Assembly: GCA_001724265.1 (NCBI GenBank)
Contig: MEDY01000088.1
Span: forward strand, 1 to 64,000
Source: Rhizaria sp. SCN 62-66
Taxonomy: Eukaryota
Length of the DNA: 64,000 nt
Direction: 5' to 3'
Shown here: positions 1-64,000 of the stretch, one piece after another
Layout of the letters: each line of letters starts with the position of its first letter
Numbering within the stretch: the stretch's first letter is position 1
Notes under the pieces: generated by a model
Told to the model about the DNA's origin: nothing
Database searches by the model: none
The model's input: only the letters and a program-made list of their open reading frames with translations
Translations under genes and position numbers: made by a program

Positions 1-228
1 CTTCTTACCGGTGTTGCGGCCGTGGAACATCATCGAGTTGACGAGGCGCTCGACGACGGGGCAGGACGCCTTGCGGAAGGCGCGCTTGGCGTAGCGGCCA
101 GCGGTGTGGGGAGCGTACACAGCGCGCTTCTTGATGGTGATGTAGTCCACGAGGGAAAGGTCGGGGACGGAGACATCGTCGAGGGAGAACTTGTTAAAGA
201 GGCGGACCTCGTTGGCAAACGTAGCCAT
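1..228 (-). CDS. RPS5: 40S ribosomal protein S5 (uS7), 5' part; runs off the window start
   Basis: Manual translation from ATG at 228: [76 protein letters not shown]. Contains the uS7 motifs PHTAGRY..K.FRKA.CP.VERL and HGRN.GKK. Not in the ORF track because it lacks a stop in the window. Confidence 0.97.
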
Positions 229-756
229 ACTAACCACTGTGACGAACGTAGCGACGAGAACAAAGTCATTGAATGTAAACATGAACAAGGTGAGCTCCAG
301 TCAAAAGCGGCCCAATGATGACGCGGTCCGTGGAACGCGTCAACGTCGTGCTAAGACACATGCAATATAGTATTGCATAGAATATAGCATATTATATTGT
401 GATAGTGGCATTGCATTCACAAAGATTTAGTATATGATTCGCTATGAGGATCGTTTAAACTTGCGCGACCTCGACGCGGTCAGTCAACCTCGACGATTTT
501 TGCGAACCTGCCACGACCACAAACACCACACAGCAACTGTCACTGTGTCACAATGCTAAAACAGTTCCAGTGGTCCAAAGCTATAGTGAGTGCAAATGGA
601 TTTTGGAACGGAGTCTTTAGTGTATTCAACTGATTTTATAATACAAAATCTGTACAATCGACCTTCGTATTCCTGGCCATACGAGACAGGAGCATATTGT
701 TCATTGTGAGTAGTTCATTGTGAGTAACGTGAGTGCAAGCTCCGCTCCTAGACATC

Positions 757-1944
757 TCAAGCAATGTCGATCGTGTTGACGCCCTTGAACTTCCTGACGG
801 CGCGCTCCGTGCTGCGGTAGCACAGGTGGTCGCCGTAGAGCATCCACAACCCCGACGAGGCCTCGGCCTGCAGCGCTGCGACTGCCTCCGTGGCCGCAAC
901 CCCGCCCAGTGCCGCCGTCGCTGCAGCGGCCACCGCCGCCGCGGCCGCGTCAGCGCCCGCCGCAGCGGCCAGCGTCCGAGCGCCCGGTGCGCGAGCGCCC
1001 GGTGCGGCCAGCGGGTCAAGGTGCGTGAGCGGAACGCCGAAGACGGCGCCGCGCTTGGGGATCGTGCGCACGCGCCCGTCGGCGCCGGCGACGCGGAGCG
1101 CCTCCTGCGTCTCGACCGCAACCAGCCCCTGCAGCCCCACGAGCGCGGGGCTCTTGCTGCGCAGCACGTGCACGTATGCGCCGTGCAGGTCCGCGCGCAG
1201 CAGCTTCGCGCCCGCGGGGCCCTGCGACGCCGCGGTGGCAGCCGCCGCCAGCGCCGCCGCCGCCGCAGGCGTCGCAGTGAACCCCGCCGTCGCAGAGGCG
1301 CCAGCGCTCGCACCAGCGGCGCCGCCGGTGGGGGCTGCGGAGGCGAGCGCGGTGGCGGACGCGGTGGCGGATGCGGCGGAGCGCAGGTGGTCGTCGCCGA
1401 CTGCGGCCGCGATGTACTTGCGCCAGAGCAGGTGCAGCGGCCACAAGCCTCCGAACGGGGCGGCCGCCAGGCCCGTCTGGGCGGTGGGAGCGGAGGTAGC
1501 AGCACGCGCAACAGCAAGTGAGGAGGCGTCGGTCTCTGCGCTTGCGTGTTGTTGCTTGCGGCCGCCCGCGAAGCGCGGCGCGGTCTCGGGCAGGTCGAGC
1601 GCGCGGGGTAGCACCGTGAGGCAGCGGCGCTTGCGCTCGCGGGCGGTCATGGCGTGCTTCGCGGCCGAGGCCGTCTGCGAGTGCAAGCGCTTGCGGCGGC
1701 GCTCGGCTGACTCCGCCTTGCGCGGCTCCGTAGCCAGGTAGACGGCCTTGTTGCGCACCTTGGCGTCGTAAACAGCGTCGGCGTCGGCGGTGTACGGAAG
1801 CAGCGTGGACAGGTGGCCGCGCACTGACGGCGCGGGCGCACGGAAGTGTGTGCTCACACCCGTCGCGGACTCGGAGGCCGTCAGCGGCTGGTAGATGGGC
1901 GACGTCAGGTCGCTGACAAGCGACGGAAGCCCTGCGTTGCTCAT
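757..1944 (-). CDS. POP4: RNase P/MRP subunit POP4/Rpp29, 395 aa with Ala-rich insertions
   Basis: PLHLLWRKYI, KLLRADLHGAYVHVLRSKSPALVGLQGLVAVET, RTIPKRGAVF and LYGDHLCYRSTERAVRKFK match Rpp29 family motifs; TGA stop. Confidence 0.9.
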   Translation of the reverse strand: MSNAGLPSLVSDLTSPIYQPLTASESATGVSTHFRAPAPSVRGHLSTLLPYTADADAVYDAKVRNKAVYLATEPRKAESAERRRKRLHSQTASAAKHAMTARERKRRCLTVLPRALDLPETAPRFAGGRKQQHASAETDASSLAVARAATSAPTAQTGLAAAPFGGLWPLHLLWRKYIAAAVGDDHLRSAASATASATALASAAPTGGAAGASAGASATAGFTATPAAAAALAAAATAASQGPAGAKLLRADLHGAYVHVLRSKSPALVGLQGLVAVETQEALRVAGADGRVRTIPKRGAVFGVPLTHLDPLAAPGARAPGARTLAAAAGADAAAAAVAAAATAALGGVAATEAVAALQAEASSGLWMLYGDHLCYRSTERAVRKFKGVNTIDIA

Positions 1945-2416
1945 TGTGTCAGTAGCTCGCGCTCCTGTTCAGTCCGATGCGTGTCCTTGAGTCTGTGAAA
2001 CGGGCTGAAGTGTCTTGGCTGAGAGGATGCAGTCGGAGGATGAAGGTGGCGGATTAGTTAAAACATAGAATGTTCACCGCAATGACCGTCAATAGCACAG
2101 CTCGTTAGATATCATGGCATATCTTGTATCAACGGCGTCTTTATAAAATAATTACATCGACTGTGTTTGTTTCTACATTGAATAACCTTTTGCTAACATC
2201 GCCGCCTCGCTGTCCGTGTCTTGCCTCTCGGACTGTAGCGCGCACTTTCGCTTTCCGCTGGAGAGTGTCGTATAACCTTGCATTAGAACGACAAGACCCA
2301 GTCTTGTGCAATTAATTGTGATTTATTTCATCTTCTGTAGTGCTATTGTGTCAAAGCATATCCTTTTACGCTAGAATAGCCCTCCCAGCAAAGTCTGCTG
2401 GCACCCCTAAGCCTGC

Positions 2417-5400
2417 ATGTCGCACCCCGCTGCACGCCTCGCTAAGGCAACCCCAAGGGTTGCGCATGCATTAGGTCATCTCCCACCTGTTACATCGACT
2501 GCGTATGGACCTGTGATGGCGCGCGGCTTGCTCGCAGCTGCCGATAACCGCTTGCTGCAGCGCTCTTGCGCCTCCACAGTTGCATCCTTGTCTGCCGTCG
2601 CATCCCAGCCTGTCGTCACGTCTTGTCCAGTGCGCGGATTTGCGCAGCGCCCATATCACCTACCGCAGCGCGGTGGCGATGCCGTGACCGCGCTGCCTGC
2701 GTGGGGCTCCCGCAGGCTTTCGGAGCTGTTCGAGCTGGCCCCGGACCGCGTGCCCGGCACTGTCGGCGGCTCTGCGCGGGGCTCTGAGCGTGGCTTCGCA
2801 CGCGACTCCGAGAGCGGCACCCAGCTCGGCCGCCGTCAGCGCGAGCACGACAACGAGGGGGCCGGTCGCGCGCGCCACGCGCGCCGCCGCGTCTTGAACC
2901 GCGCCGGCGCACATCTCGACGCCACGGCTCTCGACGCTGGCTCCACGGCGCCCGGCGCACAAAGTCGTTTGCATGCGCAGTCCCAGACGCACGCACACCC
3001 CCAGTCCTTGCCTCTGCGTGAGTAGGCGTTTGCGGAAGACTCGTCGCTGGCGGATGTCATGACCGAAGACGCGCTGTGCGCTGCGTACGTGCTGTCGCTG
3101 CACAACACAGCCGACAACGCGCGCAGCGGCGCGCTGACACAGACGCGGGCGCCCCGCGCGCGGCTCGGCGAATCGGCTGGCGCTGTGGCCGCGATCGGGG
3201 GCATCGGCGGCGGTGTCCACCTTGACTCTGGCGCGGTTGTGCAAAGCGAGGTGGCAGGGTTCACTTCGATAACGCAAGAGGACGCCAACGACTCGTACAG
3301 GCGCACGACAGTTCGCACACTTGGTAGCGCCCAAAACGTCATGCATGTACCCCATGCGAGCGGTTCCGTGGACGTTGTGCGTCATTCTCACACCGCCCAA
3401 ACTGAGCTCGCTGATGCGTCCCCTGTGTCATCTCAGACAGGGTCAGAGCGTCTGGCAGCCACCGATGCGACGAGCGATACGGTCAAGGCCGAGTCCGCGG
3501 CGCCTGCCAACCCGTGGGCCGGCACCGGCGTGGGCGCCAACGTCGACATCATCGGGCTGCTGGCCGCGTTCTCGCCGCCGCGGCCGTCCGCGCTCACGGT
3601 CACCGTCACGGCCAATAAGGCCAGTCCGCTGGCGCACCCGGTCCGGACCTACGCGATGCCCGCAAGCGCCGATGCCAGCAGCGACCCCGACGCGGGCGCT
3701 GGGGCGAGCCCTGTTGCGGCATGTGCTGGCGCGGTGACGGAGACCGAGCCAGCTTTCGGCGATGACCTGCTGCTCTCCAGTGGTGCCGAGTCTGCTGCGG
3801 CTGATGATACGGGCAATAGTGACGGCAATCGGTCCACGTCCGTGCCTGCGCCTCACACGGTCCAGAACGGCCATCCTGTGGCGTCAGATGTCTTGCTGCG
3901 GAGCCTGCTAAGCACGTTGCCCGACTCTCTCTTTGTAGCCTCTCAAACATCTGCATCCGCTAGCCCGGCCCCAGTGCTAGCGCCGCTCACTCCCCGCCTC
4001 TCCGCATTCGCAGCGTCGACTTACTGCTCCTACAGCGCGCACGCCGAGGCGCTGCTGCAGCACCCAACTCTGCGCGCGCAGGTCGCCACCGCCGTGGCCG
4101 CCACGCGCACCTACGTCTAGGACTAGTACGCCGCGCCGCTGACCGATGCGGCGAGCCCGTCCGCGTCTTGGCGCGACTGGGCCGCGCTCGTGCGCTACCG
4201 CAACGTGCAGCGCACACTGCGACGCGAGCTCGCGCCCCTGCTGTAGGAGCGCGCGCTGCGCGGGCTTGGAGTGGACGCGTATCCCGCGTTCGTGCTCACG
4301 GAGCAAGTCGGCGATGCGGGCGGCGCAGATGAGACCGCGCTCATCATGCTTCTGCACGATGCAGCGGCCGTGAATAATGTCATTATGAAAACCAACGATG
4401 TCAGTGACCACAGCTCTTCTAAATCTGAGCTGTCTGTGCTTGATAAGTTCTTCATGCGGGCCGAACACAAGGGTCGTTTGAAAGCGTTGAGTCACCCTTG
4501 GTTTGACAGTCCGTACACGCCTGATTACGGCAGCAACAATGCATGTGCTGATTACAGTTTCAATGATGCAAACACAACAGATGCTGATGTTAGCGCACAT
4601 CACTTTGCTCCTTTGGCTACTGTGGCTGCAACGCTGCGCATGAACGCGGCGCTACACGGCGCGACTCTGGTACCATTCGGCTCGACCACCACAGGTCTAG
4701 CGCCGCCTCAGTCGAAAGTCGTGCGCTTTGGTGGCTCTGACATCGATGTTGCCCTGCTCGGCTTGGGTCCACTTGGCGAAAGCGACGGCACGGTTGCCTT
4801 CTTCGGCTCGACCGACACCGCGCGCCACGTCTTCATGTTGCAGCGCATGGCTGAAGACCGTGTGCTGCTCAACGAGTTCGGCTATTCGTTCGCGTCGCGC
4901 CGCTACCGCGCCGCGCTCGAGACGCTGGACCCCAGTATCGTGCCCTTAGTCGCTAACGCGCTTACCAGTGCGGCGCCCACCGTGCACCAGCGCACCGTTG
5001 ACGCGACCGCGCCCGCTTTCACCAGCTTGATCAGTCGCGCCGCCGCCGGCTCGTCGAGCGCGCCACACATGGCGGTTGCACCGCCGACTCTGGCGTCGCT
5101 CGTCGTGCCGTCCGCTGCGGCCGCGCTATCCTACGACGCCGCGAGTGCGATGTTCCCGGCAGCGGACTGCGTGTATGGTCCTGTCGCCGCCGCAGAGGCG
5201 GCCGCGGCTGGTTCTCCTGACACTGCGCGACTGCGCGGCTCGCTCTTTGCTGAGGTTCGCGAGGCCGGCAATGGGGTGCACGAGGCACGACACCGTGCGC
5301 GTGCCTCCGGCAAGTCCTCGCCGCTCGACGTGGTCCCCACCGGGACACTCTCTGTCGCCGCAGTGGCTCCAGCTATTGCCGCATGGTATCGTGGAGTCGC

Positions 5401-6400
5401 CTGCGATCCATCAGTCGTGGCCGCTACTCCAGACTCTGTCAAATCTAGCACGGCATCGAAGGCTCCAGTAAGTGTTGCCACGAAGCTTTCGCTGTCGTCT
5501 GCGAAGCGTAATGTGAGTGTGCGTGTTGCGGGCGTACTCGCGGCAGCAGGGCTTCCCACTGAGGCCCTCACGCACGAGCGCATCCGCGTCCCCGTCGTTA
5601 AGGTATCCGTCTCTCGCTCGGTCCCGAAGTGTCCTTCGGCATCCTCGGAGTCTAAGGTCGGGACTGCGAATGACGCAGCGTCCGAAGCGGCTACAAAGCC
5701 GGAAGATAAGCATGCTGCTCCTGTCTGGCATCAGCCCTTCTCCGAGGCTGCGCGCGACAGCAGTCGCGTAGTCTGTGACATCTCGGTGAACAACTCGCTG
5801 GGCATTCTCAACTCGCGGCTGCTGCGCACGTACGCACGGTGCGACCCGCGGTTCCCGGTGTTGACGATGCTGGTGAAACAGTGGGCGCAAGCGAACTCGC
5901 TGCACGGTGCCCAGCACGGCCGGTTGTCAAGCTATGCGTGGGCGGTGTTGGTTCTCTTCTACCTGCAGACCGGTCCTGAGCACCCAGTGTTGCCGCGTCT
6001 GCAGGCTCTGACGCCGTTCCTGCCCGACGACACCTTCGCGCCTTTCCTGGTCAACGACATGGTGGTGGGCCTCTCGCGCCGCGACTGGGGCCCCATCGCG
6101 TCGCATTCGCTCAACAAGGACTCGATTGCCACGCTGCTCACGGGCTTCTTCACGTACTACGCGCGCTTTGACTTTGGCAGCTACGCGGTCTCGCCGCGTC
6201 TCGGCTGCGTGCTTCCTACTGGCTACAAGACGCGGTACGGCCACGCGCGTCCAGCCTCGCTGTACATCGAGGACCCGCTCGACGTGACGCATAACCTCGC
6301 GCGCCAATGCTCTCGGGACTTTGTATCCCAACTCTCGCGCGAGCTTTTCCGCGCTGCGCGTGTCATGGAACCAATCGAACCGAAGTACAGGCGTCAGTAA
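2417..6400 (+). CDS. Cid1/TUT-family terminal nucleotidyltransferase (probable uridylyltransferase), 1327 aa if four in-frame TAG are read as sense
   Basis: ORFs 2417-3025, 3059-4120 and 4271-6400 share one frame and are separated only by TAG (3023, 4118, 4124, 4244). Pol-beta NTase motifs PFGSTTTG..SDIDV, RVPVVK, CDISVNN, LVKQWA, LSSYAW and PAP-associated IEDPLDVTHNLAR; TAA stop. Confidence 0.85.
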
Positions 6401-6431
6401 GCACACGCCCGCTTGAACTTGAATGTGAAAG

Positions 6432-7521
6432 TTACTCCGTGTCCAAGAGAGCTAGTATGCGTCGAATGAGCTCTTGAACTGCGTCAGTGTCGGCAATGGT
6501 GTATGTCGCCTTTGTGTCCACGTCGTCGGCGCTGTCGACAACATGGTCTTCTTTTTGCTGACTGTTTCCGACAGCTGCTGTAACGTTCGCCCCTGACGCT
6601 GTGACCCTGACGCCGACGCCACTGTTGGTGTCTGCGAGCTGAGCAAAAGCATCCTCGTCCGTTACATCATCACCCACGTACACTCCAAACAGCACACAAC
6701 TACCGCAGCTTTCGACGTTGGCATTGTCTTGGTAGTGTATGGTTGGGGCGGTGCGCGCTGCAGCTGCATGTGCGAGAACTGCGGCAACGCCAGCGCCTTT
6801 ATGTGGACTCCTGCGCGCGCGGATCTCCCATACTTTTTTCCCTCGTGTCAACCGGAGAAGTGGGGCAAAATCACACCGTTCAGCCTCAGCGTGCACTGCG
6901 GCGGCCACTGCCGCAACCCCCGCTGCCGTGGGCACGTTGCGGTAGTGCACGGGGATACTAAAAATGTTGAACAGGATTATTTGGCAACAATTATGAGATG
7001 ATGGTGACGCGTGGCATGCAACAAACTTAAGCTTATGCTCGTGACAACTGGGCCTACCTGTGTGGCGCATTTTCGATCAAGCAGCCATCCACGCCCTGTA
7101 GCGCGTCCATCAGCCTTGTACGACACTGTGTCAATGCCTGCTTCAGTACATCATCTTCCCCCGCATCTTCAACCTCTGTACGCGGCAACAGCGTTGCGAG
7201 CGGGACACTCTCGTTGGCATGTGGGAGGCGGATTTCCGCGCCGTGGCTACCGACGAGGTATGCCTCTGGCACGGGCACAAACCGAGCCAGCACGGCACAG
7301 GAGCGTCCTGAAACAATCGCGAGCGGCACGCGTCCTGCGAGTGTGCGCAACAGCGGCAGCGCGGCTGCGGGCAGCGCGGCCGCTGCGGGGTCGGCGACGA
7401 TCGGCGCCAGCGTGCCGTCAAAGTCAAGCAATACGCACAGAGAATCTACGTGTGGTGCAAGAATCGCGTTGAACGCAGACCAGTGCTCAAGTGCGTCAGG
7501 CAGAGTTGACACAGGCTGCAT
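6432..7521 (-). CDS. Trehalose-6-phosphate phosphatase (HAD family), 2 exons (7521-7058, 6957-6432), 329 aa
   Basis: LLDFDGTLAPIV, AIVSGR, GSHGAEI, KKVWEIR, HKGAGV, YVGDDVTDEDAF. A 100-nt GTAGGC...TTTAG intron (7057-6958) joins ENAPHSIPVHYRNV in frame; TAA stop. Confidence 0.93.
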
Positions 7522-7995
7522 GGTGATGGTGTTATGCTGCGACTTGAAATCGAACAACGACGGAGAGCTAAATGAGTATTTATTAAATTATCATATTGTG
7601 TTACCTAGTACTTTCTTATAAACATATTGATTTTAAACATAGCCATCTTGAGTGCTTTCCGTTGACGTACTAAAATCGTGTGCTTCCGCTCGCTGTCGTC
7701 AGTCATGCAGGATAAATGAAGGGATGGAATGGGTATAGTGTTTCATCAAGTGAAATACATGGTGGATCGCCAAGTTTAATTGGTAGGACACATCATATTT
7801 CAACGTCATCTTGTTCAACTGACGCTATAATGAAGTACATGTACCGTGTATTAGTGTAACCGTTATGCTTGGTTGTGGCAGTGTGACGGAGGAGACGACG
7901 AAGGGCGAGATCGCCTAACTTTCGTCCGCTGGATCTTTAGAATTTGATCGTCAACAGCCGTGAAACGCAATTACCTGGATCAAACGCGTACGTTA

Positions 7996-10858
<2,863 letters not shown>

Positions 10859-11566
10859 GTGCGGCCTGGACACTTGTGCTCATAAGAGGATGTTAAATAG
10901 TGAACATGTGTTATATAATATTGGTGTCAACGGGATTTGACTGTTTTATCAACAAAATACGCGTCACTGTAGTGGATTCTATCAGAAGTCGATACGTGAC
11001 GCGTAACTCAAGCTCTTTGACAAATCGTGAATACACCTGCAAATTTATGTTTCGTCGCTAAAGACGTTCGTTTTTCCGTAATAAAGCATGATTTTGTACA
11101 GCATATCTTTGAGAAACAGATGCCTGGCTTGGTTGATGTGCATCTGTACTCGTCGTCATCAAGTTGGTGATAAACGCCGAAACCACGAACCATAGGGGTG
11201 TGATTGTTCTTTGGTGGCTGGTAAAATGCACACATTCAGACGCATCAAATGGACTAAGTGTCATAACGATGCACACGAAACATACGATTTTAGATGTATT
11301 GATGAACTGAAATGTGTGTGTTCTTATTATATAATCGGTGTCAAGCGTTGAACCAAATTAATCTGTCTTGGTGTGAACCCTGTTCAGCTACCCAAGATTC
11401 GTCAGCGCTCAACCTTCGTTTCAGTGCATAGCGCATGGATAACGTAGTCTGCCGATGTCGGTTCAACTGAAATAGGTTATCATTGTGCTGTGGTGCTGAT
11501 TTGTGTTGCTCAAATCTATTAGCTCATCTAAAACCCGTTGCGAACCTCGTTTCTTCTCGAGCAGAC

Positions 11567-13515
11567 ATGGCCACCCACCAGGGCACGCCGACGCACATTA
11601 ATCGCCAGATCCTGCCTGGCGCCGAGAAGTACTACTCGCGCCAGCTGGCGCTCTACGATCCAAAGGTTCTGAGCCAGCTGCGCATTGAGGACCACCCTGA
11701 GAAGGGTTTCGAGACTGTCAAGGTGTTCAAGATCGACAAGGTGCAGGACTTCATTCCTGACACCAAGTTCTACCCTAACGAGTTCAAGCGCACACGCGTG
11801 TCCCAGGTCCCACACTCGCGCCGCAGCCAGCCCTACTTCCGCTGGGTGCGCGACGACCAGGTCGTGATTGCCAACAACATCGTCGAGACGTTTGATGAGG
11901 CGAAGACGGCCGCCTTCAAGGACCACCTCGTGCCCTACACCTCGATGTTCCCCAAGCCCGCCGCCGCGGCCGCTGCCGCCACCGACAGCACTGACGGCAG
12001 CAGCAAGCCTGAGACGGTGTCCGCGATGCCCCCGCCGACGGTGGCGCCCGGGCGCACCGCGCTGGCGTTCCTGCAGGCTGGCCCGCGCGAGGTCATCCCC
12101 TGGCGCGACGGCGAGGTGCGCGCGGCCATCGTCACCTGCGGCGGCCTCTGCCCGGGCCTCAACAACGTCGTCCAGGAGCTCTTCTCCTCGCTGTACTACA
12201 ACTACGGCGTGGAGACGGTCTACGGCATCCGCTCCGGCTACCGCGGCTTCTGGCAGTCCGAGTACCAGCCCTGGCTGCGGCTGACGCCGGAGCTGACTCG
12301 CTCCATTCATGAGCTGGGCGGCTCCATCCTGGGCTCCTCGCGCGGCGGCTTCGACGTCACCAAGATCGTCAACGCGCTTGAGGTGTACGGCATCAACCAG
12401 CTGTACATCATCGGCGGCGACGGCACGCACCGCGGTGGCGGCGACATCCTCGCCGAGGCGCGCCGCCGCAAGCTCAAGCTCACCGTCGCCTGCATCCCCA
12501 AGACGATCGACAACGACGTGGGCATCATCGACCGCTCCTTTGGTTTTGACACGGCCGTGGCTGAGGCGCGCAAGGCCGTCTCCTCGGTTGTGCTCGAGGC
12601 CCAGTGCACGCGCAACGGCGTAGGAATCGTCAAGCTCATGGGCCGCCACGCCGGGTATATCGCCGCCCACGCCACGCTCGCCTCGCGCCAGGTATGTACA
12701 CAGCGTGGAAAACAACGAATTGATAGATATTGGATTGGTACTCGACACAAGTGCATGTATTCTAGATCTGCACATGATAACTCACTCGAACTCATCTCTT
12801 CCTCGGTCTTTCGTAACTTTCCTTGGCGTAGGTCGACGTGTGCCTGATCCCCGAGGTGCCGTTCCACTTGCATGGCGCGCACGGGCTGCTGCCGCACCTG
12901 GAGCGCGTGCTTAAGGCGCAGCACTCGGCCGTTGTCGTCGTCGCCGAGGGCGCGGGCGAGGACGTCATGGCGCGCGCTGCGCTGGCCGCGGGCGCTCAGG
13001 GCGCGGGCGAGGTGCAGCGCGACGCGTCGGGCAACGTCAAGCTGGGCGATATCGGCCACTTCCTGTCGGGCGCGGTCAGCGAATACTTTGCGGACCGCGG
13101 GCGCGGCGTGTCGGTCAAGTATGTCGACCCCAGCTACATGATCCGGTCCGTGCCGGCCGACGCCGAGGACGCAGTCTACTGCCTCTTCCTCGCCTCGCAC
13201 GCTGTGCACGGCGCCATGGCCGGGCTCACGGGCTTCTCCGTCGGGCTTGTCACGGGCCGCACCGTGTACCTGCCGCTCGAGGCCGTGGTCAAGGCGTCTC
13301 CGTCGTACATGAACCCGCGCGGTAGCACCTGGGAGCGCATCCTCAGCATGACTCATCAACCCAACTGGGGCGACCCGGACGTCTGTGAGGACGCCGCCGC
13401 CTCCGACGCCGCCGCGCTCGCCAGCGCCAACAAGAAGAAGGCAGCTGCGGCCGCAGCGGCGTCGGCGACCTCGGCCGTTAAGCCCATTGTGTACGACGGC
13501 AAGGCCAAGCTTTGA
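11567..13515 (+). CDS. PFK: 6-phosphofructokinase, group-X ATP-dependent type, 2 exons (11567-12691, 12832-13515), 602 aa, C-terminal -AKL
   Basis: AAIVTCGGLCPGLNNV, GGSILGSSRGG, IGGDGT, PKTIDND, FGFDTA, KLMGRHAGYIA, CLIPE, VVAEGAG, KYVDPSYMIRS. Intron 12692-12831 is GTATG...TAG; TGA stop. Confidence 0.96.
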
Positions 13516-14092
13516 AGCACGTGTAAATATACTTTGGTAACAGGGATTGAAAAAGTGGCTGACAGGACAGTGCGAACTGTGTGTTGTGCGGATAATACAT
13601 GCAATGGCCATATTGGATGTTGTGGGGCTTAATGATGTTCACGGCTTTTGGATACATAACTATTGATTTATATCGCGCTGTGACTTGAAACATCTCCGGC
13701 ACTGCAACGGATTTCTCCAACCTGCTCACGGTCACTTCCCACAGTCACTTTGCCTTCGACAGTGGGTTGAACGGAAATTGAACGCTTGAAGCGAGGAATC
13801 ACACGCCGGTCTTAACCTGTACATGCATAATTTTGTCTTTGCATTGATTTTGTATTGATATAATATATACTTAATCGCGAACACCCGAAGACGGTCATAA
13901 AATGTGTTTACAGCTTTCAGAAGCCTGACTAACTGGCCCACCAACAACCCAAACGCTCACCCCCAAAAACTGCTTTTGCTCATCGGACTCTGCACAGGCG
14001 ACTTTTTTTCTAGACCCGTTGGCTATTCAAACCACACTTCTACACGTAATTTTTATCCTCTTCGCTTCAGGAGAGCGTCCAACCTCTGGGCA

Positions 14093-15070
14093 ATGCGTTT
14101 CACCCTCGCTTGGGTCGGCCTGATGGCCATGGCTGCCACCTCGGTGCTGCCCTCCGGCGCGTACAGCGCCCCCACGGTCCCGCCGATGGCTAACTTCCCC
14201 GAGCAGTACTTCGAGCCCCACCAATTCACGTGCAGTGGCACCGCGCATGAGGTGACTCCTGCCTTCGCCGGTTACCAGTACTGCCAGCTGCCGAGCGAAT
14301 GCACGACGTCCATCTCGATGGGCAACTCGCAGACGCCGCTCGCCTTCGCCAACTACGCTGGCCCTAACGCGGCGCCGCAGAACTTCGGCGACATGCAGTT
14401 CCGCTGGGGCCGCGTGCAGGCGCCGATGGCCATCGTGCTGGGCTCGTCGACGAGCAACGGCACGCAGGGCCGGCCCACTGGCAAGATCCAGTACTGGATC
14501 GAGACGGACAAGTTCTCCTTGCTCGAGGTCGTCGGCTCGTACGGCCAGGATTTCATTGACCCCGGACTCACTTCGAACTCGACGACCCCGCGCGCGACGG
14601 CGAACGAGGTCGTGCTTAAGGCCGAGTTCGCTGGCTTCACCACCACGGCCGTGCACCGCGCCAAGGTCGACTCGACCACGGCCACCGACGTCATCTCGCC
14701 CTTCTGGACCGTGATCATCGAGCTCGACCGCGGACGCGTCACGGGCCTCACCTGGGACAACTCCTGCTCCGGCTGCTCCAAGGACGAGTGCATCCACGAC
14801 GACGAGGGCGCCGAGCAGGGCTGCGGCCTCACGCGCACCGCCTGCAACGACAACACAAACAACGTGTCATGCGACCTCAAGATCTATGTCGGCTGGAAGG
14901 GCACCGACGTCAGCGGCAACTACATGCTCTCGGCGCAGTCGGCCATCAGCAACTTCCGCCGCTTTGCCGCCAAGATCGCGTGGGACATCGCGGCGCGCAC
15001 GGCCAAGCAAATCTCCCAGGGCCTGCCGGACCCCGACGACTTCCCCTCCATGCCAGACATCCCGATCTAA
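14093..15070 (+). CDS. Uncharacterised secreted Cys-containing protein, 325 aa
   Basis: Strong GC3 coding bias from ATG 14093; signal-peptide-like MRFTLAWVGLMAMAATSVLPSGAYS; Cys cluster CSGCSKDEC..C..C..CDLKIYVGWKGTD; TAA stop. Confidence 0.8.
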   Translation: MRFTLAWVGLMAMAATSVLPSGAYSAPTVPPMANFPEQYFEPHQFTCSGTAHEVTPAFAGYQYCQLPSECTTSISMGNSQTPLAFANYAGPNAAPQNFGDMQFRWGRVQAPMAIVLGSSTSNGTQGRPTGKIQYWIETDKFSLLEVVGSYGQDFIDPGLTSNSTTPRATANEVVLKAEFAGFTTTAVHRAKVDSTTATDVISPFWTVIIELDRGRVTGLTWDNSCSGCSKDECIHDDEGAEQGCGLTRTACNDNTNNVSCDLKIYVGWKGTDVSGNYMLSAQSAISNFRRFAAKIAWDIAARTAKQISQGLPDPDDFPSMPDIPI

Positions 15071-18000
15071 ACATGCTACGCAATTGGTCTCGTGCAAACG
15101 CAGTGGGGCGTGCGCGCAGCCAGCCTGGCAGATGGATGAGCTCGGCCGGTGATGCTGTCGCCATTTAGCGTGGTCACTCGTGTTTGACCTCTGTCGGTGT
15201 TTTGATTGTCCTCTGTCTTCATTATGCATTATTGTAGATTTATTTTTCGACGTGTGTCGTTTAGTTTGACTGTATCTGTACTATATATATGTGTCAAAAT
15301 TGTGGGATATTTCTCGATTGGTTGGGGGTGGGGGCGTTAAGTGCAGTGTAGGTGCACAAATGCTACGAATACAAAGCATAAACTTATTGATATTATAATG
15401 TTGCATTCATTTTTAGATGTTCAGTTCATGTGTAAGGCCACAAACACCGCTACACACGCCCTGATCATGCAAAAATGCGCTGCGCGCGCAAACTCGCACA
15501 CTCAGCTCGCATCGACTCTGTGAGAGTGAGTGCGAGACCAGGCGAGTGTGCGTGCGTGCGGCGCAGGCGGAGAGCCATGATGACGGCAGCGAGAGGAACG
15601 CAAACGGTGGTAACGGCACCGGCGCGCGAGCTCGCGATGTGACACGGGCGGAATTGGGGTAAACAAAGGCTGAGGCAAGACAAATCGTCGTACTAGTAGA
15701 AGAAAGAATAAAAACGCAAATCTAAGAATGATGTGTTATTGTGGGTGCAAAGAAATGAGAGAGGTTGGAGGTGTAAACATAGAGAGACTAAGGGAGGAAC
15801 TTAGTTGATATAACTGCACTGGGGAGGAGAGATGACAGCGTGTTATGATTGCAAACAAAAGTAACGTTTCTGCTTGCTAGTTAGAATAGTGACAACGCGT
15901 CGGAGAACGGATAAAGCACATAACACAACTTATGTATTGTTTTCCAAAAAAAAAAAAAAAACTGATAGTTATTATGATAAAGACAGAATAGACGATTACA
16001 GTAGAAACAACAAACGAGCAAACAAACTACTGGGCAAAATAAAATCACGAAAAGAGATAGATGAGCGCACGACGCGCTGCGCGCGTTTTGGTGAGCGTGG
16101 GATCGCGTTCAGGTACGGTCTGTGTGTGAGAGTGGACGTGTGGCATAGGCGTGCGCGACAAGCTGTGGGTTGCACAGACGGCCTAAGTCACCCGTCATCC
16201 ACAGCAACGACAGGTGAGGTCAACAAAACAATAGATCTTGTTTGTGTAAACGGTGACAGAAAAACGAAAATAAACTGAATGAAAATAGAGCGTGCCTATC
16301 TTTTAACGAAGATAGTCGCACTGTCAGCGCCAGAGCCATCGGCTCGTTGCCTAGTCTAGACAGAAACGAAAATGCGAGTTAGGGAAACGCAATGCAAACA
16401 CATGCAGCAAATGAGCAGTGAAACAAACGGAGTATCTCGGCAGCGCCGCAAGCGGCGAGCCGTGGGGTTGGTTTGTCGGGCAAAGTAATCGACAGCTAAA
16501 AAGAAGAAGAAAAAAAAAGCATTATGTGAGGTGTAATACAGTGTGTACGAACGACTGGGCGAGCGAGGATAGTGTAAGTTCTCCTGTCACGAGTGGGAGG
16601 GTAGTTGGTGTAAGAGACTGAGTAGGTGACTAGAGAAAAGTTTGATTCGCGCAATAAGATTATTGCCGTTTCAGGGATTGATGCAACAAAGGAATAGAAT
16701 GTGTTAACAAAGCACTATTAGTGAGATATACTGAAGTGAAGGGTAATTTTTGGACATATAAAATGAAATTAGAGTTGCATGCGCGTGGTGCGTGTGCGTG
16801 GGTGAGGAAAAAGGTGGTGTGTACACAGCCAGCACCCACATCCTCGCACGCACTTGTCCATGGAACAACTATCGACCACCAGTGATAGCAGTGACCAGCG
16901 GCAACTTAACATACCAAGACGGAAGCAATGCAGCATCAAAAAACGGCAGGCACAAACATGGCACAGTGACTCCGAACGTTGAAGCAAAGCAAAGCACAGC
17001 ACAGAAAATGGTGAGTATAAAACAGTCAAATAAGGAAATCAAGTGTGGAGGTTAACATAATGTTAACAAATCTCTCAGTGAAACAAAAGAGAGAGTGTCG
17101 TCAACAATAACGACCGCAGCGGCGAACGAGTCGCGCGCGTGTGCGTGTTGGCGAACGTGAAACATATGATTGAATAAAAAAATCAAGTACAAAAGCGACC
17201 GGATACGAGGTGAAAAACGCTGTTAATAAAGCAAATCACAATGTGGGGTGGGGAGAAGCCAGAAACATTGACATCAGCAAGCTCAAATGCGAAAAGCAGA
17301 TGTAATTGCAAATAAAACGAACACGGTTGGGAGTAAGCAAAACAGGCACAAAACAGGTGCAGCAGCCTGCTTACAACGATGTTGTCAAGTTTAGGATTAA
17401 GGAAGAAAGAAAAAGCATTGCGATGCATCAAGAGAGTACAACGAATGCCAAGAGAAAAAGAAAAAAAAAAAAAACACAAATGTGAGTTTAGTGCTACAAA
17501 GGAAAAAAAAAAATCGAGCGGCACCACACAGAGTACGCACGTAGACATGAAATTTAAAGACAGTATCTCAACTGAACATCTGTGTCTAGTGCACGGTGCG
17601 AATCACAAAAAAGCATGACAGGTTGCGTCGAGCGTTTTTCCGAGATGCAATTAGAGAAGGTGGGATAGCATAAACACGTTAAAAGAAATCAGTTGATTCA
17701 GAAATCATTGACTATGAAACGTAATGGGAGGAATGAGTGAATCAATCAATAGAATCGGGGGTGTAGGTCAGACTCGGTGCGTGCCATGTTGCCCTCGCAA
17801 CCAAGTGTGAACCGGTTGTTGCCAGTCTCGTGAACAAGAAAAGCGCACGAAACATGTTGCAGCCAGAGCAAACGAGCACTGCATCTGGCACAGAGGGCGA
17901 AGAGAAACAAGGCGAAGAGAAACAAAAGAAAGCACTATCGGAATCGCACACGACGAAAAGACAAAACTAGTGATTACCGGCAAAGTGTGTCCAAATAGCG

Positions 18001-18674
18001 GCCGGTAAAGAACACGGGGGAAACCAACGAGGTACTACACCGACCCATGCGTGACTCTGTAAGCACGAGGGGGCATCAGCAATACGCAAGTGACTTCTTG
18101 TGGAAATGAAATCCAGGCGTTCTGTTTAGTTCGGGTGATAGGCGTGACTACATCATCAAAAGGCTGAATATAACAAAATAAAATGCAAATTAATGCAAAA
18201 CTAAAACAACAGAACAGGAGGTGAAAACAAACCTACAAAAGTCACCTACCGTTGAACCAAAAAAAAAGGCACAATAAAACAAAAAGTAACACACGGAAAT
18301 ACAAATGACGAGATTATGAGCGTACAAAAATAACACCAACGAGCAAAACAGACAGCATCGACATGAACGAGCCAATGTGAAAACAAATTGATTAAAAGCA
18401 CCTGATTAAAAAGAAACGCTCACGGTTCTCGCGGCGAGAGCCAAATCTTGCCGCTCGCTCGTCGATACCGCTGTGCCACGATGGCAAGGCGCACTGAACG
18501 GAGTCAGTGGCCGACTCTTCAGGCATATTGTCTAGTGATGTGTACATGGCGCGGCGGCTACAGTCCACAATGACTGCAACCTCGATGGGACCAACAACGC
18601 TACCAGAACGAGTCAACCGAACAACAAGCAAACGAATGTTTGACAAAAACAACGAAAAATCATAAAATGGAGTT

Positions 18675-21600
18675 TCATAACTCCGCACGTGCGGGCGTAC
18701 TGGCCTGAGTGGCCTTGATAGCCTTAACGGCGTCGCTGTTACCGCTGCTATTGGAGCTGTAGATGTCTGTTGCGAGCGTAATGCTCGATGCACGTAACAT
18801 CGCCGCAATCCTCGCTCCGGGGCTCACAGCCGCGCCGGCCTTGCTCTGCCCAGGCACAGTGTGATCGAGAGCGCCGCGACCCGAAGTCTCGAGGTCAATA
18901 TCGCCGTCACCGTCGCCGTCGCCGTCACCATCATGGTCGCCGAGGGGTAGGCGGCCGAAACTCTTGCCGAACGCATCGTTCGCAGCGCCCGTGGCTTTGG
19001 TACCGGCGCCGTTGTGGGCGTGGAACGACGTCGTCCCCAGCCCACCGCTCGAGTGCATGCGGGCCAGAGCAGCATGAGCATGACCGCGCGCGTGGGCGCT
19101 GTTGTTAGCGCCCTGGGTGGCCGTGGGGGCGCGCGCTGGGCCACGGCCAGCGAAGCTCTTGGTAGCATGCGGCGTCAGCGACGGTGGCGCTGTGAAACCA
19201 GAGCCGGAGCCATTGACGGAGAGCGGTGAGATGCAGTCGATGCGCAGCACGTGCGCGCCCGCGGCGCCGGCGCCGGCGTCAACGCCGGAGCCCGGCTGCG
19301 CGTCCGCGTGGACCGGCGGGCTGGAGAGGCTGCTGGTGGCGAGCGGCGAGCCGAAGCCGAAGCCGACACTGGCACCGCAGGACTCGGCGCCACTGGGCGC
19401 CATGGCTGAGGGAGCCAGAGTCGAGGGCGCCAGGTGTAGCGACGAGCCTTGCATCGACGGGGCTAACAGTGACACAGGACCGGGGCGCAGGGCCGAAGAA
19501 CCAAAGAAAGGCGACGACGCGAAGTTAGCGTCCGCGCCAGCATTAATATTGGAGTTCGTATTCGTGCCCACTGTGGGAGTGACATGAGCAGCGACATCAG
19601 GGACAGCAGCATCAACAGTCGGAGAAGCAAGAGTGACAGGCGCAGCGCCAGTCTGAGGAAATGAAACAGCAAGTGGTGAGGACAATAATGTGCCAGAAGA
19701 TGCTGGCGAAGCCAGGACAACGCTGTTTAACTGTTGCTGCTGCTGTGAATGAGGTTGTTGTTGTTGCTGCTGATGATGATGATGATGATGTTGCTGATGC
19801 TGTTGCGCGAGTTTATGTGAGTGGAATGCTGAGGCTGCCGCGAGGCTCGCGACCGCGGCTGGCAGCGGCAGCGGGAGCGTCGTGTTCTGCGCGCTCTCCG
19901 TGTTCTGTGCAAGGCCCTGCTGCAGCTGCGACAAAGCTCTGGAGTAGGTCGCCGCAGTCACCCCGGTGTTGTTGCTGGAGGACGACAGCGAGTGCTGCAC
20001 GGCGAGTGGCGCGCGACCCGACGCCGCCGAATGCGAAGCGGCTGAGTAAGATGACGACGAAGCCATGGCGGCAGAGCGACCGTAGTGCAGCGACGTGGGC
20101 GACACCATCGACGACGCGGGTGAGGCCAACACGCGGCCGTGCAGCGGACTGGACGGGTCGCTGTCCTGTGTGAGTGATGACCGCTTGGCCATCTCGGGCA
20201 TGGGCATTGTGTTGCTGTTGCTGTTGTTGTTGTTGCTGTTGTTGTTATTGTTGTTGGTACTATTGATGTTTGAGTTGTTGATGCTGTTAATATTGTTTGG
20301 GAGATTGTTTGGGTCGGTGTTGTTAATGTTGTTGCTGTTAGGGAAGAAGAACGCAGCCCCACCCGCTGTGCTGCGTGTTGCGCTGCTGCCGCCGGCGCCC
20401 AGGTAGTACGAGTTGGCGCGCCCATCAAACGCGATGGGCACCGTGGGGGACATGAGCGGCGGCGCGAGCTGCGCGGACGACGCCGCGGACGATGACGAAA
20501 GTGGGGATAGCATGAACCCGTTCGCGTTGTGAGACGAGCTGGTGAACGCAAACAAAGGCACCGGGAGCTGCGACTGCGTGAGTTGCTGTTGCGAAATCGG
20601 AAGGTTGTTGTTCGCAGGGACGGTGATGGGAGTAGGGCGCGCGAGCTTGACGGACGACTGACCCGTCAGAGCCTGCGGTTGCAGTTGCAGCTGCATCTAC
20701 ACCTGAGAGTGGGAATGAGACCGGATGGGCGACAGCATCTTGGCCGCAGGGGCCTTCGCCAGTTCGGTTGAGACAGGCCCGGGGCCAGTCACCGCAGCGG
20801 ATGCTGAGGGCGCCGCAGGCGCAGCAGGCGCAGCAGGCGTAGCGATCGTCGTAAAACCGACAATGAGTTGCGACGACTGTGCCGCGTGGTGCGCATGCAG
20901 CAGCGGTGAGAGTGCTCTGAAGACCACGCCAGTCGCCGCCGACCCGTTAGCGTCGGAGCCCACGGGAGGAACTTTCTGCTGCGGGGATTGATGTAGCTAC
21001 AGCTGCGGCTTGAACTGCGACAGCTACAGTGGCTGCTGTTGCAACTGGGACTGCGACTAGAACTGTGTCTGTGGCTTGAGGGGAAATGAGCTGCCGCCAG
21101 CAGCGTACGCACTCTAAGACTGCAGCGTCATGACCGTTTTCGGCGGTGCCAATTGCGAATGTGTCTGATAGTGAGGCCCGTTCCCTTGCCCATGCTTGGG
21201 GCCTTGGCCGTGGCCGTGACCTTGGCCGTGGCCGTGAGTGTGTCCCTGGCTCTGCGTGGCCTGAGCCTGCAGCTGCTCAGCCTGAAGACGCTTGCGACGC
21301 GCATCCTTGTCCTCGAGCGCGAGCTCCAGCTGCAGCGGTGGTACCATAGCAGCCAACTCAGTCTGGCGACGAGTCAGTCGCGCGCCACTCCGCGAGCCGC
21401 TTGAGCTGCTGCCATTGTTCGAGTGCACAAACGAGTTGGCGCGCTGGCCGCTGAACTCAGGCGCGGCGTATGTAGCGCCGTCACCGCCAAACGAGTCGGC
21501 GTTGCTGAGCAGTCCGGCGTCGTCGCGCGACTGCGACATCGCAACCGCGTGCGCGGCGACGGCGGCCGTGTTCGCATCGCTGTCGGCCTCGGCCTCGACG

Positions 21601-24600
21601 TCGGACTCGTCGATGATGTCCAAGCCGGCCATCTCAAGCATCTTCTTGCCCCAGTCGGTCTTGTCGGTCTCGTCACGCTCTCTGACGGTGCGGCGCGCCT
21701 GCTGCTGCTGCTGCTGCTGCTCCTGCTCCTGTTCCTGCTCCTGCTGCTCCTTCTGCTGCTGCGGCGGCTGCTGCTGCTGCTGCTGCTGCTTCACAAGAGC
21801 TTGCTGTGCGAGCTGCGCCTGTGCTTGCGCCTGATTCTGCGCCTGGGTGGCGAGCATAGCGGGTGTGTGAAGCTGCGCCTTGCTCTGTTGCTGCGTCTGC
21901 GCACGCTGCGCCTGCTGCCACTGCTGCTGTTGCTGTTGTTGTTGCTGTACACTAAGCTGAAGGTGTTGTTGTGACTGGAAGGCGTTGGACGCGAGCCCCT
22001 GCATCGGCACCGGCTGCAGCCCCGTGGCGGTGCCGGCGGACGCGAACGCGGCGGCAGGCGCGACGCGGAAGTGCGAAGGCGACGGCAGCTGCGCGGGCAG
22101 CGGTGAGCCGGGGCCCTGCAGCGACGGCGACATGGGCTGCGCGGGAGACATCGGCGACGCGCACACGAACTCGACGGCCAGCGCGGGCGACTGTGCGGCG
22201 AGGGGCGTCGGCACGGTGAGCATCGCGGCGCCGGACACAGTCGTCGCCGGCTGGGCGGGCGTCGCGCACGGAGTCGGCATGCCCGCGATCGCCACCAGCG
22301 GCATCGGCTCAGGCGCAGAGGCCGTTGACGTCGCAGTCGTCGCCGTCATAGTCATCGGCGTTGCAAGAGCGGCGGTAGCAGCAGAAGCAACGGCAGTCGC
22401 GGAAACAGCAGTGGTCGCGCCGCTGGGCACCGTAAGCAGCGCCTGCGAGGCCGCAGTCTTGAGGCTCTTGGAGCTGCCGGCGCGGCTGTCAGTCTGCAAC
22501 GAGTCGACGACGAGCGATGACGCGGGCGCAGCGTGCTTCTTTAGCGACGGACTGATGCTACGGAAGAACTCAGACTGCTGCGGGATGGTGCGCTCGCGCT
22601 CGCGCTCGCGGGGCGCGCCCAGGGCCACGGTCGCCGCGGCGGGCACGCGCCGGCCCTCGGCGAGCGCCACAACGGCCGCGGACGCAACTGCGGCTGTATC
22701 AGCGGCAGACGTCAGCGACAACGACGCCGCGGTGGTCGCGGTGGCCGAGGCCGCCGTCGTGGCCGTAGGCCGCGCAAGCTCGAGCGTCTGCGGCGGGTCC
22801 GAACGCGCTTGCTGCTGCACGAGTGGCGACGCAATCGACGACGGCGCGGCAGACATGAGCGGCGACGTTACTTGCGGCTGCGTCGGCGCGACCGCAGAGG
22901 CGCCTAGCAGCGCCTTGCCCGAGACCGGTGCGCTGGCGTCCGTGTCGGTGCTGTGGCGCGGACCGTGGAGGCGGCCGACGCCGGAGCTGCTGGGCACCGT
23001 GGAGTTGGACGCAGAAACGGACAACGCCACCAGGCCCGTCGACAGCGTGGGGGCCACGTAGCTCGCGGCCGCGATCGTCGTCGGTGGTGCGGTCGTCGTG
23101 TCACCATCGCCGTCGCCGTCGCCGTTGACGTTCACCGTGCACGAGAACTGCGCAGACGTTGGAGTCGACGTCTTGGCCTCGGCCGCCGCAGCAGCAGCGG
23201 CGGCGGCAGCAGCAGCGGCGGCGTTGGCCGCGGCCGCGGAGCGCAGCGGCGAGAGCGCATCGTCAGAGTCAGCGAGCCTGGCGACGACTGCGGCGAGGCT
23301 GAGTGAGGCCACGGCCGAGGTGGCGTGCGAGCCGCGCGCCGAGGCCAGGCACTGCAGCTCGGGGTCCTCGTCTGTGTCGTCGGTGTTGGTGCTGGGAGTG
23401 CGCGCGGCGACCGGCGCCGCGGAGGACGTCGCTGCGGAGACCTTGGTCCGGCTGACGTTAACCACCACGGGCGTCGAGGGGCTCTGGACCTCTGACTCCC
23501 GCATCGCCGAAGGCTCGGCGGGCGCAGCCAGCGCGGCGGGCACACCGGGCACGGCGGGCGCGGTGAAAGTGTCATTAGGGTCGTCGCCGCGACTTGTGTG
23601 CTCCTCCGACTCGCGGAACGCGCTGGCGTCGAGCGCCAGGTCGCCGGTGAGCGCGACAGGGACGAAGCCCAGCTTGAGGGAGGACGACGCCGACGCGCGC
23701 GCGTTGAACGGCCGCGTCGGCGACGCGGGCGACAGTGACGAGGAGACGAAGGGCGCCGAGACCGTGGCGTTGGTGACATCGTGCATCGGGGACACGTAGT
23801 GGCTGCTCGGGGTCAGCAATGCGGCCGACTTGCTGTGCGCGTGCGGAGATCCAACTGCGGCAACGATTCCGTAGCCGATAGGGCGCGTCTTGCGGCCAGG
23901 AGTGCCCGCGCTGCCGACGCCCGCACCGGCGCTGACGCTGCCGCCGAGGCCGCCGCTGGGGGCCGAGATGACGAGCGTGGTGGGGAAGGCGCTGGTGGCG
24001 CTGGCGGACTCGAAGTAGGGGCTCGAGGGGCCGGAGCTGAGGCCAAAGGCCGGCGCAGGCAACGGGCCCGAGGACGGGCTGACAAGGTGCCCCGCGGGCG
24101 ACGGCGCCGTCAGCGGCGTTTGACCCGTGAGCGGCGTGCGGATGCTGTTGCTGCTGCTGACGCCGCGCGAGGTGACCGTCGCGGGCGGCAGCGTCGAGGC
24201 CGCGATAGAGCCAGTGCCCGAGACCGAGGACTGCGCGAGCGAGGCCAGCACGCCGCCGCCGGAGCCCAGGCCCAGGCCGGAGCCGGGGCCGGTGGACGAG
24301 AGCGGCCCGCGGTACAGGGGGCCGATCATCGTGATCACGGAGCTGCGCGGCAGCGCGTTGGGGGTGCCGAAGGCGCTGCCGGAGCCGCTGCCGCCGAGGT
24401 TGCTCAGCGTGTACGCGTGGGGGTTCTGGGTTGTCTGTGATTGCATGTGTGCGGCCATCAGCGAGGTGGACACGGTAAGAGGAGAGCCGTGCTGCTGCGG
24501 CGAGCCCGGGAACCCACCCCCCGCACCAGAGCCCTTGCTTCGGGAGTGACGCAAGCGGGCACCAGAGCCGCCGCCGCGGCCGCCGCTGGAGCCCATGCGC

Positions 24601-25382
24601 GAGAGCGAGTGTAACGCGGCCGGTCCGGCGTCGTCCTCGCCGTAGTCGTGGGAGTGATCGTCCGCGTCTCCGTCTCCATCGGCATCAGCGTCAGCGTCGG
24701 CGTCGGCGTCAGCTTCTGTGCTGGGGGTAGCCTCGATAGCAATCGCGTCGATGGGACTGTTGGAGGCGGAGGGAACCGTAACGAGCGTGCCGTCTCCGGA
24801 AGCGCCAACATCGCGGGAAGAGGATGTCGGGGCCGCGGGTGTGTGATGGACAGAAGAAGGGATCGGCATGTGCGGGCCGTGGAAGCAAGGGGAGGTCGTT
24901 TCTGCAAGAGTAGCCGTGGTCATCAAAGGGGAGATGAAGTCGTCCGCGGGAGGGCTAGCACCAGCGAGTCCAGATGAGGCAGCCTTCTTTGCGTCATGGG
25001 ACCTCGAAAAATGCGCGCCGCCACTCCTCAGCCCCATCTCGATCGATGCGGAGCCGCCAACAGGGTTAACCTCGGACTGTTCTGATGCCTCCTCAACGGG
25101 GGCCAGCAGGACAATGGGGATCTCCCCATCGTTTGCGTGGGGCGTGGCGTTTGTGGATAGGGGTGCGGAGTATTTTGATGCTGCCTTTGTAGAGTGAGGC
25201 CCCGGCACAGCGGGTTGTGAGTCTGTAGTTACGTCGATAGGGCCCTCAGAAACGTCTGGCCATCCGAGTCGAGGTGTTGGATGGTGGACGGCGTCAGTCG
25301 AAGCTGGATGGTCTGGTGTAGCTGCGGGGTGGGTGCTCCCGACTTTGCCGGGAGACTTGCCTTTGAACGAACAATTACCCAT
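18675..25382 (-). CDS. Very long low-complexity S/A/P/Q-rich protein with MGNC N-terminus, 2235 aa if five in-frame TAG are read as sense
   Basis: ORFs 21114-25595, 20697-20963 and 18675-20696 are one frame broken only by TAG at 21114, 21057, 21024, 20997 and 20697. Composition is continuous across them. Likely start MGNCSFKGK at 25382; TGA stop. No recognisable folded domain. Confidence 0.75.
20205..20340 (-). repeat. Coding AAC-rich repeat (poly-Asn tract)
   Basis: (GTT)n-like run on the plus strand encoding NSNNINN...NNNNNNSNNNNSNSN. Confidence 0.85.
21699..21790 (-). repeat. Coding CAG/GAG trinucleotide repeat (poly-Gln/Glu)
   Basis: (CTG)n/(CTC)n on the plus strand encoding QQQQQQQPPQQQKEQQEQEQEQEQQQQQQQ. 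Confidence 0.85.
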
Positions 25383-25994
25383 CCAGCTGACATCACCAAA
25401 GTTTCCAAAAAACCAAGCTGGAGGCGCACAGAAAGAAAATAAGAAAAGGCCACAGGGGGCAGTGAGACAACACATCGTCCGAAGGTTCGTTCTGAAGACA
25501 TATCCTGGCATATCGTTCAGATGAATGCGGCTGCGAATAACGGAAGCAAATAAAAATCGTCCTAGCAGACAACGAAACCATATCACAGTATTCATTTGAG
25601 GGACGTGTCAAGCTGCAAAGCCTTCGCATTCTCAAGTGTGGACTAGGTCGGCTCACGCCCACGGTCGACAACCGTCTCCCAAAAGCGGAGTGCCTGGGCT
25701 TTCTGCACAAAACTGCAGCACCCACAAGCTACATTTGATTGTGATTGAATTTAAAGAAATGAAAAACTACGGGTTTACATGAAAGCGTGTGTATTTTTTG
25801 AAAGAAAGTCTGGCACGTAGTGAAAAAAACCCTTGTTATAGAACGCGTCGTTTTTAGAGGTGGTTGCCTGGGCGCGTGGCCCTACAAAGCCACTTCAAAC
25901 GCAACGTACATCTCCATCATATCACAATACCGCATCATAAATCACCGTATTTGATCGTCTAAACTTGATTCGAAGCCTTTTGCGTCCGATCCGC

Positions 25995-26684
25995 TCAATT
26001 GCGGTTCTCAAAGTCTGCGTACGTGAGCACGACAGGGCGGCCGACGAGGTGCGGGCCGGCCCCGTGCACGGCCCCCAACCCCGGTCCCAGCGCCACGGCG
26101 CAGGCTACAGCCTCGGCGACGCGCTCCTTGTTGGGCGGCGCGAGCAACGCGGCGAGCACGGCACTGGGCGGGGAGGGCAGTGGGCGCGGAATCTCGCCCG
26201 AGAAGAAGGTCCCCGGGTTCCCTGCTGAGGCGTTGGGCACCATGACCTGCGCTACGACGCGTTCATAGCGGGCCGTGCGCGCCTGCGCCACCGCGCCCAG
26301 AGGACCGATGTACGGCCGCGAGTGCAGCGAGACGTCGATGAGTCCGTGGCGCGCCTGCTTGACGATGGCCAGATAAGACTCCTGCTCGCGCAGCTTCTTG
26401 TCGGTGAAGGAGGTCGCGAAGCCGCCGCGCGAGGTGCCCATGCGAGTTGCGTACGATTGCGCGCCCAACGGCCCGCCGAGCATGCCCGGTGACGTCAGCG
26501 AGGGCGACGCGTGCAGCGACGCAGGCAGGTTCACGTTGGGCGACGGTGCGCCCGCGGCGCCCGCGCCGGAGCCGGCGGAGGCGGCGCCCGAGGACTGAGG
26601 GCCGGAGGCGGGGCCGCCGCGGCTCGGGGCGCGCGTGCGGTCGCGCTGGATGGCCTCGCTGGGAGAGGAAAACAGGCAGCCCAT
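25995..26684 (-). CDS. LAMTOR1/Ego1-like Ragulator anchor protein, 229 aa
   Basis: N-terminal MGCLFS (myristoylation plus palmitoylation). REQESYLAIVKQARHGLIDVS...ARTARY resembles the LAMTOR1 core helix ending IDVS followed by R..Y; TGA stop. Confidence 0.65.
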   Translation of the reverse strand: MGCLFSSPSEAIQRDRTRAPSRGGPASGPQSSGAASAGSGAGAAGAPSPNVNLPASLHASPSLTSPGMLGGPLGAQSYATRMGTSRGGFATSFTDKKLREQESYLAIVKQARHGLIDVSLHSRPYIGPLGAVAQARTARYERVVAQVMVPNASAGNPGTFFSGEIPRPLPSPPSAVLAALLAPPNKERVAEAVACAVALGPGLGAVHGAGPHLVGRPVVLTYADFENRN

Positions 26685-28527
26685 GGTGGTTAGATAAAGG
26701 ATGCGGGGTACGGGGGTGCAAAGGGACGCGGATGATTGGTCTGGGCAGTGGCTGCGGACAGTCAGAAAGTGATGCGCGAGTCACACTCAAGGACAGGCTA
26801 AGACAGAGGGGGGGATTGGGACTCGAAGAGAGACGACAAGGCAAAGACAACGGGCAGCAAAATTTCAAGACGGTGGTGTGTGGAGCTGCAATGTCGCGGT
26901 ACGGATGCGCAGGGGCGCGGTTGACGCGACGGGGAAGCGGTTGAAGTAACTCGCCGCAACAAAAGCAACGCGAGGTAAGTGCTAAAAGCGAGAGCTCTGC
27001 ATAGGTAAATAAAGGACAATCAAAATGGCAGCACGGCGGGGATGAGAAGTACACTAAGTTCATGTAATAAATATGTCTGTGACATCACTAAAGGCCACGT
27101 CGCCTCCACAAGCTGCATCAACAACATGAGACGAGCAATGTCCAACCACACACCAATCGCGAGAGCTAGGAAAAATCACGCAGGTATAAATCCACGTTGA
27201 CAGAAAATGATTGCAAAAGATCACATAGTATACTCAATATGAAATATGATATACCGGCAAAATATCTAACAAACGTTGGCATATTGAGAAAAAGCTTGTG
27301 GTGAAATCCCCACTTGTCCCCCTCGTCGTCTCTGTCCTCGAATTTTTCGGAACTACCACTATGGCTCGCACGCACCCACACAGCTCGCACACTCATCAAA
27401 ACCATCGATACCGTTGATAAATGACATATGGAGGTTATGGGTCGAGCATGGCTATGAATTGGTGAACCGGGTGTTTATGGTCCTCTGTATAATGTGCCAT
27501 CGTGTTCCTTGTATGCCAATGAATTTTGCGCGAAGCGAACGCTCGCACATCGCGCGACGATTCTTGATTCGCGAGATGATGGCCAAGCGCGCGGTGTGCT
27601 TCACATCACATCCCTAAGGTTAATCAGAACGTTCACCTGGTGTAGGGGTACGTTTGCACTGCCTTGCTGTGCATGTTGCCCTGACGCCATCAGGCACCGC
27701 ATCTTGCATCTTGCAACGCGCGGCACTCAGTCGAGTGGGAGTTGAGCACGTGACCCCTCGCCCGACTGCGCGGACAGGACACGACATCACCGAGGCTTTT
27801 ATGAGAATGTGGGCGTTTTTATCTCTCGAGAACTGAGATGTGGTATTTACCTTTGATGCCGATGAGCTCGTATCGCACACCTATAAGACCTGGAAGATAA
27901 ACTTGCTTTGAGTGCACAATCTGTAAGCAACGCTGGATGTCAATTTGGGAGGCGCCGCGATGTGGAGAGATACGGCGTGGTTATCAAACAAACGTGTGGA
28001 TCAGTACTGCTTAGCAAGCGTGGCCGTCTGGTCACGTAGTGGCGCCCAGTGACAGGATAATGTGAGCGTGCTCAATATGGCCCAAATTCAATCACGGACT
28101 CAACGATAGGCTAAAACAGGGTCAATGAAGATAAAATTCTGGTGTGATAAATTCGGCTATGTTTTGATACATCTTTCAAGTTAAACAATGACATATCTTC
28201 CTTTTTACGAGTATTACTGCGAGCTCTAGTTACTTTCTGTTTTTGGGGTGTCATGATGCACTGGCCGCTTGCCGCACCGGTCGAGAACGAAACTTCGATA
28301 GCGATTATATCGCTAATTTGATCGTCAGTTGCGACGCACAGCATGCACCGTTATTAATTTGACGTGTTTTATATGCCCGTCCTATTAGACTCTTTAAACC
28401 GCTGGTTATCGCTCAGCTCACATCTTTTTCTCACGTCCCCACACGCTTCATTTGCATGTCTTCGGTACTCGCTACAAAAGCCCTCTCCTGCGCTGGTGTG
28501 TCCTTAATTTCTGCCACTGATCTCCCC

Positions 28528-30842
28528 ATGGCGACTCCATTTACGCCCCCTGACACTGATGCGGGTAACGCTCCGGATAAGCTCAAGTATGAGGCGAAAC
28601 TGAACCAAGCCGAGGTTGAAGCAGACTTCGTCCAATGCGTATCCAAGGTCGTGCGCGGACACCCCGTCGTCAACACATACTACGACAACATCGGCACACC
28701 GGGCCGGGCCGAGAAGGTGCTTTGTTTTACTGTCGGTGCGCTGCTGTCCTACGGCCTGGACCGGTTCTACATGCGCTCGCGCAAGCTCATCGGCAAGCGT
28801 CTCGCCACTGCCACCGTGCTCACCAGCGCCACCTACGCCATTCTCAAGAACGTTGTCTACACTGATGCGCCCATGCGCGTCTTTGTTGAAGAAGCGCCCT
28901 GGGCTCTTCGTGATGTTAAACGCAGTGTCCTTGGTGACGTTGCATACCACGTACGTCTTCAAAACGCAATATCGGAATACAGTGTGGACATGTCTACTGA
29001 TCGTAATAGTAGTCTGAGGTGCATCGAATATCTGGATTTCTCACATGCGCGCTCATTATGTTTTCTCGTATTCCCTTGTGTTTGCTGTGTCCCCTTGCAC
29101 CGACCTCTCTGCTGCATAACATGTTTGTCACGCAGTGCTACTCCTCCCTGGACCGCTACAAGGTCTGGGTGGACCTTGCCTCGGCCTCGGCGCACTACGC
29201 GGGCTACATCCCGCCCAAGTGGCGCCAGTACACGCCGCTGTTGTCGCACCCGCTGGCCGGCCCGCAGCTCTCGATGGAGTCGTACGATTATTGGCTTGAC
29301 TGCGCCGAGGCCGTGCCCAAGGACGACTGGCTCAAGTCCTCGCTCGAGCGCCCTACCTATCAGCACCAGTACGTCACGTTGTTGTATACCTGCGCGACCC
29401 GTCTGTTTAATTTTACGTTGGTCCCAATCGATGTGTCTGTCCTAAAATCCGGACACGAAATGTGATTAGTCTATCCCGAATCCTCACACTAGATCTTCTT
29501 TCTCCCTCTGTGTTGCGTTGTGTTTCCCAGACTGGACGGCATGGACCGTTCGCGGCGCTACTATCTAGGCCTGTCGGATGACCACCTGCGCGCGGACGCG
29601 GAGGCGCAGCGCTCTGCGGACCCGCTGGTGAGCGCGGCGCAAGACCTGCGTAAGCTTGCGCAGCAGGCCGCGCAGAGGCTGGGTCCCAACGCCATGAACG
29701 AAGAGGAGGCCGAGGCCGTGCTGCTCAGTGCGCTGTCGCCGGAGGCACTGGCGCGCGCGCAGCGGGCCGCCGACGACTCCGCAGCCGCGGCGGAGGCGGC
29801 CGCCGAGGAGACCGATGCCGCGCGCGAAGAGGCCATCATGTCCGAACTCGCCGACCGCGCGCTGGCCGACGAGCGACGCATCCTGGGGCGGCGCAAGCGG
29901 CGCGGTGGCGACGGCCTGGGCCGCGAGCACCTGGGCGCGTACGAGGACGAAAGCGCCCTCGACGCCGGGCTCCGCAACTCTGCGCAGGGCTCGATGCGCG
30001 ACAAGCGCGTGCAAGGGCAGGACCTCGCAACCGTGGACGCGACGGGGCCCGGCGGCATGGACGGGCTTGCCGAGCTCTCCCCGAGCCGCCGCAGCGGCGG
30101 CAGTGGCAGTGCGCGGAGCGTGGGCGGCCTGAGCTACGACAACGGCTCCGGTGGGGCCACGCTGCGCGGGCGGCGCGGCGCGGCGGCGGCGGCGGCGGCT
30201 GCTGCGGCGGCCGGGCACGGGGGCAACCCCGACGACCCGGGTTTTGCGCCCGATGGCCACGGCGCCGACGACGACGCGGGCAACACGGGCCGCAATGTAC
30301 ACTACTTCGGCCGCCGCAGCGAGGCGACTGAGGCCGAACGGGTCAAGCGGGAGCGCGAGACGCGGTGGCGCCGGCAGCGCGCACTCGAAAACGGCGAGAT
30401 CAGCGACGTTGACGAAGCTGGCGCGCGCTTCCGGCGCCTGAACAAAGGCATTAGCGCCAAGAACAGCGGCGACGACGACGACGAGGATGATGACGATGCG
30501 GCCGAAGAGGCGCGCGCGGCGGCTGCGACGGCCCGCGGCGAGGATTACGGGATGTTCTACAGCAAGGTGAATCCATTGGACGCGCTGAAGGACCCGCGGT
30601 TGGAAGAGGCGCGGCTGCTGCGCGACGCGGAGTTGCGGCTCAAGCAGCCCTCGCGTGTGGCGCAGATGCTGCGCAGCTGGCTCAACTACGTCGACGTCAG
30701 CAAAGAAGAATTCGACGAGCTATTCGATGAGGACGGATACCCCTACGAGTTTGATGATGACGATTATGGTGACGACGATGATGACGATGACGATGGGGGC
30801 TTCGCTGCTGCCGTAGGTGGCGCAACCAATGGCCGCAAGTGA
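28528..30842 (+). CDS. Uncharacterised protein, 3 exons (28528-28950, 29136-29368, 29531-30842), 655 aa, acidic C-terminal half
   Basis: Two AT-rich GTACGT...CAG introns (28951-29135, 29369-29530) join three GC3-biased segments in frame. Hydrophobic stretches in exon 1; TGA stop. The start could alternatively be ATG 28456. Confidence 0.75.
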
Positions 30843-31359
30843 AACGTGACTTCGGTAGACTGATCGGTCGCAAGCTTCGCATTAAAGTTCGGACGATCCG
30901 ATCTATCTGCTTTATTATTTGTATTTAAACGCTGTTTCCTATATAGCGCGCCAAGGCCAGAGATGTATGTCCTAATTTAACATGCGTGCTAGTCCGAATT
31001 AATGTGGACGCACTGACATTTTTTTGTGGTGAAAACACAAAATCGTATATATTTACGTCAGTCTCGTTACAAACGAAAATAATACATGCGTCACATGTTT
31101 TACCCAACTAGATCTCATCCTGAAATTGCATTTTTAATTACCAAATCAAACATTTACCCCGTGTTAAACTGCTCCATAAGCTTGTGCAGTCGCTTGCTGT
31201 TGCTCCTTTTATACTCTCCTTGTGGTGACAGGGGAGAGTGGCGCAGAACTTTGCGATTGATTACCACCGTGTATTTCAACCATTATAGGAGTCTTTCTTC
31301 GCTTTGCTTTTACTTTTTGTCTAACGAATACTAAATAACTTTCTTTAATGTAGAACAAA

Positions 31360-33114
31360 ATGAGTGGAACGCTGAAGAAGATGCAGAGCGTCTCTCAGTC
31401 CGGCTCGTCGTTGAATGCCGCGTTCGTCAGTGCGGGCGAGACGTCTGCGAGCTTCCTGCCTTCGGTCGAGGCGCCCGAGATGGTCCAACAGTACAGTTCG
31501 GACCGACGCGACGCTCTGATTGGCGGCACTGCTGATGCGCTGACGCACGGACTCGACAGCGAAGGTGGAGACTCCGAGGACGATCTCGTGCTGCGCGACG
31601 AGGAAGGCAACCCCGTGCGCCCGCCGCAGACGGAGGTGCCCGCGTTTCTGCGCGAGCAGTGGGAAGCGTTCCGCATGGACGAGCCTCCTGCGTTTACGCG
31701 CTTTGAGCGCATCAAGACCGTGCTTCCGTCTCTCGGTCTCCTTATCTCTGTCGTGCTGCTCGCGGCCGCCGTCGCGACGTTCAAGGCCTCCGAGCCGCAG
31801 CAGTGGTTCGACGAGCTGACCGCATCTTGGAGTGATGCGCCCTTCAGCGACGTGGTTGCCGTTGGCACGGCCAACTGCCCGGATACGCACCCTCTGCGTC
31901 TCTCACCCGGAGGCGTCGATCTCGCCTACGCGCAGGTGACTGTGCCGATGACTTCGGTCGGTTCCGCCGTCACTGAGCCCTTCCGCCTCACGCACTACTA
32001 CACGCGCGCCTTCTGCGGCCGCCGCGACGCAGCGCTCTACCCGCCCGCGCTGTCACGCACGCGCGTGGACCCCGCGACAGGCGGCTGCGTCGACGCCGCG
32101 GCGCTGCGCTGCGGCTCCTCATGCTATGCGCCCGCGAGCGACGGCACGCCCGTGACGCAGTGCCCCGTCACCGGGCTTGCGCTCGAGACCGTGGCTGCTG
32201 ACGAGGCCGGCTCGTGGACTTTCCACAAGCAAAAGTGGGTGCTGCGCGTGCAGCGCGACGCCGCCGCGGAGCCGTTGACGGCGCTGCTGATCGCCGCCGA
32301 GGTGCCGGCCAAGCCGGCCGACGCGCTGTCGTTCCCACCTGTATGCCCCGGTGCGCGCCTGAGCGACGTGCTGCCCACCGAGTGCCCTGCCGAGACACGT
32401 GCGGACGTTGGCGCTGACGACACGTGGCTGGGCGTGGCCCGGTACGACAACAGCGAGTCGCCGCAGGACCCCGAGCTGCAGAGCGTGTGCCGTGACAACG
32501 CTATGCCGACGTCAAAGAAGCTCGACAAGCGTCCCGAGGGTGAGAGTGTTGCGTTGTTCCAGCGCCGCGAGCTTGTCCTCCCGCGCACACCGGCCAAGCT
32601 CACAGCTGCCGCTGCCGATACTGAGTTCGGTGAGGACGAGACCAAAACGTGCGACAAGACCTACCAGTCCGTGCAGTCTGAGCCCGACTCCGTGACTGAG
32701 AGCGTCAAGGGGCGCCTCGCGGGTGCCGCGTCTGTCATGGTGTTTGCGCTTGTGTTGTACTCCGTGTACGCGGGCTGGATCTACCACGCGCGTCTCTCCG
32801 CGCTGCCCACGCGCCTGTCCAAGCACGACCACCTGTACTCGGCGCGCGTCATCGGTGCCGGAGTGTGCTTCGCGGCGACCGCGATGCTGATCGCCGTCCT
32901 CGCGGGTGCCGCGCTGAGCTACGGCAAGATGAACACGTTCGCCAACTCGGGCTGCTTCTCGGGCTCCGCCAAGGCCTGGGCCGAGGGCTCGGCGCGGTAC
33001 ATGCTGCGCCCTATCGGCCTCGTCGCCGGCGCGACTGCTATCCCCGCCATCGTCTTCGGCTATAGCCTCTACCAGCTCATCACCAAGCCGCGCGATGAGC
33101 TTAAGAAGTTCTAA
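31360..33114 (+). CDS. Uncharacterised multi-pass membrane protein with Cys-rich luminal loop, 584 aa
   Basis: Single ORF with coding bias: one N-proximal TM (VLPSLGLLISVVLLAAAVATF), a Cys-rich loop (CPVTGL etc.), three C-terminal TMs; TAA stop. Confidence 0.82.
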   Translation: MSGTLKKMQSVSQSGSSLNAAFVSAGETSASFLPSVEAPEMVQQYSSDRRDALIGGTADALTHGLDSEGGDSEDDLVLRDEEGNPVRPPQTEVPAFLREQWEAFRMDEPPAFTRFERIKTVLPSLGLLISVVLLAAAVATFKASEPQQWFDELTASWSDAPFSDVVAVGTANCPDTHPLRLSPGGVDLAYAQVTVPMTSVGSAVTEPFRLTHYYTRAFCGRRDAALYPPALSRTRVDPATGGCVDAAALRCGSSCYAPASDGTPVTQCPVTGLALETVAADEAGSWTFHKQKWVLRVQRDAAAEPLTALLIAAEVPAKPADALSFPPVCPGARLSDVLPTECPAETRADVGADDTWLGVARYDNSESPQDPELQSVCRDNAMPTSKKLDKRPEGESVALFQRRELVLPRTPAKLTAAAADTEFGEDETKTCDKTYQSVQSEPDSVTESVKGRLAGAASVMVFALVLYSVYAGWIYHARLSALPTRLSKHDHLYSARVIGAGVCFAATAMLIAVLAGAALSYGKMNTFANSGCFSGSAKAWAEGSARYMLRPIGLVAGATAIPAIVFGYSLYQLITKPRDELKKF

Positions 33115-34144
33115 GCTGAACAATTGACATCAACGTTGAAACAGCCGTATGTGGTTGATTGTGGATGTATCCAAATTGTTCATGATATTGTGATGATGAC
33201 GTTCAACGTGCGTTTGTTACGAAAGCACGTTATTTTATTTGCTGTGGTGATGATATCTGTTGAATGCATAGGCAGGTTTGGGAATTGAGTTGTCTAAGTC
33301 TCAATGATCGGTATCCCACCCTAAACTGTCTGCTTGCATGACTGTGTTCTGCTCGTTTTTAGCTGTAATTCTTTTGTTTCGGACATGTAATCGCATGTCA
33401 AGTTCAAAAGAAGGAGAAATAAATTCAACCTGTATCTTTATTTCAATGAAAACGAAAGAGTTACAACAAATGTGATGACAGTTGGTTGATGGGATACTAC
33501 AAATGCAAATAGTGTGGCGCAGTAATGCACTACACTGCATACAGATCCTTTGGAGAAGCGACAGTCATATTGCATATGTGTTGCAGCAAACAAAGAGCAG
33601 CGCAGAGCAACTGAGCGCCATGGGTAGCAGTCAGGACTCGCGCACTCAATCTGAGCACTGCTACACAGCATGCATTTAGCGCAAGTGATATGATAACGCA
33701 TCGCGCTACACACAATGTGCACGCGCGCTCGCTCGCTCAGTCACTGGCCATGGGGTGAATGGACAGATATAGATATAAAATACGAGAAACCAGACAGAAA
33801 GAAAATAAATTGAGGCGCGAAAAAGAAGTAGAACAGGAATGCGAATACGAACACTGAACAAAAGAAAACACATACGGATAGAACGGTAACAATACGGACC
33901 AAAAAAAAAAACATAAGCAGGTACTAATATTAGTTTAAACGTAAACGTAAAAATGACGGGTGAAACTAGATAGATATCCAAGCACTGATGCAGGCCTGTC
34001 CGTCTGCACAGCACGCATACCAGAGCAAACTAGTCACGAGAGCGATGGAAGGGATATAGGATGACAACGGCTTGTTGTCCTTTCTTTGCCCCACACCTCA
34101 CCAAAGCAAGAAAGCTTGGTTTGTCTCGTTGTGCAGCCTTGCGC

Positions 34145-35974
34145 TCATTCGCGCCCGAACGCCTGGAGGCGGAGGCCGAGCACGGCTTGCGCGCCGCAGG
34201 GCTCCTGCGCCTCGGTGCTCGTCTCGGGCCGCAGCGGCGCGGCGCCCAGCGCGGCCGCGAGCGCGCGTGCCGAGGCCGTGTTGCCGACGACGGCAATGTA
34301 CTCGGCGCTGAAGAGCCACAAGAAGGCCAGCACGCGACGCGCGCGGCGCACGACGACGGCACGCCGGTCCTGCTCCGAGAGCTCTGTGTCAGCGCAGTCG
34401 TCGTGGTCGAGACACTTGAGCATCTGCTCCACCTCGGCAGCCGCCGACGCAGTCGCCGCGGCCCCGCCAGCAACGCCGGCCCCAGCCTTGCGCGCGGGCA
34501 GCGCGGCCAGGTCAGAGCTCAGCACCGCCGACGGGCCCGCGATCCGCTTGCGCAGCAGCGCCGTGCGCACGGGGTCCGAGGTGAAGGCGGCGTCCAGGTC
34601 GCCGTCCAGCAGCCCAAAGGTGACCTCAGGGAAGAGCGTCTGCAGCGTCGCCACGCTCTCCTCGTCCTCGGCGCTGCGGTCCGCCAGCACGGGCGCCGGC
34701 GCCGCGCCAGCCGTGGCGGCCTCCTCGCTGAGCCCGCGCAGCAGCGCCGCCAGCCGGCCCTCGGCGCCGTCCATCCGCGCCGTCGCGCTGCCCCCCGCGG
34801 CGGCCGGGCCCGAGCGCGTGGTGCCCGCGGCGGCGGCCGCAGCGGCGGCGGCCGTGGAGCGCGGGTCGGCGAAGCCCTCGTCCCAGATGACGGGCTCGAG
34901 GCAGAGCACGGGGACCTGCGTCCACAGCGCGCCGTAGGCAAGCTTGGCGGCCGCGATCACGCTCGCGCGCGGCGGGACAACGATGAGGTCAAGCGGCATG
35001 CCACGGTCGAGCGAAACGGCGACGCGGCGGCGCATCGCGCGCGCGGAGGCCAGCAGCGCCGCGGGGGCCGCCTGGGTCGAGACGTGGACGAGGTGGAAGA
35101 CCTTGCCGCTGCCCGAGAGCGAGGCGAGGCGCGGCCGCGACATCGCCAGCGAGTGCGCCACGCGCTCCCATGTCATGCCGGGCGCCAGCACACGTAGTGG
35201 TTGGCGCGACGGGGACACGGCAGGAGACGGGGCGGCAGGCGCGGGCGCCACGGCAGCGCCGTCAGCAGAGCCTGAGAGAGAGCTAGAGCTGGCGTTGCCG
35301 GAGGCGTCGCCGGAGATTGTGAGCACAGAGGCAACAGCAGCGGCGGCGGCGGGCTCAGCGTCGGAGCCGTCGGTGTAGTCGGTGAGGTCATCGTCGTCGT
35401 CGTCGTCGTTGCCGTTCTCGCTAGCATCGGTGTCGCCGGCGATGAAGGCGCCGCGCACGTGGTTGAAGCGCGTGCCCTGCACGAGTGCGCGGTTCTTCAT
35501 GATCAAAATGAGTTCCGCCTGTGAGTCGGCGGCACGGAAGTCCTTCGCGGTGAGCGTGTCGGTGTTGAATGTGAGGTCGAACGGGTGAACCGACTTGGCC
35601 AGGTCCGCAACGGGGTCCTGCTTCCACGCGTACACGAGCACGCGCAGCAGCACAGCGCTCGCGCCGATCATCGAGACCGTCGTGGCAGTCGTCGCAACGG
35701 CCGACGCGCTAAAGCTAAGCACGTACTGGCCCGCCAAGAGAGCAGCGATGACCGCGGACATGCCGCCAAAGATTGCACGGGATGAAGAGATGCCAGTGAA
35801 ATAGAGACCGTCGACACGCTTGGCAGCCTCCATCGCCGACGCAGACCCTGCGGGGCCCGTAGAAGTGTATCCATGGCGCTTTACCAGCGAAACGCGTCCG
35901 TCAGTGGGCTTGGAAGGGGTTCGGGAGGCGACGGTCGTCTCCTTGACGGGGGTGGCAGCCAAAGAGGACGACAT
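34145..35974 (-). CDS. Membrane-anchored histidine-phosphatase (PGAM/PMU1-like) fold protein with degenerate active site, 609 aa
   Basis: KVFHLVHVS, DLIVVPP, LQTLFPEVTFGLL and RRARRVLAFLW...EYIAVVGN follow the PGAM-family motif order; two N-terminal hydrophobic segments; TGA stop. Confidence 0.6.
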   Translation of the reverse strand: MSSSLAATPVKETTVASRTPSKPTDGRVSLVKRHGYTSTGPAGSASAMEAAKRVDGLYFTGISSSRAIFGGMSAVIAALLAGQYVLSFSASAVATTATTVSMIGASAVLLRVLVYAWKQDPVADLAKSVHPFDLTFNTDTLTAKDFRAADSQAELILIMKNRALVQGTRFNHVRGAFIAGDTDASENGNDDDDDDDLTDYTDGSDAEPAAAAAVASVLTISGDASGNASSSSLSGSADGAAVAPAPAAPSPAVSPSRQPLRVLAPGMTWERVAHSLAMSRPRLASLSGSGKVFHLVHVSTQAAPAALLASARAMRRRVAVSLDRGMPLDLIVVPPRASVIAAAKLAYGALWTQVPVLCLEPVIWDEGFADPRSTAAAAAAAAAGTTRSGPAAAGGSATARMDGAEGRLAALLRGLSEEAATAGAAPAPVLADRSAEDEESVATLQTLFPEVTFGLLDGDLDAAFTSDPVRTALLRKRIAGPSAVLSSDLAALPARKAGAGVAGGAAATASAAAEVEQMLKCLDHDDCADTELSEQDRRAVVVRRARRVLAFLWLFSAEYIAVVGNTASARALAAALGAAPLRPETSTEAQEPCGAQAVLGLRLQAFGRE

Positions 35975-36585
35975 TGCTGCAAGGGGCACGAAGAATCAAT
36001 ATGACGAGCCCAGCGTAAAGCGAACTGCAGCGTGAATCGTTTCAGAACAAGTCTAAGAATGCATGAAACCCGTAAATATTAAAAAACGCGTGAGAAGGAT
36101 GCAGGAAAAATTGGGAGCACGATCCGGACAAAGGGGCGGATACGTGAACTTGCTTCACATCGTCCTTATGTTTGCCAGGCGCGCCCAACGAGTCTTATAC
36201 ACGATTTTATAGCTCAGAAAAAAATATGTAATAGTCCACTACATGAAACAGCTTGAATTTAACCCTGTTGGCGTTTTGTCGATTGCAATCTTGTATGCTA
36301 CACTTAGAAAAAAACAGTCCGGTTTGCACCACTGGCTCATTGTCTCCTTCACTCACCGCACCTCACTGGTTGGCTTTTCTTTTCGGTCGTGCCTAGTTTT
36401 AAACGACTTGACTAACTTTAAACAATCAAAGATTCTGTCCTCTGATGGCTCAGGCACTACTATGAGCCAATTTAGACAGGAAAACAGTAGAATTAATTGA
36501 TTAAAATAGTCATGGACAGAATAAAAAGATTTATTTACTTGAAAGTCAAAACTAGATAGCATTATTCTCTTCATAAAAGTCATGT

Positions 36586-36731
36586 CAAGTTGTTAAAAAT
36601 GATCACTCCAGGGGTGTTAAGATCTCGGTCATTTCACCGGGCCAAGGCGAAGCCTTGGGCTGGTGTCTTTAGCCACGGCTTATTTTGCCACTCAACACCC
36701 CTGGAATGATCATTTTGTTAATATCAACTTG
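36586..36731. repeat. Palindromic element: about 23-40 bp imperfect terminal inverted repeats enclosing 3-4 small hairpins (MITE-like)
   Basis: AAAATGATCACTCCAGGGGTGTT (36596-36618) pairs with AACACCCCTGGAATGATCATTTT (36694-36716) with one mismatch; outer CAAGTTG/CAACTTG; inner CCAAGGC-GAA-GCCTTGG. Confidence 0.85.
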
Positions 36732-36734
36732 CAT

Positions 36735-39700
36735 TTACAGCTCAAACCTGTCCGCATCTGACTCCGCGCTGAGCTCGTCCTTGGGCATCACAGCCGCGAC
36801 ATCGCTGTCGTCCTCGGTGCTGGACCGGTCGCTCGCACCAGCGCCCTCGCGCTGCTGCCTCTTGTACTGCTGTCGCGCCAGCCGCGACCCTTGCCGCAGC
36901 GCACGCTGCGTCTTCTGCGCCAGAGCTGCCGCGGCTGCGCCCGCACTGAAGTCCCTGCCGCCACCCTCCGCCAGCACGCCGTCATTTTCGCTGCCGCTGT
37001 CGGAGTCGCCGTAGTTGCCCGCAGTGAACCGGTCGGCGCCATAGAACGTCGCCCCCACGACCCGCGCACGCCCACGCCGCCCCCGCTGGCCCGGATCCGC
37101 GGTCTCGGCAGCATCGTCGGCCGCGGATTTCTCGCGCTCCCTGCGCGCGCGCATCGCGGCCAGGTCCGCCTCGAGCCGCCAGTCAAGCGCCTCTTTGATG
37201 TTCTTGTTCGCGCGCCGCTGCGCCGCGTCTGGCGCTTCGAGCCGCTCCAGCTGCTGCGCACGCAGGTGTGCTAGCGGGTGGCGCGCGCGGTCCTCTTCCT
37301 CCTGCGCCGCGCGCAGCTGCGCCAGCTCGGCCGCGTGCCGCGCCTGCCAGCGCTCCTCGCGCTCGCGCGCGCGCGCCTCCTTGGCCGTCTCGGGCACGTG
37401 CGCGGTGCCGACGCCGAGCCAGATCGAGTCATCGAGCCCGAACCCGTCGTCGTCGCCGTCGTTGGTGTTGTCGGTCGCGCTCAAGCTGACGTTGACGCTG
37501 GCGTTAAGCGAGGCGGGCGCGGACGCCAGTGTCGAGGCAGCTGTCGTCGCGCGACTGCTGGGGAGGCTGTCGTCGTCAGAGTCGTCACCACCAACAACGA
37601 CAGCAGCGGCTGCCGCCGTGTCACCGTCCGTTCTGACGTTGAGGTTGTGATCGCCCCCGTGATCCTTGTCCTTGTCGAAAGACTTCGCAACCGTCGCCAC
37701 AGATACGCCGGCGCTCGCACCAGCCCCAGTGGCGGAGCCGCCCTGTTGCAGCTCCGCCTCGGAGAAGTAGTTAAGCTTGCGGTGCAGCGCTTCCCTCACT
37801 GCGCGCCGTGAAGCGGCCGACGAGCGCGGCACCGCAGCAGCGGCAGAGGCGGCCGCAGCAGAGGCGGCCTCGGCCTCAGCAGCCGCGGCCTCAGCCTCCG
37901 CTTTCGCCGCCTCCGCGGCCGCGCGCAGCTCCGCCGAGCGCTCGGTGAACACATTGGACACAACGGCGGCAACGCCACTCCTGCTGCTCTTCCTGCTCAC
38001 GGTGCCGTTCACGTGGTTCTCGCTCGCCGCCAGGCGCGCGGCGTGCTCCGCGGCGGCCTCGTCGGCGGCGCGCAGCGCCGCGGCGAGCGCCGCGGCGGCC
38101 TTGGTCTTGGCCGCAGCGGCCGCGGCCGCAGTGGCGGCGCGCGTGGCGGCGGCCTCGGCAGCGGCAACGATCTTGTCCGCATCCTGCTCCGCGGCGATGC
38201 GCTTGGCGTCGGCCTTGGCCTGGCGCGCGCGGCGCTTCTCCTCTTCGCCGCGCTCACGCTCGCGCTCGGCCTCGTCCTCCTGGTGCTTGAACGCCGCGCG
38301 CAGCTCCTCCGGCAGGCGCACCTTTAGGTACAGGTACGAGTCGATGCTGCCGGCCCGCAGGTCCTCGGCGCGCGCGGCCTCGAACAGGTGCCGCGCAACG
38401 GCCACCCACGCCAGCGCCGACGACGCGCGCGTGGCGCCCGCGGCGGCGACGGCTGCGGGCAGCAGACGCAGCTCCAGCGGCGTCCACAGTGGCCCGCCGC
38501 CCGGAATCGCCACTGTCGCCTGGCGGTCGCGCGCAAAGCGCTCCGAGCGCGAGAGCCCGTCGTCGGAGCTGTGCGCGCGCTGCTCGCGTCCGCGCCGGCG
38601 GGAGCCGGCACGCGGGCGACTGGCGCCTCCAGCGCGCGCGGGACCGTTGTCACCCTTCTTGCCCCGGCGACTACGGCTGTCGGCGCGAGATCGTCGCCCG
38701 CGCCCGCCAGCGGTTTCGTCGACATAGTCATCCTCGTCGTCATCGCTATCGTCACTTTCGCTGCCGTCTTCACTGCTGCCGCTGCCCGAGAGCCCGTCGC
38801 TGATGAAGCCCTTGTCGCTGTCGTCTTCGCTGCTGTCCGCGACCGCCATCTCTGCCACGGCGCGCCGCACGTATGCGTTCTTCATCTTGCGCATCGCGGC
38901 GGGCGTGTTGGGCTCTTGGTCGCGCAGCGAGCGCCAGGACACCGCGCTGGCGTTCGCGGCACCAGCGCTTGCGGCGCGCTTGGCGGGCGTCGCCTTGATC
39001 GGCGTCGCCCGCGAGCCCGCAGCCCTGGCCGGCGTCGCGGCGCCGGGGCGGCCCCGCGACACGATGCGCCCGCGCAAGTGCGGGTCCGAGTCAGAGTCGT
39101 CGCTGCCGCTGCCGGACTCAGTCTCGCTCTCGCTCTCGGTCACCGTCGTCGCGTCACTGGCCCAGCCGCTCGCTGCCGCGCGCGCGCCCCCGCGTCCGCG
39201 ACCACTGGCAGCGGGACCCGGCGCAGGGCGCGCGTGTTTGGCGCTGCCGGGCGTGCGCACACCCGCGCCCGCGCTTGACGTCGCGCGAAGCGAGCGCGCG
39301 GCAGGGCTGGCGAGAGGAGAGCTGGCCCTGCGCTTGCGCGACGCGCTGCCGGTCGCCGTCTGACTGCGACTCTTTGAGCGCGCGCCGCCCCGCGCCGCCG
39401 CACCACCGCTCTTACCGCCACGAGCACCGGTCCCGCGGCTGCGGCTGCGGCCGTCACTGTTTTTGCCGTCGTCATCACTGTCACCGTCGTCGTCGCCGTC
39501 GTCGTTTTCAGTGTCGCTGGCACTGTTATGGCGGTCGGTCGACTCGGAGTCGTCGCTGCTGATGACGATAGGTGTCTCGAGCGAGCTGCCCAGCGCCCCC
39601 AGCGCGTCGCGCCGCGCCGACCTGCTCCGCAGCGGGCGCGCCGGCGTCACAAGAGGCGCCCGCGCAGGCGCCGCAGACGCCTGAGTCCGCGGCGACGACC

Positions 39701-41600
39701 GGGACGGCGCCCTGGTCTGCGCTCTCGCCGGCGGCCGGGCAGCAGCTGCAGGCTTGCTTTGCGGCTTCACAGGCGTTGCCACACGAACATTGGGTGCAAA
39801 GGCAGACGCCGATGCCGACGCTGACGCGCGCGCATGCAGCGTCCCCCTGAGCGCGGCTGGAACCTTGATCGGGCTGGGGGCGCACTTGACCGCAGCGGCC
39901 CGCTCTGCGGCGGCTTTGGCCTTGCGCCGCGTGTTGGCGCGCGTAACGTCGTAGTCGTCGTCGTCATCGTCGCTGCCGATGGCGGCCGTGGCGACAGGCG
40001 AGCTCTCGTTGCTGTCGACAATGACCACGGCCTCGCCCGCTTCCATGTCGCTGTCAGTACTTAGATCGGTCATGCGTATAGTATTGCCGCGCAATGCACC
40101 ACGCGACGCATTGCGCAACGCCGTGCGTGGAGAGGTGCGCGCCGCAACACCCGCACCGGTGGCACTGGTCTTGCCGCCGCTACGAGCCCGGCCGGGCGTG
40201 TAGATCTGCGCGACCGGCAGCACCAACGCAGCCGCGTCGCGCCGAGCGGACACGCCGACGCCACTCTGTGCAGCGCTGGCCTTGGCCAGGGCCTGGCCCC
40301 AGACTTCGTCATCGTCATCATCGTCGTCGTCGACGACGACTTCGTTGTTGCTCACTGCGACGGTATTACTGTGGACGCTGCTCGCAGGCTTCACGCCGCT
40401 GCCTGTGCGCTTCACAGGCGTGACACGCGGCGCCGTTCTCCCCGTCGCCGCCGCCGTCGGCGCGGACGCGGTCGCAGAGGCTGTGGACGAAGAGGTGGTA
40501 ACGGTCGACCTCATGCTGCGCCGGACACTGCCTACAGCAGCTGCAGCCGGCGCTGTCGTGACCGACTGAGACAGCGAGGCCGGCGGCGGGGAGACAACGG
40601 CGGCCGTGAGCAGGGTGTCCGTGCCGCGGGTCGAGCGCGCTGGCGTGCTGTTGCTCGCAGCAACGCTCGGAGTCGCAGTCCCTGCGGCACTGGCGCTCAC
40701 GTTGGTGCTCCGAGCTGCTGCGAACGCGCCGATGGGGGCGCGGACCAGGCTCGCGGCCGTGGCGAAGCCCGACGCGGCCAACAGAGAGCGCCGTGGCCGC
40801 GACTGCGTCGGAGACGTCTCCGCATCTGCCGCAGACGCAGTCGGCGAGGTGGCGGTCACGGCGGCAGCGGTTTTGGGCGGCGGCAGCGGGGGACCCATGG
40901 GCGCGACTGCGTGCGCCAGCGACTGCGACAGGTCGCGCGCCGAGGACGCCCCCGTCTTCGCTGCATTCATCGCTGCAGCGGCAGACGCAGTTGCGGAGCC
41001 AGGGGCCGGGACGACAGGCGTCGCGGCGGCCGAGCTGCGGGGGGCCACTTCCAGGGGCAGCACGGGCGCCGTGGCGGCCGAGGAGCCGGCGGAGCCCGCG
41101 CCATGGGCCTTGGCCGGCGAGCCGCACCCGGAGCCCGTAGAGGATGCGCACGCAGCGTCGGCGCCTGCGTTGGTACCCTAAAAGTGCGAGGTGTCGAATA
41201 CGACGCTCTGCTGCTTGCCAGTCATTGGCTGCTGGTGTGATGGGGACGCGGAGGTGACCGTGGTGGCGCAGCTGGGCGGCGCGGTGGAACATTGCGTAGA
41301 AGTGGCGGAGGTCTGCACTGGTGAGATCAGTACGTTGTCAGTCGACATCCTGTTGAATATGGAATAAATGCCCTTAATGTTGGCAATGCCCGTCATGAGC
41401 GGCGAACCCGAACCTGTGGAGGCTGCGGGCACAGGGGTTGCTCCACGGGAGGTGCTCCGCGTCCCAGGAGACGCGGAAAAAGAGCTTGTGTCCGAGGTCG
41501 AGTTTGATATTCCCTCCGCGAGTGACAGCTCAGCGTCGGGGGAGCCGTGGGGACTTTGACGAGGGCCAGCCTCGCTCGTTTGTCGAGACGGTGGCGGCAT
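36735..41600 (-). CDS. Large low-complexity, probably nuclear protein, 1621 aa with one in-frame TAG (41178-41180)
   Basis: ORFs 41178-41600 and 36735-41063 are in the same frame, separated only by TAG. S/A/R/D-rich, SIM-like PIVISSDD, helical C-terminal part; TAA stop. Confidence 0.72.
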
Positions 41601-42567
41601 TCTAAAATAGATAGCATAGCAGTCGTTGGGAGAGGAATTTTTTGTAATATCAGGTGAGATATAAGGGGAGTTGTAAAATAATGCGTTGAAACATTATTCT
41701 ATGATCACTAGATAGAGATCTCGACCAGGGCAAGTTGAAGTCCAGAACTCCCGAAGCGCGGGAGAATCAGGCTTCGAAAACTCACGCTAGATTTTAGACT
41801 TCAAAGACATGTACTTCAAGAAGATGTTTGTATACTGAAACGTGCCTGCAATATGCTTTGTTTAAGCACGCGCTGTGCTGTATTCTCTTGCATATTATTA
41901 CTAACGATGCATACAAGCATATATATCTCTCGTGGCGTGCCAACAAACCTAGCGTAGCACACGACATATTCTTGGGTTTGCTTCGCATAACCGATTCATC
42001 CAAAACCGATTTTTGAGTATAATTTATATATAGTATTTAAGTGTTACCAACTAATGTTTCTGGCTTCAATGGTTTTGTTATTATGATGATACAAGAGCAA
42101 ATCATTTTTAACCACAAGTTGTTTTTTGATTGTTCGCGGTTCGCGAAAAACAAATTTGAGTGGCGGCGGGTGGTCGCGGCGTTTGACTGCTTCGTTTCAG
42201 GCCCGACCTGTGCCGGTTGGATATGGAGTGCTAGCGGGCGTGTTTCTCTGTGGCTTGGCGATCTTACATCATTTTCACTAAGAACACGTGCGGTCGTACC
42301 GATAAACACTTTATTTTATTCCGCAATGGGACTGATTCCGCATGAACGGCGTGTGCGCTGTCGACCCACAAAGTCGACCGTGTTCCTGCCACAAGCTCTC
42401 TCTCTCTGCCACCCGTGAGGTAGCTCTTTGTCCCGGAATCCGAGCTGCTTCTCTTTGTCCGACTCGTAAGCCAACGCTAACTCGAGATCCTGCTGTTTAT
42501 TTGTCCCATATTCCCTTTCTGCTCTCGTCACGCCCTTTCACCCCGCACACAGCCTAAGAGTTCCAGG

Positions 42568-45500
42568 ATGTCAGCTCCTGTCGAAGGCAAGATTCAGCTC
42601 CCCGTGGCCGGTGAGCGCAACGTGCTCATCACGTCTGCGCTGCCTTACGTGAACAACGTGCCTCACCTGGGCAACATTGTCGGCTGCGTGCTGTCCGGCG
42701 ACGTTTACGCGCGCTTCTGCCGTCTTCGCGGCTACAACACGCTCTACATCTGCGGCACAGATGAGTACGGCACTGCAACCGAGACCAAGGCCCAGCAGGA
42801 GGGCCTGACCCCGCAGCAGATCTGCGACAAGTACCATGTCATCCACAAGGCCGTGTACGACTGGTTCGACATTGCGTTCGACCACTTCGGCCGCACGTCG
42901 ACGCCGACGCAGACGGCCATCGCCCAGGACATCTTCAAGAAGTGCGACGCCAACAAGTTCATTTGCTGCCAGAAGACGCAGCAGTTCTACTGTACGCCCT
43001 GCGACCGCTTCCTTGCGGACCGCTTTGTGTCGGGTGTGTGCCCGTTCTGCAAGTACGAGGACGCTAAGGGCGACCAGTGCGACAAGTGCTCCAAGCTTAT
43101 CAACGCCATCGAGCTCACCAACCCGCTGTGCACGGTGTGCAAGGCCGCGCCCCAGGTCAAGGACTCGAAGCAGCTATGCCTGACGCTGCCCAAGCTTCAG
43201 TGTAAGCTCAAGAACTTTGTAAAGCAGAACTACGGCCCCTGGTCCGCTAACGCGCGCCAGGTGACGGACGCGTGGCTGGCCCAGAAGCTCATCGCGCGCC
43301 AGATCACGCGCGACCTCAAGTGGGGCACGCCCGTGCCGAAGCCGGGGTTCGACTCCAAGGTCTTCTACGTGTGGTTCGACGCGCCGATCGGGTACATCTC
43401 CATCACGGCGGGCTACTCGGACCAGTGGCAGAAGTGGTGGAAGTGGGACCGCGCCGACGGCGCCGAGCACAAGCCCGCCGCTGACTGCGCCGACACCGCG
43501 TGCGAGGAGTGCGAAGAGCCCGCTGCGGGCCCCGAGGCCGGCGCCGAGGGCGCGGATGACAAGGACGCGAAGCTGTACAAGGACTGCGAAGGCTGCGCCG
43601 AGTGCGACGACGCGGCCAAGCCTGAGTTCGTGGACAAGTACAACGTCGAGCTGGTGCAATTTCTCGGCAAGGACAACATCCCGTTCCACTCGGTCATGTT
43701 CCCGTCGACGCTGCTGGCCGCCAAGGACGGCTACATCATGCCCCGCACAATCTCGTCCACCGAGTACCTCAACTACGAGGGCGCCAAGTTCTCTAAGACG
43801 CGCGGCGTGGGCGTCTTCGGCGACCAGGCTCGCGACACGGGCGTGCCCTCCGAGGTCTGGCGCTATTACTTGCTGGCGAACCGGCCCGAGCAGGCCGACA
43901 CGATGTTCACCTGGGACGACTTCGCATCTAAGGCCAATTCGGAGCTGCCCAACAACCTCGGCAACCTCGTGCAGCGTGTGCTCGCCTTCATCTCCTCCAA
44001 GCTCGGCGGAGTGGTGCCTGCGGCTGTGTCCAGCAAGCTGGGCGACGCCGAGACGCAGCTCGAGACTGAGGTCGCGGACCTGATGCAGAACTACGTCAAG
44101 CTGCTTGACACGCAGTCGCTCAAGGACGCGCTGCGCACGGCCATGAACATCTCCATGGCCGGCAACAAGTACATGCAGGACAAGAAGCCCTGGGCACTCA
44201 CCGAGGACGCCGAGGCGTGCGGCACCGCGCTGGCAGTGCTCACGCAGCTCATCTACTTGCTCGCCATCATCCTCGACCCCTTCATGCCGGGCTTCTCGCG
44301 CAAGGTCTTCGCGCAGCTCAACCTCACCATGCCCACGACCCCGCTCAAGAACATCGAGGCCGGCATGGAGGGCAGCGCCTGGCCCCTTGCCAAGATCCTC
44401 GCCGCGGCCGCCGCGGCCGCGCAGAACCCCGAGGCTGCGGTCGTGCCGGGCCTCATCGTCGTGCCCGCGGGCCACAAGCTCGGCGCGCCCGCGCCCATTT
44501 TCGGCAAGCTCGACGCCGGCCGCGTCACCGAGCTCCGCCAGAAGTTCCAGGTACGTACCCACACGCCTATCTTTCACGTTATATTATCCGTTTGGTACGG
44601 ATGCAACGTCTTGTTTTTTTTTTTTTCTTCCTGTTTTATATCTTCATACCCACTCTACTGTTTCTGTTGCTCCTTTTGCAGGGTGCTGTGACCGAGGCCA
44701 CTGGCGCCCCGTTCCCGATGACACTGGTGACCGGCGTGGTGACCGAGGTGGGCGAGCACCCCACCAACGCCAAGTGTTACGTGCTCAAGGTCGACTGCGG
44801 CGAGCCCGAGCAGCGGCAGATCGTGTCGACGCTCGTGGCCAGCTACTCGCCCGAGGCGCTGCTGGGCAAGACTGTGCTCGTGTTGACCAACCTCAAGCCG
44901 GGCAAGTTCGGCGGTGTGCTCTCGCAGGGCATGATCCTCACCGCGCTCTACGCAGAGGGCGACAAGACGACCATCAAGGTCCTCACCTCGGCCGCGCCCA
45001 AGGGCTCTAAGGCCGTCCCCGAGGGCTCTCACCATGAACCCGTCAAGGTCTTCGACGTCAAGTCCAAGCTCAACGCCGTCCAGCTTAACACCGTTGCGGG
45101 TGGCAAGGTACGATTTAACACAACACACAATGTTCATGATACTATCGCGCAACACAGTCATGTTGCGCGTTCTTTTTTATGCGCTGCTTTATGCGAAGGA
45201 GACAGCTTTGCTGGACTTATGGTCCCGTAGCCTGTTTCTGATTCAACAGCGCTAGATTCTCAACTTTAATACGCTCACCTTTTGCGAAGGAGACAGTTTT
45301 GCTGAACCGAATGGTTTTTTAGCCTGTTTCTGATGTAGGCGAGCAAGATTCTACTTGTTCTTTTTTGTTTTTTGTTTTGTTTTGTTTGTTCTTACATCAC
45401 TGTTGGTGACAACTCCCAATTCCATGTTGTCTCACTTCGTTTTCTGCCACCCCCTTCTTGCCTTGGTTTCCGCCCCCACAGATCCACGTCGGCACCGCGC

Positions 45501-45568
45501 CGCTCATGATCGGCACCCACGCGGTCGAGGCCGACGGTGGCGCTCCCGAAGGTGCCACCGTCTGCTAA
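42568..45568 (+). CDS. MARS1: Cytosolic methionyl-tRNA synthetase with C-terminal tRNA-binding OB domain, 3 coding exons (42568-44550, 44682-45107, 45482-45568), 831 aa
   Basis: ITSALPYVNNVPHLGN, CGTDEYG, CxxC zinc knuckles, TRDLKWG, FYVWFDAPIGY, GKDN, KFSKT; C-terminal HP.A.K.YV..VD.GE...RQIVS...NLKP....GV.SQGM. Introns 44551-44681 and 45108-45481; TAA stop. Confidence 0.97.
45181..45351 (+). ncRNA. Intronic double-hairpin AGA-box H/ACA-like RNA, copy A (hairpins 45181-45259 and 45273-45351)
   Basis: Each hairpin has a lower stem, an internal loop (UGCGAA / GAU), upper stem GGAGACAG/CUGUUUCU, a covarying apical stem, and AGA 14 nt after the upper stem. Lies inside MetRS intron 2. Confidence 0.7.
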
Positions 45569-45629
45569 GCGCTCGGTACTGAGCGCTCGGAGCACTGAGT
45601 CCCTGCCTCCCGCCCTTGTCTCTCACCAG

Positions 45630-46001
45630 GTACGCACCCTAATCTGACTCCCTCAGTTATTGCCGATTTTTTTGCTGCTTATGTGCGTTGTACTTTGCGA
45701 AAGAGACAGTTTTGCTGGACCTCTGGTCTAATAGCCTGTCTCTGATTCGGTCACGCTAGATTCTTCAACTTTACGCTCACCTTTTGCGAAGGAGACAGTT
45801 TTGCTGAGCCACCGGCTCTCTAGCCTGTTTCTGATGTAGGCGAGCAAGATTTTTGTTTTTATACGTTCTTATATCTTTTTCTAGTCCTTTGAGTCTTTTC
45901 TTGATGAAGAGGTCTTGTCACACAATCTTTCACTTCTCTTGCAAACACACTCGCTCACTTTGTCCCCTTTTATGATAACGCTTTGATTTTCTTGTTCGCA
46001 G
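45630..46001 (+). other. Predicted 3'-UTR intron of the MetRS gene
   Basis: CAG|GTACGC donor 61 nt after the stop and TTTTCTTGTTCGCAG acceptor; same donor consensus and similar length (372 vs 374 nt) as intron 2. Confidence 0.7.
45685..45852 (+). ncRNA. Intronic double-hairpin AGA-box H/ACA-like RNA, copy B (hairpins 45685-45763 and 45775-45852)
   Basis: Paralogue of copy A with structure-preserving changes (AGAGACAG/CUGUCUCU; AGCC/GGCU vs AACC/GGUU); the flanking intron sequence is not conserved. Confidence 0.7.
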
Positions 46002-46751
46002 AGCTCGACTGCCGACTCCAACGCTGCGTTCGCAGTTATATGTTTTCTTAACATTTTCTTTTGCTTTTACTCCGCCACCTAAGCCACTTGATTTCTCTAG
46101 TCTCACAACGTCTCTTGTAGCTCGCCATTTCCGGTGGCTGCACAGGCGTAATAATACACACCGTAACTACCAGTTTTTCTCACATTCACTGAGTACTTAC
46201 AACACTCCATCAATGGAATGCTCAACGAGATTTGCGCGATTGGGGTGGGTTTGATTCTGTATTGATGTTAAACATGCGTCTTTGTCCTTAAAGTCAGCGG
46301 ACTGTGACTGAGTATGAACGGGCCGCTTTCGGGAAGCGACACGATATCAAACATACGGTCGTCAGTGCGGACATACGAACAGAGACACACGTGTATGCAA
46401 CGCATCGCTAGAGTAAACATGAGTAGAAAAAGCTTTGTAACGGGACGGAGTCGAGACACGACTCAGGAAAAAAGAAAAATCTCGACGTAGGCCTTGAGGG
46501 GTAGCCCACATATAATTGATCGAGTGCCTGCTGAGCACACCGGGGTTGGGACAACCCAATATGTCCTTGTCGCACTGGAGTGTGACTTGATGTGTCATCA
46601 ATCAAACACAACACGAGTCACAAGCTTCGATGCAGCGCAGTCACGCAGACACCAAGCATTGCCAACCCAGACTAACATATGACAATAATGCAGTGACTCA
46701 GTAGACCGAGGCGGTCACCGAATTGCAGCGGCAACATCAGCAACAACACGC

Positions 46752-47246
46752 TTAGGCGGCCTTGGACTTCTTGGTGGCAGCCTTACCGGCGGAGTCGGCG
46801 CGGCGCTTGGCGTCTCGGCGCGAGACGTCACCGTCGCGGACAAGCCCGCCCGTGGTGTGCGCGCGGTAGATGCTGTTGTAGTACTTCTGGAAGGACGCGG
46901 CCTCGCCGGCGGGGACGACGCAGGAGATCTTCTTTGGGCCGAGCACGGCGCGGACGAGGCAGCCCGCCTCGCCGAGCGTGTGGTCCACCGGTGCAGCCGC
47001 GGGCTTCTTGCCCTTCTGGGAACCCTTCTTAGAACCCTTCACAGCGGCGGGCTTCGCAGCAGCGGCCGCAGCAGCAGGCTTGGGCGTCTCAGTGCCAGTC
47101 TTGTTGTTGGAGGGAGGCAGGTTGGCCTCACCAGCAATCGCGTAGCGCTTGAAAGAGACGTCCACAGTGCCCGTATTCTTGGTCGTTGACGTGTTCAACA
47201 TGCGCGTAAACTGATCCAGGAACGCGTCCGGAGTCAAACGAACCAT
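46752..47246 (-). CDS. SRP14: Signal recognition particle 14 kDa protein
   Basis: MVRLTPDAFLDQFTRML, GTVDVSFKRY, CLVRAVLGPKKISCVV and FQKYYNSIYRA match SRP14; TAA stop. Confidence 0.92.
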   Translation of the reverse strand: MVRLTPDAFLDQFTRMLNTSTTKNTGTVDVSFKRYAIAGEANLPPSNNKTGTETPKPAAAAAAAKPAAVKGSKKGSQKGKKPAAAPVDHTLGEAGCLVRAVLGPKKISCVVPAGEAASFQKYYNSIYRAHTTGGLVRDGDVSRRDAKRRADSAGKAATKKSKAA

Positions 47247-47817
47247 ATTCCTAGAAAGGGATATCAGGAATGGTCAGATTGGGAATGAAAACGAAGAAAT
47301 TGTGGGGTGTGAGAGGAAGTCATGACACAGCAGTACAATCATAGGAATATCTCATCATAGACTCGACACAATAACAACTGGCAAACACCTGTATTGTATG
47401 CGACACAAGTCGACCAGAACATAAATAAGACACTTCAAAATCTACTTAACATGCCGAGATATAGAATCAATTCGGCGTTTCCTCGGTCCAAGTGACTGTG
47501 CGCAGCCAGGCGGCTTCCTTTCTCGAGTTTGAATCGGTCGGTAACGGCGAGTTGCTCATTTAGCCCCACAGCGCCTCTAAAACACCACCTGTTCATACTT
47601 AAATTTCATTTATGATACATTTACTATTTGACACTATCGCAACTTTAATCTTGCACTGAATGACGTTACACTGGGCTCATAGACCTTATTTTGTTGACTA
47701 CCGCCACCGGTTCTTTTTGACTTGTGTCTTCCCCTCTCTTTAGCGACTTGCAGGCGACTACTCTTTCCAACTGCAGACTCTTGACAACTTTGCACACACC
47801 ACACACTTTTTGACGTC

Positions 47818-50800
47818 ATGTCTGCGTCCGGCCCGGGCTCCGGCCGTTCTTTCGGTGGTGCGCCAGCGGGTGCCCACCCCCAGCAGACCGTTTACACACA
47901 TGGTCCCTTCGGCGAGCCTTTGAACCCGCTCAAGGACCTTAACCCGAGCGAGATCTTTGGCGCTCACGCCGACGGCTCCTCGGGTCTTAGCGGTGCCGCG
48001 CACACTGCTCCGCCGCGCGCGAGCCGCACAATGGGCCTTCATGTGCCCCAACGCACGGCGATGCACCAGCCCGCTCCTCCCGGCCAGCCTGGCTTCTTTG
48101 CTAGCGGCATGTCGATGACCACGTCGTCTTCGACCGCGCCCGCTTCGAAGCGTCACTCCGCATCGGCGGCTGCTGCTGCGGGTAGCATGCGCGCGCGCGA
48201 CGGCGCCGCTCCTCAGGCGCCGCCTGCGACGGGCATCTCGGCCAGCATCGAGCCGTTTCTGGCCAAGCAGGTCCGCGCCGCCGTGGCCGCGCGCTCCGTG
48301 TCGACGCAGCTGCACCTCCCGCTGCTGCGCGACTATGTCGACTCCTCTGCGTCTTCCTCCGCCGCGGGCCCTGCTGCCGCCGCCGCCGCTGCTGCTGCCG
48401 CCGCTGCGGCCGCAGCGGGTAATGGCGAGGACGCCGACGCTGCTGCCTCTGCCGCTGCTGCTGCTGCTGCCGCTGCTGCTGCCGCGGCCGGCCCCAACGG
48501 CACCGGCGTGGTTGCGACGACTGCCGCGAATGTACAGGTGACGCTGCAGACAGGCGAGGACGCGATCAAGTTCTTTGTGCAGCATGGCGCGGGGAACCCG
48601 CTCAAGTTCGTCTACTGCAACCGCGCGGACGCGCAGCCCGAGGCGCGGCGCGTCGCCATCTCAGGTCTTCAGGACGACGCGCAGCGCACGACGGCCGAGA
48701 CCAAGATCATCGGCTCGGGCATGACGCGCGAGCAGGCGCGGGCCGCGGCCATCGCGAAGCTCGCGGCCGTGACCTCGACGCTGTCGTACCGGCCCTACGA
48801 TCTCACCATCGTGTCGCGCAAGCAGGCCAACACAGAGTTCTTCACAGTGTCCGGCACGGGCGTGGTGCACGTGCTGCCTGACGCTCCGACTGAGTTCATG
48901 CCGCTCACGGACTGGATGCACCAGGCCTCGTCCTTCAACGTGCTTCGCTCCTCACGCTTCTTCCAGCACTTTCTCTCCTCAAAGACCTTCCGCCTGTGGC
49001 GCGCCAACGTGCGCTACCGCCTTTTCTGCAAGCAGCGCCAGATGCTGCAGCGCAATCTTTTCCTCGCGCGGCCTTCGTTCTGCTCTTCACTGCTGCAGGT
49101 GAACCGCATCGTGTACGAGATGCAGCAGGTGCCGCTGCTGCGCCACCGTCAGGCCATCTTCTCCGACGCCGAATACAACGAGCAGCAGCTGCAGGAGCGC
49201 ACACAGGCTGCTAAGACGCTGGAACAGAAGGTCGCCCAGCTCGAGTCCGAGGTTGAGCGCGTGTGCAAGGGCGCGCGCGACCGTGCCAAGCAGTACGACC
49301 AGGGCATCACGTCTGACGACCTGGCGACGTCCAAGTTCGCCCAGTACCTCCTTAAGGACGGCTCGCGTGGCAAGTCCATGGTGGCGATCAAGAAGGAGCG
49401 CGCAGACCGCATCCGCAAGCTCAAGCACGCCGCGCTCGAGGCCGACATGCTGGGCGAGTTCGTGCGCCTGGTCGACTACATGCAGGTCGAGGGGCTCGTG
49501 CACTCGGCCATCACCGCCGTCGCACGCCTCTTGGGCATCCTGCACGAGCCCGGCCGCGCGAAGCGGCCCATGTTCCAGACCTCTGTGGCCTTCGGCGACG
49601 CTGCGCTGGTCTTCTCGCCGACCGTGGGCGACTTCGCGAAGCTGCTGCGCGACGCGGCCGAGGGCGCCGTGCACACGGTCGCGACTGCGGACCGCGTGCT
49701 GCTGCTGCCGCGCCTCAAGCCCTTCGTGTCTTCGCTCGTGTCCGAGTACCCACACGTGGGTCACATGGTGTCGGCGGACCCGATCTTCGCCGCGTGTCTG
49801 CATGCCATCGAGAGCAAGGTCCTGGCAGACTTTAAGGCCGTGTCGGACAACATCCAGGTGCTGGAGCGCTACCGCCCTGTGTTCGAATTCGGCAAGTCGT
49901 GGCCGCAGTCGCCGTACTGCTACCGCGGGCCGCAGGGCCAGCTCGCCGACGTGGCGCCCGAGACGATGGAGGCGGACATGAAGCAGCAGGTTGACTGGGC
50001 CGCCACCATCGGCAACATCAAAAACTCGTACGAAGGCGGCGTGTTCCAGGCCGAGACCAAGAACCTCAAGGGCCGTCTGCTGCCCATCTCCGAGGGCGCG
50101 CTGGTGGGCATGAAGGAGTACTTGCTGCTGCGCTTCCGCGTCAAGTCGAGCGAACTCAAGGACATGCTGCGCGAGCGCATCCGTCTGCTCAAGGAGGACC
50201 CGCCGGAGCTGGCGCTTTTCGCCAAGCACGTGCACACGTTCAACACGCTCGTGGGCGAGGCGCGCGAATTGCTGCTGCGCGCGCGCCAGGTCGAGTTTAT
50301 GTTCCACTTGCTGGAGCGCTACGGCGTCGACGTCACCATCGACTCGGTGCAATACGAGGAGGGTCAGGCCATCGTGCAGGACTTCTCCGCGCAGCTCGGG
50401 CTCGCCGAGCAGCGCATCGAGGAGCGCATGGGCCTCATGAAGGGCCAAGTGTACCAACGCATCGCCAAGCTCACCGGCGAGCTCAGCGCGCAGCGCATGC
50501 GCCTCATGGAGGGCGAGTTTGTCAACGACAAGGCCAAGCCTGACGACGTGCTGCAGGACCTCGTGGCCGTGGACGAGGCCATCGGCGCCATCGAGGCCGA
50601 GATCAAGCGCACCGAGGACTTCCAGGTGCTGTTCAAGATGGACCCTTACCGGTTCGACGACCATCTCAAGGACTGCCGCCGCACGTTCGAGCTCAAGGAG
50701 CGCTTCTGGACGCTGTACCGCGACTGGCTGCGCAAGACGAGCGAGTGGAACAAGATCGATTTTCTGTCCCTCAACGTGGACAAGATGGCGATCGACGTGC

Positions 50801-53800
50801 GCGACATGTACACGAGCTCGCACGAGCTGACGCGCCAGGTGCGCGACAAGCAGGGCCGCGAGATCGCCGTGACAGTGCGCCTGAAGCGCATGATCCAGGA
50901 GTACAAGCTCATCATGCCGCTTGTGCTGGAGCTTGGCAACCCGGCGATGCGGCCGCAGCACTGGCGCACGCTCTTCACGCAGATGGGCCAGACGTGGACT
51001 TCGGAGAAGGACATCGCGCTCAAGAAGCTGCGCGCGCTCAACATCTTCTCCTACAAGACGCTCATCAACGAGGTGTGCGAGTCTGCCGTGGGCGAGTATT
51101 CGCTCGAGCAGGGTCTGGCCAAGATTGAGGCTGCATGGAGCAAGACGAACTTCGTCCTGGTGCCGTACCAGAAGCAGAAGGACGACCTCGTGTGGATCCT
51201 CGGCGACGTCGAGGAGGTCTCCGTGCTGCTCGAGGAGCACCAGATGGTGCTGCAGTCTATGCTGGGCTCGCAGTACATCAAGGCTGTGCAGGCACAGGTC
51301 GAGGACTGGGAGCGCAAGCTCGCCACGCTGGCCGACGTGCTCGAGGAGTGGCTCACCTGCCAGCGCGGCTGGATGTACATGGAGCCCATCTTCTCCGCCG
51401 TCGACATCCAGCGCCAGCTCCCCACCGAGGCCAAGATTTTCTCGGAGGTCGACCGCTTCTGGCGCGAGCTCATGCGCCGCTGCTCTAAGTCCCCCAATGT
51501 ACTCGCCTCGGCCACAGCCAACAACATCCTGCCGCTGCTGATCAAGAACAATGCCGACTTGGACCGCATCCAGAAGCAGCTCGAGGAGTACCTTGAGACC
51601 AAGCGTGCCGCTTTCCCGCGTTTTTACTTCCTCGCCAACGAAGAGCTGTTGCAGATCCTGGCCCAGGCGCGCGAGCCCCAGGCCGTGCAGCCGCACCTCA
51701 ACAAGTGCTTCGAGAACATCCAGCGCCTGTCGTTCACCAACACGGCCAACTCCGTTGAAGTCACCGGTATGGTGTCGAGCGAGAACGAGGAGGTCGCCTT
51801 CCCGCAGCACATCTTCACCGTCGGTTCCACCGAGGCCTGGCTCAACGACGTCGAGGCCACGATGCGCCGCACCGTGCGCCTCAACATCAAGCGCGCGCTT
51901 GTGGCCTACCCGACCACGCGCCAGGGCGCGATCGAGCGCGGCCAGTGGCTGCGCCAGTTCCCCTCGCAGGCCATCCTTACGGCGGACCAGGTGATGTGGA
52001 CGCAGAACGTCACGGCCGCGCTCTCGGCCATGGAGAAGGGCGCCAACCCGGGCGCACTTGCCGACTTTTTCGACTTCTCCAAGGCGCAGATCGCGGCCAT
52101 GGTCGCGCTTATCCGCGGCGACCTCACGCCGCTCGAGCGCCAGATGATGTCTAACCTCATCATCATCGACGTCCACGCACGCGACGTCGTCGAGAACCTG
52201 CTCAACGCCAAATGCAGCAAGCTCGGCGCTTTTGACTGGATCAAGCAGCTGCGCTATTACTGGCTCGCTGACAAGGACCGCTGGATTGCCAACGGCTCCC
52301 CCGCGCCCTATGCCAGCTCGGCTGCCGGCGTTGCTGGTGCCGCCGGTGCGGCCGCTGCTGCCCGCGCGCGCGGTGCGGCTGGCAAGGCGGGCTCTGCCAA
52401 CGCGGGCGGCAAGGTTGCCGTGAGCACCGACGACGGCGAGGTCGCGGACTGGGAGCAATGCGTGGTGCGCCAGACGACGGGCGAGTTTGCGTACCGCTAC
52501 GAGTACCTCGGCAACGCGACTCGCCTCGTCATCACGGCGCTGACTGACCGCTGCTACCTCACGCTTACGGGCGCGCTCGCCATGCACAACGGTGGCTCAC
52601 CACAGGGCCCCGCCGGTACGGGCAAGACTGAGACCGTCAAGGACCTCGGTAAGGCGATGGCCAACCAGGTTGTCGTGTTCAACTGCTCCGACGCACTCGA
52701 GATCGGCACCATGTCGCGCTTCTTCTCCGGCCTGGCGCAGGCCGGCGCGTGGGCGTGCTTCGATGAGTTCAACCGTATCGACATCGAAGTGCTGTCCGTC
52801 ATCGCGCAGCAGATCCTGACGATCCAGACTGCGATCATCGCACACCGCAACCCGTTTGAGTTCCAGGGCCGTCTCATCCCGCTCGACCCCTCGTTCGGCG
52901 TCTTCATCACCATGAACCCCGGCTACGCGGGTCGCTCCGAGCTGCCCGACAACCTGAAGGCGCTGTTCCGCCCCGTCGCGATGATGGTGCCCGACTACGC
53001 CATGATTGCGCAGATTATCCTCTTCTCCGAAGGCTTCGAGAACGCACCCTCGCTGTCGAAGAAGATGGTCCAGCTCTACAAGCTGGCCTCGGAGCAGCTC
53101 TCGCAGCAGGACCACTACGACTTCGGTATGCGTGCCGTTAAGTCCGTGCTCGTCATGGCCGGCGCGCTCAAGCGCCGCAGTGACGACGTGCCCGAGGACG
53201 TGGTGCTGATTCGCGCTATGCGCGACAGCAACATCCCTAAGTTCCTCGCGCAGGACATCCCGCTCTTCCAGGGCATCATCTCGGACCTCTTCCCAGGCGT
53301 CGCCGTGCCCGAGGTCCCGATGACGCATCTCGAGCGCGCCGTGCACGACTCGCTCACCGACGCCGGGCTGCAGCCGCTGCCCTCGCTTATCAACAAGATC
53401 ATCCAGCTCCACGAGACCGTGGTGGTGCGCACCGGTGTCATGGTCGTTGGCTCGTCCTTCACTGGCAAGACCACCTGCTCCAAGGTGCTCGCACGCGCGC
53501 TGGGCCGGCTTTACAAGTCAAACCCGGCGGCCGCGGCCGCTGACGCGTTCGTGCGCGAGGTCGAGACGTACACGCTTAACCCTAAGGCCGTCACCATGGG
53601 CCAGCTCTACGGCCAGGTCAACTCCGTGTCGAACGAGTGGACCGACGGTTTGGTGTCGGACCTGGTCCGCACGCTCGCGGCCGAGACGCACACGCCCTCG
53701 CGCAAGTGGGTCCTCTTCGACGGCCCCGTCGACGCGCTCTGGATTGAGAACATGAACACCGTACTCGACGACAACAAGATGCTCTGTCTCGTCAACTCCG

Positions 53801-56800
53801 AGCGTATTCGTCTCTCGGCGCAGATGACGATGATGTTTGAGGTCGAGGACCTCTCCCAGGCCTCGCCCGCCACCGTCTCCCGTTGCGGCATGGTGTACCT
53901 CGAGCCCGTCTACCTGGCGTGGTCCGCGCTCGTCAACTCCTGGGCCGTGACCTTTGCCACCGCGTACCCGTTGCTGCCAGCCTCGATCGTTCAGTTCGTC
54001 ACATCGGCCATCCTCACGCACGGCGCCGCGCTGCTGGGCTTCGTCCACGAGCAGTGCACGCAGCGCGTGCCCACCACGGACAACCAGCTCATCCGCTCCT
54101 GCCTGCACCTCGTCGAGGCTCTCGCCGCCGACATTCTGAAGCCCTATGCCAAGAAGCTCCACTCCTCGGCGTCGATGCAGCTCGTCGTGGCCGGCACCGA
54201 CGACGGCGATGACAGCGACACGGAGGGCGAGGACGAGAACAAGGTCGCCGAGGCCGTCGCCGCCGCTGCCGCTGCTGCTGCTGACAACGAGTTGATGAGC
54301 CCGATGCCCGAAGGTATGACCCCGCTGCCCGCCGCGGCGGCGGAGCCCGAGACGCCGCTGCCGGAGCCCAAGAGCACACAGCGCCTGCTCGGCCTGGCAC
54401 TGTACATGGCACTCACCTGGTCTATCGGCGCCAACGTCGACGACGCGCACCGCGCTAAGTTCTCCACGTTCCTGCGCGCGACCGTGGCGGCGACGCTGGC
54501 GCCCGCGGTGCCGATCTCGCTGCAGGCGTACGAGCTCACGATGGACGCCGCCAAGGAGGAGCTGGTGCCCTGGACCTCGGTCGTGCCGCAATTCGTGTAC
54601 GACAAGGAGGCGCCCTTCTTCTCCATCTTGGTCCCCACGCCCGAGACGGTGTGCACCGAGACACTGATCAAGGCGCTCATCCAGGCGCGTCGCTTCGTCA
54701 TGCTCTCCGGCGAGACGGGCACGGGCAAGACTGTCTCCGCGCAGAACTTCCTGCGCCACAACGACGACAAGTACGCTTCCATCTCGATCCAGTTCTCGGC
54801 GCGTACGTCGCCCGAGTCGCTGACAGACGCCATGGAGTTTAAGCTCGAGAAGCGCGGTCGCCGCTCTATCCTCGGCGCGCCGCGCGGCAAGGTCGCCGCC
54901 GTGGTCTATTGCGACGACCTCAACATGCCCGCACCCGAGCGCTACGGCGCGCAGCCGCCGCTGGAGCTGCTGCGTCAGACGATCGATCAGGGCGGCTACT
55001 ACGACCTGTCGAAGAAGAAGCCCTTCTTCAAGAACATCCGCGACGTCGTGTACATCGCCACCATGGCGCCCGCGGGCGGTGGCCGTACCAAGTGCTCGCA
55101 GCGCCTGACGCGCCACTTCTCCACCTTCTGGCTCACGGTCATGTCCAACAACTCGCTGCAGACGATCTTCTCCTCCATCCTCGAGGGCTTCTTCAACTCG
55201 GTTGCCGGGCACCTCCGCACCGACCTCTCTAAGGTCGCGTCCTCCATCGTCACGGCCTCCGTCGACCTCTACTCGGCCTGCCGCCGCAGCCTGCTGCCCA
55301 CGCCGTCCAAGTCGCACTACACCTTCAACCTGCGCGATCTCTCTAAGGTCGTGCAGGGCATGTGCCAGATCCGCTCGCAAAACATCACTGACGTTGTCGA
55401 CCTGCTGCGCCTCTGGGTGCACGAGTCCGCGCGCGTGTTCCGCGACCGTCTCGTCGACGAGGGCGACCGCCGCTGGTTCGACTCGCAGTGCCGCACGCGC
55501 CTCAAGGAGGCCTTCGACATGGACTGGCCCGCCGAGTCCTTCGCCGACGTGCTCTTCGGCGACTTTGCCGCGCCCACGCTCGAGGCCCCGGCCCCGGCTG
55601 CCACTGCGACGGGTGACGCCAACGCGCCCGAGATGATCATGAGCGGCGAGCGCAACTACGAGGAGCTGCGCGACCTGGCGTCGCTGCAGCAGCAACTGGG
55701 CGACCACCTCGCTGAGTACAACCTCATCTTCTCCTCGCAGATGCACCTTGTCTTCTTCAAGGACGCTATCCACCACCTCGCCCGTGTGTCGCGTATCCTG
55801 CGCCAGCCGCGCGGCAACGCGCTGCTTGTCGGCGTCGGTGGCTCTGGCCGCCAGTCGCTGACCAAGCTCGCCGCCTTTATCGCCGACTACAAGTGCGTGT
55901 CGATCGAGATCTCCAGCGGCTACTCGATCACCGACTGGCGTGACGCGCTTAAGCAGCTGCTCGAGACGGCGGGCGCGGACAACCAGCCCGTGGTGTTCCT
56001 GCTGTCGGACGCGCAGATCGTGCACGACGCTTTCTTGGAGGACATCAACAACCTGCTCAACACGGGCCAGGTCCCCAACCTCTTCGCCAACGACGAGCTT
56101 GATGCCATCGTGCTGCGCGTGCGCCAGCAGGCCAAGAAGGCCGGCCGCGGCGAGGCGCGCGAGGCCGTGCTGGAGCAGTTCAACCACAACGTGCGCGAGA
56201 ACCTGCACGTCGTGCTTGCCTTCTCTCCCATCGGCGACACGTTCCGCGAGCGTCTGCGTATGTTCCCCTCGCTCGTCAACTGCTGCGCCATCGATTGGTA
56301 CTCCCCGTGGCCGCGCGACGCGCTGCTGGCCGTGGCGCAGGAATACCTGCACTCGCAGACCGTGCCGGAGGGCGCTGACGCCGGCGCCGCGCACCACTTC
56401 ATGGCCGCGCAGACGGCCTCTTCGGGCGCAGGCTCCTCCGCGAGCGACATGATTGCATTGCACAAGAACAAGCTCGCCAAGGCGGCCGTCGAGATGCACA
56501 TGTCGGTTAAGGACATCTCCGACCAGTACTACGATGAGCTGCGCCGCATCAACTATGTGACGCCGTCCTCGTTCCTACAGCTGCTGCACTCGTACACGGC
56601 GATGCTGGGCGAGCAGCAGGACGCGCTGTCGACGCGCGCGATGCGGTATCGCAACGGTCTGTCGAAGCTCACGTCGACGAACCAGCTCGTGGCGCAGCTG
56701 CGCCAGGACCTCATCAACCTGCAGCCGATTCTGCAGAAGTCCTCCGAGGAGACCGCCGAGCTGCTGGTGCACCTGGAGCGCGAGCAGCAAGAGGCCAACT

Positions 56801-59800
56801 CGACGCGCCTCGTGTGCCAGCAGGACGCCGAGGAGACGGAGGCGCAGACGCGCGCCGTCGCCGTCATCGCTGACGACTGCCAGGCCGACCTCGACGAGGC
56901 CATGCCCGCAATGAACGCGGCCCTCAAGGCGCTCTCCGTGCTGCAGCGCGACCACATCAACATCATGCGTTCGTTCCCCCACCCGCCCCAGCTCATCCGC
57001 ACGCTCATGGAGGCCGTGTGCCTGCTCTTTGGACTGCCCACGGACTGGGACTCGGCCAAGCGCCTGCTGTCGCGCACCAACTTCATCGACATGTGCCGTG
57101 GCTACAAGAAGGACGACATCAACCCCAAGATCCTGCGCAAGCTGCAGAAGTACATTCAGGACAAGGACTTCACCCCCGACAAGATGGAGTCCGTCGCAGA
57201 GGCCGCCGTGTCGCTGTGCAAGTGGGTGCTCGCCATCGACGTCTACGCGCGTGTCTACAAGGCTGTCGAGCCCAAGCGTCTCGCGCTTGAGAAGGCCCGC
57301 GGCGCGCTTGACGAGGCCCAAGCCAAGCTGCACGGCAAGCAGACCGAGCTGCGTGTCGTTGAGGCGCGTGTCGCCGGTCTGCAGCAGCGCTTCAAGTCGA
57401 AGCAGGCCGAGCGCGACGAGATCGACGCCTCGATGACGCGCACAAAGATCCAGCTTGGCCGCGCCGAACAGCTCGTCGCTGGCCTCGGCTCCGAAGGCAC
57501 GCGCTGGGAGCAGCAGGCGCAGATCCTCGCCTCCGACATGCAGAACCTCGTCGGCGACATGCTCGTCTCTGCCGGCTTCGTCGCATACCTCGGCCCTTTC
57601 ACGGCTGAGTACCGCGCGCGCCTCGTCGCGCAGTGGGTTCGCCTGTGTCTCACGCACAACATCCCCGTCGCTGACGGTCCTCTGGGCTCTGCCACGGGCT
57701 TCTCGCTCGCGCGCTCGCTCGGCGACCCGCTGCTGACGCGCCAGTGGAATATCCAGGGCCTGCCCGCGGACCAGTACTCGACCGAGAACGGCATCCTGGC
57801 CGTGCGCGGCACGGGCGGCGGTCTGGGTGGCACGGCGCGCACGTCACAGTCGCAGGCTCAGTCGCGCAACCAACGTTGGCCGTTGATGATCGACCCCCAA
57901 GACCAGGCAAACCGGTGGATCAAGAACATGGCGCGCCGCGATAACCTGCAGGTGATCCAGATTGCGCCCGGCGACGCGGGCACTGGCGCGGGTAACTGGC
58001 GCCACGTGCTCGAGAACGCCATCCGCTTCGGTCAGCCCGTGCTGCTGGAGAACGTGAGCGAGCGCATCGAACCGTCGATCGAGCCTGTGCTGGCGAAGCA
58101 GCTCTTCCGTAAGGGTGGACAGTGGCTCATCCGCCTCGGTGACCAGGACGTGCCGTACTCGCAGCACTTCAAGCTCTTTATCACCACCAAGCTGCCCAAC
58201 CCGCACTACGTGCCCGACATCTTCGTCAAGGTCTCCGTGATCAACTTCGCCGTCACGCGCAAGGGCCTCGAAGATCAGCTGCTGGCAACTGTGTGCTCGC
58301 TGGAGCGTGCGGACCTGGAGCACCAGGTCGACACATTGCTGGTGCAGATCTCGGAGGACAAGCGCGAGCTGTCAGACATCGAGAACCGCATCCTGCACCT
58401 GCTGCACGAGACGGCGGGCAACATCCTTGACGACGAGGAGCTGCTGCAGACGCTCTCGGCGTCGCGTTCCACCGCCGCCGCCATCGGCTCGCGCATGGAG
58501 CAGTCCGAGAAGACTGTCGCGTCGATCGAGACAGTGCGTGAGGGCTACCGTCCCGTCGCTACGCACGGCTCGCTGCTCTTCTTCGCCATGGCCGACCTTG
58601 CGCTGGCCGACGGCATGTACCAGAACTCGCTGCTTTACTTCACGCAGCTCTATACGCACGTCATTAAGGCGTGTGTCAAGTCCGACGCCGACTCGCTCGC
58701 CATGCGCGTGCGCTCGCTCATCGCCGACCTCACGGCCTTTGTGTACACCTCGGTCGTCCGCGGCATCTTCGTCAAGGACCGCCTCTTCTTTGCCCTGCTC
58801 ATCGCCGTGCACGTCGCGCGCCAGGCCGGCGAGATCACGCCCTACGAGTTTGACTTTTTCGTCCGCGGCCAGACCCCCGCACCCGCCGGCGGTGCCGCCA
58901 GCGCCGACGCCAAGGCCAAGGCCGCGACCGACAGCGCGCTGCCCGACGACTCCCCTGCGGGCTGGCTTGAGCAGCGTCTCTGGCGCATGTTGCGCTCCGG
59001 CGCCACGGCCCCCGCGGCCGCGCCGGGCGCCGAGTCCCCGCTGCCGTACCTCACGGCCATCGCAGGCGAGATCATGGCCGAGACCGCGGGTGGCGGCGGT
59101 GGCGCGTGGATGCGTTGGATCACCAACCTCGACGACGCCGACGCTGACGCCGCCGCGTCTCCCGAAGACGCCACGGCCGCCGGCGCCGCGCTGCCCAACG
59201 ACTGGGCGCAGCGCCTGACGCCGTTCCAGCGTCTTACGGTGGTGCGCGTGCTGCGCCCCGAACGCCTGCTCACCGCGGCGCGCTCCTTCGTGGCGCAGCG
59301 CCTCGGCGCGTCCTTCATTGGCGCGACGCCCTTCGACCTGCAGGCCGTGTTCGCGCAGTCGGCGCCCGTGACGCCGATCGTGTTCATCCTCTCGCCTGGT
59401 GCGGACCCGCTGCCGTACATTCTGTCTCTGGCGGAACAGCGCGGTGTGGACCTGTCGAGCCGCGTCAAGGTGCTGTCCATGGGCAAGGGTCAAGGCGAGA
59501 TCGCGCAGGAGCTCATCGACGTGGCGCGCCGCGAGGGCCACTGGGTCGTGCTGCAGAACTGCCACCTGGCGGCGTCGTGGATGGCGTCGCTGGAGCAGGC
59601 CATCGAGAAGACGCGCCACGAGACCGATGTGCACGACTCGTTCCGTCTCTGGCTCACCACAATGCCCACCAAGACCTTCTCCGTCGCCGTGCTGCACAAC
59701 TCGCTTAAGGTCACCACCGAGGCGCCCCGCGGCGTCAACAACAACATCGCGCAGACGTTCGTCGACATGTCCGAGGACCGCTACGCCGCAACGGCCGTGC

Positions 59801-61449
59801 CCGCGCGCCAGCTCACGGCGTATCGCACGCTGCTCTTCTCGCTGGCCGCCTTCCACGCCGTGCTGCTGGAGCGCCGCAAGTTCGGCCCGCTGGGCTTCAA
59901 CATCGCGTACGAGTGGATGGCGTCGGACCTCACGTCCTCCCAGCGCCAGCTCGCGGCCTGGCTCACCGAGTCGGCCGCCACGGCCTCGGGTGACGACGCC
60001 AGCGCCGCCACCCCGCTGGTGCCGTGGGAGATGCTCACGGCGATCTTCGGCGAGATCAACTACGGCGGCCGCGTCACCGACGACAAGGACATTCGCTGCG
60101 TCGCTGCGCTGCTGTCGACCTTTATGGCGCCTGAGCAGACTTCGGCCACCGCGGGTGGCTTCCCGCTCGTGCCCTCGGGCGCGCTGGCGACGCCGCCGCC
60201 GGCCGTGCTTGAGTCGCTGTCGTCGCTGCGCGCCTACTGCGCGTCGCTGCCTGAGGACACGCCCGACCTCTTCGGACTCCACTCCAACGCGGCCATCTCG
60301 CTCCAGCTTAACGACTCCTCTGCGCTGCTCTCGCGCCTCCTCTCCGTGCAGTCGGGCGGCGCGCTGGGCGATGACGCCGAGGGCGGCGCCTCAGCTTCTG
60401 GCGGCAGCGGAGGCTCGAGCGTCACCAGCACGGCCTCTGACTCGCTGGTGCTGGCGCTCGCCGCTGACATCCAGCAGCGTCTGCCAGCCAACATCGACAA
60501 GTCCAAGGCTGCCGCGGGCACCTTCGCGGGTGTCGCCGGCCTGCCCGCGCGCTCCGAGAGCGGCGAGGCTGCTCAAGACACGATCTCGCCCGTCGAGAGC
60601 GAGGTGGCCGAGCTCGGCAACCCGCTGGGCGTGTTCCTGAGCCAGGAAGTCGACCGCGTGAACAAGCTTCTTAACACCATCCGCGGCTCGCTGGCGTCGC
60701 TGCAGAACTCGATCAAGGGTCTTGAAGTCATGTCGGCCTCACTCGAGGGCGTGTACGCGGCGCTGCTGTTCAACCGCGTCCCCGCGACGTGGGCGCGCGC
60801 GGCGTACCCATCGCTCAAGCCGCTCGCGGCCTGGGTCGAGGACCTAATCACGCGCGTCGCCACCTACGACGCCTGGCTGCGCAACGGACTCCCCGCGGCC
60901 TACTGGCCCTCGGGCTTCTTCTTCCCCCAGGGCTTCCTCACGGCCGCGCTTCAGACGTACGCGCGCGCCAACCGCGTGCCGATCGACGCGCTGGGCTTCA
61001 CGGCCACCGTGCTGCCGTACGCGACCGCGGACGAGTACGCGGCCGCTGTGGCGCGCGGCGAGGAGAACACCAGCACATCACCGTGCCGCGACCCGCGCCT
61101 GGGCGTCGTCGTCCATGGCTTCTACCTGCAGGGCGCGCGCTGGGACGCGCAGCCCGGCGTGGGCGGCTGTCTCGAGGAGGCGATGCCGCGCCAGCTCTTC
61201 GCTGAGATGCCGCTCGTCTGGCTCCAACCCACGGAGCTGGGCGCAACCGGACTGCCGACCAACGACGAGCGCGGCCGCGTCATGTACCCCTGCCCGGTCT
61301 ACAAGACCATCACGCGTGCCGGCCAGCTTTCCACCACGGGCCACTCGACCAACTTCGTCGTCACACTCGCGCTGCCCTCCAAGGATGGACTTAGCGTCGA
61401 CCACTGGGTCCGCCGCGGCACTGCCATCGTCATGCAGCTCGTCGACTAA
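47818..61449 (+). CDS. Axonemal inner-arm (single-headed, DNAH6-like) dynein heavy chain, 4543 aa, intronless
   Basis: P-loops [79 protein letters not shown]; stalk coiled coil; C-terminal [14 protein letters not shown] typical of inner-arm chains; TAA stop. Confidence 0.97.
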   Translation: [4543 protein letters not shown]

Positions 61450-62111
61450 GCTCGACAGCTTCGTTTTATTTCGCAAATTTATGTAGGTATTATGACACTT
61501 ATTATGAATCAGTTTAATCTTTCTTCAAAATAACCAAAGTTAATACAAAGTTTCTTTATTCATTCTACTCCACGGCCACTTGATTTGCTCCTTTGCAATG
61601 CCATTTTGATCATTTTCTGGTGTGACTGGTGATCTCTTACCTACCAACGCTTCTGGTGGTATACTGGGGGGTGGAAGGTGTTGCCTCGAAACATGCTTCT
61701 TGCAAGAGCTCAGAACGACCGTAAATAGCAAAGTCCATTCGTGCCAAGGATTACCAATCCATATTAGGCATTTCTTTTCTTTTTATGCAACATATCTGTT
61801 CTATTGGGTCTGCTACCTATCAACTTCTCCTGGCCGTCCCAAGCTGGTCGGGGTTTACCAGCTCAATGGTTTCTCTGGCATTATTTTAATAACCCCATCA
61901 CTCTAATGACACATGCGCTCTATTATCGGGGGAATGCGGTTTCGATATATTGAATGTCCCTCCAGATGCCCTTAAGCATCTTCTTTCACTGAGCTTCTGA
62001 CATTTTTCTGATCTTCATAACGCTTCTTCATGTCTCTCGTTTGTTCTCTTGCTTTCTACCCCTCAGCACAGACTTCATTTATTTGCAGACACAACGCGTG
62101 TGACTGCACCG

Positions 62112-64000
62112 ATGCTAAAAAGCAGTGCCCAGTTGGGCTCACATGCGCTGCCAAGCATCTCCGCGCCCGCGGTTCTGATTGCACGTGCTCTGTATCACAG
62201 CTCCCCAACTGCTGTCAATGATGCTAGTTGCGTCATGCAGAACCGTCCGTTCGCACGTCGCATCCACACCTCCACACCGTCCGTTGCATCTGAGGCTGCT
62301 GCGTTGCCGCTGCCCGTGCGCGCCCCTGCGCGCGCAATCTCGACCGTGACCCGCGCCAAGCGTCCGCCTTCGACGCCCGCGCCGGGCTACGTGTCGCCAT
62401 CGGTGCCCGTGGCGATCACGCTGCGCGACGCGACGGGCCGCGTGATGGAGGGCCACACGCTCGCGGACGCAATGCTCGACGACGTGGCGCTGCACTCTGC
62501 GCGCTTCCGCGCCGACCACGCGCGCGCGCCGAAGCTGGCCGTGGTGCTCGTTGGGCGCCGCGCCGACAGCCAGAAGTACGTGCGCGTCAAGCGGCGCACC
62601 GCGCTGTGCGTTGGCATTGACACAGACGTGCTCGAGCTGCCGTCGCAGATCTCGATGGACGCGCTGCTGCAGCGCATCACGGCGCTTAACGCGGACGACA
62701 CGGTCGACGGCATCATCATCCAGCTGCCGCTTCCCGCGCACCTCGACGCCACGCTCGCGCTGCAGACCGTGGACCCCATCAAGGACGTCGACGGCTTCCA
62801 CTACGCCAACCAGGCCTCGCTGCTCGACGCTGATCACTTCAACAAGCAGCCCGCGTTTGGCTTTCGGCCCCACGCCCCCGGCGCGCCCTTCACTGCGCCG
62901 GCCGGCGAGAGCGCCACCGCGCCCGTCAGCGCCGCCGCCGCCGTCGCTGCGGCTGAGTCCGCCGCCGTCGCTGCGGGCTACGCGCAGGCGCCGCACCCGC
63001 CGACCGGCGCGCCGGGCCCCGCGCCCGCGACGGTGCCCGCGGCGCGGCCCGCGCTGACGCCGTCGTCCTTCTCGCGCGCCCGCGAGCCCGCGCCGCTGGC
63101 GTCGACGCTGTTCCCCTCGACGCCGCTGGCGTGCCTCGCGCTACTTGACGCCTATGCGATCCCGCTGCGCGGCGCGCACGTGGTGGTGCTGGGCCGCAGC
63201 GCGGTCGTGGGCTTCCCGCTGTCGCTGATGCTGATGCACCGCGGCGCCGCGGTGTCCTCAGCCGACGCCAACGCCGACGCGCAGACGGTGCGCGAGCTCT
63301 GCCAGTCTGCAGATGTCGTCGTCACGGCTGTCGGGAAGCCTGGCTTTGTGACGCAGGACCTTTTGAAGCCTGGCGCGGTCGTGATTGATGTCGGCATCAA
63401 CTTCGTTGACCAGGACGATCTTCCGGTGATGCACCATCTTTCGCCTCTCTACCCAGAGGTTGCTGCCGCGCCGGCGACGACGGGTGACACAAAGACCAGT
63501 GCAAGTACCACTGATACCACGGTTGACATTGCGGCCGCTCACGTTTGTGAGGACGGAGATCGTGTGGTCGCAGGACGTTGTAGCCCTGCTTTCTTGGACT
63601 TCATGTCTCTCTCCAAACCCATCTCTGGCAGCAGCGCCAGCAGTGCAACAGTCACTATGTCTTCGATGACGCACGGACCGACAACAAACACCGCTGGCTC
63701 CGCCACAACTTTCACAGAGTGTCCCGTGCTGTCTGCCGCGGCTACTACGCGGACCGCGCTGGCCGCGCTAGTTTCGCGCGGACTCGACTGCCAATCATCA
63801 TCGTCGTCATCGTTCGCGAGTGCTGCGCATGCCGGCCCCGGTCCACGCTCTGCCACTACGGCGCCGCCGACGACTGCTTCGTTAACTGCGTCCTCCTCCT
63901 CACTTTTCTTTGGCGCGCACCATGGCGCCAACAAGAGTAACTCATTTAACAACAGTGCTGACGCTCCCGCGCATCCACTCAGTACCGCCGCAGCCGACCA
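62112..64000 (+). CDS. FolD-type methylenetetrahydrofolate dehydrogenase/cyclohydrolase, probably mitochondrial; runs off the window end
   Basis: Open frame from ATG 62112 to the window end: PKLAVVLVG, SQKYVRVK (YxxxK), VDGIIIQLPLP, KDVDGFH, VVVLGRSAVVG.P, ADVVVTAVGKP, GAVVIDVGIN; transit-peptide-like N-terminus (PFARRIHTS). Confidence 0.93.
   Translation, partial: MLKSSAQLGSHALPSISAPAVLIARALYHSSPTAVNDASCVMQNRPFARRIHTSTPSVASEAAALPLPVRAPARAISTVTRAKRPPSTPAPGYVSPSVPVAITLRDATGRVMEGHTLADAMLDDVALHSARFRADHARAPKLAVVLVGRRADSQKYVRVKRRTALCVGIDTDVLELPSQISMDALLQRITALNADDTVDGIIIQLPLPAHLDATLALQTVDPIKDVDGFHYANQASLLDADHFNKQPAFGFRPHAPGAPFTAPAGESATAPVSAAAAVAAAESAAVAAGYAQAPHPPTGAPGPAPATVPAARPALTPSSFSRAREPAPLASTLFPSTPLACLALLDAYAIPLRGAHVVVLGRSAVVGFPLSLMLMHRGAAVSSADANADAQTVRELCQSADVVVTAVGKPGFVTQDLLKPGAVVIDVGINFVDQDDLPVMHHLSPLYPEVAAAPATTGDTKTSASTTDTTVDIAAAHVCEDGDRVVAGRCSPAFLDFMSLSKPISGSSASSATVTMSSMTHGPTTNTAGSATTFTECPVLSAAATTRTALAALVSRGLDCQSSSSSSFASAAHAGPGPRSATTAPPTTASLTASSSSLFFGAHHGANKSNSFNNSADAPAHPLSTAAAD

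Follow-up and report, generated by a model that had tools for sequence, protein, structure and literature searches.

Four in-frame UAG codons in a nucleotidyltransferase gene point to UAG as a probable sense codon in a GC-rich eukaryote

Does UAG always end translation in the nuclear genes of the GC-rich, intron-bearing eukaryote whose DNA is analyzed here? The question is raised by a nucleotidyltransferase gene within a 64-kb stretch of DNA (the window), in which TAG interrupts an otherwise open frame four times. A preliminary description of the locus had proposed that UAG is a sense codon. That proposal is now supported by the identity of the DNA between studies, by codon usage, by the embedding of TAG and no other stop triplet in coding sequence, by further TAG-bearing genes, and by the absence of TAG from 15 gene ends. 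The most probable reading, which we hold with fair confidence, is that UAG is decoded, probably as glutamine, while UAA and UGA serve as stops. The features discussed below are collected in Table 1.

Table 1. Coordinates of the genes, TAG codons and motifs discussed in the text
Feature	Position	Strand	Evidence or remark
RNase P/MRP p29 gene	757-1944	-	Pfam
AT-rich spacer	1945..2416	.	between divergent RNase P/MRP p29 gene and nucleotidyltransferase gene
Nucleotidyltransferase CDS	2417..6400	+	ATG 2417, TAA 6398-6400; 3984 nt, 1327 codons, 4 of them TAG
In-frame TAG, codon 203	3023-3025	+	translation; identical in X3 and X4 contigs; coding-flank test passed
In-frame TAG, codon 568	4118-4120	+	translation; identical in X3 and X4 contigs; coding-flank test
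In-frame TAG, codon 570	4124-4126	+	translation; identical in X3 and X4 contigs; coding-flank test
In-frame TAG, codon 610	4244-4246	+	translation; identical in X3 and X4 contigs; coding-flank test
Candidate palm motif	4667..4750	+	LVPFGS (residues 751-756) to GGSDIDV (772-778), by eye
Central palm strand, third carboxylate (VVCDISV, D1121), then PAP-associated domain	5759..6397	+	Pfam, PDB matches
Second TAG-bearing gene (low-complexity Gln-rich protein)	about 18675..25595	-	one open frame; ~2300 codons
TAGs of the second gene (first bases)	21116, 21059, 21026, 20999, 20699	-	open frame; X5 contig
Third gene, one probable in-frame TAG at 41180	36735..41600	-	ATG at AT-to-GC boundary, 420 nt upstream

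Frame and coding signal across the four TAG codons

The start of the nucleotidyltransferase gene coincides with a change in base composition. The upstream spacer, presumed to be the promoter and 5' UTR region common to this gene and the p29 gene, has a GC content of 0.33-0.58, compared with 0.61-0.78 over 2400-4300, and the step from 0.38 to 0.61 falls exactly at the ATG. Translation of 2417-6400 bears out two statements of the preliminary description: the four TAGs are the sole stops in the frame, and their peptide contexts are as it gave them (LPLRE*AFAED, TRTYV*D*YAAPL and ELAPLL*ERALRG). The 610 codons up to and including the last TAG (2417-4246) are free of TAA, TGA and frameshifts; each of the other five frames of the same stretch has 4 to 12 TAA and TGA triplets. 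Among 2000 mononucleotide shuffles of this stretch, one gave a frame free of TAA and TGA, as did 61 of 2000 shuffles that preserved codon-position composition.

The coding signal is continuous through all four TAGs. Indeed, the gene frame has the best codon usage of the six in each of the segments 2417-3022, 3026-4117, 4127-4243, 4247-4630 and 4631-6397, and GC3 periodicity continues across the TAGs. Per-codon log-likelihoods lie between -0.13 and +0.33 for segments in the gene frame, with +0.09 for the catalytic part, compared with -0.37 to -1.02 for non-coding controls.

The TAGs are real DNA, since the same sequence is found in three studies. A contig from another study (X3) covers 2499-5040, spanning all four TAGs, with no differences. 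Likewise, contigs from X4 that cover 2993-3689 and 3944-5019 show no differences, TAGs included, even though X4 derives from a slightly different strain, with at least 28 single-base differences over 20 kb.

The enzyme and where its synthesis might begin

What does the gene encode? From sequence comparison, the product is predicted to be a terminal nucleotidyltransferase of the Cid1/TUT4/URT1 type, with a catalytic region at residues ~660-1327 that contains large low-complexity insertions and is preceded by a lineage-specific extension of ~650 residues. The catalytic motifs had been described as intact, which holds well for the central and PAP-associated half. Pfam places MTPAP-like_central at 1115-1140 and PAP_assoc (PF03828) at 1236-1292 (E=1.6e-10, 41.5 bits against a cut-off of 22.6), and matches in the PDB include TUT4 (1e-26) and URT1 (1e-23), as well as TUT7, CutA, GLD2 and Cid1. 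D1121 aligns with the GDIS strand of TUT4 and is conserved in all 29 aligned sequences. The histidine of a DVTHNL stretch aligns with that of the "HNL/HDL" motif in TUT4 and URT1, which we take to be the UTP-selectivity residue of Cid1; specificity for U or A is putative here.

The same description fares less well for the palm motif (FGS 754-756, DID 775-777), which was recognized by eye and in which D775 and D777 are putative metal ligands. A small homologue profile matches it weakly, at 748-762 only (5.2 bits), and Pfam gives no match over it at E<=5. The spacing from G-S to DxD is longer than usual, and the motif is misplaced by MAFFT alignment because of a large insertion. Compared with Cid1, TUT4, TUT7, URT1 and GLD-2, the predicted enzyme shares the PAP-associated domain and central palm strand, with 30-44% identity over about 200 residues. 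It differs from them in that longer spacing, in an insertion of ~270 residues that separates the DxD motif from the RVPVVK strand, and in the N-terminal extension.

The extension contains no known domain, and its first 42 residues look like a mitochondrial presequence. Three word-index searches returned only self fragments as homologues. An exhaustive HMMER search gave 4696 matches at E<=1e-3, and among the best 150 of these only three self fragments reach the N-terminal part; neither the word-index searches nor those 150 matches included a homologue covering any TAG column. The position of the extension matters for the argument. The canonical nucleotidyltransferase fold begins after about residue 660, so each of the four TAGs precedes it and the recognizable enzyme domain is no evidence for them. 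For the same reason, an enzyme that started at Met644, 657, 680 or 742 would still be complete.

Could TAG be an ordinary stop in this gene? In that case, the enzyme would be made from the ATG at 4346, 4385, 4454 or 4640, or, a possibility named in the preliminary description, from an mRNA starting downstream of 4246, and 2417-4246 would be a decayed extension that now serves as a leader. The location of every TAG upstream of the catalytic fold is as this explanation would have it, and so is the lack of homologues for the extension. A gene caller has already predicted a 586-aa product from Met742, and the gene is present in the public protein collection as three fragments of 202, 353 and 586 aa. 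In addition, contigs of a poly(A) metatranscriptome (X7, from the same study as X17) fall within the gene at 4879-5544 only, among the matches listed, with upstream bins of low depth that are not interpretable. However, decay would have had to produce four TAGs in 610 codons without a single TAA, TGA or frameshift, and codon usage there is still the best of six. There is no AT-rich, promoter-like stretch in 2417-4300, where the lowest GC content of any 90-nt window is 0.53, and a scanning ribosome would face 22 plus-strand ATGs in 2417-4345 before reaching 4346, the first in-frame ATG past the last TAG. The TAGs are also kept in the X4 strain, which differs elsewhere. Finally, one or two further genes of the window would need a TAG-only pattern of separate origin, and TAG ends none of the 15 credible genes, as described below. 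We consider termination at TAG improbable on these indirect grounds.

TAG elsewhere in the window

The embedding of stop triplets in coding sequence is specific to TAG. When both strands of the 64 kb were searched for stop triplets flanked on both sides by 40 codons whose own frame was the best of six, there were six TAGs, no TAA and no TGA; with flanks of 60 codons, there were eight TAGs and again no TAA or TGA. A second gene, on the minus strand, carries five TAGs, all of them in a Gln-rich tract, and between them their frame has better codon usage than the other two frames of the strand. A point against the sense-codon reading is that the TAGs are clustered in both genes: the nucleotidyltransferase gene has three within 130 nt, and all five of the second gene fall within 420 nt. 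A third gene has one probable in-frame TAG, which passes a relaxed coding-flank test only and has a weak codon signal upstream; GC content near the start of this gene is 0.33 at 41600-41699 and 0.64-0.67 at 41400-41599. In total, there are nine TAGs in two genes and one probable TAG in a third.

How do the genes of the window end? There are 15 credible gene ends, eight with TAA, seven with TGA and none with TAG; the sample is small, and were TAG the terminator of 20% of genes, a count of 0 in 15 would have P ~0.035. The TAA gene ends are followed immediately by AT-rich sequence.

Several other TAGs were considered and set aside. Those that end standard ORFs at 8555, at 45228 and in PFK are intronic and were rejected as gene ends. 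Two more, at 45837 and 45882, come after the stop codon of the MetRS gene, and the triplet at 62980 runs antisense to a genuine gene.

Use of UAG as a sense codon is rare, at about 10 in roughly 13,600 codons (~0.07%). It is confined to weakly biased, fast-evolving, low-complexity genes; the 8388 codons of better-conserved genes, including a dynein heavy chain of 4543 codons, contain no TAG, and a fully neutral glutamine codon would be expected several times among them. This rarity fits a reassignment of recent origin, or a codon whose use still carries a cost.

A codon decoded at low efficiency and at a cost is also what would be expected if UAG still terminated at some sites and the full-length protein were a minor isoform only. 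The rarity of TAG, its occurrence in weakly biased genes and its absence from conserved ones show the pattern of such a codon, and ambiguous codes in which a codon is both stop and sense are documented in other eukaryotes (PMC11687900). However, after four leaky events in a row hardly any full-length product would remain, and yet the frame is kept open. There is no common readthrough context, the +4 bases being G, G, T and G in the nucleotidyltransferase gene and A, T, C, C and A in the second gene, and TAG is the terminator of none of the genes in the window. Partial termination has a low probability in our assessment.

The remaining explanation is that the TAGs are absent from the mRNA or were never in the genome. 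The preliminary description had named two such possibilities, read errors for CAG and splicing, and the evidence goes against both. Errors are contradicted by the X3 and X4 contigs. As for splicing, no intron is plausible over the TAGs. The DNA up to 60 nt from each TAG has a GC content of 0.63-0.75, compared with 0.37-0.44 for five real introns elsewhere in the window, so that the GC-rich surroundings previously noted, with no AT-rich intron signature, are indeed found. The minimum GC content is 0.53 among the 425 TAG-containing GT..AG candidates that would preserve the frame, and none of them has a pyrimidine tract. Three of the four TAGs do overlap strings similar to the real donors GTACG and GTAGG (GTAGGC at 3022, GTACGC at 4126 and GTAGGA at 4243), but TAG 4118 has no consensus donor, and the coding signal resumes directly after each TAG. 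Among the joints listed, no canonical GT..AG joint falls inside 2417-6400, and among the RNA contigs listed, none crosses the four TAGs.

Further information on the RNA comes from X5. One of its contigs is spliced exactly at the canonical 100-nt intron (6957/7058) of the neighboring trehalose-phosphatase gene, so X5 contains mRNA of this organism. A 1256-nt X5 contig (20265-21482) includes all five TAGs of the second gene with no differences, that is, unspliced and unedited. Since X5 is labeled "RNA? (probably DNA)", this is only a hint from RNA. Taken with the identity of the DNA in three studies, these observations make sequencing error, unusual GC-rich in-frame introns or editing of UAG a very improbable explanation.

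The residue, the source and related codes

Which amino acid would UAG specify? The codon patterns suggest that glutamine is the most likely; as an estimate, its chances are somewhat better than even, leucine is unlikely, and all other residues together are about as unlikely as leucine. Two observations bear on this choice. First, the second gene has two TAGs that fill a place in runs of the alternating Gln-x type, QTQF*SQSQLQ and QV*MQLQLQPQ. Second, TAG use follows the relaxation of codon bias. The ratio TAG/(TAG+CAG) is 0.143 in the nucleotidyltransferase gene, 0.041 in the 18675-25595 gene, 0.029 in the 36735-41600 gene and 0 in the others (8388 codons), and TTG/(TTG+CTG) is 0.273, 0.185, 0.118 and 0.094 in the same order. 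This common rank order suggests that TAG acts as a T-initial synonym of CAG.

In the proposed mechanism, UAG would be decoded as an amino acid in a nuclear code where UAA and UGA still terminate, and the ribosome would decode codons 203, 568, 570 and 610 of the nucleotidyltransferase mRNA before terminating at the UAA at 6398. This would involve a tRNA that reads UAG through a CUA anticodon and probably descends from tRNA-Gln, together with an eRF1 that presumably no longer recognizes UAG. The window contains no tRNA genes and no eRF1 gene, and an Rfam search of it gave no match.

The organism has been encountered in bioreactor and wastewater metagenomes of several studies; X1-X4 contain 72-100% of the words sampled from the window. 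For the first 76 residues of its uS7, the best ribosomal chain in the PDB is 5xxu_F, followed by chains labeled uS7z, uS7y and uS7, with "S5, putative" chains far lower. We take the best matches to be apicomplexan and plant and the "S5, putative" chains to be kinetoplastid. The idea of a trypanosomatid such as Blastocrithidia was rejected, given the presence of spliceosomal introns and the low rank of those presumed kinetoplastid chains. An exact 44-mer from the end of the window was absent from metagenome_contigs and genome_contigs, and of the 98 pattern matches from a protein-guided scan of metagenome_contigs, not one was confirmed.

How does this code compare with known ones? Nuclear codes that separate UAG from UAA are rare; they have been reported from a single fornicate, a single rhizarian and some phyllopharyngean ciliates (PMC5304391, PMC11687900), and the present code looks like a further member of this kind. 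The closest parallels in those sources are the fornicate Iotanema spirale and the phyllopharyngean ciliates Hartmannula sinica and Trochilia petrani, in which UAG encodes glutamine and UAA and UGA are stops (NCBI table 15; PMC5304391, PMC11687900). As in these species, UAG alone would be sense here, UAA and UGA would terminate, and glutamine is likely; the differences are a GC content of 62%, a contig that carries several genes and is at least 64 kb long, and UAG use at ~0.07% of codons as opposed to the "widespread usage" stated for the ciliates (PMC11687900). In the rhizarian exLh and in uncultivated TARA phyllopharyngean ciliates, UAG is reported to encode leucine (PMC5304391, PMC11687900). 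These codes resemble the present one in that UAG alone is reassigned and UAA is retained as a stop, but leucine is less favored here, with two TAGs in phase with Gln-x runs and TAG tracking the CAG/TTG type of relaxation. Finally, both UAR codons encode glutamine in Amoeboaphelidium protococcarum, many ciliates, oxymonads and ulvophytes (PMC5304391). Those codes share with this one a change from stop to glutamine that includes UAG, whereas here TAA ends 8 of 15 genes and is never found inside coding signal. No GC-rich or wastewater eukaryote with a code of this kind was found in the literature searched.

What are the implications of a UAG sense codon in this genome? First, it would add another case of independent origin, with the codon still rare and the genome GC-rich, and it would bear on stop-codon capture and on why UAA and UAG usually move together. 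If the reading is correct, the GC bias of the genome opposes the usual AT-driven route to stop-codon capture. Second, we suggest tentatively, with a little less than even confidence, that the window comes from an undescribed GC-rich lineage in which UAG alone has been reassigned and the process is at an early stage, with UAG lost from gene ends and present as a rare sense codon where codon selection is weakest. Such a lineage would be a natural intermediate for testing codon-capture and ambiguous-intermediate models. Third, standard gene callers cut genes of this organism at TAG, so the proteomes they predict for it are fragmented and the fragments look like orphans.

In-frame TAG codons and their reading

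The frame at 2417-6400 (3984 nt, ending in TAA) is interrupted only by TAG, at 3023, 4118, 4124 and 4244; translation bears out the preliminary description on this point and on the peptide contexts. Its first 610 codons hold no TAA, no TGA and four TAGs, and each of the other five frames holds 4-12 TAA plus TGA. Shuffling yielded a TAA/TGA-free frame once in 2000 trials with mononucleotide shuffles and 61 times in 2000 when codon-position composition was preserved.

How specific is the pattern to TAG? A coding-flank test took every stop triplet on both strands and required the 40 codons on each side to be best of six in the frame of that triplet. Six TAGs in the 64-kb window passed, with no TAA or TGA: the four of the nucleotidyltransferase gene plus 21026 and 20699. 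With 60 codons, the counts were eight TAG and no TAA or TGA. A lax 25-codon version (TAG 11, TGA 4, TAA 0) lets in spurious hits: those at 45837 and 45882 fall beyond the stop codon of methionyl-tRNA synthetase (MetRS), and the one at 62980 is read antisense to a genuine gene. The 15 credible gene ends in the window comprise eight TAA, seven TGA and no TAG, leaving out ORF ends that are intronic or have GC-rich sequence after them (8555, 45228, 12847 of phosphofructokinase, 26263, 29445 and 44691). The sequence directly after TAA is AT-rich (e.g., GC 0.28 past the dynein gene), so TAA is a true stop and a code in which UAR means Gln is excluded.

The five TAGs of a second gene lie within a Gln-rich tract, and all are unchanged in a 1256-nt contig of sequencing run X5. 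This run includes spliced mRNA of the trehalose-phosphatase gene and is rated probably DNA, so the contig is a hint rather than proof. Among the contigs listed for X7, a poly(A) RNA run, those inside the nucleotidyltransferase gene cover 4879-5544 only. In a third gene, a probable in-frame TAG at 41180 comes 420 nt after an ATG sited at an AT/GC boundary, and the codon signal upstream of this TAG is weak. The second-gene protein (18675-25595, minus strand; ~2300 residues) is nearly all low-complexity, with poly-Gln, poly-Asn, poly-His and Asp-Gly/Asp-Ala repeats, and Pfam found no domain in it.

UAG is probably a sense codon in this organism, as had been proposed from the nucleotidyltransferase gene and as independent tests within the window now support. 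Codes that reassign UAG alone are known but rare (PMC5304391, PMC11687900); literature searches yielded none described in a eukaryote that is GC-rich or comes from wastewater.

It is unlikely that initiation occurs downstream and that the 2417-4246 region is a decayed leader. A codon-usage model built from the 8388 codons of eight other ORFs ranks the gene frame best of six in every inter-TAG segment (-0.13, +0.04, +0.33 and -0.10); the catalytic part scores +0.09 and non-coding controls -0.37 to -1.02. GC3 periodicity is continuous across the TAGs (0.90 in 4040-4279). Precisely at ATG 2417, GC jumps from 0.38 to 0.61, and it then runs at 0.60-0.78 as far as 4300, so nothing AT-rich and promoter-like lies in between. 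Starting at 2417, a scanning ribosome would encounter 22 ATGs ahead of 4346, the first in-frame ATG past the last TAG. Ambiguous or leaky decoding of UAG is equally unlikely.

An artefact, an intron or editing behind the TAGs is very improbable. The four TAGs are real DNA: a 2542-nt contig over 2499-5040 from run X3, of a different study, has zero differences from the window, as do contigs over 2993-3689 and 3944-5019 from run X4, though X4 represents a slightly different strain. Nor is there any sign that the TAGs lie inside introns. The surroundings are GC-rich and free of an AT-rich intron signature, as first described: around the individual TAGs (within 60 nt) GC is 0.63-0.75, versus 0.37-0.44 in five introns of the window, and across 2417-4300 the 90-nt minimum is 0.53. 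The frame-preserving GT..AG spans that include a TAG number 425, all with GC of at least 0.53, and the joints listed include no canonical GT..AG joint inside the gene. Donor-like strings overlap three of the four TAGs (GTAGGC, GTACGC and GTAGGA), with no pyrimidine tract after them and the coding signal back immediately; TAG 4118 has no consensus donor.

Amino acid and gene product

What does UAG encode? Precedent favors Gln, as do Gln-x phasing and codon ratios. First, two second-gene TAGs fill a place in runs where Gln alternates with another residue (QTQF*SQSQLQ and QV*MQLQLQPQ), a phasing that counts for Gln. Second, TAG/(TAG+CAG) is 0.143 in the nucleotidyltransferase gene, 0.041 in the second gene, 0.029 in the third and 0 in other genes, and TTG/(TTG+CTG) follows the same gene order (0.273, 0.185, 0.118 and 0.094), which also counts for Gln. 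Third, UAG = Gln has precedents (PMC5304391, PMC11687900). In the nucleotidyltransferase gene, the TAG contexts suit Leu and Glu equally well. The conserved genes of the window contain no TAG. Protein searches (word-index and exhaustive HMMER, best 150 of 4696) found no homologues spanning the TAG columns.

The C-terminal half is, by sequence similarity, a Cid1-family terminal nucleotidyltransferase. Pfam gives PAP_assoc (E=1.6e-10) and an MTPAP-like central strand, and the PDB matches are, in order, TUT4 (1e-26), URT1 (1e-23), TUT7, CutA, GLD2 and Cid1. The exhaustive HMMER search returned 4696 library matches at E<=1e-3; among the best 150, all but three self fragments match best in the C-terminal region. 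D1121 is invariant in 29/29 aligned sequences. A candidate palm motif (FGS 754-756, DID 775-777), read by eye and weakly supported, is separated by ~270 low-complexity residues from the RVPVVK strand. One His lines up with the His of the HNL/HDL motif in TUT4 and URT1, the residue that selects UTP; on that basis our guess is a uridylyltransferase. Residues 1-42 (4 Lys/Arg, 0 Asp/Glu, 16 Ala/Ser/Thr) appear to resemble a mitochondrial presequence.

Neighboring genes, introns and repeats

Features of the window
Feature	Positions	Strand	Details
Ribosomal protein uS7, N-terminus	in window
RNase P/MRP p29	in window		Pfam
Tgs1-type cap methyltransferase	in window		Pfam
Phosphofructokinase	in window		Pfam
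Methionyl-tRNA synthetase	in window		Pfam
tRNA-binding domain	in window
Trehalose phosphatase	in window
SRP14	in window
C1-THF enzyme	in window
Tgs1 introns	8153-8259, 8466-8557
MetRS introns	44551-44681, 45108-45481
Trehalose phosphatase intron	6958-7057	minus
Second gene frame	18675-25607	minus	open ~2300 codons except five TAGs
Third gene	36735-41600	minus	probable in-frame TAG at 41180
Cytoplasmic dynein heavy chain	47818-61449		single uninterrupted ORF, 4543 codons

The window (62% GC over 64 kb) alternates GC-rich coding blocks with AT-rich spacers, and its gene content is eukaryotic. The dynein ORF has no intron, no TAG and a GC3 of 0.89. Spliceosomal introns in the window are 92-374 nt long. 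Their donors (8153, 8466, 44551 and 45108; 7057 on the minus strand) read GTACG in four of five cases and GTAGG in one, an unusual consensus that could aid placement of the organism. The trehalose phosphatase intron is absent (spliced) in an X5 contig, and a hand check found that the joint connects both Pfam-bearing frames. The TAA stops of the nucleotidyltransferase gene (6398-6400) and the convergent trehalose-phosphatase gene (6432-6434, minus strand) are only 31 nt apart, so the 3' UTRs must overlap.

The same DNA is also found in bioreactor, wastewater and activated-sludge metagenomes of several studies. Over 2000-21999 (20 kb), 28 single-base differences are listed between X4 and the window, plus a 1-nt deletion at 15348 common to X4 and X7; there is therefore more than one strain of the organism across reactors. 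Two convergent genes flank 3.6 kb without a long ORF (15071-18674), where the plus strand is purine-rich with several poly(A) runs (AT skew +0.33 and GC 0.45 at 16001-18000) and X5 contigs span 16066-16787.

A repeat search found an element of ~40-86 nt, with core ...GCGAAGGAGACAGTTTTGCTG...TAGCCTGTTTCTGAT... and partly complementary halves, in four copies at 45175-45378 and 45679-45879. It has no Rfam match at gathering score. Two copies lie within MetRS intron 2 and two in an apparent additional intron (GTACGC...CAG) past the MetRS stop; the four may be intron-hosted small RNAs.

Follow-up and report, generated by a model that had tools for sequence, protein, structure and literature searches.

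Reassignment of UAG uncoupled from that of UAA is known in only a handful of eukaryotic lineages, and bears on the discrimination of these two codons by eRF1 and tRNAs. In NCBI translation table 15, TAG stands for Gln. In the fornicate Iotanema spirale, UAG encodes Gln and translation stops at UAA and UGA (Panek et al. 2017, PMC5304391). The parts of that report on which we draw describe 204 UAGs in frame, spread over 126 genes and making up about 8% of the Gln codons, some of these UAGs in conserved genes such as RPB1 (PMC5304391), with Gln at 22 of 28 hyperconserved UAG sites and a GTS-to-GGS change in eRF1. Other UAG-only reassignments, as given in the portion of McGowan et al. 2024 (PMC11687900) used here, occur in Protocruzia tuzeti and phyllopharyngean ciliates (to Gln or Leu), in the rhizarian exLh (to Leu) and in Scotinosphaera (to Ser).

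Here we describe ten in-frame TAG codons in 64,000 nucleotides of DNA (the window) from contig MEDY01000088.1 of an assembly deposited as Rhizaria sp. SCN 62-66. We consider it probable, if well short of certain, that UAG is a rarely used sense codon in this organism, most likely for Gln, and that only UAA and UGA terminate translation. As in Iotanema, within the scope of the excerpted report, UAG is the only stop found in frame, genes end solely in UAA or UGA, Gln is the likely meaning and UAG is a minority Gln codon. The window differs from Iotanema, so described, in having ten UAGs in three of 17 genes, which make up 1.6% of Gln codons if TAG is counted with them (10 of 633), and none of which lies in a conserved column. 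We see no link between the fornicates and this organism, whose MetRS is without a close named relative.

The remaining UAG-only codes, as far as the excerpted survey describes them, resemble the reading proposed for the window in uncoupling UAG from UAA, although the residue used in exLh and Scotinosphaera differs from the Gln favoured here. The ciliates among them are A+T-rich and have gene-sized or fragmented chromosomes, whereas this contig has 62% G+C and ordinary gene spacing. Ambiguous codes (those of Condylostoma, karyorelicts and, for UAA, Blastocrithidia) and programmed read-through resemble the present case in that in-frame stops are translated. In the ambiguous codes, however, the same codon also ends genes, and here none of 16 genes ends in TAG; programmed read-through involves a single leaky stop in a defined 3' context, unlike the five TAGs in 140 codons, in diverse contexts, described below.

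Codon census and terminators

Across 15,693 curated codons of the window we counted ten internal TAGs in three genes and no internal TAA or TGA, in agreement with the first-pass annotation, which had proposed from the letters alone that UAG is read as Gln. Five of the TAGs fall in an open reading frame (ORF) at 18675-25595 on the minus strand, four in one at 2417-6400 on the plus strand, and one in a third at 36735-41600 on the minus strand; together these genes comprise 5254 codons, with neither TAA nor TGA and with no frameshift. The scarcity of TAG and its distribution among genes match those of the rarest A/T-rich sense codons. TAG occurs ten times, ATA six, AGA ten and TTA 12 times, and 5 of 6 ATA, 7 of 10 AGA and 10 of 12 TTA codons fall in the three TAG-bearing genes, whose share of all codons is 34%. 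The GC3 of these genes is the lowest or near the lowest in the window (0.72-0.80) and their share of CAA is among the highest (0.18-0.29). Among the Gln codons, CAG (543) outnumbers CAA (80) and makes up 87% of the two. Conserved genes, including those for a dynein (4543 codons) and MetRS (831 codons), carry no TAGs.

Two of the arguments first made for reassignment proved weaker than presented. No gene ends in TAG, as had been claimed, although the complete genes number 16 (eight ending in TAA and eight in TGA) and not 15. This is a small sample, and the absence of TAG from it is weak evidence because, in the excerpted Iotanema report, UAG ends merely 7 of 170 genes of a standard-code relative. 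Likewise, the restriction of internal stops to TAG had been over-read: codon usage favours TAG, which 67-69% of all conceivable changes to a stop codon in the three genes would produce, so that the probability of obtaining TAG ten times out of ten is about 0.02. The claim that the TAGs share no 3' context holds, since the bases that follow them are diverse (A, T, C, C, A, G, G, T, G and G).

The TAGs are clustered to a degree not expected of a neutral synonymous codon, and this counts against the reading of UAG as a sense codon. The five in the long ORF lie within 140 codons (p = 0.006 among Gln codons; p = 0.002 among CAA and TAG positions), and three of the four in the plus-strand gene lie inside 43 codons (p = 0.017). 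Significant clustering was absent from the first-pass annotation.

The TAG cluster and its long ORF

The long ORF (18675-25595, minus strand) has 2306 codons, is rich in Ala, Ser and Gln, belongs to no Pfam family and stops at TGA. It contains five TAGs and no TAA or TGA in frame; the remaining five frames of the same stretch hold between 31 and 86 stops apiece. Since 17 rare codons occur among the first 100, translation probably begins downstream of 25595. The five TAGs occupy a Gln-rich, low-complexity part of the ORF, at 20697-21116 in a single minus-strand frame and with the peptide contexts exactly as quoted in the first-pass annotation. With X for the TAG, these are TLQSXSAY (21116-21114, codon 1494), PQTQFXSQSQ (21059-21057, codon 1513), QQQPLXLSQF (21026-21024, codon 1524), KPQLXLHQ (20999-20997, codon 1533) and SHSQVXMQLQLQ (20699-20697, codon 1633).

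The cluster is unlike both the six verified introns and the 14 intergenic spacers of the window. Its 420 nt have a GC content of 0.63, compared with 0.39-0.53 in the spacers, and all five TAG triplets on the sense strand of this stretch are in frame 0. The codon log-odds of frame 0 is -0.09, against -0.59 to -1.18 for the other five frames, and exceeds that of all 70 intergenic windows of 420 nt (best, -0.24). Frame 0 is the best of the three frames throughout codons 1481-1660. Downstream of the cluster, the strain differences comprise four synonymous and three non-synonymous changes, too few for inferring selection. Short direct repeats of 13-15 nt that pair TAG with CAG or GAG units also occur, probably by chance.

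The other two TAG-bearing genes

The plus-strand gene at 2417-6400 (1327 codons, stop TAA) encodes a Cid1/MTPAP-like nucleotidyltransferase. Its TAGs are at positions 3023, 4118, 4124 and 4244 (codons 203, 568, 570 and 610), in contexts that are not Gln-rich (REXAF, YVXDXYA and LLXER). In the area of codons 526-600 we obtained a codon log-odds of 0.33-0.42 and a GC3 of 0.90-0.92, and frame 0 is the best of three throughout codons 176-650. A PAP_assoc domain is found at amino acids 1236-1292, and an FGS...DID sequence that we take by eye to be the nucleotidyltransferase motif falls in the C-terminal half, past codon 610. Because motif and domain lie downstream of all four TAGs, function of this protein would need read-through. 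Database gene calls are broken at these TAGs into P0100 (202 aa), P0002 (353 aa) and P0001 (586 aa).

The third ORF (36735-41600, minus strand, 1621 codons, stop TAA) has no Pfam family, and contains one TAG at 41180-41178 (codon 141, DTSHFXGTNAG). The sole intron-like interval there, 41333-41178, has a 5' site (GTACTG) that lacks G5 and a GC content of 0.61, and is unlikely to be an intron.

Introns

All real introns had been overlooked in the first-pass annotation. We verified six by sequence and composition, in the genes for PFK, MetRS (two), Tgs1 (one) and trehalose phosphatase and in the gene at 28456; from the translation, we infer an additional one upstream in Tgs1. The verified introns are 92-374 nt long, have a GC content of 0.37-0.45, and start with GTATGT, GTACGT, GTACGA or GTAGGC. 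The Tgs1 intron (8466-8557, plus strand, GTACGA...CCTAG) places the TAG at 8555 in its 3' splice site and not in a sense codon; the PFK intron (12692-12831, plus strand, GTATGT...GCGTAG) does the same for the TAG at 12829, and PFK then ends in ...AKL-TGA at 13513. The second MetRS intron (45108-45481, plus strand, GTACGA...CACAG) contains the TAG at 45228, and the last MetRS exon stops at TAA, position 45566. We therefore rejected the apparent in-frame TAGs at 8555, 12829 and 45228 as sense codons, as they are splice-site or intron sequence. The trehalose-phosphatase intron (6958-7057, minus strand, 100 nt, GC 0.42) has the 5' site AG|GTAGGC, so that G-TAG-G can serve as a splice donor in this organism.

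The TAGs in DNA and RNA

The window stretch is present in runs of six studies. Contigs from other studies span every one of the nine TAGs in the two main genes and are identical to the window there: an X4 contig (1256 nt) spans 20265-21482, X3 spans 2499-5040, and X6 contigs span 2993-3689 and 3944-5019. The TAGs are thus genuine DNA and not assembly errors; the X4 run is labelled RNA-Seq, but we rate it as probably DNA. In polyA RNA (run X10), contigs lie near the TAG sites, at 21417-21666 and 4879-5544. None of its listed contigs crosses a TAG, and no intron junctions are listed even for the verified introns, so that these contig data decide nothing on splicing or editing.

Searches for homologues and tRNAs

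No homologue was found over any TAG site, and the original caveat that no TAG falls in a conserved alignment column holds. The full-length Cid1-like protein gave no matches in a word-index search; with HMMER, run exhaustively, we recovered only the three fragments into which the window's own gene is split and, at 28-44% identity, matches confined to the C-terminal domain. A search with a 601-aa piece returned only the window's own fragment. ARAGORN found no tRNA genes in the window, and Rfam gave no match there. In the literature searched, we found no relevant account of a reassigned UAG in GC-rich flagellates or in eukaryotes from wastewater.

The host and its relatives

The host is a flagellate, rich in GC and poor in introns, that is found repeatedly in metagenomes from bioreactors and wastewater. 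Over the whole MetRS query, the named matches, from plants and Heterostelium, are 47-52% identical; named matches at 60-67% identity span only about 43% of the query. A further MetRS relative, P0152, is 62% identical. Matches in the PDB (an axonemal inner-arm dynein, a human-type MetRS and a trypanosome-like PFK) indicate no taxon, and the ESM Atlas gave only bacterial clusters for MetRS. A trypanosomatid origin was rejected given the mixed gene orientation, the GT-AG introns, Pop4 and the type of MetRS. A scan with PFK exon 1 of a metagenome collection that lacks the window's own contig yielded 35 loci, none of them above 50% identity by tblastn; 34 of them have a G+C content below 59%, and the remaining one (68%) is a 1.8-kb fragment with 48% identity. 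We rejected all of these loci as usable relatives.

Alternative explanations

Wrong gene models could account for the TAGs, either because GC-rich introns remove them, or because the cluster separates two genes, the first ending at the TAG at 21116 and the second starting from the ATG after the TAG at 20699. An ATG does follow the fifth TAG directly (VXMQLQ), the TAGs at 3023 and 4244 lie within GTAGG, the donor type of the trehalose-phosphatase intron, and GTACGC occurs after the first cluster TAG (21108), with another overlapping the TAG at 4124. The TAG at 41180 also resembles a CTTTTAG|G acceptor, and the misses of the first-pass annotation on introns, as well as the position of the RNA contigs away from the TAG sites, leave room for splicing. 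The candidate intervals nevertheless do not behave as introns: of 11 in-frame GTRNG..YAG intervals near the cluster (GC 0.60-0.66), none removes the first TAG, and no GT..AG interval excises all five. Nor does any interval remove the pair at 4118 and 4124, or the TAG at 4118 together with others of the Cid1-like gene. The candidates have a GC content of 0.53-0.74, in contrast to that of the real introns, and are without pyrimidine tracts, while the codon structure and GC content of the cluster set it apart from intergenic DNA. A first gene ending in TAG would be the sole such case among 17. We consider mistaken gene models very doubtful. Under a standard code, the TAGs might instead be nonsense mutations in three weakly constrained genes that are truncated or dead, perhaps following C-to-T changes that struck CAG in local bursts, with the downstream frames not yet decayed. 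Such an account would fit the confinement of TAGs to the three least biased and poorly conserved genes, their clustering, as from a local mutational burst, and the two-thirds share of TAG among nonsense mutations here; agreement between studies bears little on it, as near-identical sampled strains would share an old lesion anyway. However, nonsense changes are only 2.1-2.7% of the possible substitutions (5% in the cluster), so that ten TAGs would imply hundreds of other changes as well as indels, and yet the three genes keep their full codon structure, free of frameshifts and of TAA and TGA. The catalytic half of the Cid1-like protein is intact downstream, both main genes have contigs in the polyA-RNA run, and the death of three of 16 neighbouring genes in a compact genome would be unlikely. 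This account seems to us improbable.

If UAG is a sense codon, it may have a meaning other than Gln, or in addition to it (Lys, Glu or Leu), or be read ambiguously and with low efficiency by a near-cognate tRNA. The residue is fixed by no conserved column, and other lineages, as far as the sources excerpted here report, use UAG for Leu, Ser or Glu. AAG (Lys) and GAG (Glu) are, like CAG, one step from TAG, and the TAGs of the Cid1-like gene lie outside Gln-rich sequence. Gln stands two codons before four of the five TAGs in the cluster, which thereby keep the phase of the xQxQ repeats, and a likelihood based on neighbouring Gln (codons 1380-1720) is 1.0 for Gln, 0.65 for His, 0.46 for Lys and 0.001 for Leu. 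This fails to separate Gln from His and Lys, and Glu is too rare in the region (six cases) for scoring, but Leu is disfavoured about 1000-fold. His is in addition two steps from TAG; of the codons one step away, CAG is much the most frequent, and the step is a transition. Gln is thus our best guess for the meaning of UAG, made solely from the surrounding xQxQ pattern and the transition that links CAG with TAG, and we regard a different or mixed meaning as unlikely. Of the original proposal, then, a sense reading of UAG fits every test made within the window, and its assignment to Gln stands on local context and on the proximity of CAG to TAG only.

A model for UAG use

If UAG is a sense codon, ribosomes would read through the TAGs by means of a tRNA with anticodon CUA or an efficient near-cognate tRNA-Gln, alongside an eRF1 that would not recognize UAG. 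New UAGs would arise mostly from CAG by C-to-T transition. The type of code is already known (in Iotanema, Protocruzia and some ciliates), but the lineage appears to be new, and an independent origin not previously described is plausible because it has no close named relative. More tentatively, and with more doubt than confidence, we suggest that this is an independent and still early capture of UAG in a lineage without a sampled close relative, in which the codon has lost its role as a terminator and its sense use is confined to weakly biased, fast-evolving genes, in local bursts of CAG-to-TAG change.

Standard gene callers break genes at TAG, and the proteome of this organism would consequently be mis-predicted in metagenome resources. 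If UAG is indeed a sense codon here, the window would add a new data point on stop-codon capture, from a G+C-rich, non-ciliate flagellate of engineered water systems. Were the capture also early, the organism would offer a snapshot of the takeover of a stop codon that could be followed in wastewater plants worldwide.

In-frame TAG codons

The 2306-codon ORF at 18675-25595 (-) contains no TAA or TGA, whereas 31-86 stops occur in each of the remaining five frames. The ORF includes five in-frame TAGs at 20697-21116 (-), codons 1494, 1513, 1524, 1533 and 1633, whose peptide contexts, as quoted in the first-pass annotation, we reproduced exactly. Across 15,693 curated codons of the window there are ten in-frame TAGs and no TAA or TGA, which bears out the earlier count of ten in three genes: five in this ORF, four (3023, 4118, 4124 and 4244) in a Cid1-like ORF at 2417-6400 (+), and one (41180) in an ORF at 36735-41600 (-). 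The observation as a whole is thus confirmed. The claim that no gene ends in TAG also stands, but the totals of 15 complete genes and seven TGA ends do not, as we counted 16 complete genes, 8 ending in TAA and 8 in TGA.

The TAGs are genuine in the DNA. Among contigs from sequencing runs of other studies, one from run X4 (20265-21482) includes all five cluster TAGs and one from run X3 (2499-5040) all four Cid1-like TAGs, each with no differences from the window. Two contigs from run X6 (2993-3689 and 3944-5019) are likewise identical; this run represents a slightly different strain, with 28 differences listed over 19.9 kb, none at the TAGs covered.

The surrounding sequence has coding character. 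By a codon log-odds table trained on clean genes, frame 0 is best across the whole cluster and around the Cid1-like TAGs, and codons 526-600 of the Cid1-like gene are among its most coding-like (GC3 0.90-0.92). The 420-nt cluster (G+C 0.63) scores -0.09 in frame 0, a value reached by 0 of 70 intergenic 420-nt windows (best -0.24; spacer G+C 0.39-0.53). All five sense-strand TAG triplets within the cluster are in frame 0. In the Cid1-like gene, a PAP_assoc domain and what we take by eye to be the nucleotidyltransferase motif lie downstream of all four TAGs; a functional enzyme could therefore be made only by read-through or from an internal start.

In public protein collections the genes of this contig are entered under the standard code, with the Cid1-like gene in pieces of 202, 353 and 586 aa, split at TAGs, and MetRS (42568-44691) as 707 aa, a call that extends into the first intron. 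The first ~100 codons of the 2306-codon ORF (25380-25595 (-)) include 17 rare codons and read as noncoding; the start is more likely at an internal MGNCSFKGK, presumably a myristoylation-like N-terminus. Downstream of this ORF is a gene-free 3.6-kb spacer (15071-18674; G+C 0.45). Its + strand is markedly rich in purines (AT skew 0.33 and GC skew 0.19 at 16-18 kb), and a search for tandem repeats gave a single short one.

Introns

Sequence and composition together verify six GT-AG introns: two in MetRS and one each in PFK, Tgs1, the 28456 gene and trehalose phosphatase. They span 92-374 nt, with G+C of 0.37-0.45 and 5' ends GTATGT, GTACGT, GTACGA or GTAGGC; a second, upstream Tgs1 intron is inferred from translation only. 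The TAGs at 8555 (Tgs1) and 12829 (PFK) are splice acceptors and that at 45228 is MetRS intron sequence, so none of these is a sense codon. The trehalose-phosphatase intron (6958-7057 (-)) has the donor AG|GTAGGC, and G-TAG-G is therefore a possible splice donor in this host; in the Cid1-like gene, the TAG at 3023 lies within the same hexamer and that at 4244 within GTAGGA.

A composite repeat of ~200 nt occurs twice at MetRS, 500 nt apart, inside intron 2 and just 3' of the stop (45175-45378 and 45679-45879). It consists of two ~86-nt units with the common core GCGAAGGAGACAG(C/T)TTTGCTG...TAGCCTGT(T/C)TCTGAT, has no match in an Rfam search, and resembles a small element, either mobile or structured.

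TAG frequency and distribution

The ten TAGs compare with the rarest sense codons among the curated codons (ATA 6, AGA 10, TTA 12). The three TAG-bearing genes, with 34% of codons, hold 5/6 ATA, 7/10 AGA and 10/12 TTA; their GC3 is lowest or near-lowest (0.72-0.80) and their CAA share of Gln codons among the highest. This distribution is what is expected of a rare A/T-rich sense codon, which also accounts for the absence of TAG from the 4543 codons of dynein (GC3 0.89). The TAGs are clustered, which weakens the case: five within 140 codons (p = 0.006 with the 155 Gln-type codons of the ORF as reference, p = 0.002 with its 38 CAA and TAG positions), and three of the four Cid1-like TAGs within 43 codons (p = 0.017). 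Our guess is a local CAG-to-TAG burst, tolerated because TAG is, as proposed, readable.

Meaning of UAG

We consider it probable that UAG is a sense codon, most likely for Gln. In the cluster, Q stands two codons upstream of four of the five TAGs, in phase with xQxQ repeats (e.g. QV*MQLQLQPQ), and over codons 1380-1720 a simple likelihood based on neighbouring Q comes to 1.0 for Q, 0.65 for H, 0.46 for K and 0.001 for L. His codons are two mutational steps from TAG, and CAG, the dominant Gln codon (543 versus 80 CAA), is one transition away. For these reasons Gln is the best guess, but Lys or Glu may also be possible; the four Cid1-like TAGs are uninformative about the residue. The reading is weakened by three homologue searches, which aligned nothing to the TAG sites and returned only distant C-terminal-domain matches and the window's own fragments, split at TAGs by standard-code gene callers. 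A sense codon with another or an ambiguous meaning is unlikely.

Nonsense mutations or pseudogenes under the standard code are quite improbable, and the only version that fits is a targeted C-to-T burst at CAG. Nonsense changes make up 2.1-2.7% of possible substitutions in the three genes and 5% in the cluster, and ten fixed by drift would bring hundreds of other substitutions and indels, whereas the 5254 codons contain no frameshift, TAA or TGA and retain intact codon structure. Both main genes are also represented by contigs in a polyA-RNA run. On the other side, none of the RNA contigs listed crosses a TAG. Of the nonsense substitutions possible under host codon usage, 67-69% would create TAG, and ten of ten therefore has p ~0.02, which is not vanishing. 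The 0/16 TAG terminators are weak evidence, because a standard-code relative of Iotanema ends only 7/170 genes in UAG. Mis-modelled genes or unusual introns are very unlikely: no GT..AG interval removes the first cluster TAG, the 11 in-frame intron candidates there (G+C 0.60-0.66) are unlike any real intron, and no Cid1-like candidate excises TAG 4118 along with the other TAGs. A further weakness of the sense-codon reading is that the 64-kb window has no tRNA gene and no eRF1.

Host and gene content

The window (~62% G+C over 64 kb) has long ORFs on both strands. The genes identified, Pop4 (RNase P/MRP p29), a Cid1/MTPAP-like nucleotidyltransferase, Tgs1, phosphofructokinase, MetRS and its tRNA-binding domain, MTHFD, trehalose phosphatase, SRP14 and an axonemal inner-arm dynein heavy chain (4543 aa), indicate that this is nuclear DNA of a flagellated eukaryote. 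Runs that contain it come from bioreactors, wastewater and activated sludge and belong to six studies. The lineage is apparently unsampled, because the nearest named MetRS over the whole query, from plants and Heterostelium, are only 47-52% identical; named matches at 60-67% cover only ~43% of the query, and one environmental sequence is 62% identical. A trypanosomatid origin, our initial idea, was rejected.

The closest PDB entries to phosphofructokinase are trypanosome glycosomal enzymes. It ends in -AKL (13504-13515), which we take to be a PTS1-like peroxisomal targeting tripeptide, and this hints at a possible peroxisomal or glycosome-like glycolysis. At the left edge, a partial ORF (1-300 (-)) with a strong coding score (log-odds 0.56) looks by eye like the N-terminal region of ribosomal protein S5/uS7; Pfam gave no match for the 100-aa fragment.

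Comparison with known codes

UAG-only reassignment is described to Gln in Iotanema spirale (PMC5304391) and Protocruzia, to Leu in the rhizarian exLh, to Ser in Scotinosphaera, and to Gln or Leu in several phyllopharyngean ciliates (PMC11687900), and this kind of code is therefore already known. UAG accounts for ~8% of Gln codons in Iotanema (PMC5304391), but for 1.6% in this host. For eukaryotes of wastewater or GC-rich flagellates, our literature search returned nothing on a code of this kind. The UAG=Gln reading is the best available, though unproven. If it is confirmed, what is new would be the lineage, the very low UAG usage and the restriction to low-bias genes, and the code would be a credible addition to the rare class of UAG-only codes.

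Follow-up and report, generated by a model that had tools for sequence, protein, structure and literature searches.

A MetRS gene in the 64-kb window (the whole stretch of DNA analysed) houses four similar hairpin units in two of its introns, which raises the question of whether these introns encode pseudouridylation guide RNAs, another kind of structured RNA, or copies of a mobile repeat. We approached this through the splicing of the host gene, the structure and substitution pattern of the units, their likeness to known guide classes, and the target that their internal loops would predict.

Host gene and introns

The host gene, on the + strand, was identified as MetRS from its Pfam domains. 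Translation of the first coding exon (42568–44550; 661 codons), the end of which is an RNA contig joint, gave matches to tRNA-synt_1g (467.5 bits) and Anticodon_3. The second coding exon (44682–45107), delimited by RNA contig joints, encodes the tRNA-binding domain (tRNA_bind, 79 bits), and the last coding exon part (45482–45568) ends in the stop codon TAA at 45566–45568, as placed by the sequence, the ORF list and the RNA contig joints. A MetRS relative 62% identical to the window protein was also observed. Translation-machinery genes are a usual host type of snoRNAs.

The gene contains three cis-spliced introns, all GT..AG. Intron 1 (44551–44681; 131 nt; joint 44547>44679, cut +3, run X1 contig) is without a hairpin unit. 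Intron 2 (45108–45481; 374 nt; joint 45105>45480, cut +2, run X1 contig) houses units 1 and 2, and intron 3 (45630–46001; 372 nt; joint 45626>45999, cut +3, contigs of runs X1 and X3), located in the 3′ UTR and starting 61 nt past the stop codon, houses units 3 and 4. Splicing was thus seen for all three introns in run X1 and for the third also in X3, the two runs belonging to two studies; the RNA contigs, from four runs, cover exons only and not the hairpins, X4 and X5 contributing exon-2 contigs only. The earlier note had spoken of two MetRS introns: the gene and the splicing of both introns were borne out, with the correction that the first pair of hairpins lies in a coding-region intron and the second in a 3′ UTR intron.

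Structure of the hairpin units

The repeat finder returned a 39-nt family of four copies at spacings of 91, 413 and 89 nt, and the core motifs TGCGAA[AG]GAGACAG, TAGCCTGT[TC]TCTGAT and GAGACAG.TTTGCTG were each present in four copies on the + strand of the 64-kb window and absent from its − strand. The locus therefore consists, as the earlier note had described with a unit of about 80 nt, of two tandem pairs, here delimited as four units of about 79 nt on the + strand only. Units 1 (45181–45259) and 2 (45273–45351) are joined by a hinge (45260–45272) that is identical to that of intron 3 at 10 of 13 aligned positions; units 3 (45685–45763) and 4 (45775–45852) form the second pair.

Each unit is built of a lower stem, an internal loop, an 8-bp stem, a YUUU bulge, GCU/AGC and a covarying 5-bp apical stem. 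The 5′ loop arm is UGCGAA in all four (45192–45197, 45283–45288, 45696–45701 and 45785–45790 in units 1 to 4), as is the 3′ arm GAU (45240–45242, 45332–45334, 45744–45746 and 45833–45835). The 8-bp stem, GGAGACAG/CUGUUUCU in three units and AGAGACAG/CUGUCUCU in unit 3, where both substitutions preserve pairing, is perfect throughout. The bulge is CUUU or UUUU, and GCUG/UAGC recurs in every unit. At 14 nt from the 8-bp stem, again in 4/4 units, follows the AGA box, which reads AGAUUC in units 1 (45254–45259), 2 (45346–45351) and 3 (45758–45763) and AGAUUU in unit 4 (45847–45852), a single unpaired U or A separating AGA from the lower stem. The invariance claimed earlier for the loop arms, the bulge, GCUG/UAGC and the exact 14-nt distance to AGAUU held for all four units.

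The lower stems were more variable. Stem I has 6 bp in unit 1 (GCGCUG/CAGCGC) and 8 bp in units 2 and 4 (GCUCACCU/AGGCGAGC), while unit 3 has only four clean pairs (GCGU/ACGC) plus an irregular extension. The claim that lower stems differ yet still pair stood for the difference between 5′ and 3′ units and for pairing in general; it needed qualification for GCUCACCU/AGGCGAGC, which contains one A·C mismatch, and for unit 3. The upstream side of the pocket measures 8–11 nt in units 1, 2 and 4, the value for unit 3 varying with the end point assigned to its irregular lower stem. In computed folds, each two-unit molecule formed two hairpins, the AGA being 16 nt from the next stem in intron 2 and 14 nt in intron 3. 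Since the hinge is conserved, one-hairpin and two-hairpin products would both be possible.

Pairing, folding and substitution pattern

When 18 pairs were followed through the four units, all 72 of 72 cells held standard pairs, a proportion that fell to 29–51% when the partner was slid by 1–3 columns. Two apical pairs were changed on both sides, so that the covariation of apical stems asserted before was confirmed, and at the fourth pair of the lower stem, C-G in unit 1 corresponds to U-A in unit 3. Folding energies ranged from −24.3 to −29.5 kcal/mol on the + strand (z −2.0 to −3.2) and from −20.0 to −24.9 on the − strand (z −1.5 to −2.5); together with the G·U pairs, these energies favoured the + strand. 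The z-scores of −2.0 to −3.2 are modest for single hairpins and weigh against a guide, as does the minimum-energy fold of unit 3, in which the two arms pair together (CGAA/UUCG) and close the loop.

Units 2 and 4 differ in eight columns, seven of which fall among the 16 columns of the apical part (hypergeometric p 2.6e-5). Between introns 2 and 3, the hairpins were 0.80 and 0.90 identical, and the 3′ flanks were identical at the level of chance (0.54, shuffle mean 0.56). As read from the sequences, the substitution pattern of the units appears selection-like.

Copy number and searches for relatives

A covariance model recovered only the four units in the 64 kb, at 94–97 bits (95.1, 94.2, 96.8 and 96.0 for units 1 to 4), the next best match scoring 11.7 bits. 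A site on the − strand (36286–36364), in which a similar stem is followed at 14 nt by AGAUUG, was considered a chance occurrence (11.6 bits, E 1.4, fold z +0.39). Rfam gave no match at the gathering score in the 64-kb window; with E up to 10, five matches were obtained in 45050–46050, none to an H/ACA family, the best being unrelated families at E 0.77 or worse. The hairpin core had no match in viral contigs, and the covariance model found nothing above 10.8 bits in the 25 metagenome loci from the U2-variant scan described below. A T-box-like element or tRNA-Met mimic was rejected, AUG or CAU not being conserved, and a box C/D reading (CUGA is present) was rejected by eye, there being no RUGAUGA-like partner.

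Comparison with known guide RNAs

The trypanosomatid H/ACA-like consensus, as given in PMC2613932, comprises a stem I of 5–8 bp, one to three unpaired nucleotides before AGA, an upstream loop side of 5–11 nt, a perfect stem of 3–7 bp above the loop, a pseudouridine 13–16 nt from AGA and guide duplexes of 3–9 bp per side. In trypanosomes, AGA is described in the literature as the general rule. Measured against that published description, all four units agree with AGA-box H/ACA-like hairpins in every structural feature that can be measured, apart from the lower stem of unit 3. The units share with trypanosomatid and Euglena guides, as portrayed in PMC2613932 and PMC3273799, the succession of stem I, internal loop and stem II, the AGA 1 nt past stem I, the 14 nt from loop to box, an upstream loop side of 8–11 nt and the perfect stem above the loop. 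They differ from those guides in being intron-encoded and in forming same-loop tandem pairs with a conserved hinge; furthermore, the organism groups with stramenopiles and alveolates, and not with kinetoplastids, in a dynein tree. According to PMC3542256, intronic snoRNAs had not been reported for T. brucei.

With canonical box H/ACA snoRNAs, the pairs have in common two hairpins with internal loops, a hinge and a tail, a box 14 nt from the loop, an origin in housekeeping-gene introns, and the conservation of both hairpins and the hinge between two copies. In contrast to the canonical form, the 3′ box is AGA in 4/4 units with no ACA nearby, the hinge is long, both hairpins bear identical guide arms, and no Rfam family was matched. 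In both pairs the hinge box reads AGAUUC; it has A at positions 1 and 3 and C at position 6, and thus misses the ANANNA consensus at the last position, as the earlier note had recognized, with no other ANANNA in the hinge. Archaeal H/ACA sRNAs have one to three hairpins, each with its own ACA-type box after it, and their upper stems contain a K-turn or K-loop. The units resemble them in the separate 3′ box of each hairpin at a fixed distance and differ in the bulge, in which YUUU stands opposite nothing, followed by GCU/AGC, without a tandem G·A motif.

Deviations from ACA are described for the SAR ciliate Tetrahymena (AUA, UAA, UCA and AAA), single-stem forms not being seen in the set reported in PMC3273799. 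In Entamoeba histolytica, single-hairpin H/ACA forms are thought to be processed from double-hairpin precursors (PMC3542256), and such cutting of a precursor is one of the two possible maturation routes here; Entamoeba, as that source describes it, differs in keeping the ACA box and in having only one intronic gene.

We consider it fairly probable that the hairpins, one tandem pair to each of introns 2 and 3, are AGA-box H/ACA-type pseudouridylation guides, and we infer a stable small RNA with protein partners, catalysis and a target. The spliced intron would be debranched and trimmed, with Cbf5, Nop10, Gar1 and Nhp2 protecting the hairpins, to yield either one hairpin-hinge-hairpin RNA of about 170 nt per intron or two single-hairpin RNAs of about 79 nt. 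The loop arms (5′ UGCGAA and 3′ GAU) would pair with a substrate 5′-AUC-U-N-UUCGCA-3′, leaving unpaired a U that adjoins the 8-bp stem at its base, at a distance of 14 nt from AGA, for conversion to pseudouridine by Cbf5. Further points weigh against such guides: the AGA box in place of ACA, the identity of all four loops, which is unusual for two-hairpin guides, and the 3′ arm, of which the unit classes share only 3 bp (GAUUC... vs. GAUGU...).

Predicted target and the U2 lead

The target put forward in the earlier note, AUC-U-N-UUCGCA, does derive from the loop arms UGCGAA and GAU; since the arms are the same in all four hairpins, these would represent four gene copies for one target site rather than four sites. 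Contaminant rDNA of other eukaryotes, comprising four complete SSU, four 5.8S and five partial LSU sequences, the latter extending at most over model positions 1–2260 of 3401, contained no perfect target even with G·U allowed. A motif search aimed at the LSU 3′ third in 10 contaminated assemblies returned nothing. Two candidates were set aside, L028 as a chimeric contig and L041 as having no rRNA match. In viral contigs, an LSU motif had 14 matches, none of them rRNA, and a U2 motif had one, not U2 by Rfam.

Alignment of the predicted target with the Rfam U2 consensus showed that AUC-U-G-UUC coincides at model position 41; opposite the 6-bp arm, the consensus forms a C·U mismatch at position 46 and a G·U wobble at 47. 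We estimate that, with about 100 known pseudouridine sites available, an equally good match to one of them would arise by chance with a probability near 0.05. The CAB box UGAG was found in none of the four apical segments (0/4). UGAG is the Cajal-body box of metazoan snRNA guides (scaRNA), and its absence from the apical loops, together with the mismatch and the wobble, distinguishes the units from U2 41/42 guides; the fit of the target core near position 41, a pseudouridine that is H/ACA-made in fungi and animals, is what they share. That position (41/42) is described as pseudouridylated under yeast snR81, vertebrate SCARNA4/ACA26, non-eutherian SCARNA15 and the C. elegans orthologue C50C3.14 (PMC5733568). 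The partial U2 match reported before is the best, though still tentative, target lead. The branch-site-recognition region of U2 snRNA, at position 41 in Rfam and vertebrate numbering (yeast 42), is on this alignment the best candidate substrate, a possible if doubtful one, and targeting would need G-C at positions 46–47 in the U2 of the organism.

U2 variants were sought in metagenomes with a pattern built from the guide, which returned 25 loci; the fully pairing variants among them, having been fetched by that pattern, are not independent support. Twenty of the loci were unrelated coding or other sequence, and Rfam identified three as U2 (L005, L021 and a fragment, L002). Genuine U2 genes in which position 46 is G do occur in environmental contigs (L005, 135.5 bits; L021, 89.3 bits). 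L004, the sole U2-like locus with the exact predicted target, reached 39.4 bits, below the threshold of 46, and appears truncated; L022 was not U2. The predicted U2 variant, as a literal string, had no match in the papers searched.

Alternative explanations

The hairpins could belong to a structured intronic RNA other than a Cbf5 guide, either a stable non-coding RNA of a different class or a cis element tuning MetRS splicing or nonsense-mediated decay; we regard this as unlikely. Its appeal is that conservation extends beyond the demands of a guide: little or nothing varies in the 8-bp stem, the YUUU bulge and GCU/AGC, the complete lower stem is identical between units 2 and 4, and the loops are the same in 4/4 units. 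The target, moreover, was not found in the SSU, 5.8S and partial LSU of other eukaryotes, nor in the window. A 3′ UTR intron downstream of the stop is a layout tied to an mRNA decay rule, and the 61 nt separating intron 3 from the stop could couple splicing to mRNA decay. A class of 'AGA-like' RNAs of the same shape, not destabilised by CBF5 knock-down, is documented in PMC2613932. However, that AGA keeps precisely the same 14-nt distance in two 3′ segments of divergent sequence agrees with a Cbf5-type ruler, and there is no conserved methionine-related motif, AUG occurring in the apical loop of only two of the four units. Control of MetRS splicing by a cis-regulatory RNA, which the earlier note had offered as its alternative, gained no support from the position of the hairpins in mid-intron, 55–73 nt from the 5′ and 130–149 nt from the 3′ splice sites, where splice signals are not covered; from the RNA contigs, which show spliced mRNA; or from the window itself, from which the complement of the loop arms is absent even at one mismatch (3.5 expected by chance).

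It is very unlikely that the units are a functionless repeat, whether mobile and MITE/SINE-like or derived from a snoRNA by retroposition, that was inserted twice in one gene. In favour of such a repeat, the 10-mer GTTCTTTTTT occurs exactly twice in the 64 kb, 12 nt upstream of unit 1 and 6 nt downstream of unit 2, in the manner of a target-site duplication, and the duplication covers a short segment with unrelated 3′ flanks in its two copies. Against it, the 10-mer is T-rich within a T-rich intron and may belong to the unit, as the upstream T-run also precedes unit 3, and no clean repeat flanks pair 2, where GATTTTT runs into the AGA box of the pair itself. No other copy exists on either strand of the 64 kb, all four lie in one gene, terminal inverted repeats and an A-tail are lacking, and pair-preserving substitutions concentrated in the apical stem are not predicted by dead-repeat decay; a snoRNA copied by retroposition would, moreover, remain a snoRNA.

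Organism placement and implications

In a dynein motor tree of 18 rows, a single-gene tree from a quick search, the window and one relative were sister to Hondaea and oomycetes (SH-aLRT 85), this group falling inside a clade with alveolates (98) and kinetoplastids being placed elsewhere. The tree thus places the organism close to stramenopiles and distant from kinetoplastids, apparently outside Euglenozoa. A full-text literature search of limited reach returned no description of stramenopile H/ACA snoRNAs.

The hairpins are probable H/ACA-type guides of a variant but known kind. Introns commonly encode modification guides, which makes the find unremarkable in itself; it is the box sequence that is out of the ordinary. 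AGA at both box positions outside Euglenozoa would be relevant to the manner and the frequency of departures from the ACA/H-box rule. Four hairpins with one pocket, in which substitutions spare all but the apical stem, would also offer a clean natural case for constraint beyond guide pairing, and the explicit target AUC-U-N-UUCGCA becomes testable once the rRNA and snRNA genes of the organism are read. The most specific proposal, which we hold to be unlikely as a whole, is that a stramenopile-related flagellate makes AGA-box single-hairpin guides from MetRS introns, including a 3′ UTR intron, and that the four share a pocket for the branch-site-recognition region of a U2 in which positions 46–47 have co-varied with the guide. 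If stramenopile-related AGA-box guides are real, the AGA single-hairpin form would be ancestral or recurrent in eukaryotes rather than a euglenozoan oddity.

Structure of the hairpin units

The segment 45181–45852 (+) contained two tandem pairs lying ~500 nt from each other, comprising four related units of ~79 nt at 45181–45259, 45273–45351, 45685–45763, and 45775–45852 (units 1 to 4). A repeat finder recovered a 39-nt family in four copies (spacing 91, 413, and 89 nt), and three core motifs were each counted four times on the + strand of the 64-kb window, whose − strand had none. From 5′ to 3′, each unit starts with a lower stem and a 5′ loop arm whose last bases are UGCGAA. Next come an 8-bp stem (GGAGACAG/CUGUUUCU, but AGAGACAG/CUGUCUCU for unit 3), a bulge reading CUUU or UUUU, GCU/AGC, and a 5-bp apical stem with a loop of 3–4 nt, no two units having the same apical stem. 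On the 3′ side, a loop arm starting with GAU leads into the second strand of the lower stem, and a single unpaired nucleotide separates this stem from the box, which is AGAUUC in units 1–3 and AGAUUU in unit 4. The spacing from the 8-bp stem to AGA was 14 nt in all four units.

In a four-row alignment with a hand-written structure, standard pairs occupied all 72 pair cells, compared to 29–51% when the 3′ partners were shifted by 1–3 columns. Both sides had changed in two apical pairs. The 8-bp stem of unit 3 carried two substitutions with pairing kept (G·U to A-U and G·U to G-C), and the fourth lower-stem pair, C-G in unit 1, was U-A in unit 3. The observed score was reached by 21 of 500 shuffles, a control that is weak with four related rows. 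Folding energies were better on the + strand for every unit (−24.3 to −29.5 vs. −20.0 to −24.9 kcal/mol on the − strand), with modest z-scores (−2.0 to −3.2). A covariance model, which the earlier note had proposed for a genome scan, was derived from the units; run unfiltered on both strands of the window, it returned the four at 94–97 bits and no other match above 11.7 bits. The four-unit hairpin repeat was confirmed. One further candidate at 36286–36364 (−; 11.6 bits, E 1.4), with the stem GAAGGAGACA...UGUUUUUUUCU and AGAUUG 14 nt on, had a fold z-score of +0.39 and was treated as a chance match.

Based on their anatomy, covariation, and context, the units are probably H/ACA-type pseudouridylation guides, which is the best-supported reading. 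In the consensus for trypanosomatid single-hairpin H/ACA-like RNAs (PMC2613932), the box 3 nt from the 3′ end is AGA in place of ACA, stem I has 5–8 bp, 1–3 unpaired nucleotides precede AGA, the upstream loop side has 5–11 nt, the pseudouridine lies 13–16 nt from AGA, a perfect 3–7 bp stem stands above the loop, and guide duplexes have 3–9 bp per side. The units agreed with every feature of this consensus that can be scored on sequence, except for the lower stem of unit 3 with its four clean pairs only. Compared to canonical two-hairpin H/ACA RNAs, both boxes that define the family deviate: the hinge box is AGAUUC rather than ANANNA, as the earlier note had observed, and the tail box is AGA. 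No Rfam family matched the hairpin units. Each intron may yield one two-hairpin RNA of ~170 nt, which the conserved hinge favours, or two single hairpins; a modular origin is favoured by the repetition of an identical box behind every hairpin.

Host gene and introns

The ORF upstream of the hairpins encodes a methionyl-tRNA synthetase (MetRS; Pfam tRNA-synt_1g, 467.5 bits), and the following exon encodes a tRNA_bind domain. Joints in RNA contigs across 44400–46100 delimited three introns, all GT..AG, at 44551–44681, 45108–45481, and 45630–46001. All three joints were present in one contig from the public sequencing run X1, and the third was also found in a contig from X3, a run of a separate study. 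Run X1 is registered as a metagenomic cDNA RNA-Seq library, a kind marked as a guess, and its spliced contigs argue for an origin from RNA. The contigs at this locus span exons only and are uninformative on small RNA.

Units 1 and 2 lie in the second intron and units 3 and 4 in the third. The MetRS stop codon is at 45566–45568 and the third intron opens 61 nt later; therefore, the second hairpin pair sits in a 3′ UTR intron. The earlier assignment to two MetRS introns thus held for the splicing of both and for the host gene, but not for the coding-region position it had implied for the second. In many eukaryotes a spliced 3′ UTR intron in such a position flags the transcript for nonsense-mediated decay, and snoRNA host genes typically show this layout. 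All three introns start with GTACG and end with CAG, and they are confined to the final 1.5 kb of the gene, after an initial 1983 nt of CDS free of introns. Just 5′ of unit 1, the interval 45141–45178 holds a GC-rich hairpin of 8 bp (CGCGCAAC...GUUGCGCG) with a U-run behind it; this feature matched a bacterial sRNA model at chance level (E 0.77), and a counterpart before unit 3 was found for its 3′ half only.

Candidate targets

The loop geometry predicts the substrate 5′-AUC-U-N-UUCGCA-3′, a sequence absent from the 64-kb window at up to one mismatch. Contaminant eukaryotic rDNA in prokaryote assemblies served as stand-in rRNA (59 loci from other organisms, retrieved with a 5.8S primer), of which Rfam delimited 4 complete SSU, 7 5.8S, and LSU pieces to model position 2260 of 3401 at most. 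Across these 59 loci, which cover the LSU up to its pseudouridine-rich 3′ third, neither the strict nor the G·U-tolerant target occurred in mature rRNA; the tolerant pattern had three matches, all in ITS1. The best pairing in mature rRNA, scanned over 4 SSU, 4 5.8S, and 5 LSU pieces, was 8 bp including 3 wobbles.

A partial match to U2 snRNA, raised in the earlier note, held for the core and weakened beyond it: AUC-U-G-UUC equals the Rfam U2 consensus near model position 41, while 3′ of UUC the consensus has U-u-a against the G-C-A wanted by the guide (one mismatch and one wobble). In units 2 and 4, pairing is possible between the 3′ arm (GAUGU) and the five bases that precede the target in U2, with wobbles at two positions. 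The U2 pseudouridine numbered 41 in vertebrates, 42 in yeast, and 43 in C. elegans is made under H/ACA guides, namely snR81, SCARNA4, non-eutherian SCARNA15, and an orthologue in the worm (PMC5733568). Scanning metagenomes for a guide-compatible U2 variant gave 25 loci; Rfam identified three of them as U2 (L005, L021, and the fragment L002), each having G at position 46, and a truncated U2-like sequence (L004; 39.4 bits vs. a threshold of 46) had the exact predicted target. This shows that guide-compatible U2 variants exist; as support for the target they are circular, because the search pattern was derived from the guide. By our own estimate, the chance of such a fit to one of ~100 known sites is ~1 in 20, and we regard U2 position 41 as a tentative and rather unlikely target. 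On the environmental contig L005, genes for U2 (135.5 bits) and U1 (145.9 bits) lie at 1652–1844 and 2833–2997, on the same strand and ~1 kb apart; G at position 46 of this U2 lengthens stem IIa by one G-C pair.

Divergence of the intron copies and alternative readings

Between the second and third introns, 63 of 79 positions were identical in the 5′ hairpins (units 1 and 3; shuffle mean 0.56), 10 of 13 in the hinge (0.54), and 71 of 79 in the 3′ hairpins (units 2 and 4; 0.54). The first 130 nt downstream had an identity of 0.54 (shuffle mean 0.56) and the upstream flank 0.58 (shuffle maximum 0.53); either the flanks decayed or the hairpin segment alone was copied. Of the 8 columns differing between units 2 and 4, 7 fell inside the 16 apical columns (p 2.6e-5). 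Changes within the hairpin segment are pair-preserving or lie where pairing alone matters, which is what selection on RNA structure predicts.

Conservation extended beyond the needs of guide pairing to the 8-bp stem, the bulge, GCU/AGC, and the entire lower stem of the 3′ units. Together with the four identical loops and the absence of a full target match in the RNAs scanned, this gives some lesser probability that the units are a structured RNA working without Cbf5, the pseudouridine synthase of H/ACA particles, or a cis-regulatory element, although the splice sites are distant from the hairpins and these had no pairing partner within the window. One observation favours a mobile-element origin, namely GTTCTTTTTT bracketing the first pair with only two occurrences in 64 kb, but this repeat is T-rich within a T-rich intron, the second pair has no equivalent, the window holds no further copy, and the substitution pattern is unlike decay.

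Other features of the window

At 36590–36720 (−), a few nucleotides past the stop of a 1480-codon ORF (36735–41177, −), a 131-nt element has a closing stem of ~26 bp enclosing three small hairpins (−65.5 kcal/mol vs. a shuffle mean of −30.2; z −10.6); its 20-nt arms are unique in the window and it had no Rfam match. The region 16001–18000 was a composition outlier (GC 0.45 vs. ~0.6 elsewhere; AT skew 0.33, GC skew 0.19). Pfam or homology assigned a Tgs1-like RNA cap guanine-N2 methyltransferase domain, of the type that hypermethylates sn/snoRNA caps, to 8558–10858 (+), SRP14 to 46752–47273 (−), and tetrahydrofolate dehydrogenase/cyclohydrolase to 62001–63998 (+).

Host organism and implications

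The closest MetRS in a large protein collection was 62% identical, and named proteins reached ~50%. A neighbouring uninterrupted ORF of 4554 codons (47785–61449, +) encodes an axonemal dynein heavy chain, which makes the organism a flagellate. A quick single-gene maximum likelihood tree (~1480 motor-domain columns) of this protein and 17 of the 120 matches listed (16 chosen named proteins and the closest unnamed match) recovered animals, kinetoplastids, alveolates, and Hondaea with oomycetes. In this sampling, which lacked Rhizaria, haptophytes, and amoebozoans, the window dynein and this unnamed match were sister to stramenopiles (SH-aLRT 85), within a clade including alveolates (98) and apart from kinetoplastids. 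Taken with the presence of three cis-spliced introns, this placement speaks against a euglenozoan host.

An intronic guide-like RNA is in itself ordinary, a variation on a known kind. What is unusual here is the occurrence of AGA boxes outside Euglenozoa, four identical pockets, and a copy in a 3′ UTR intron.
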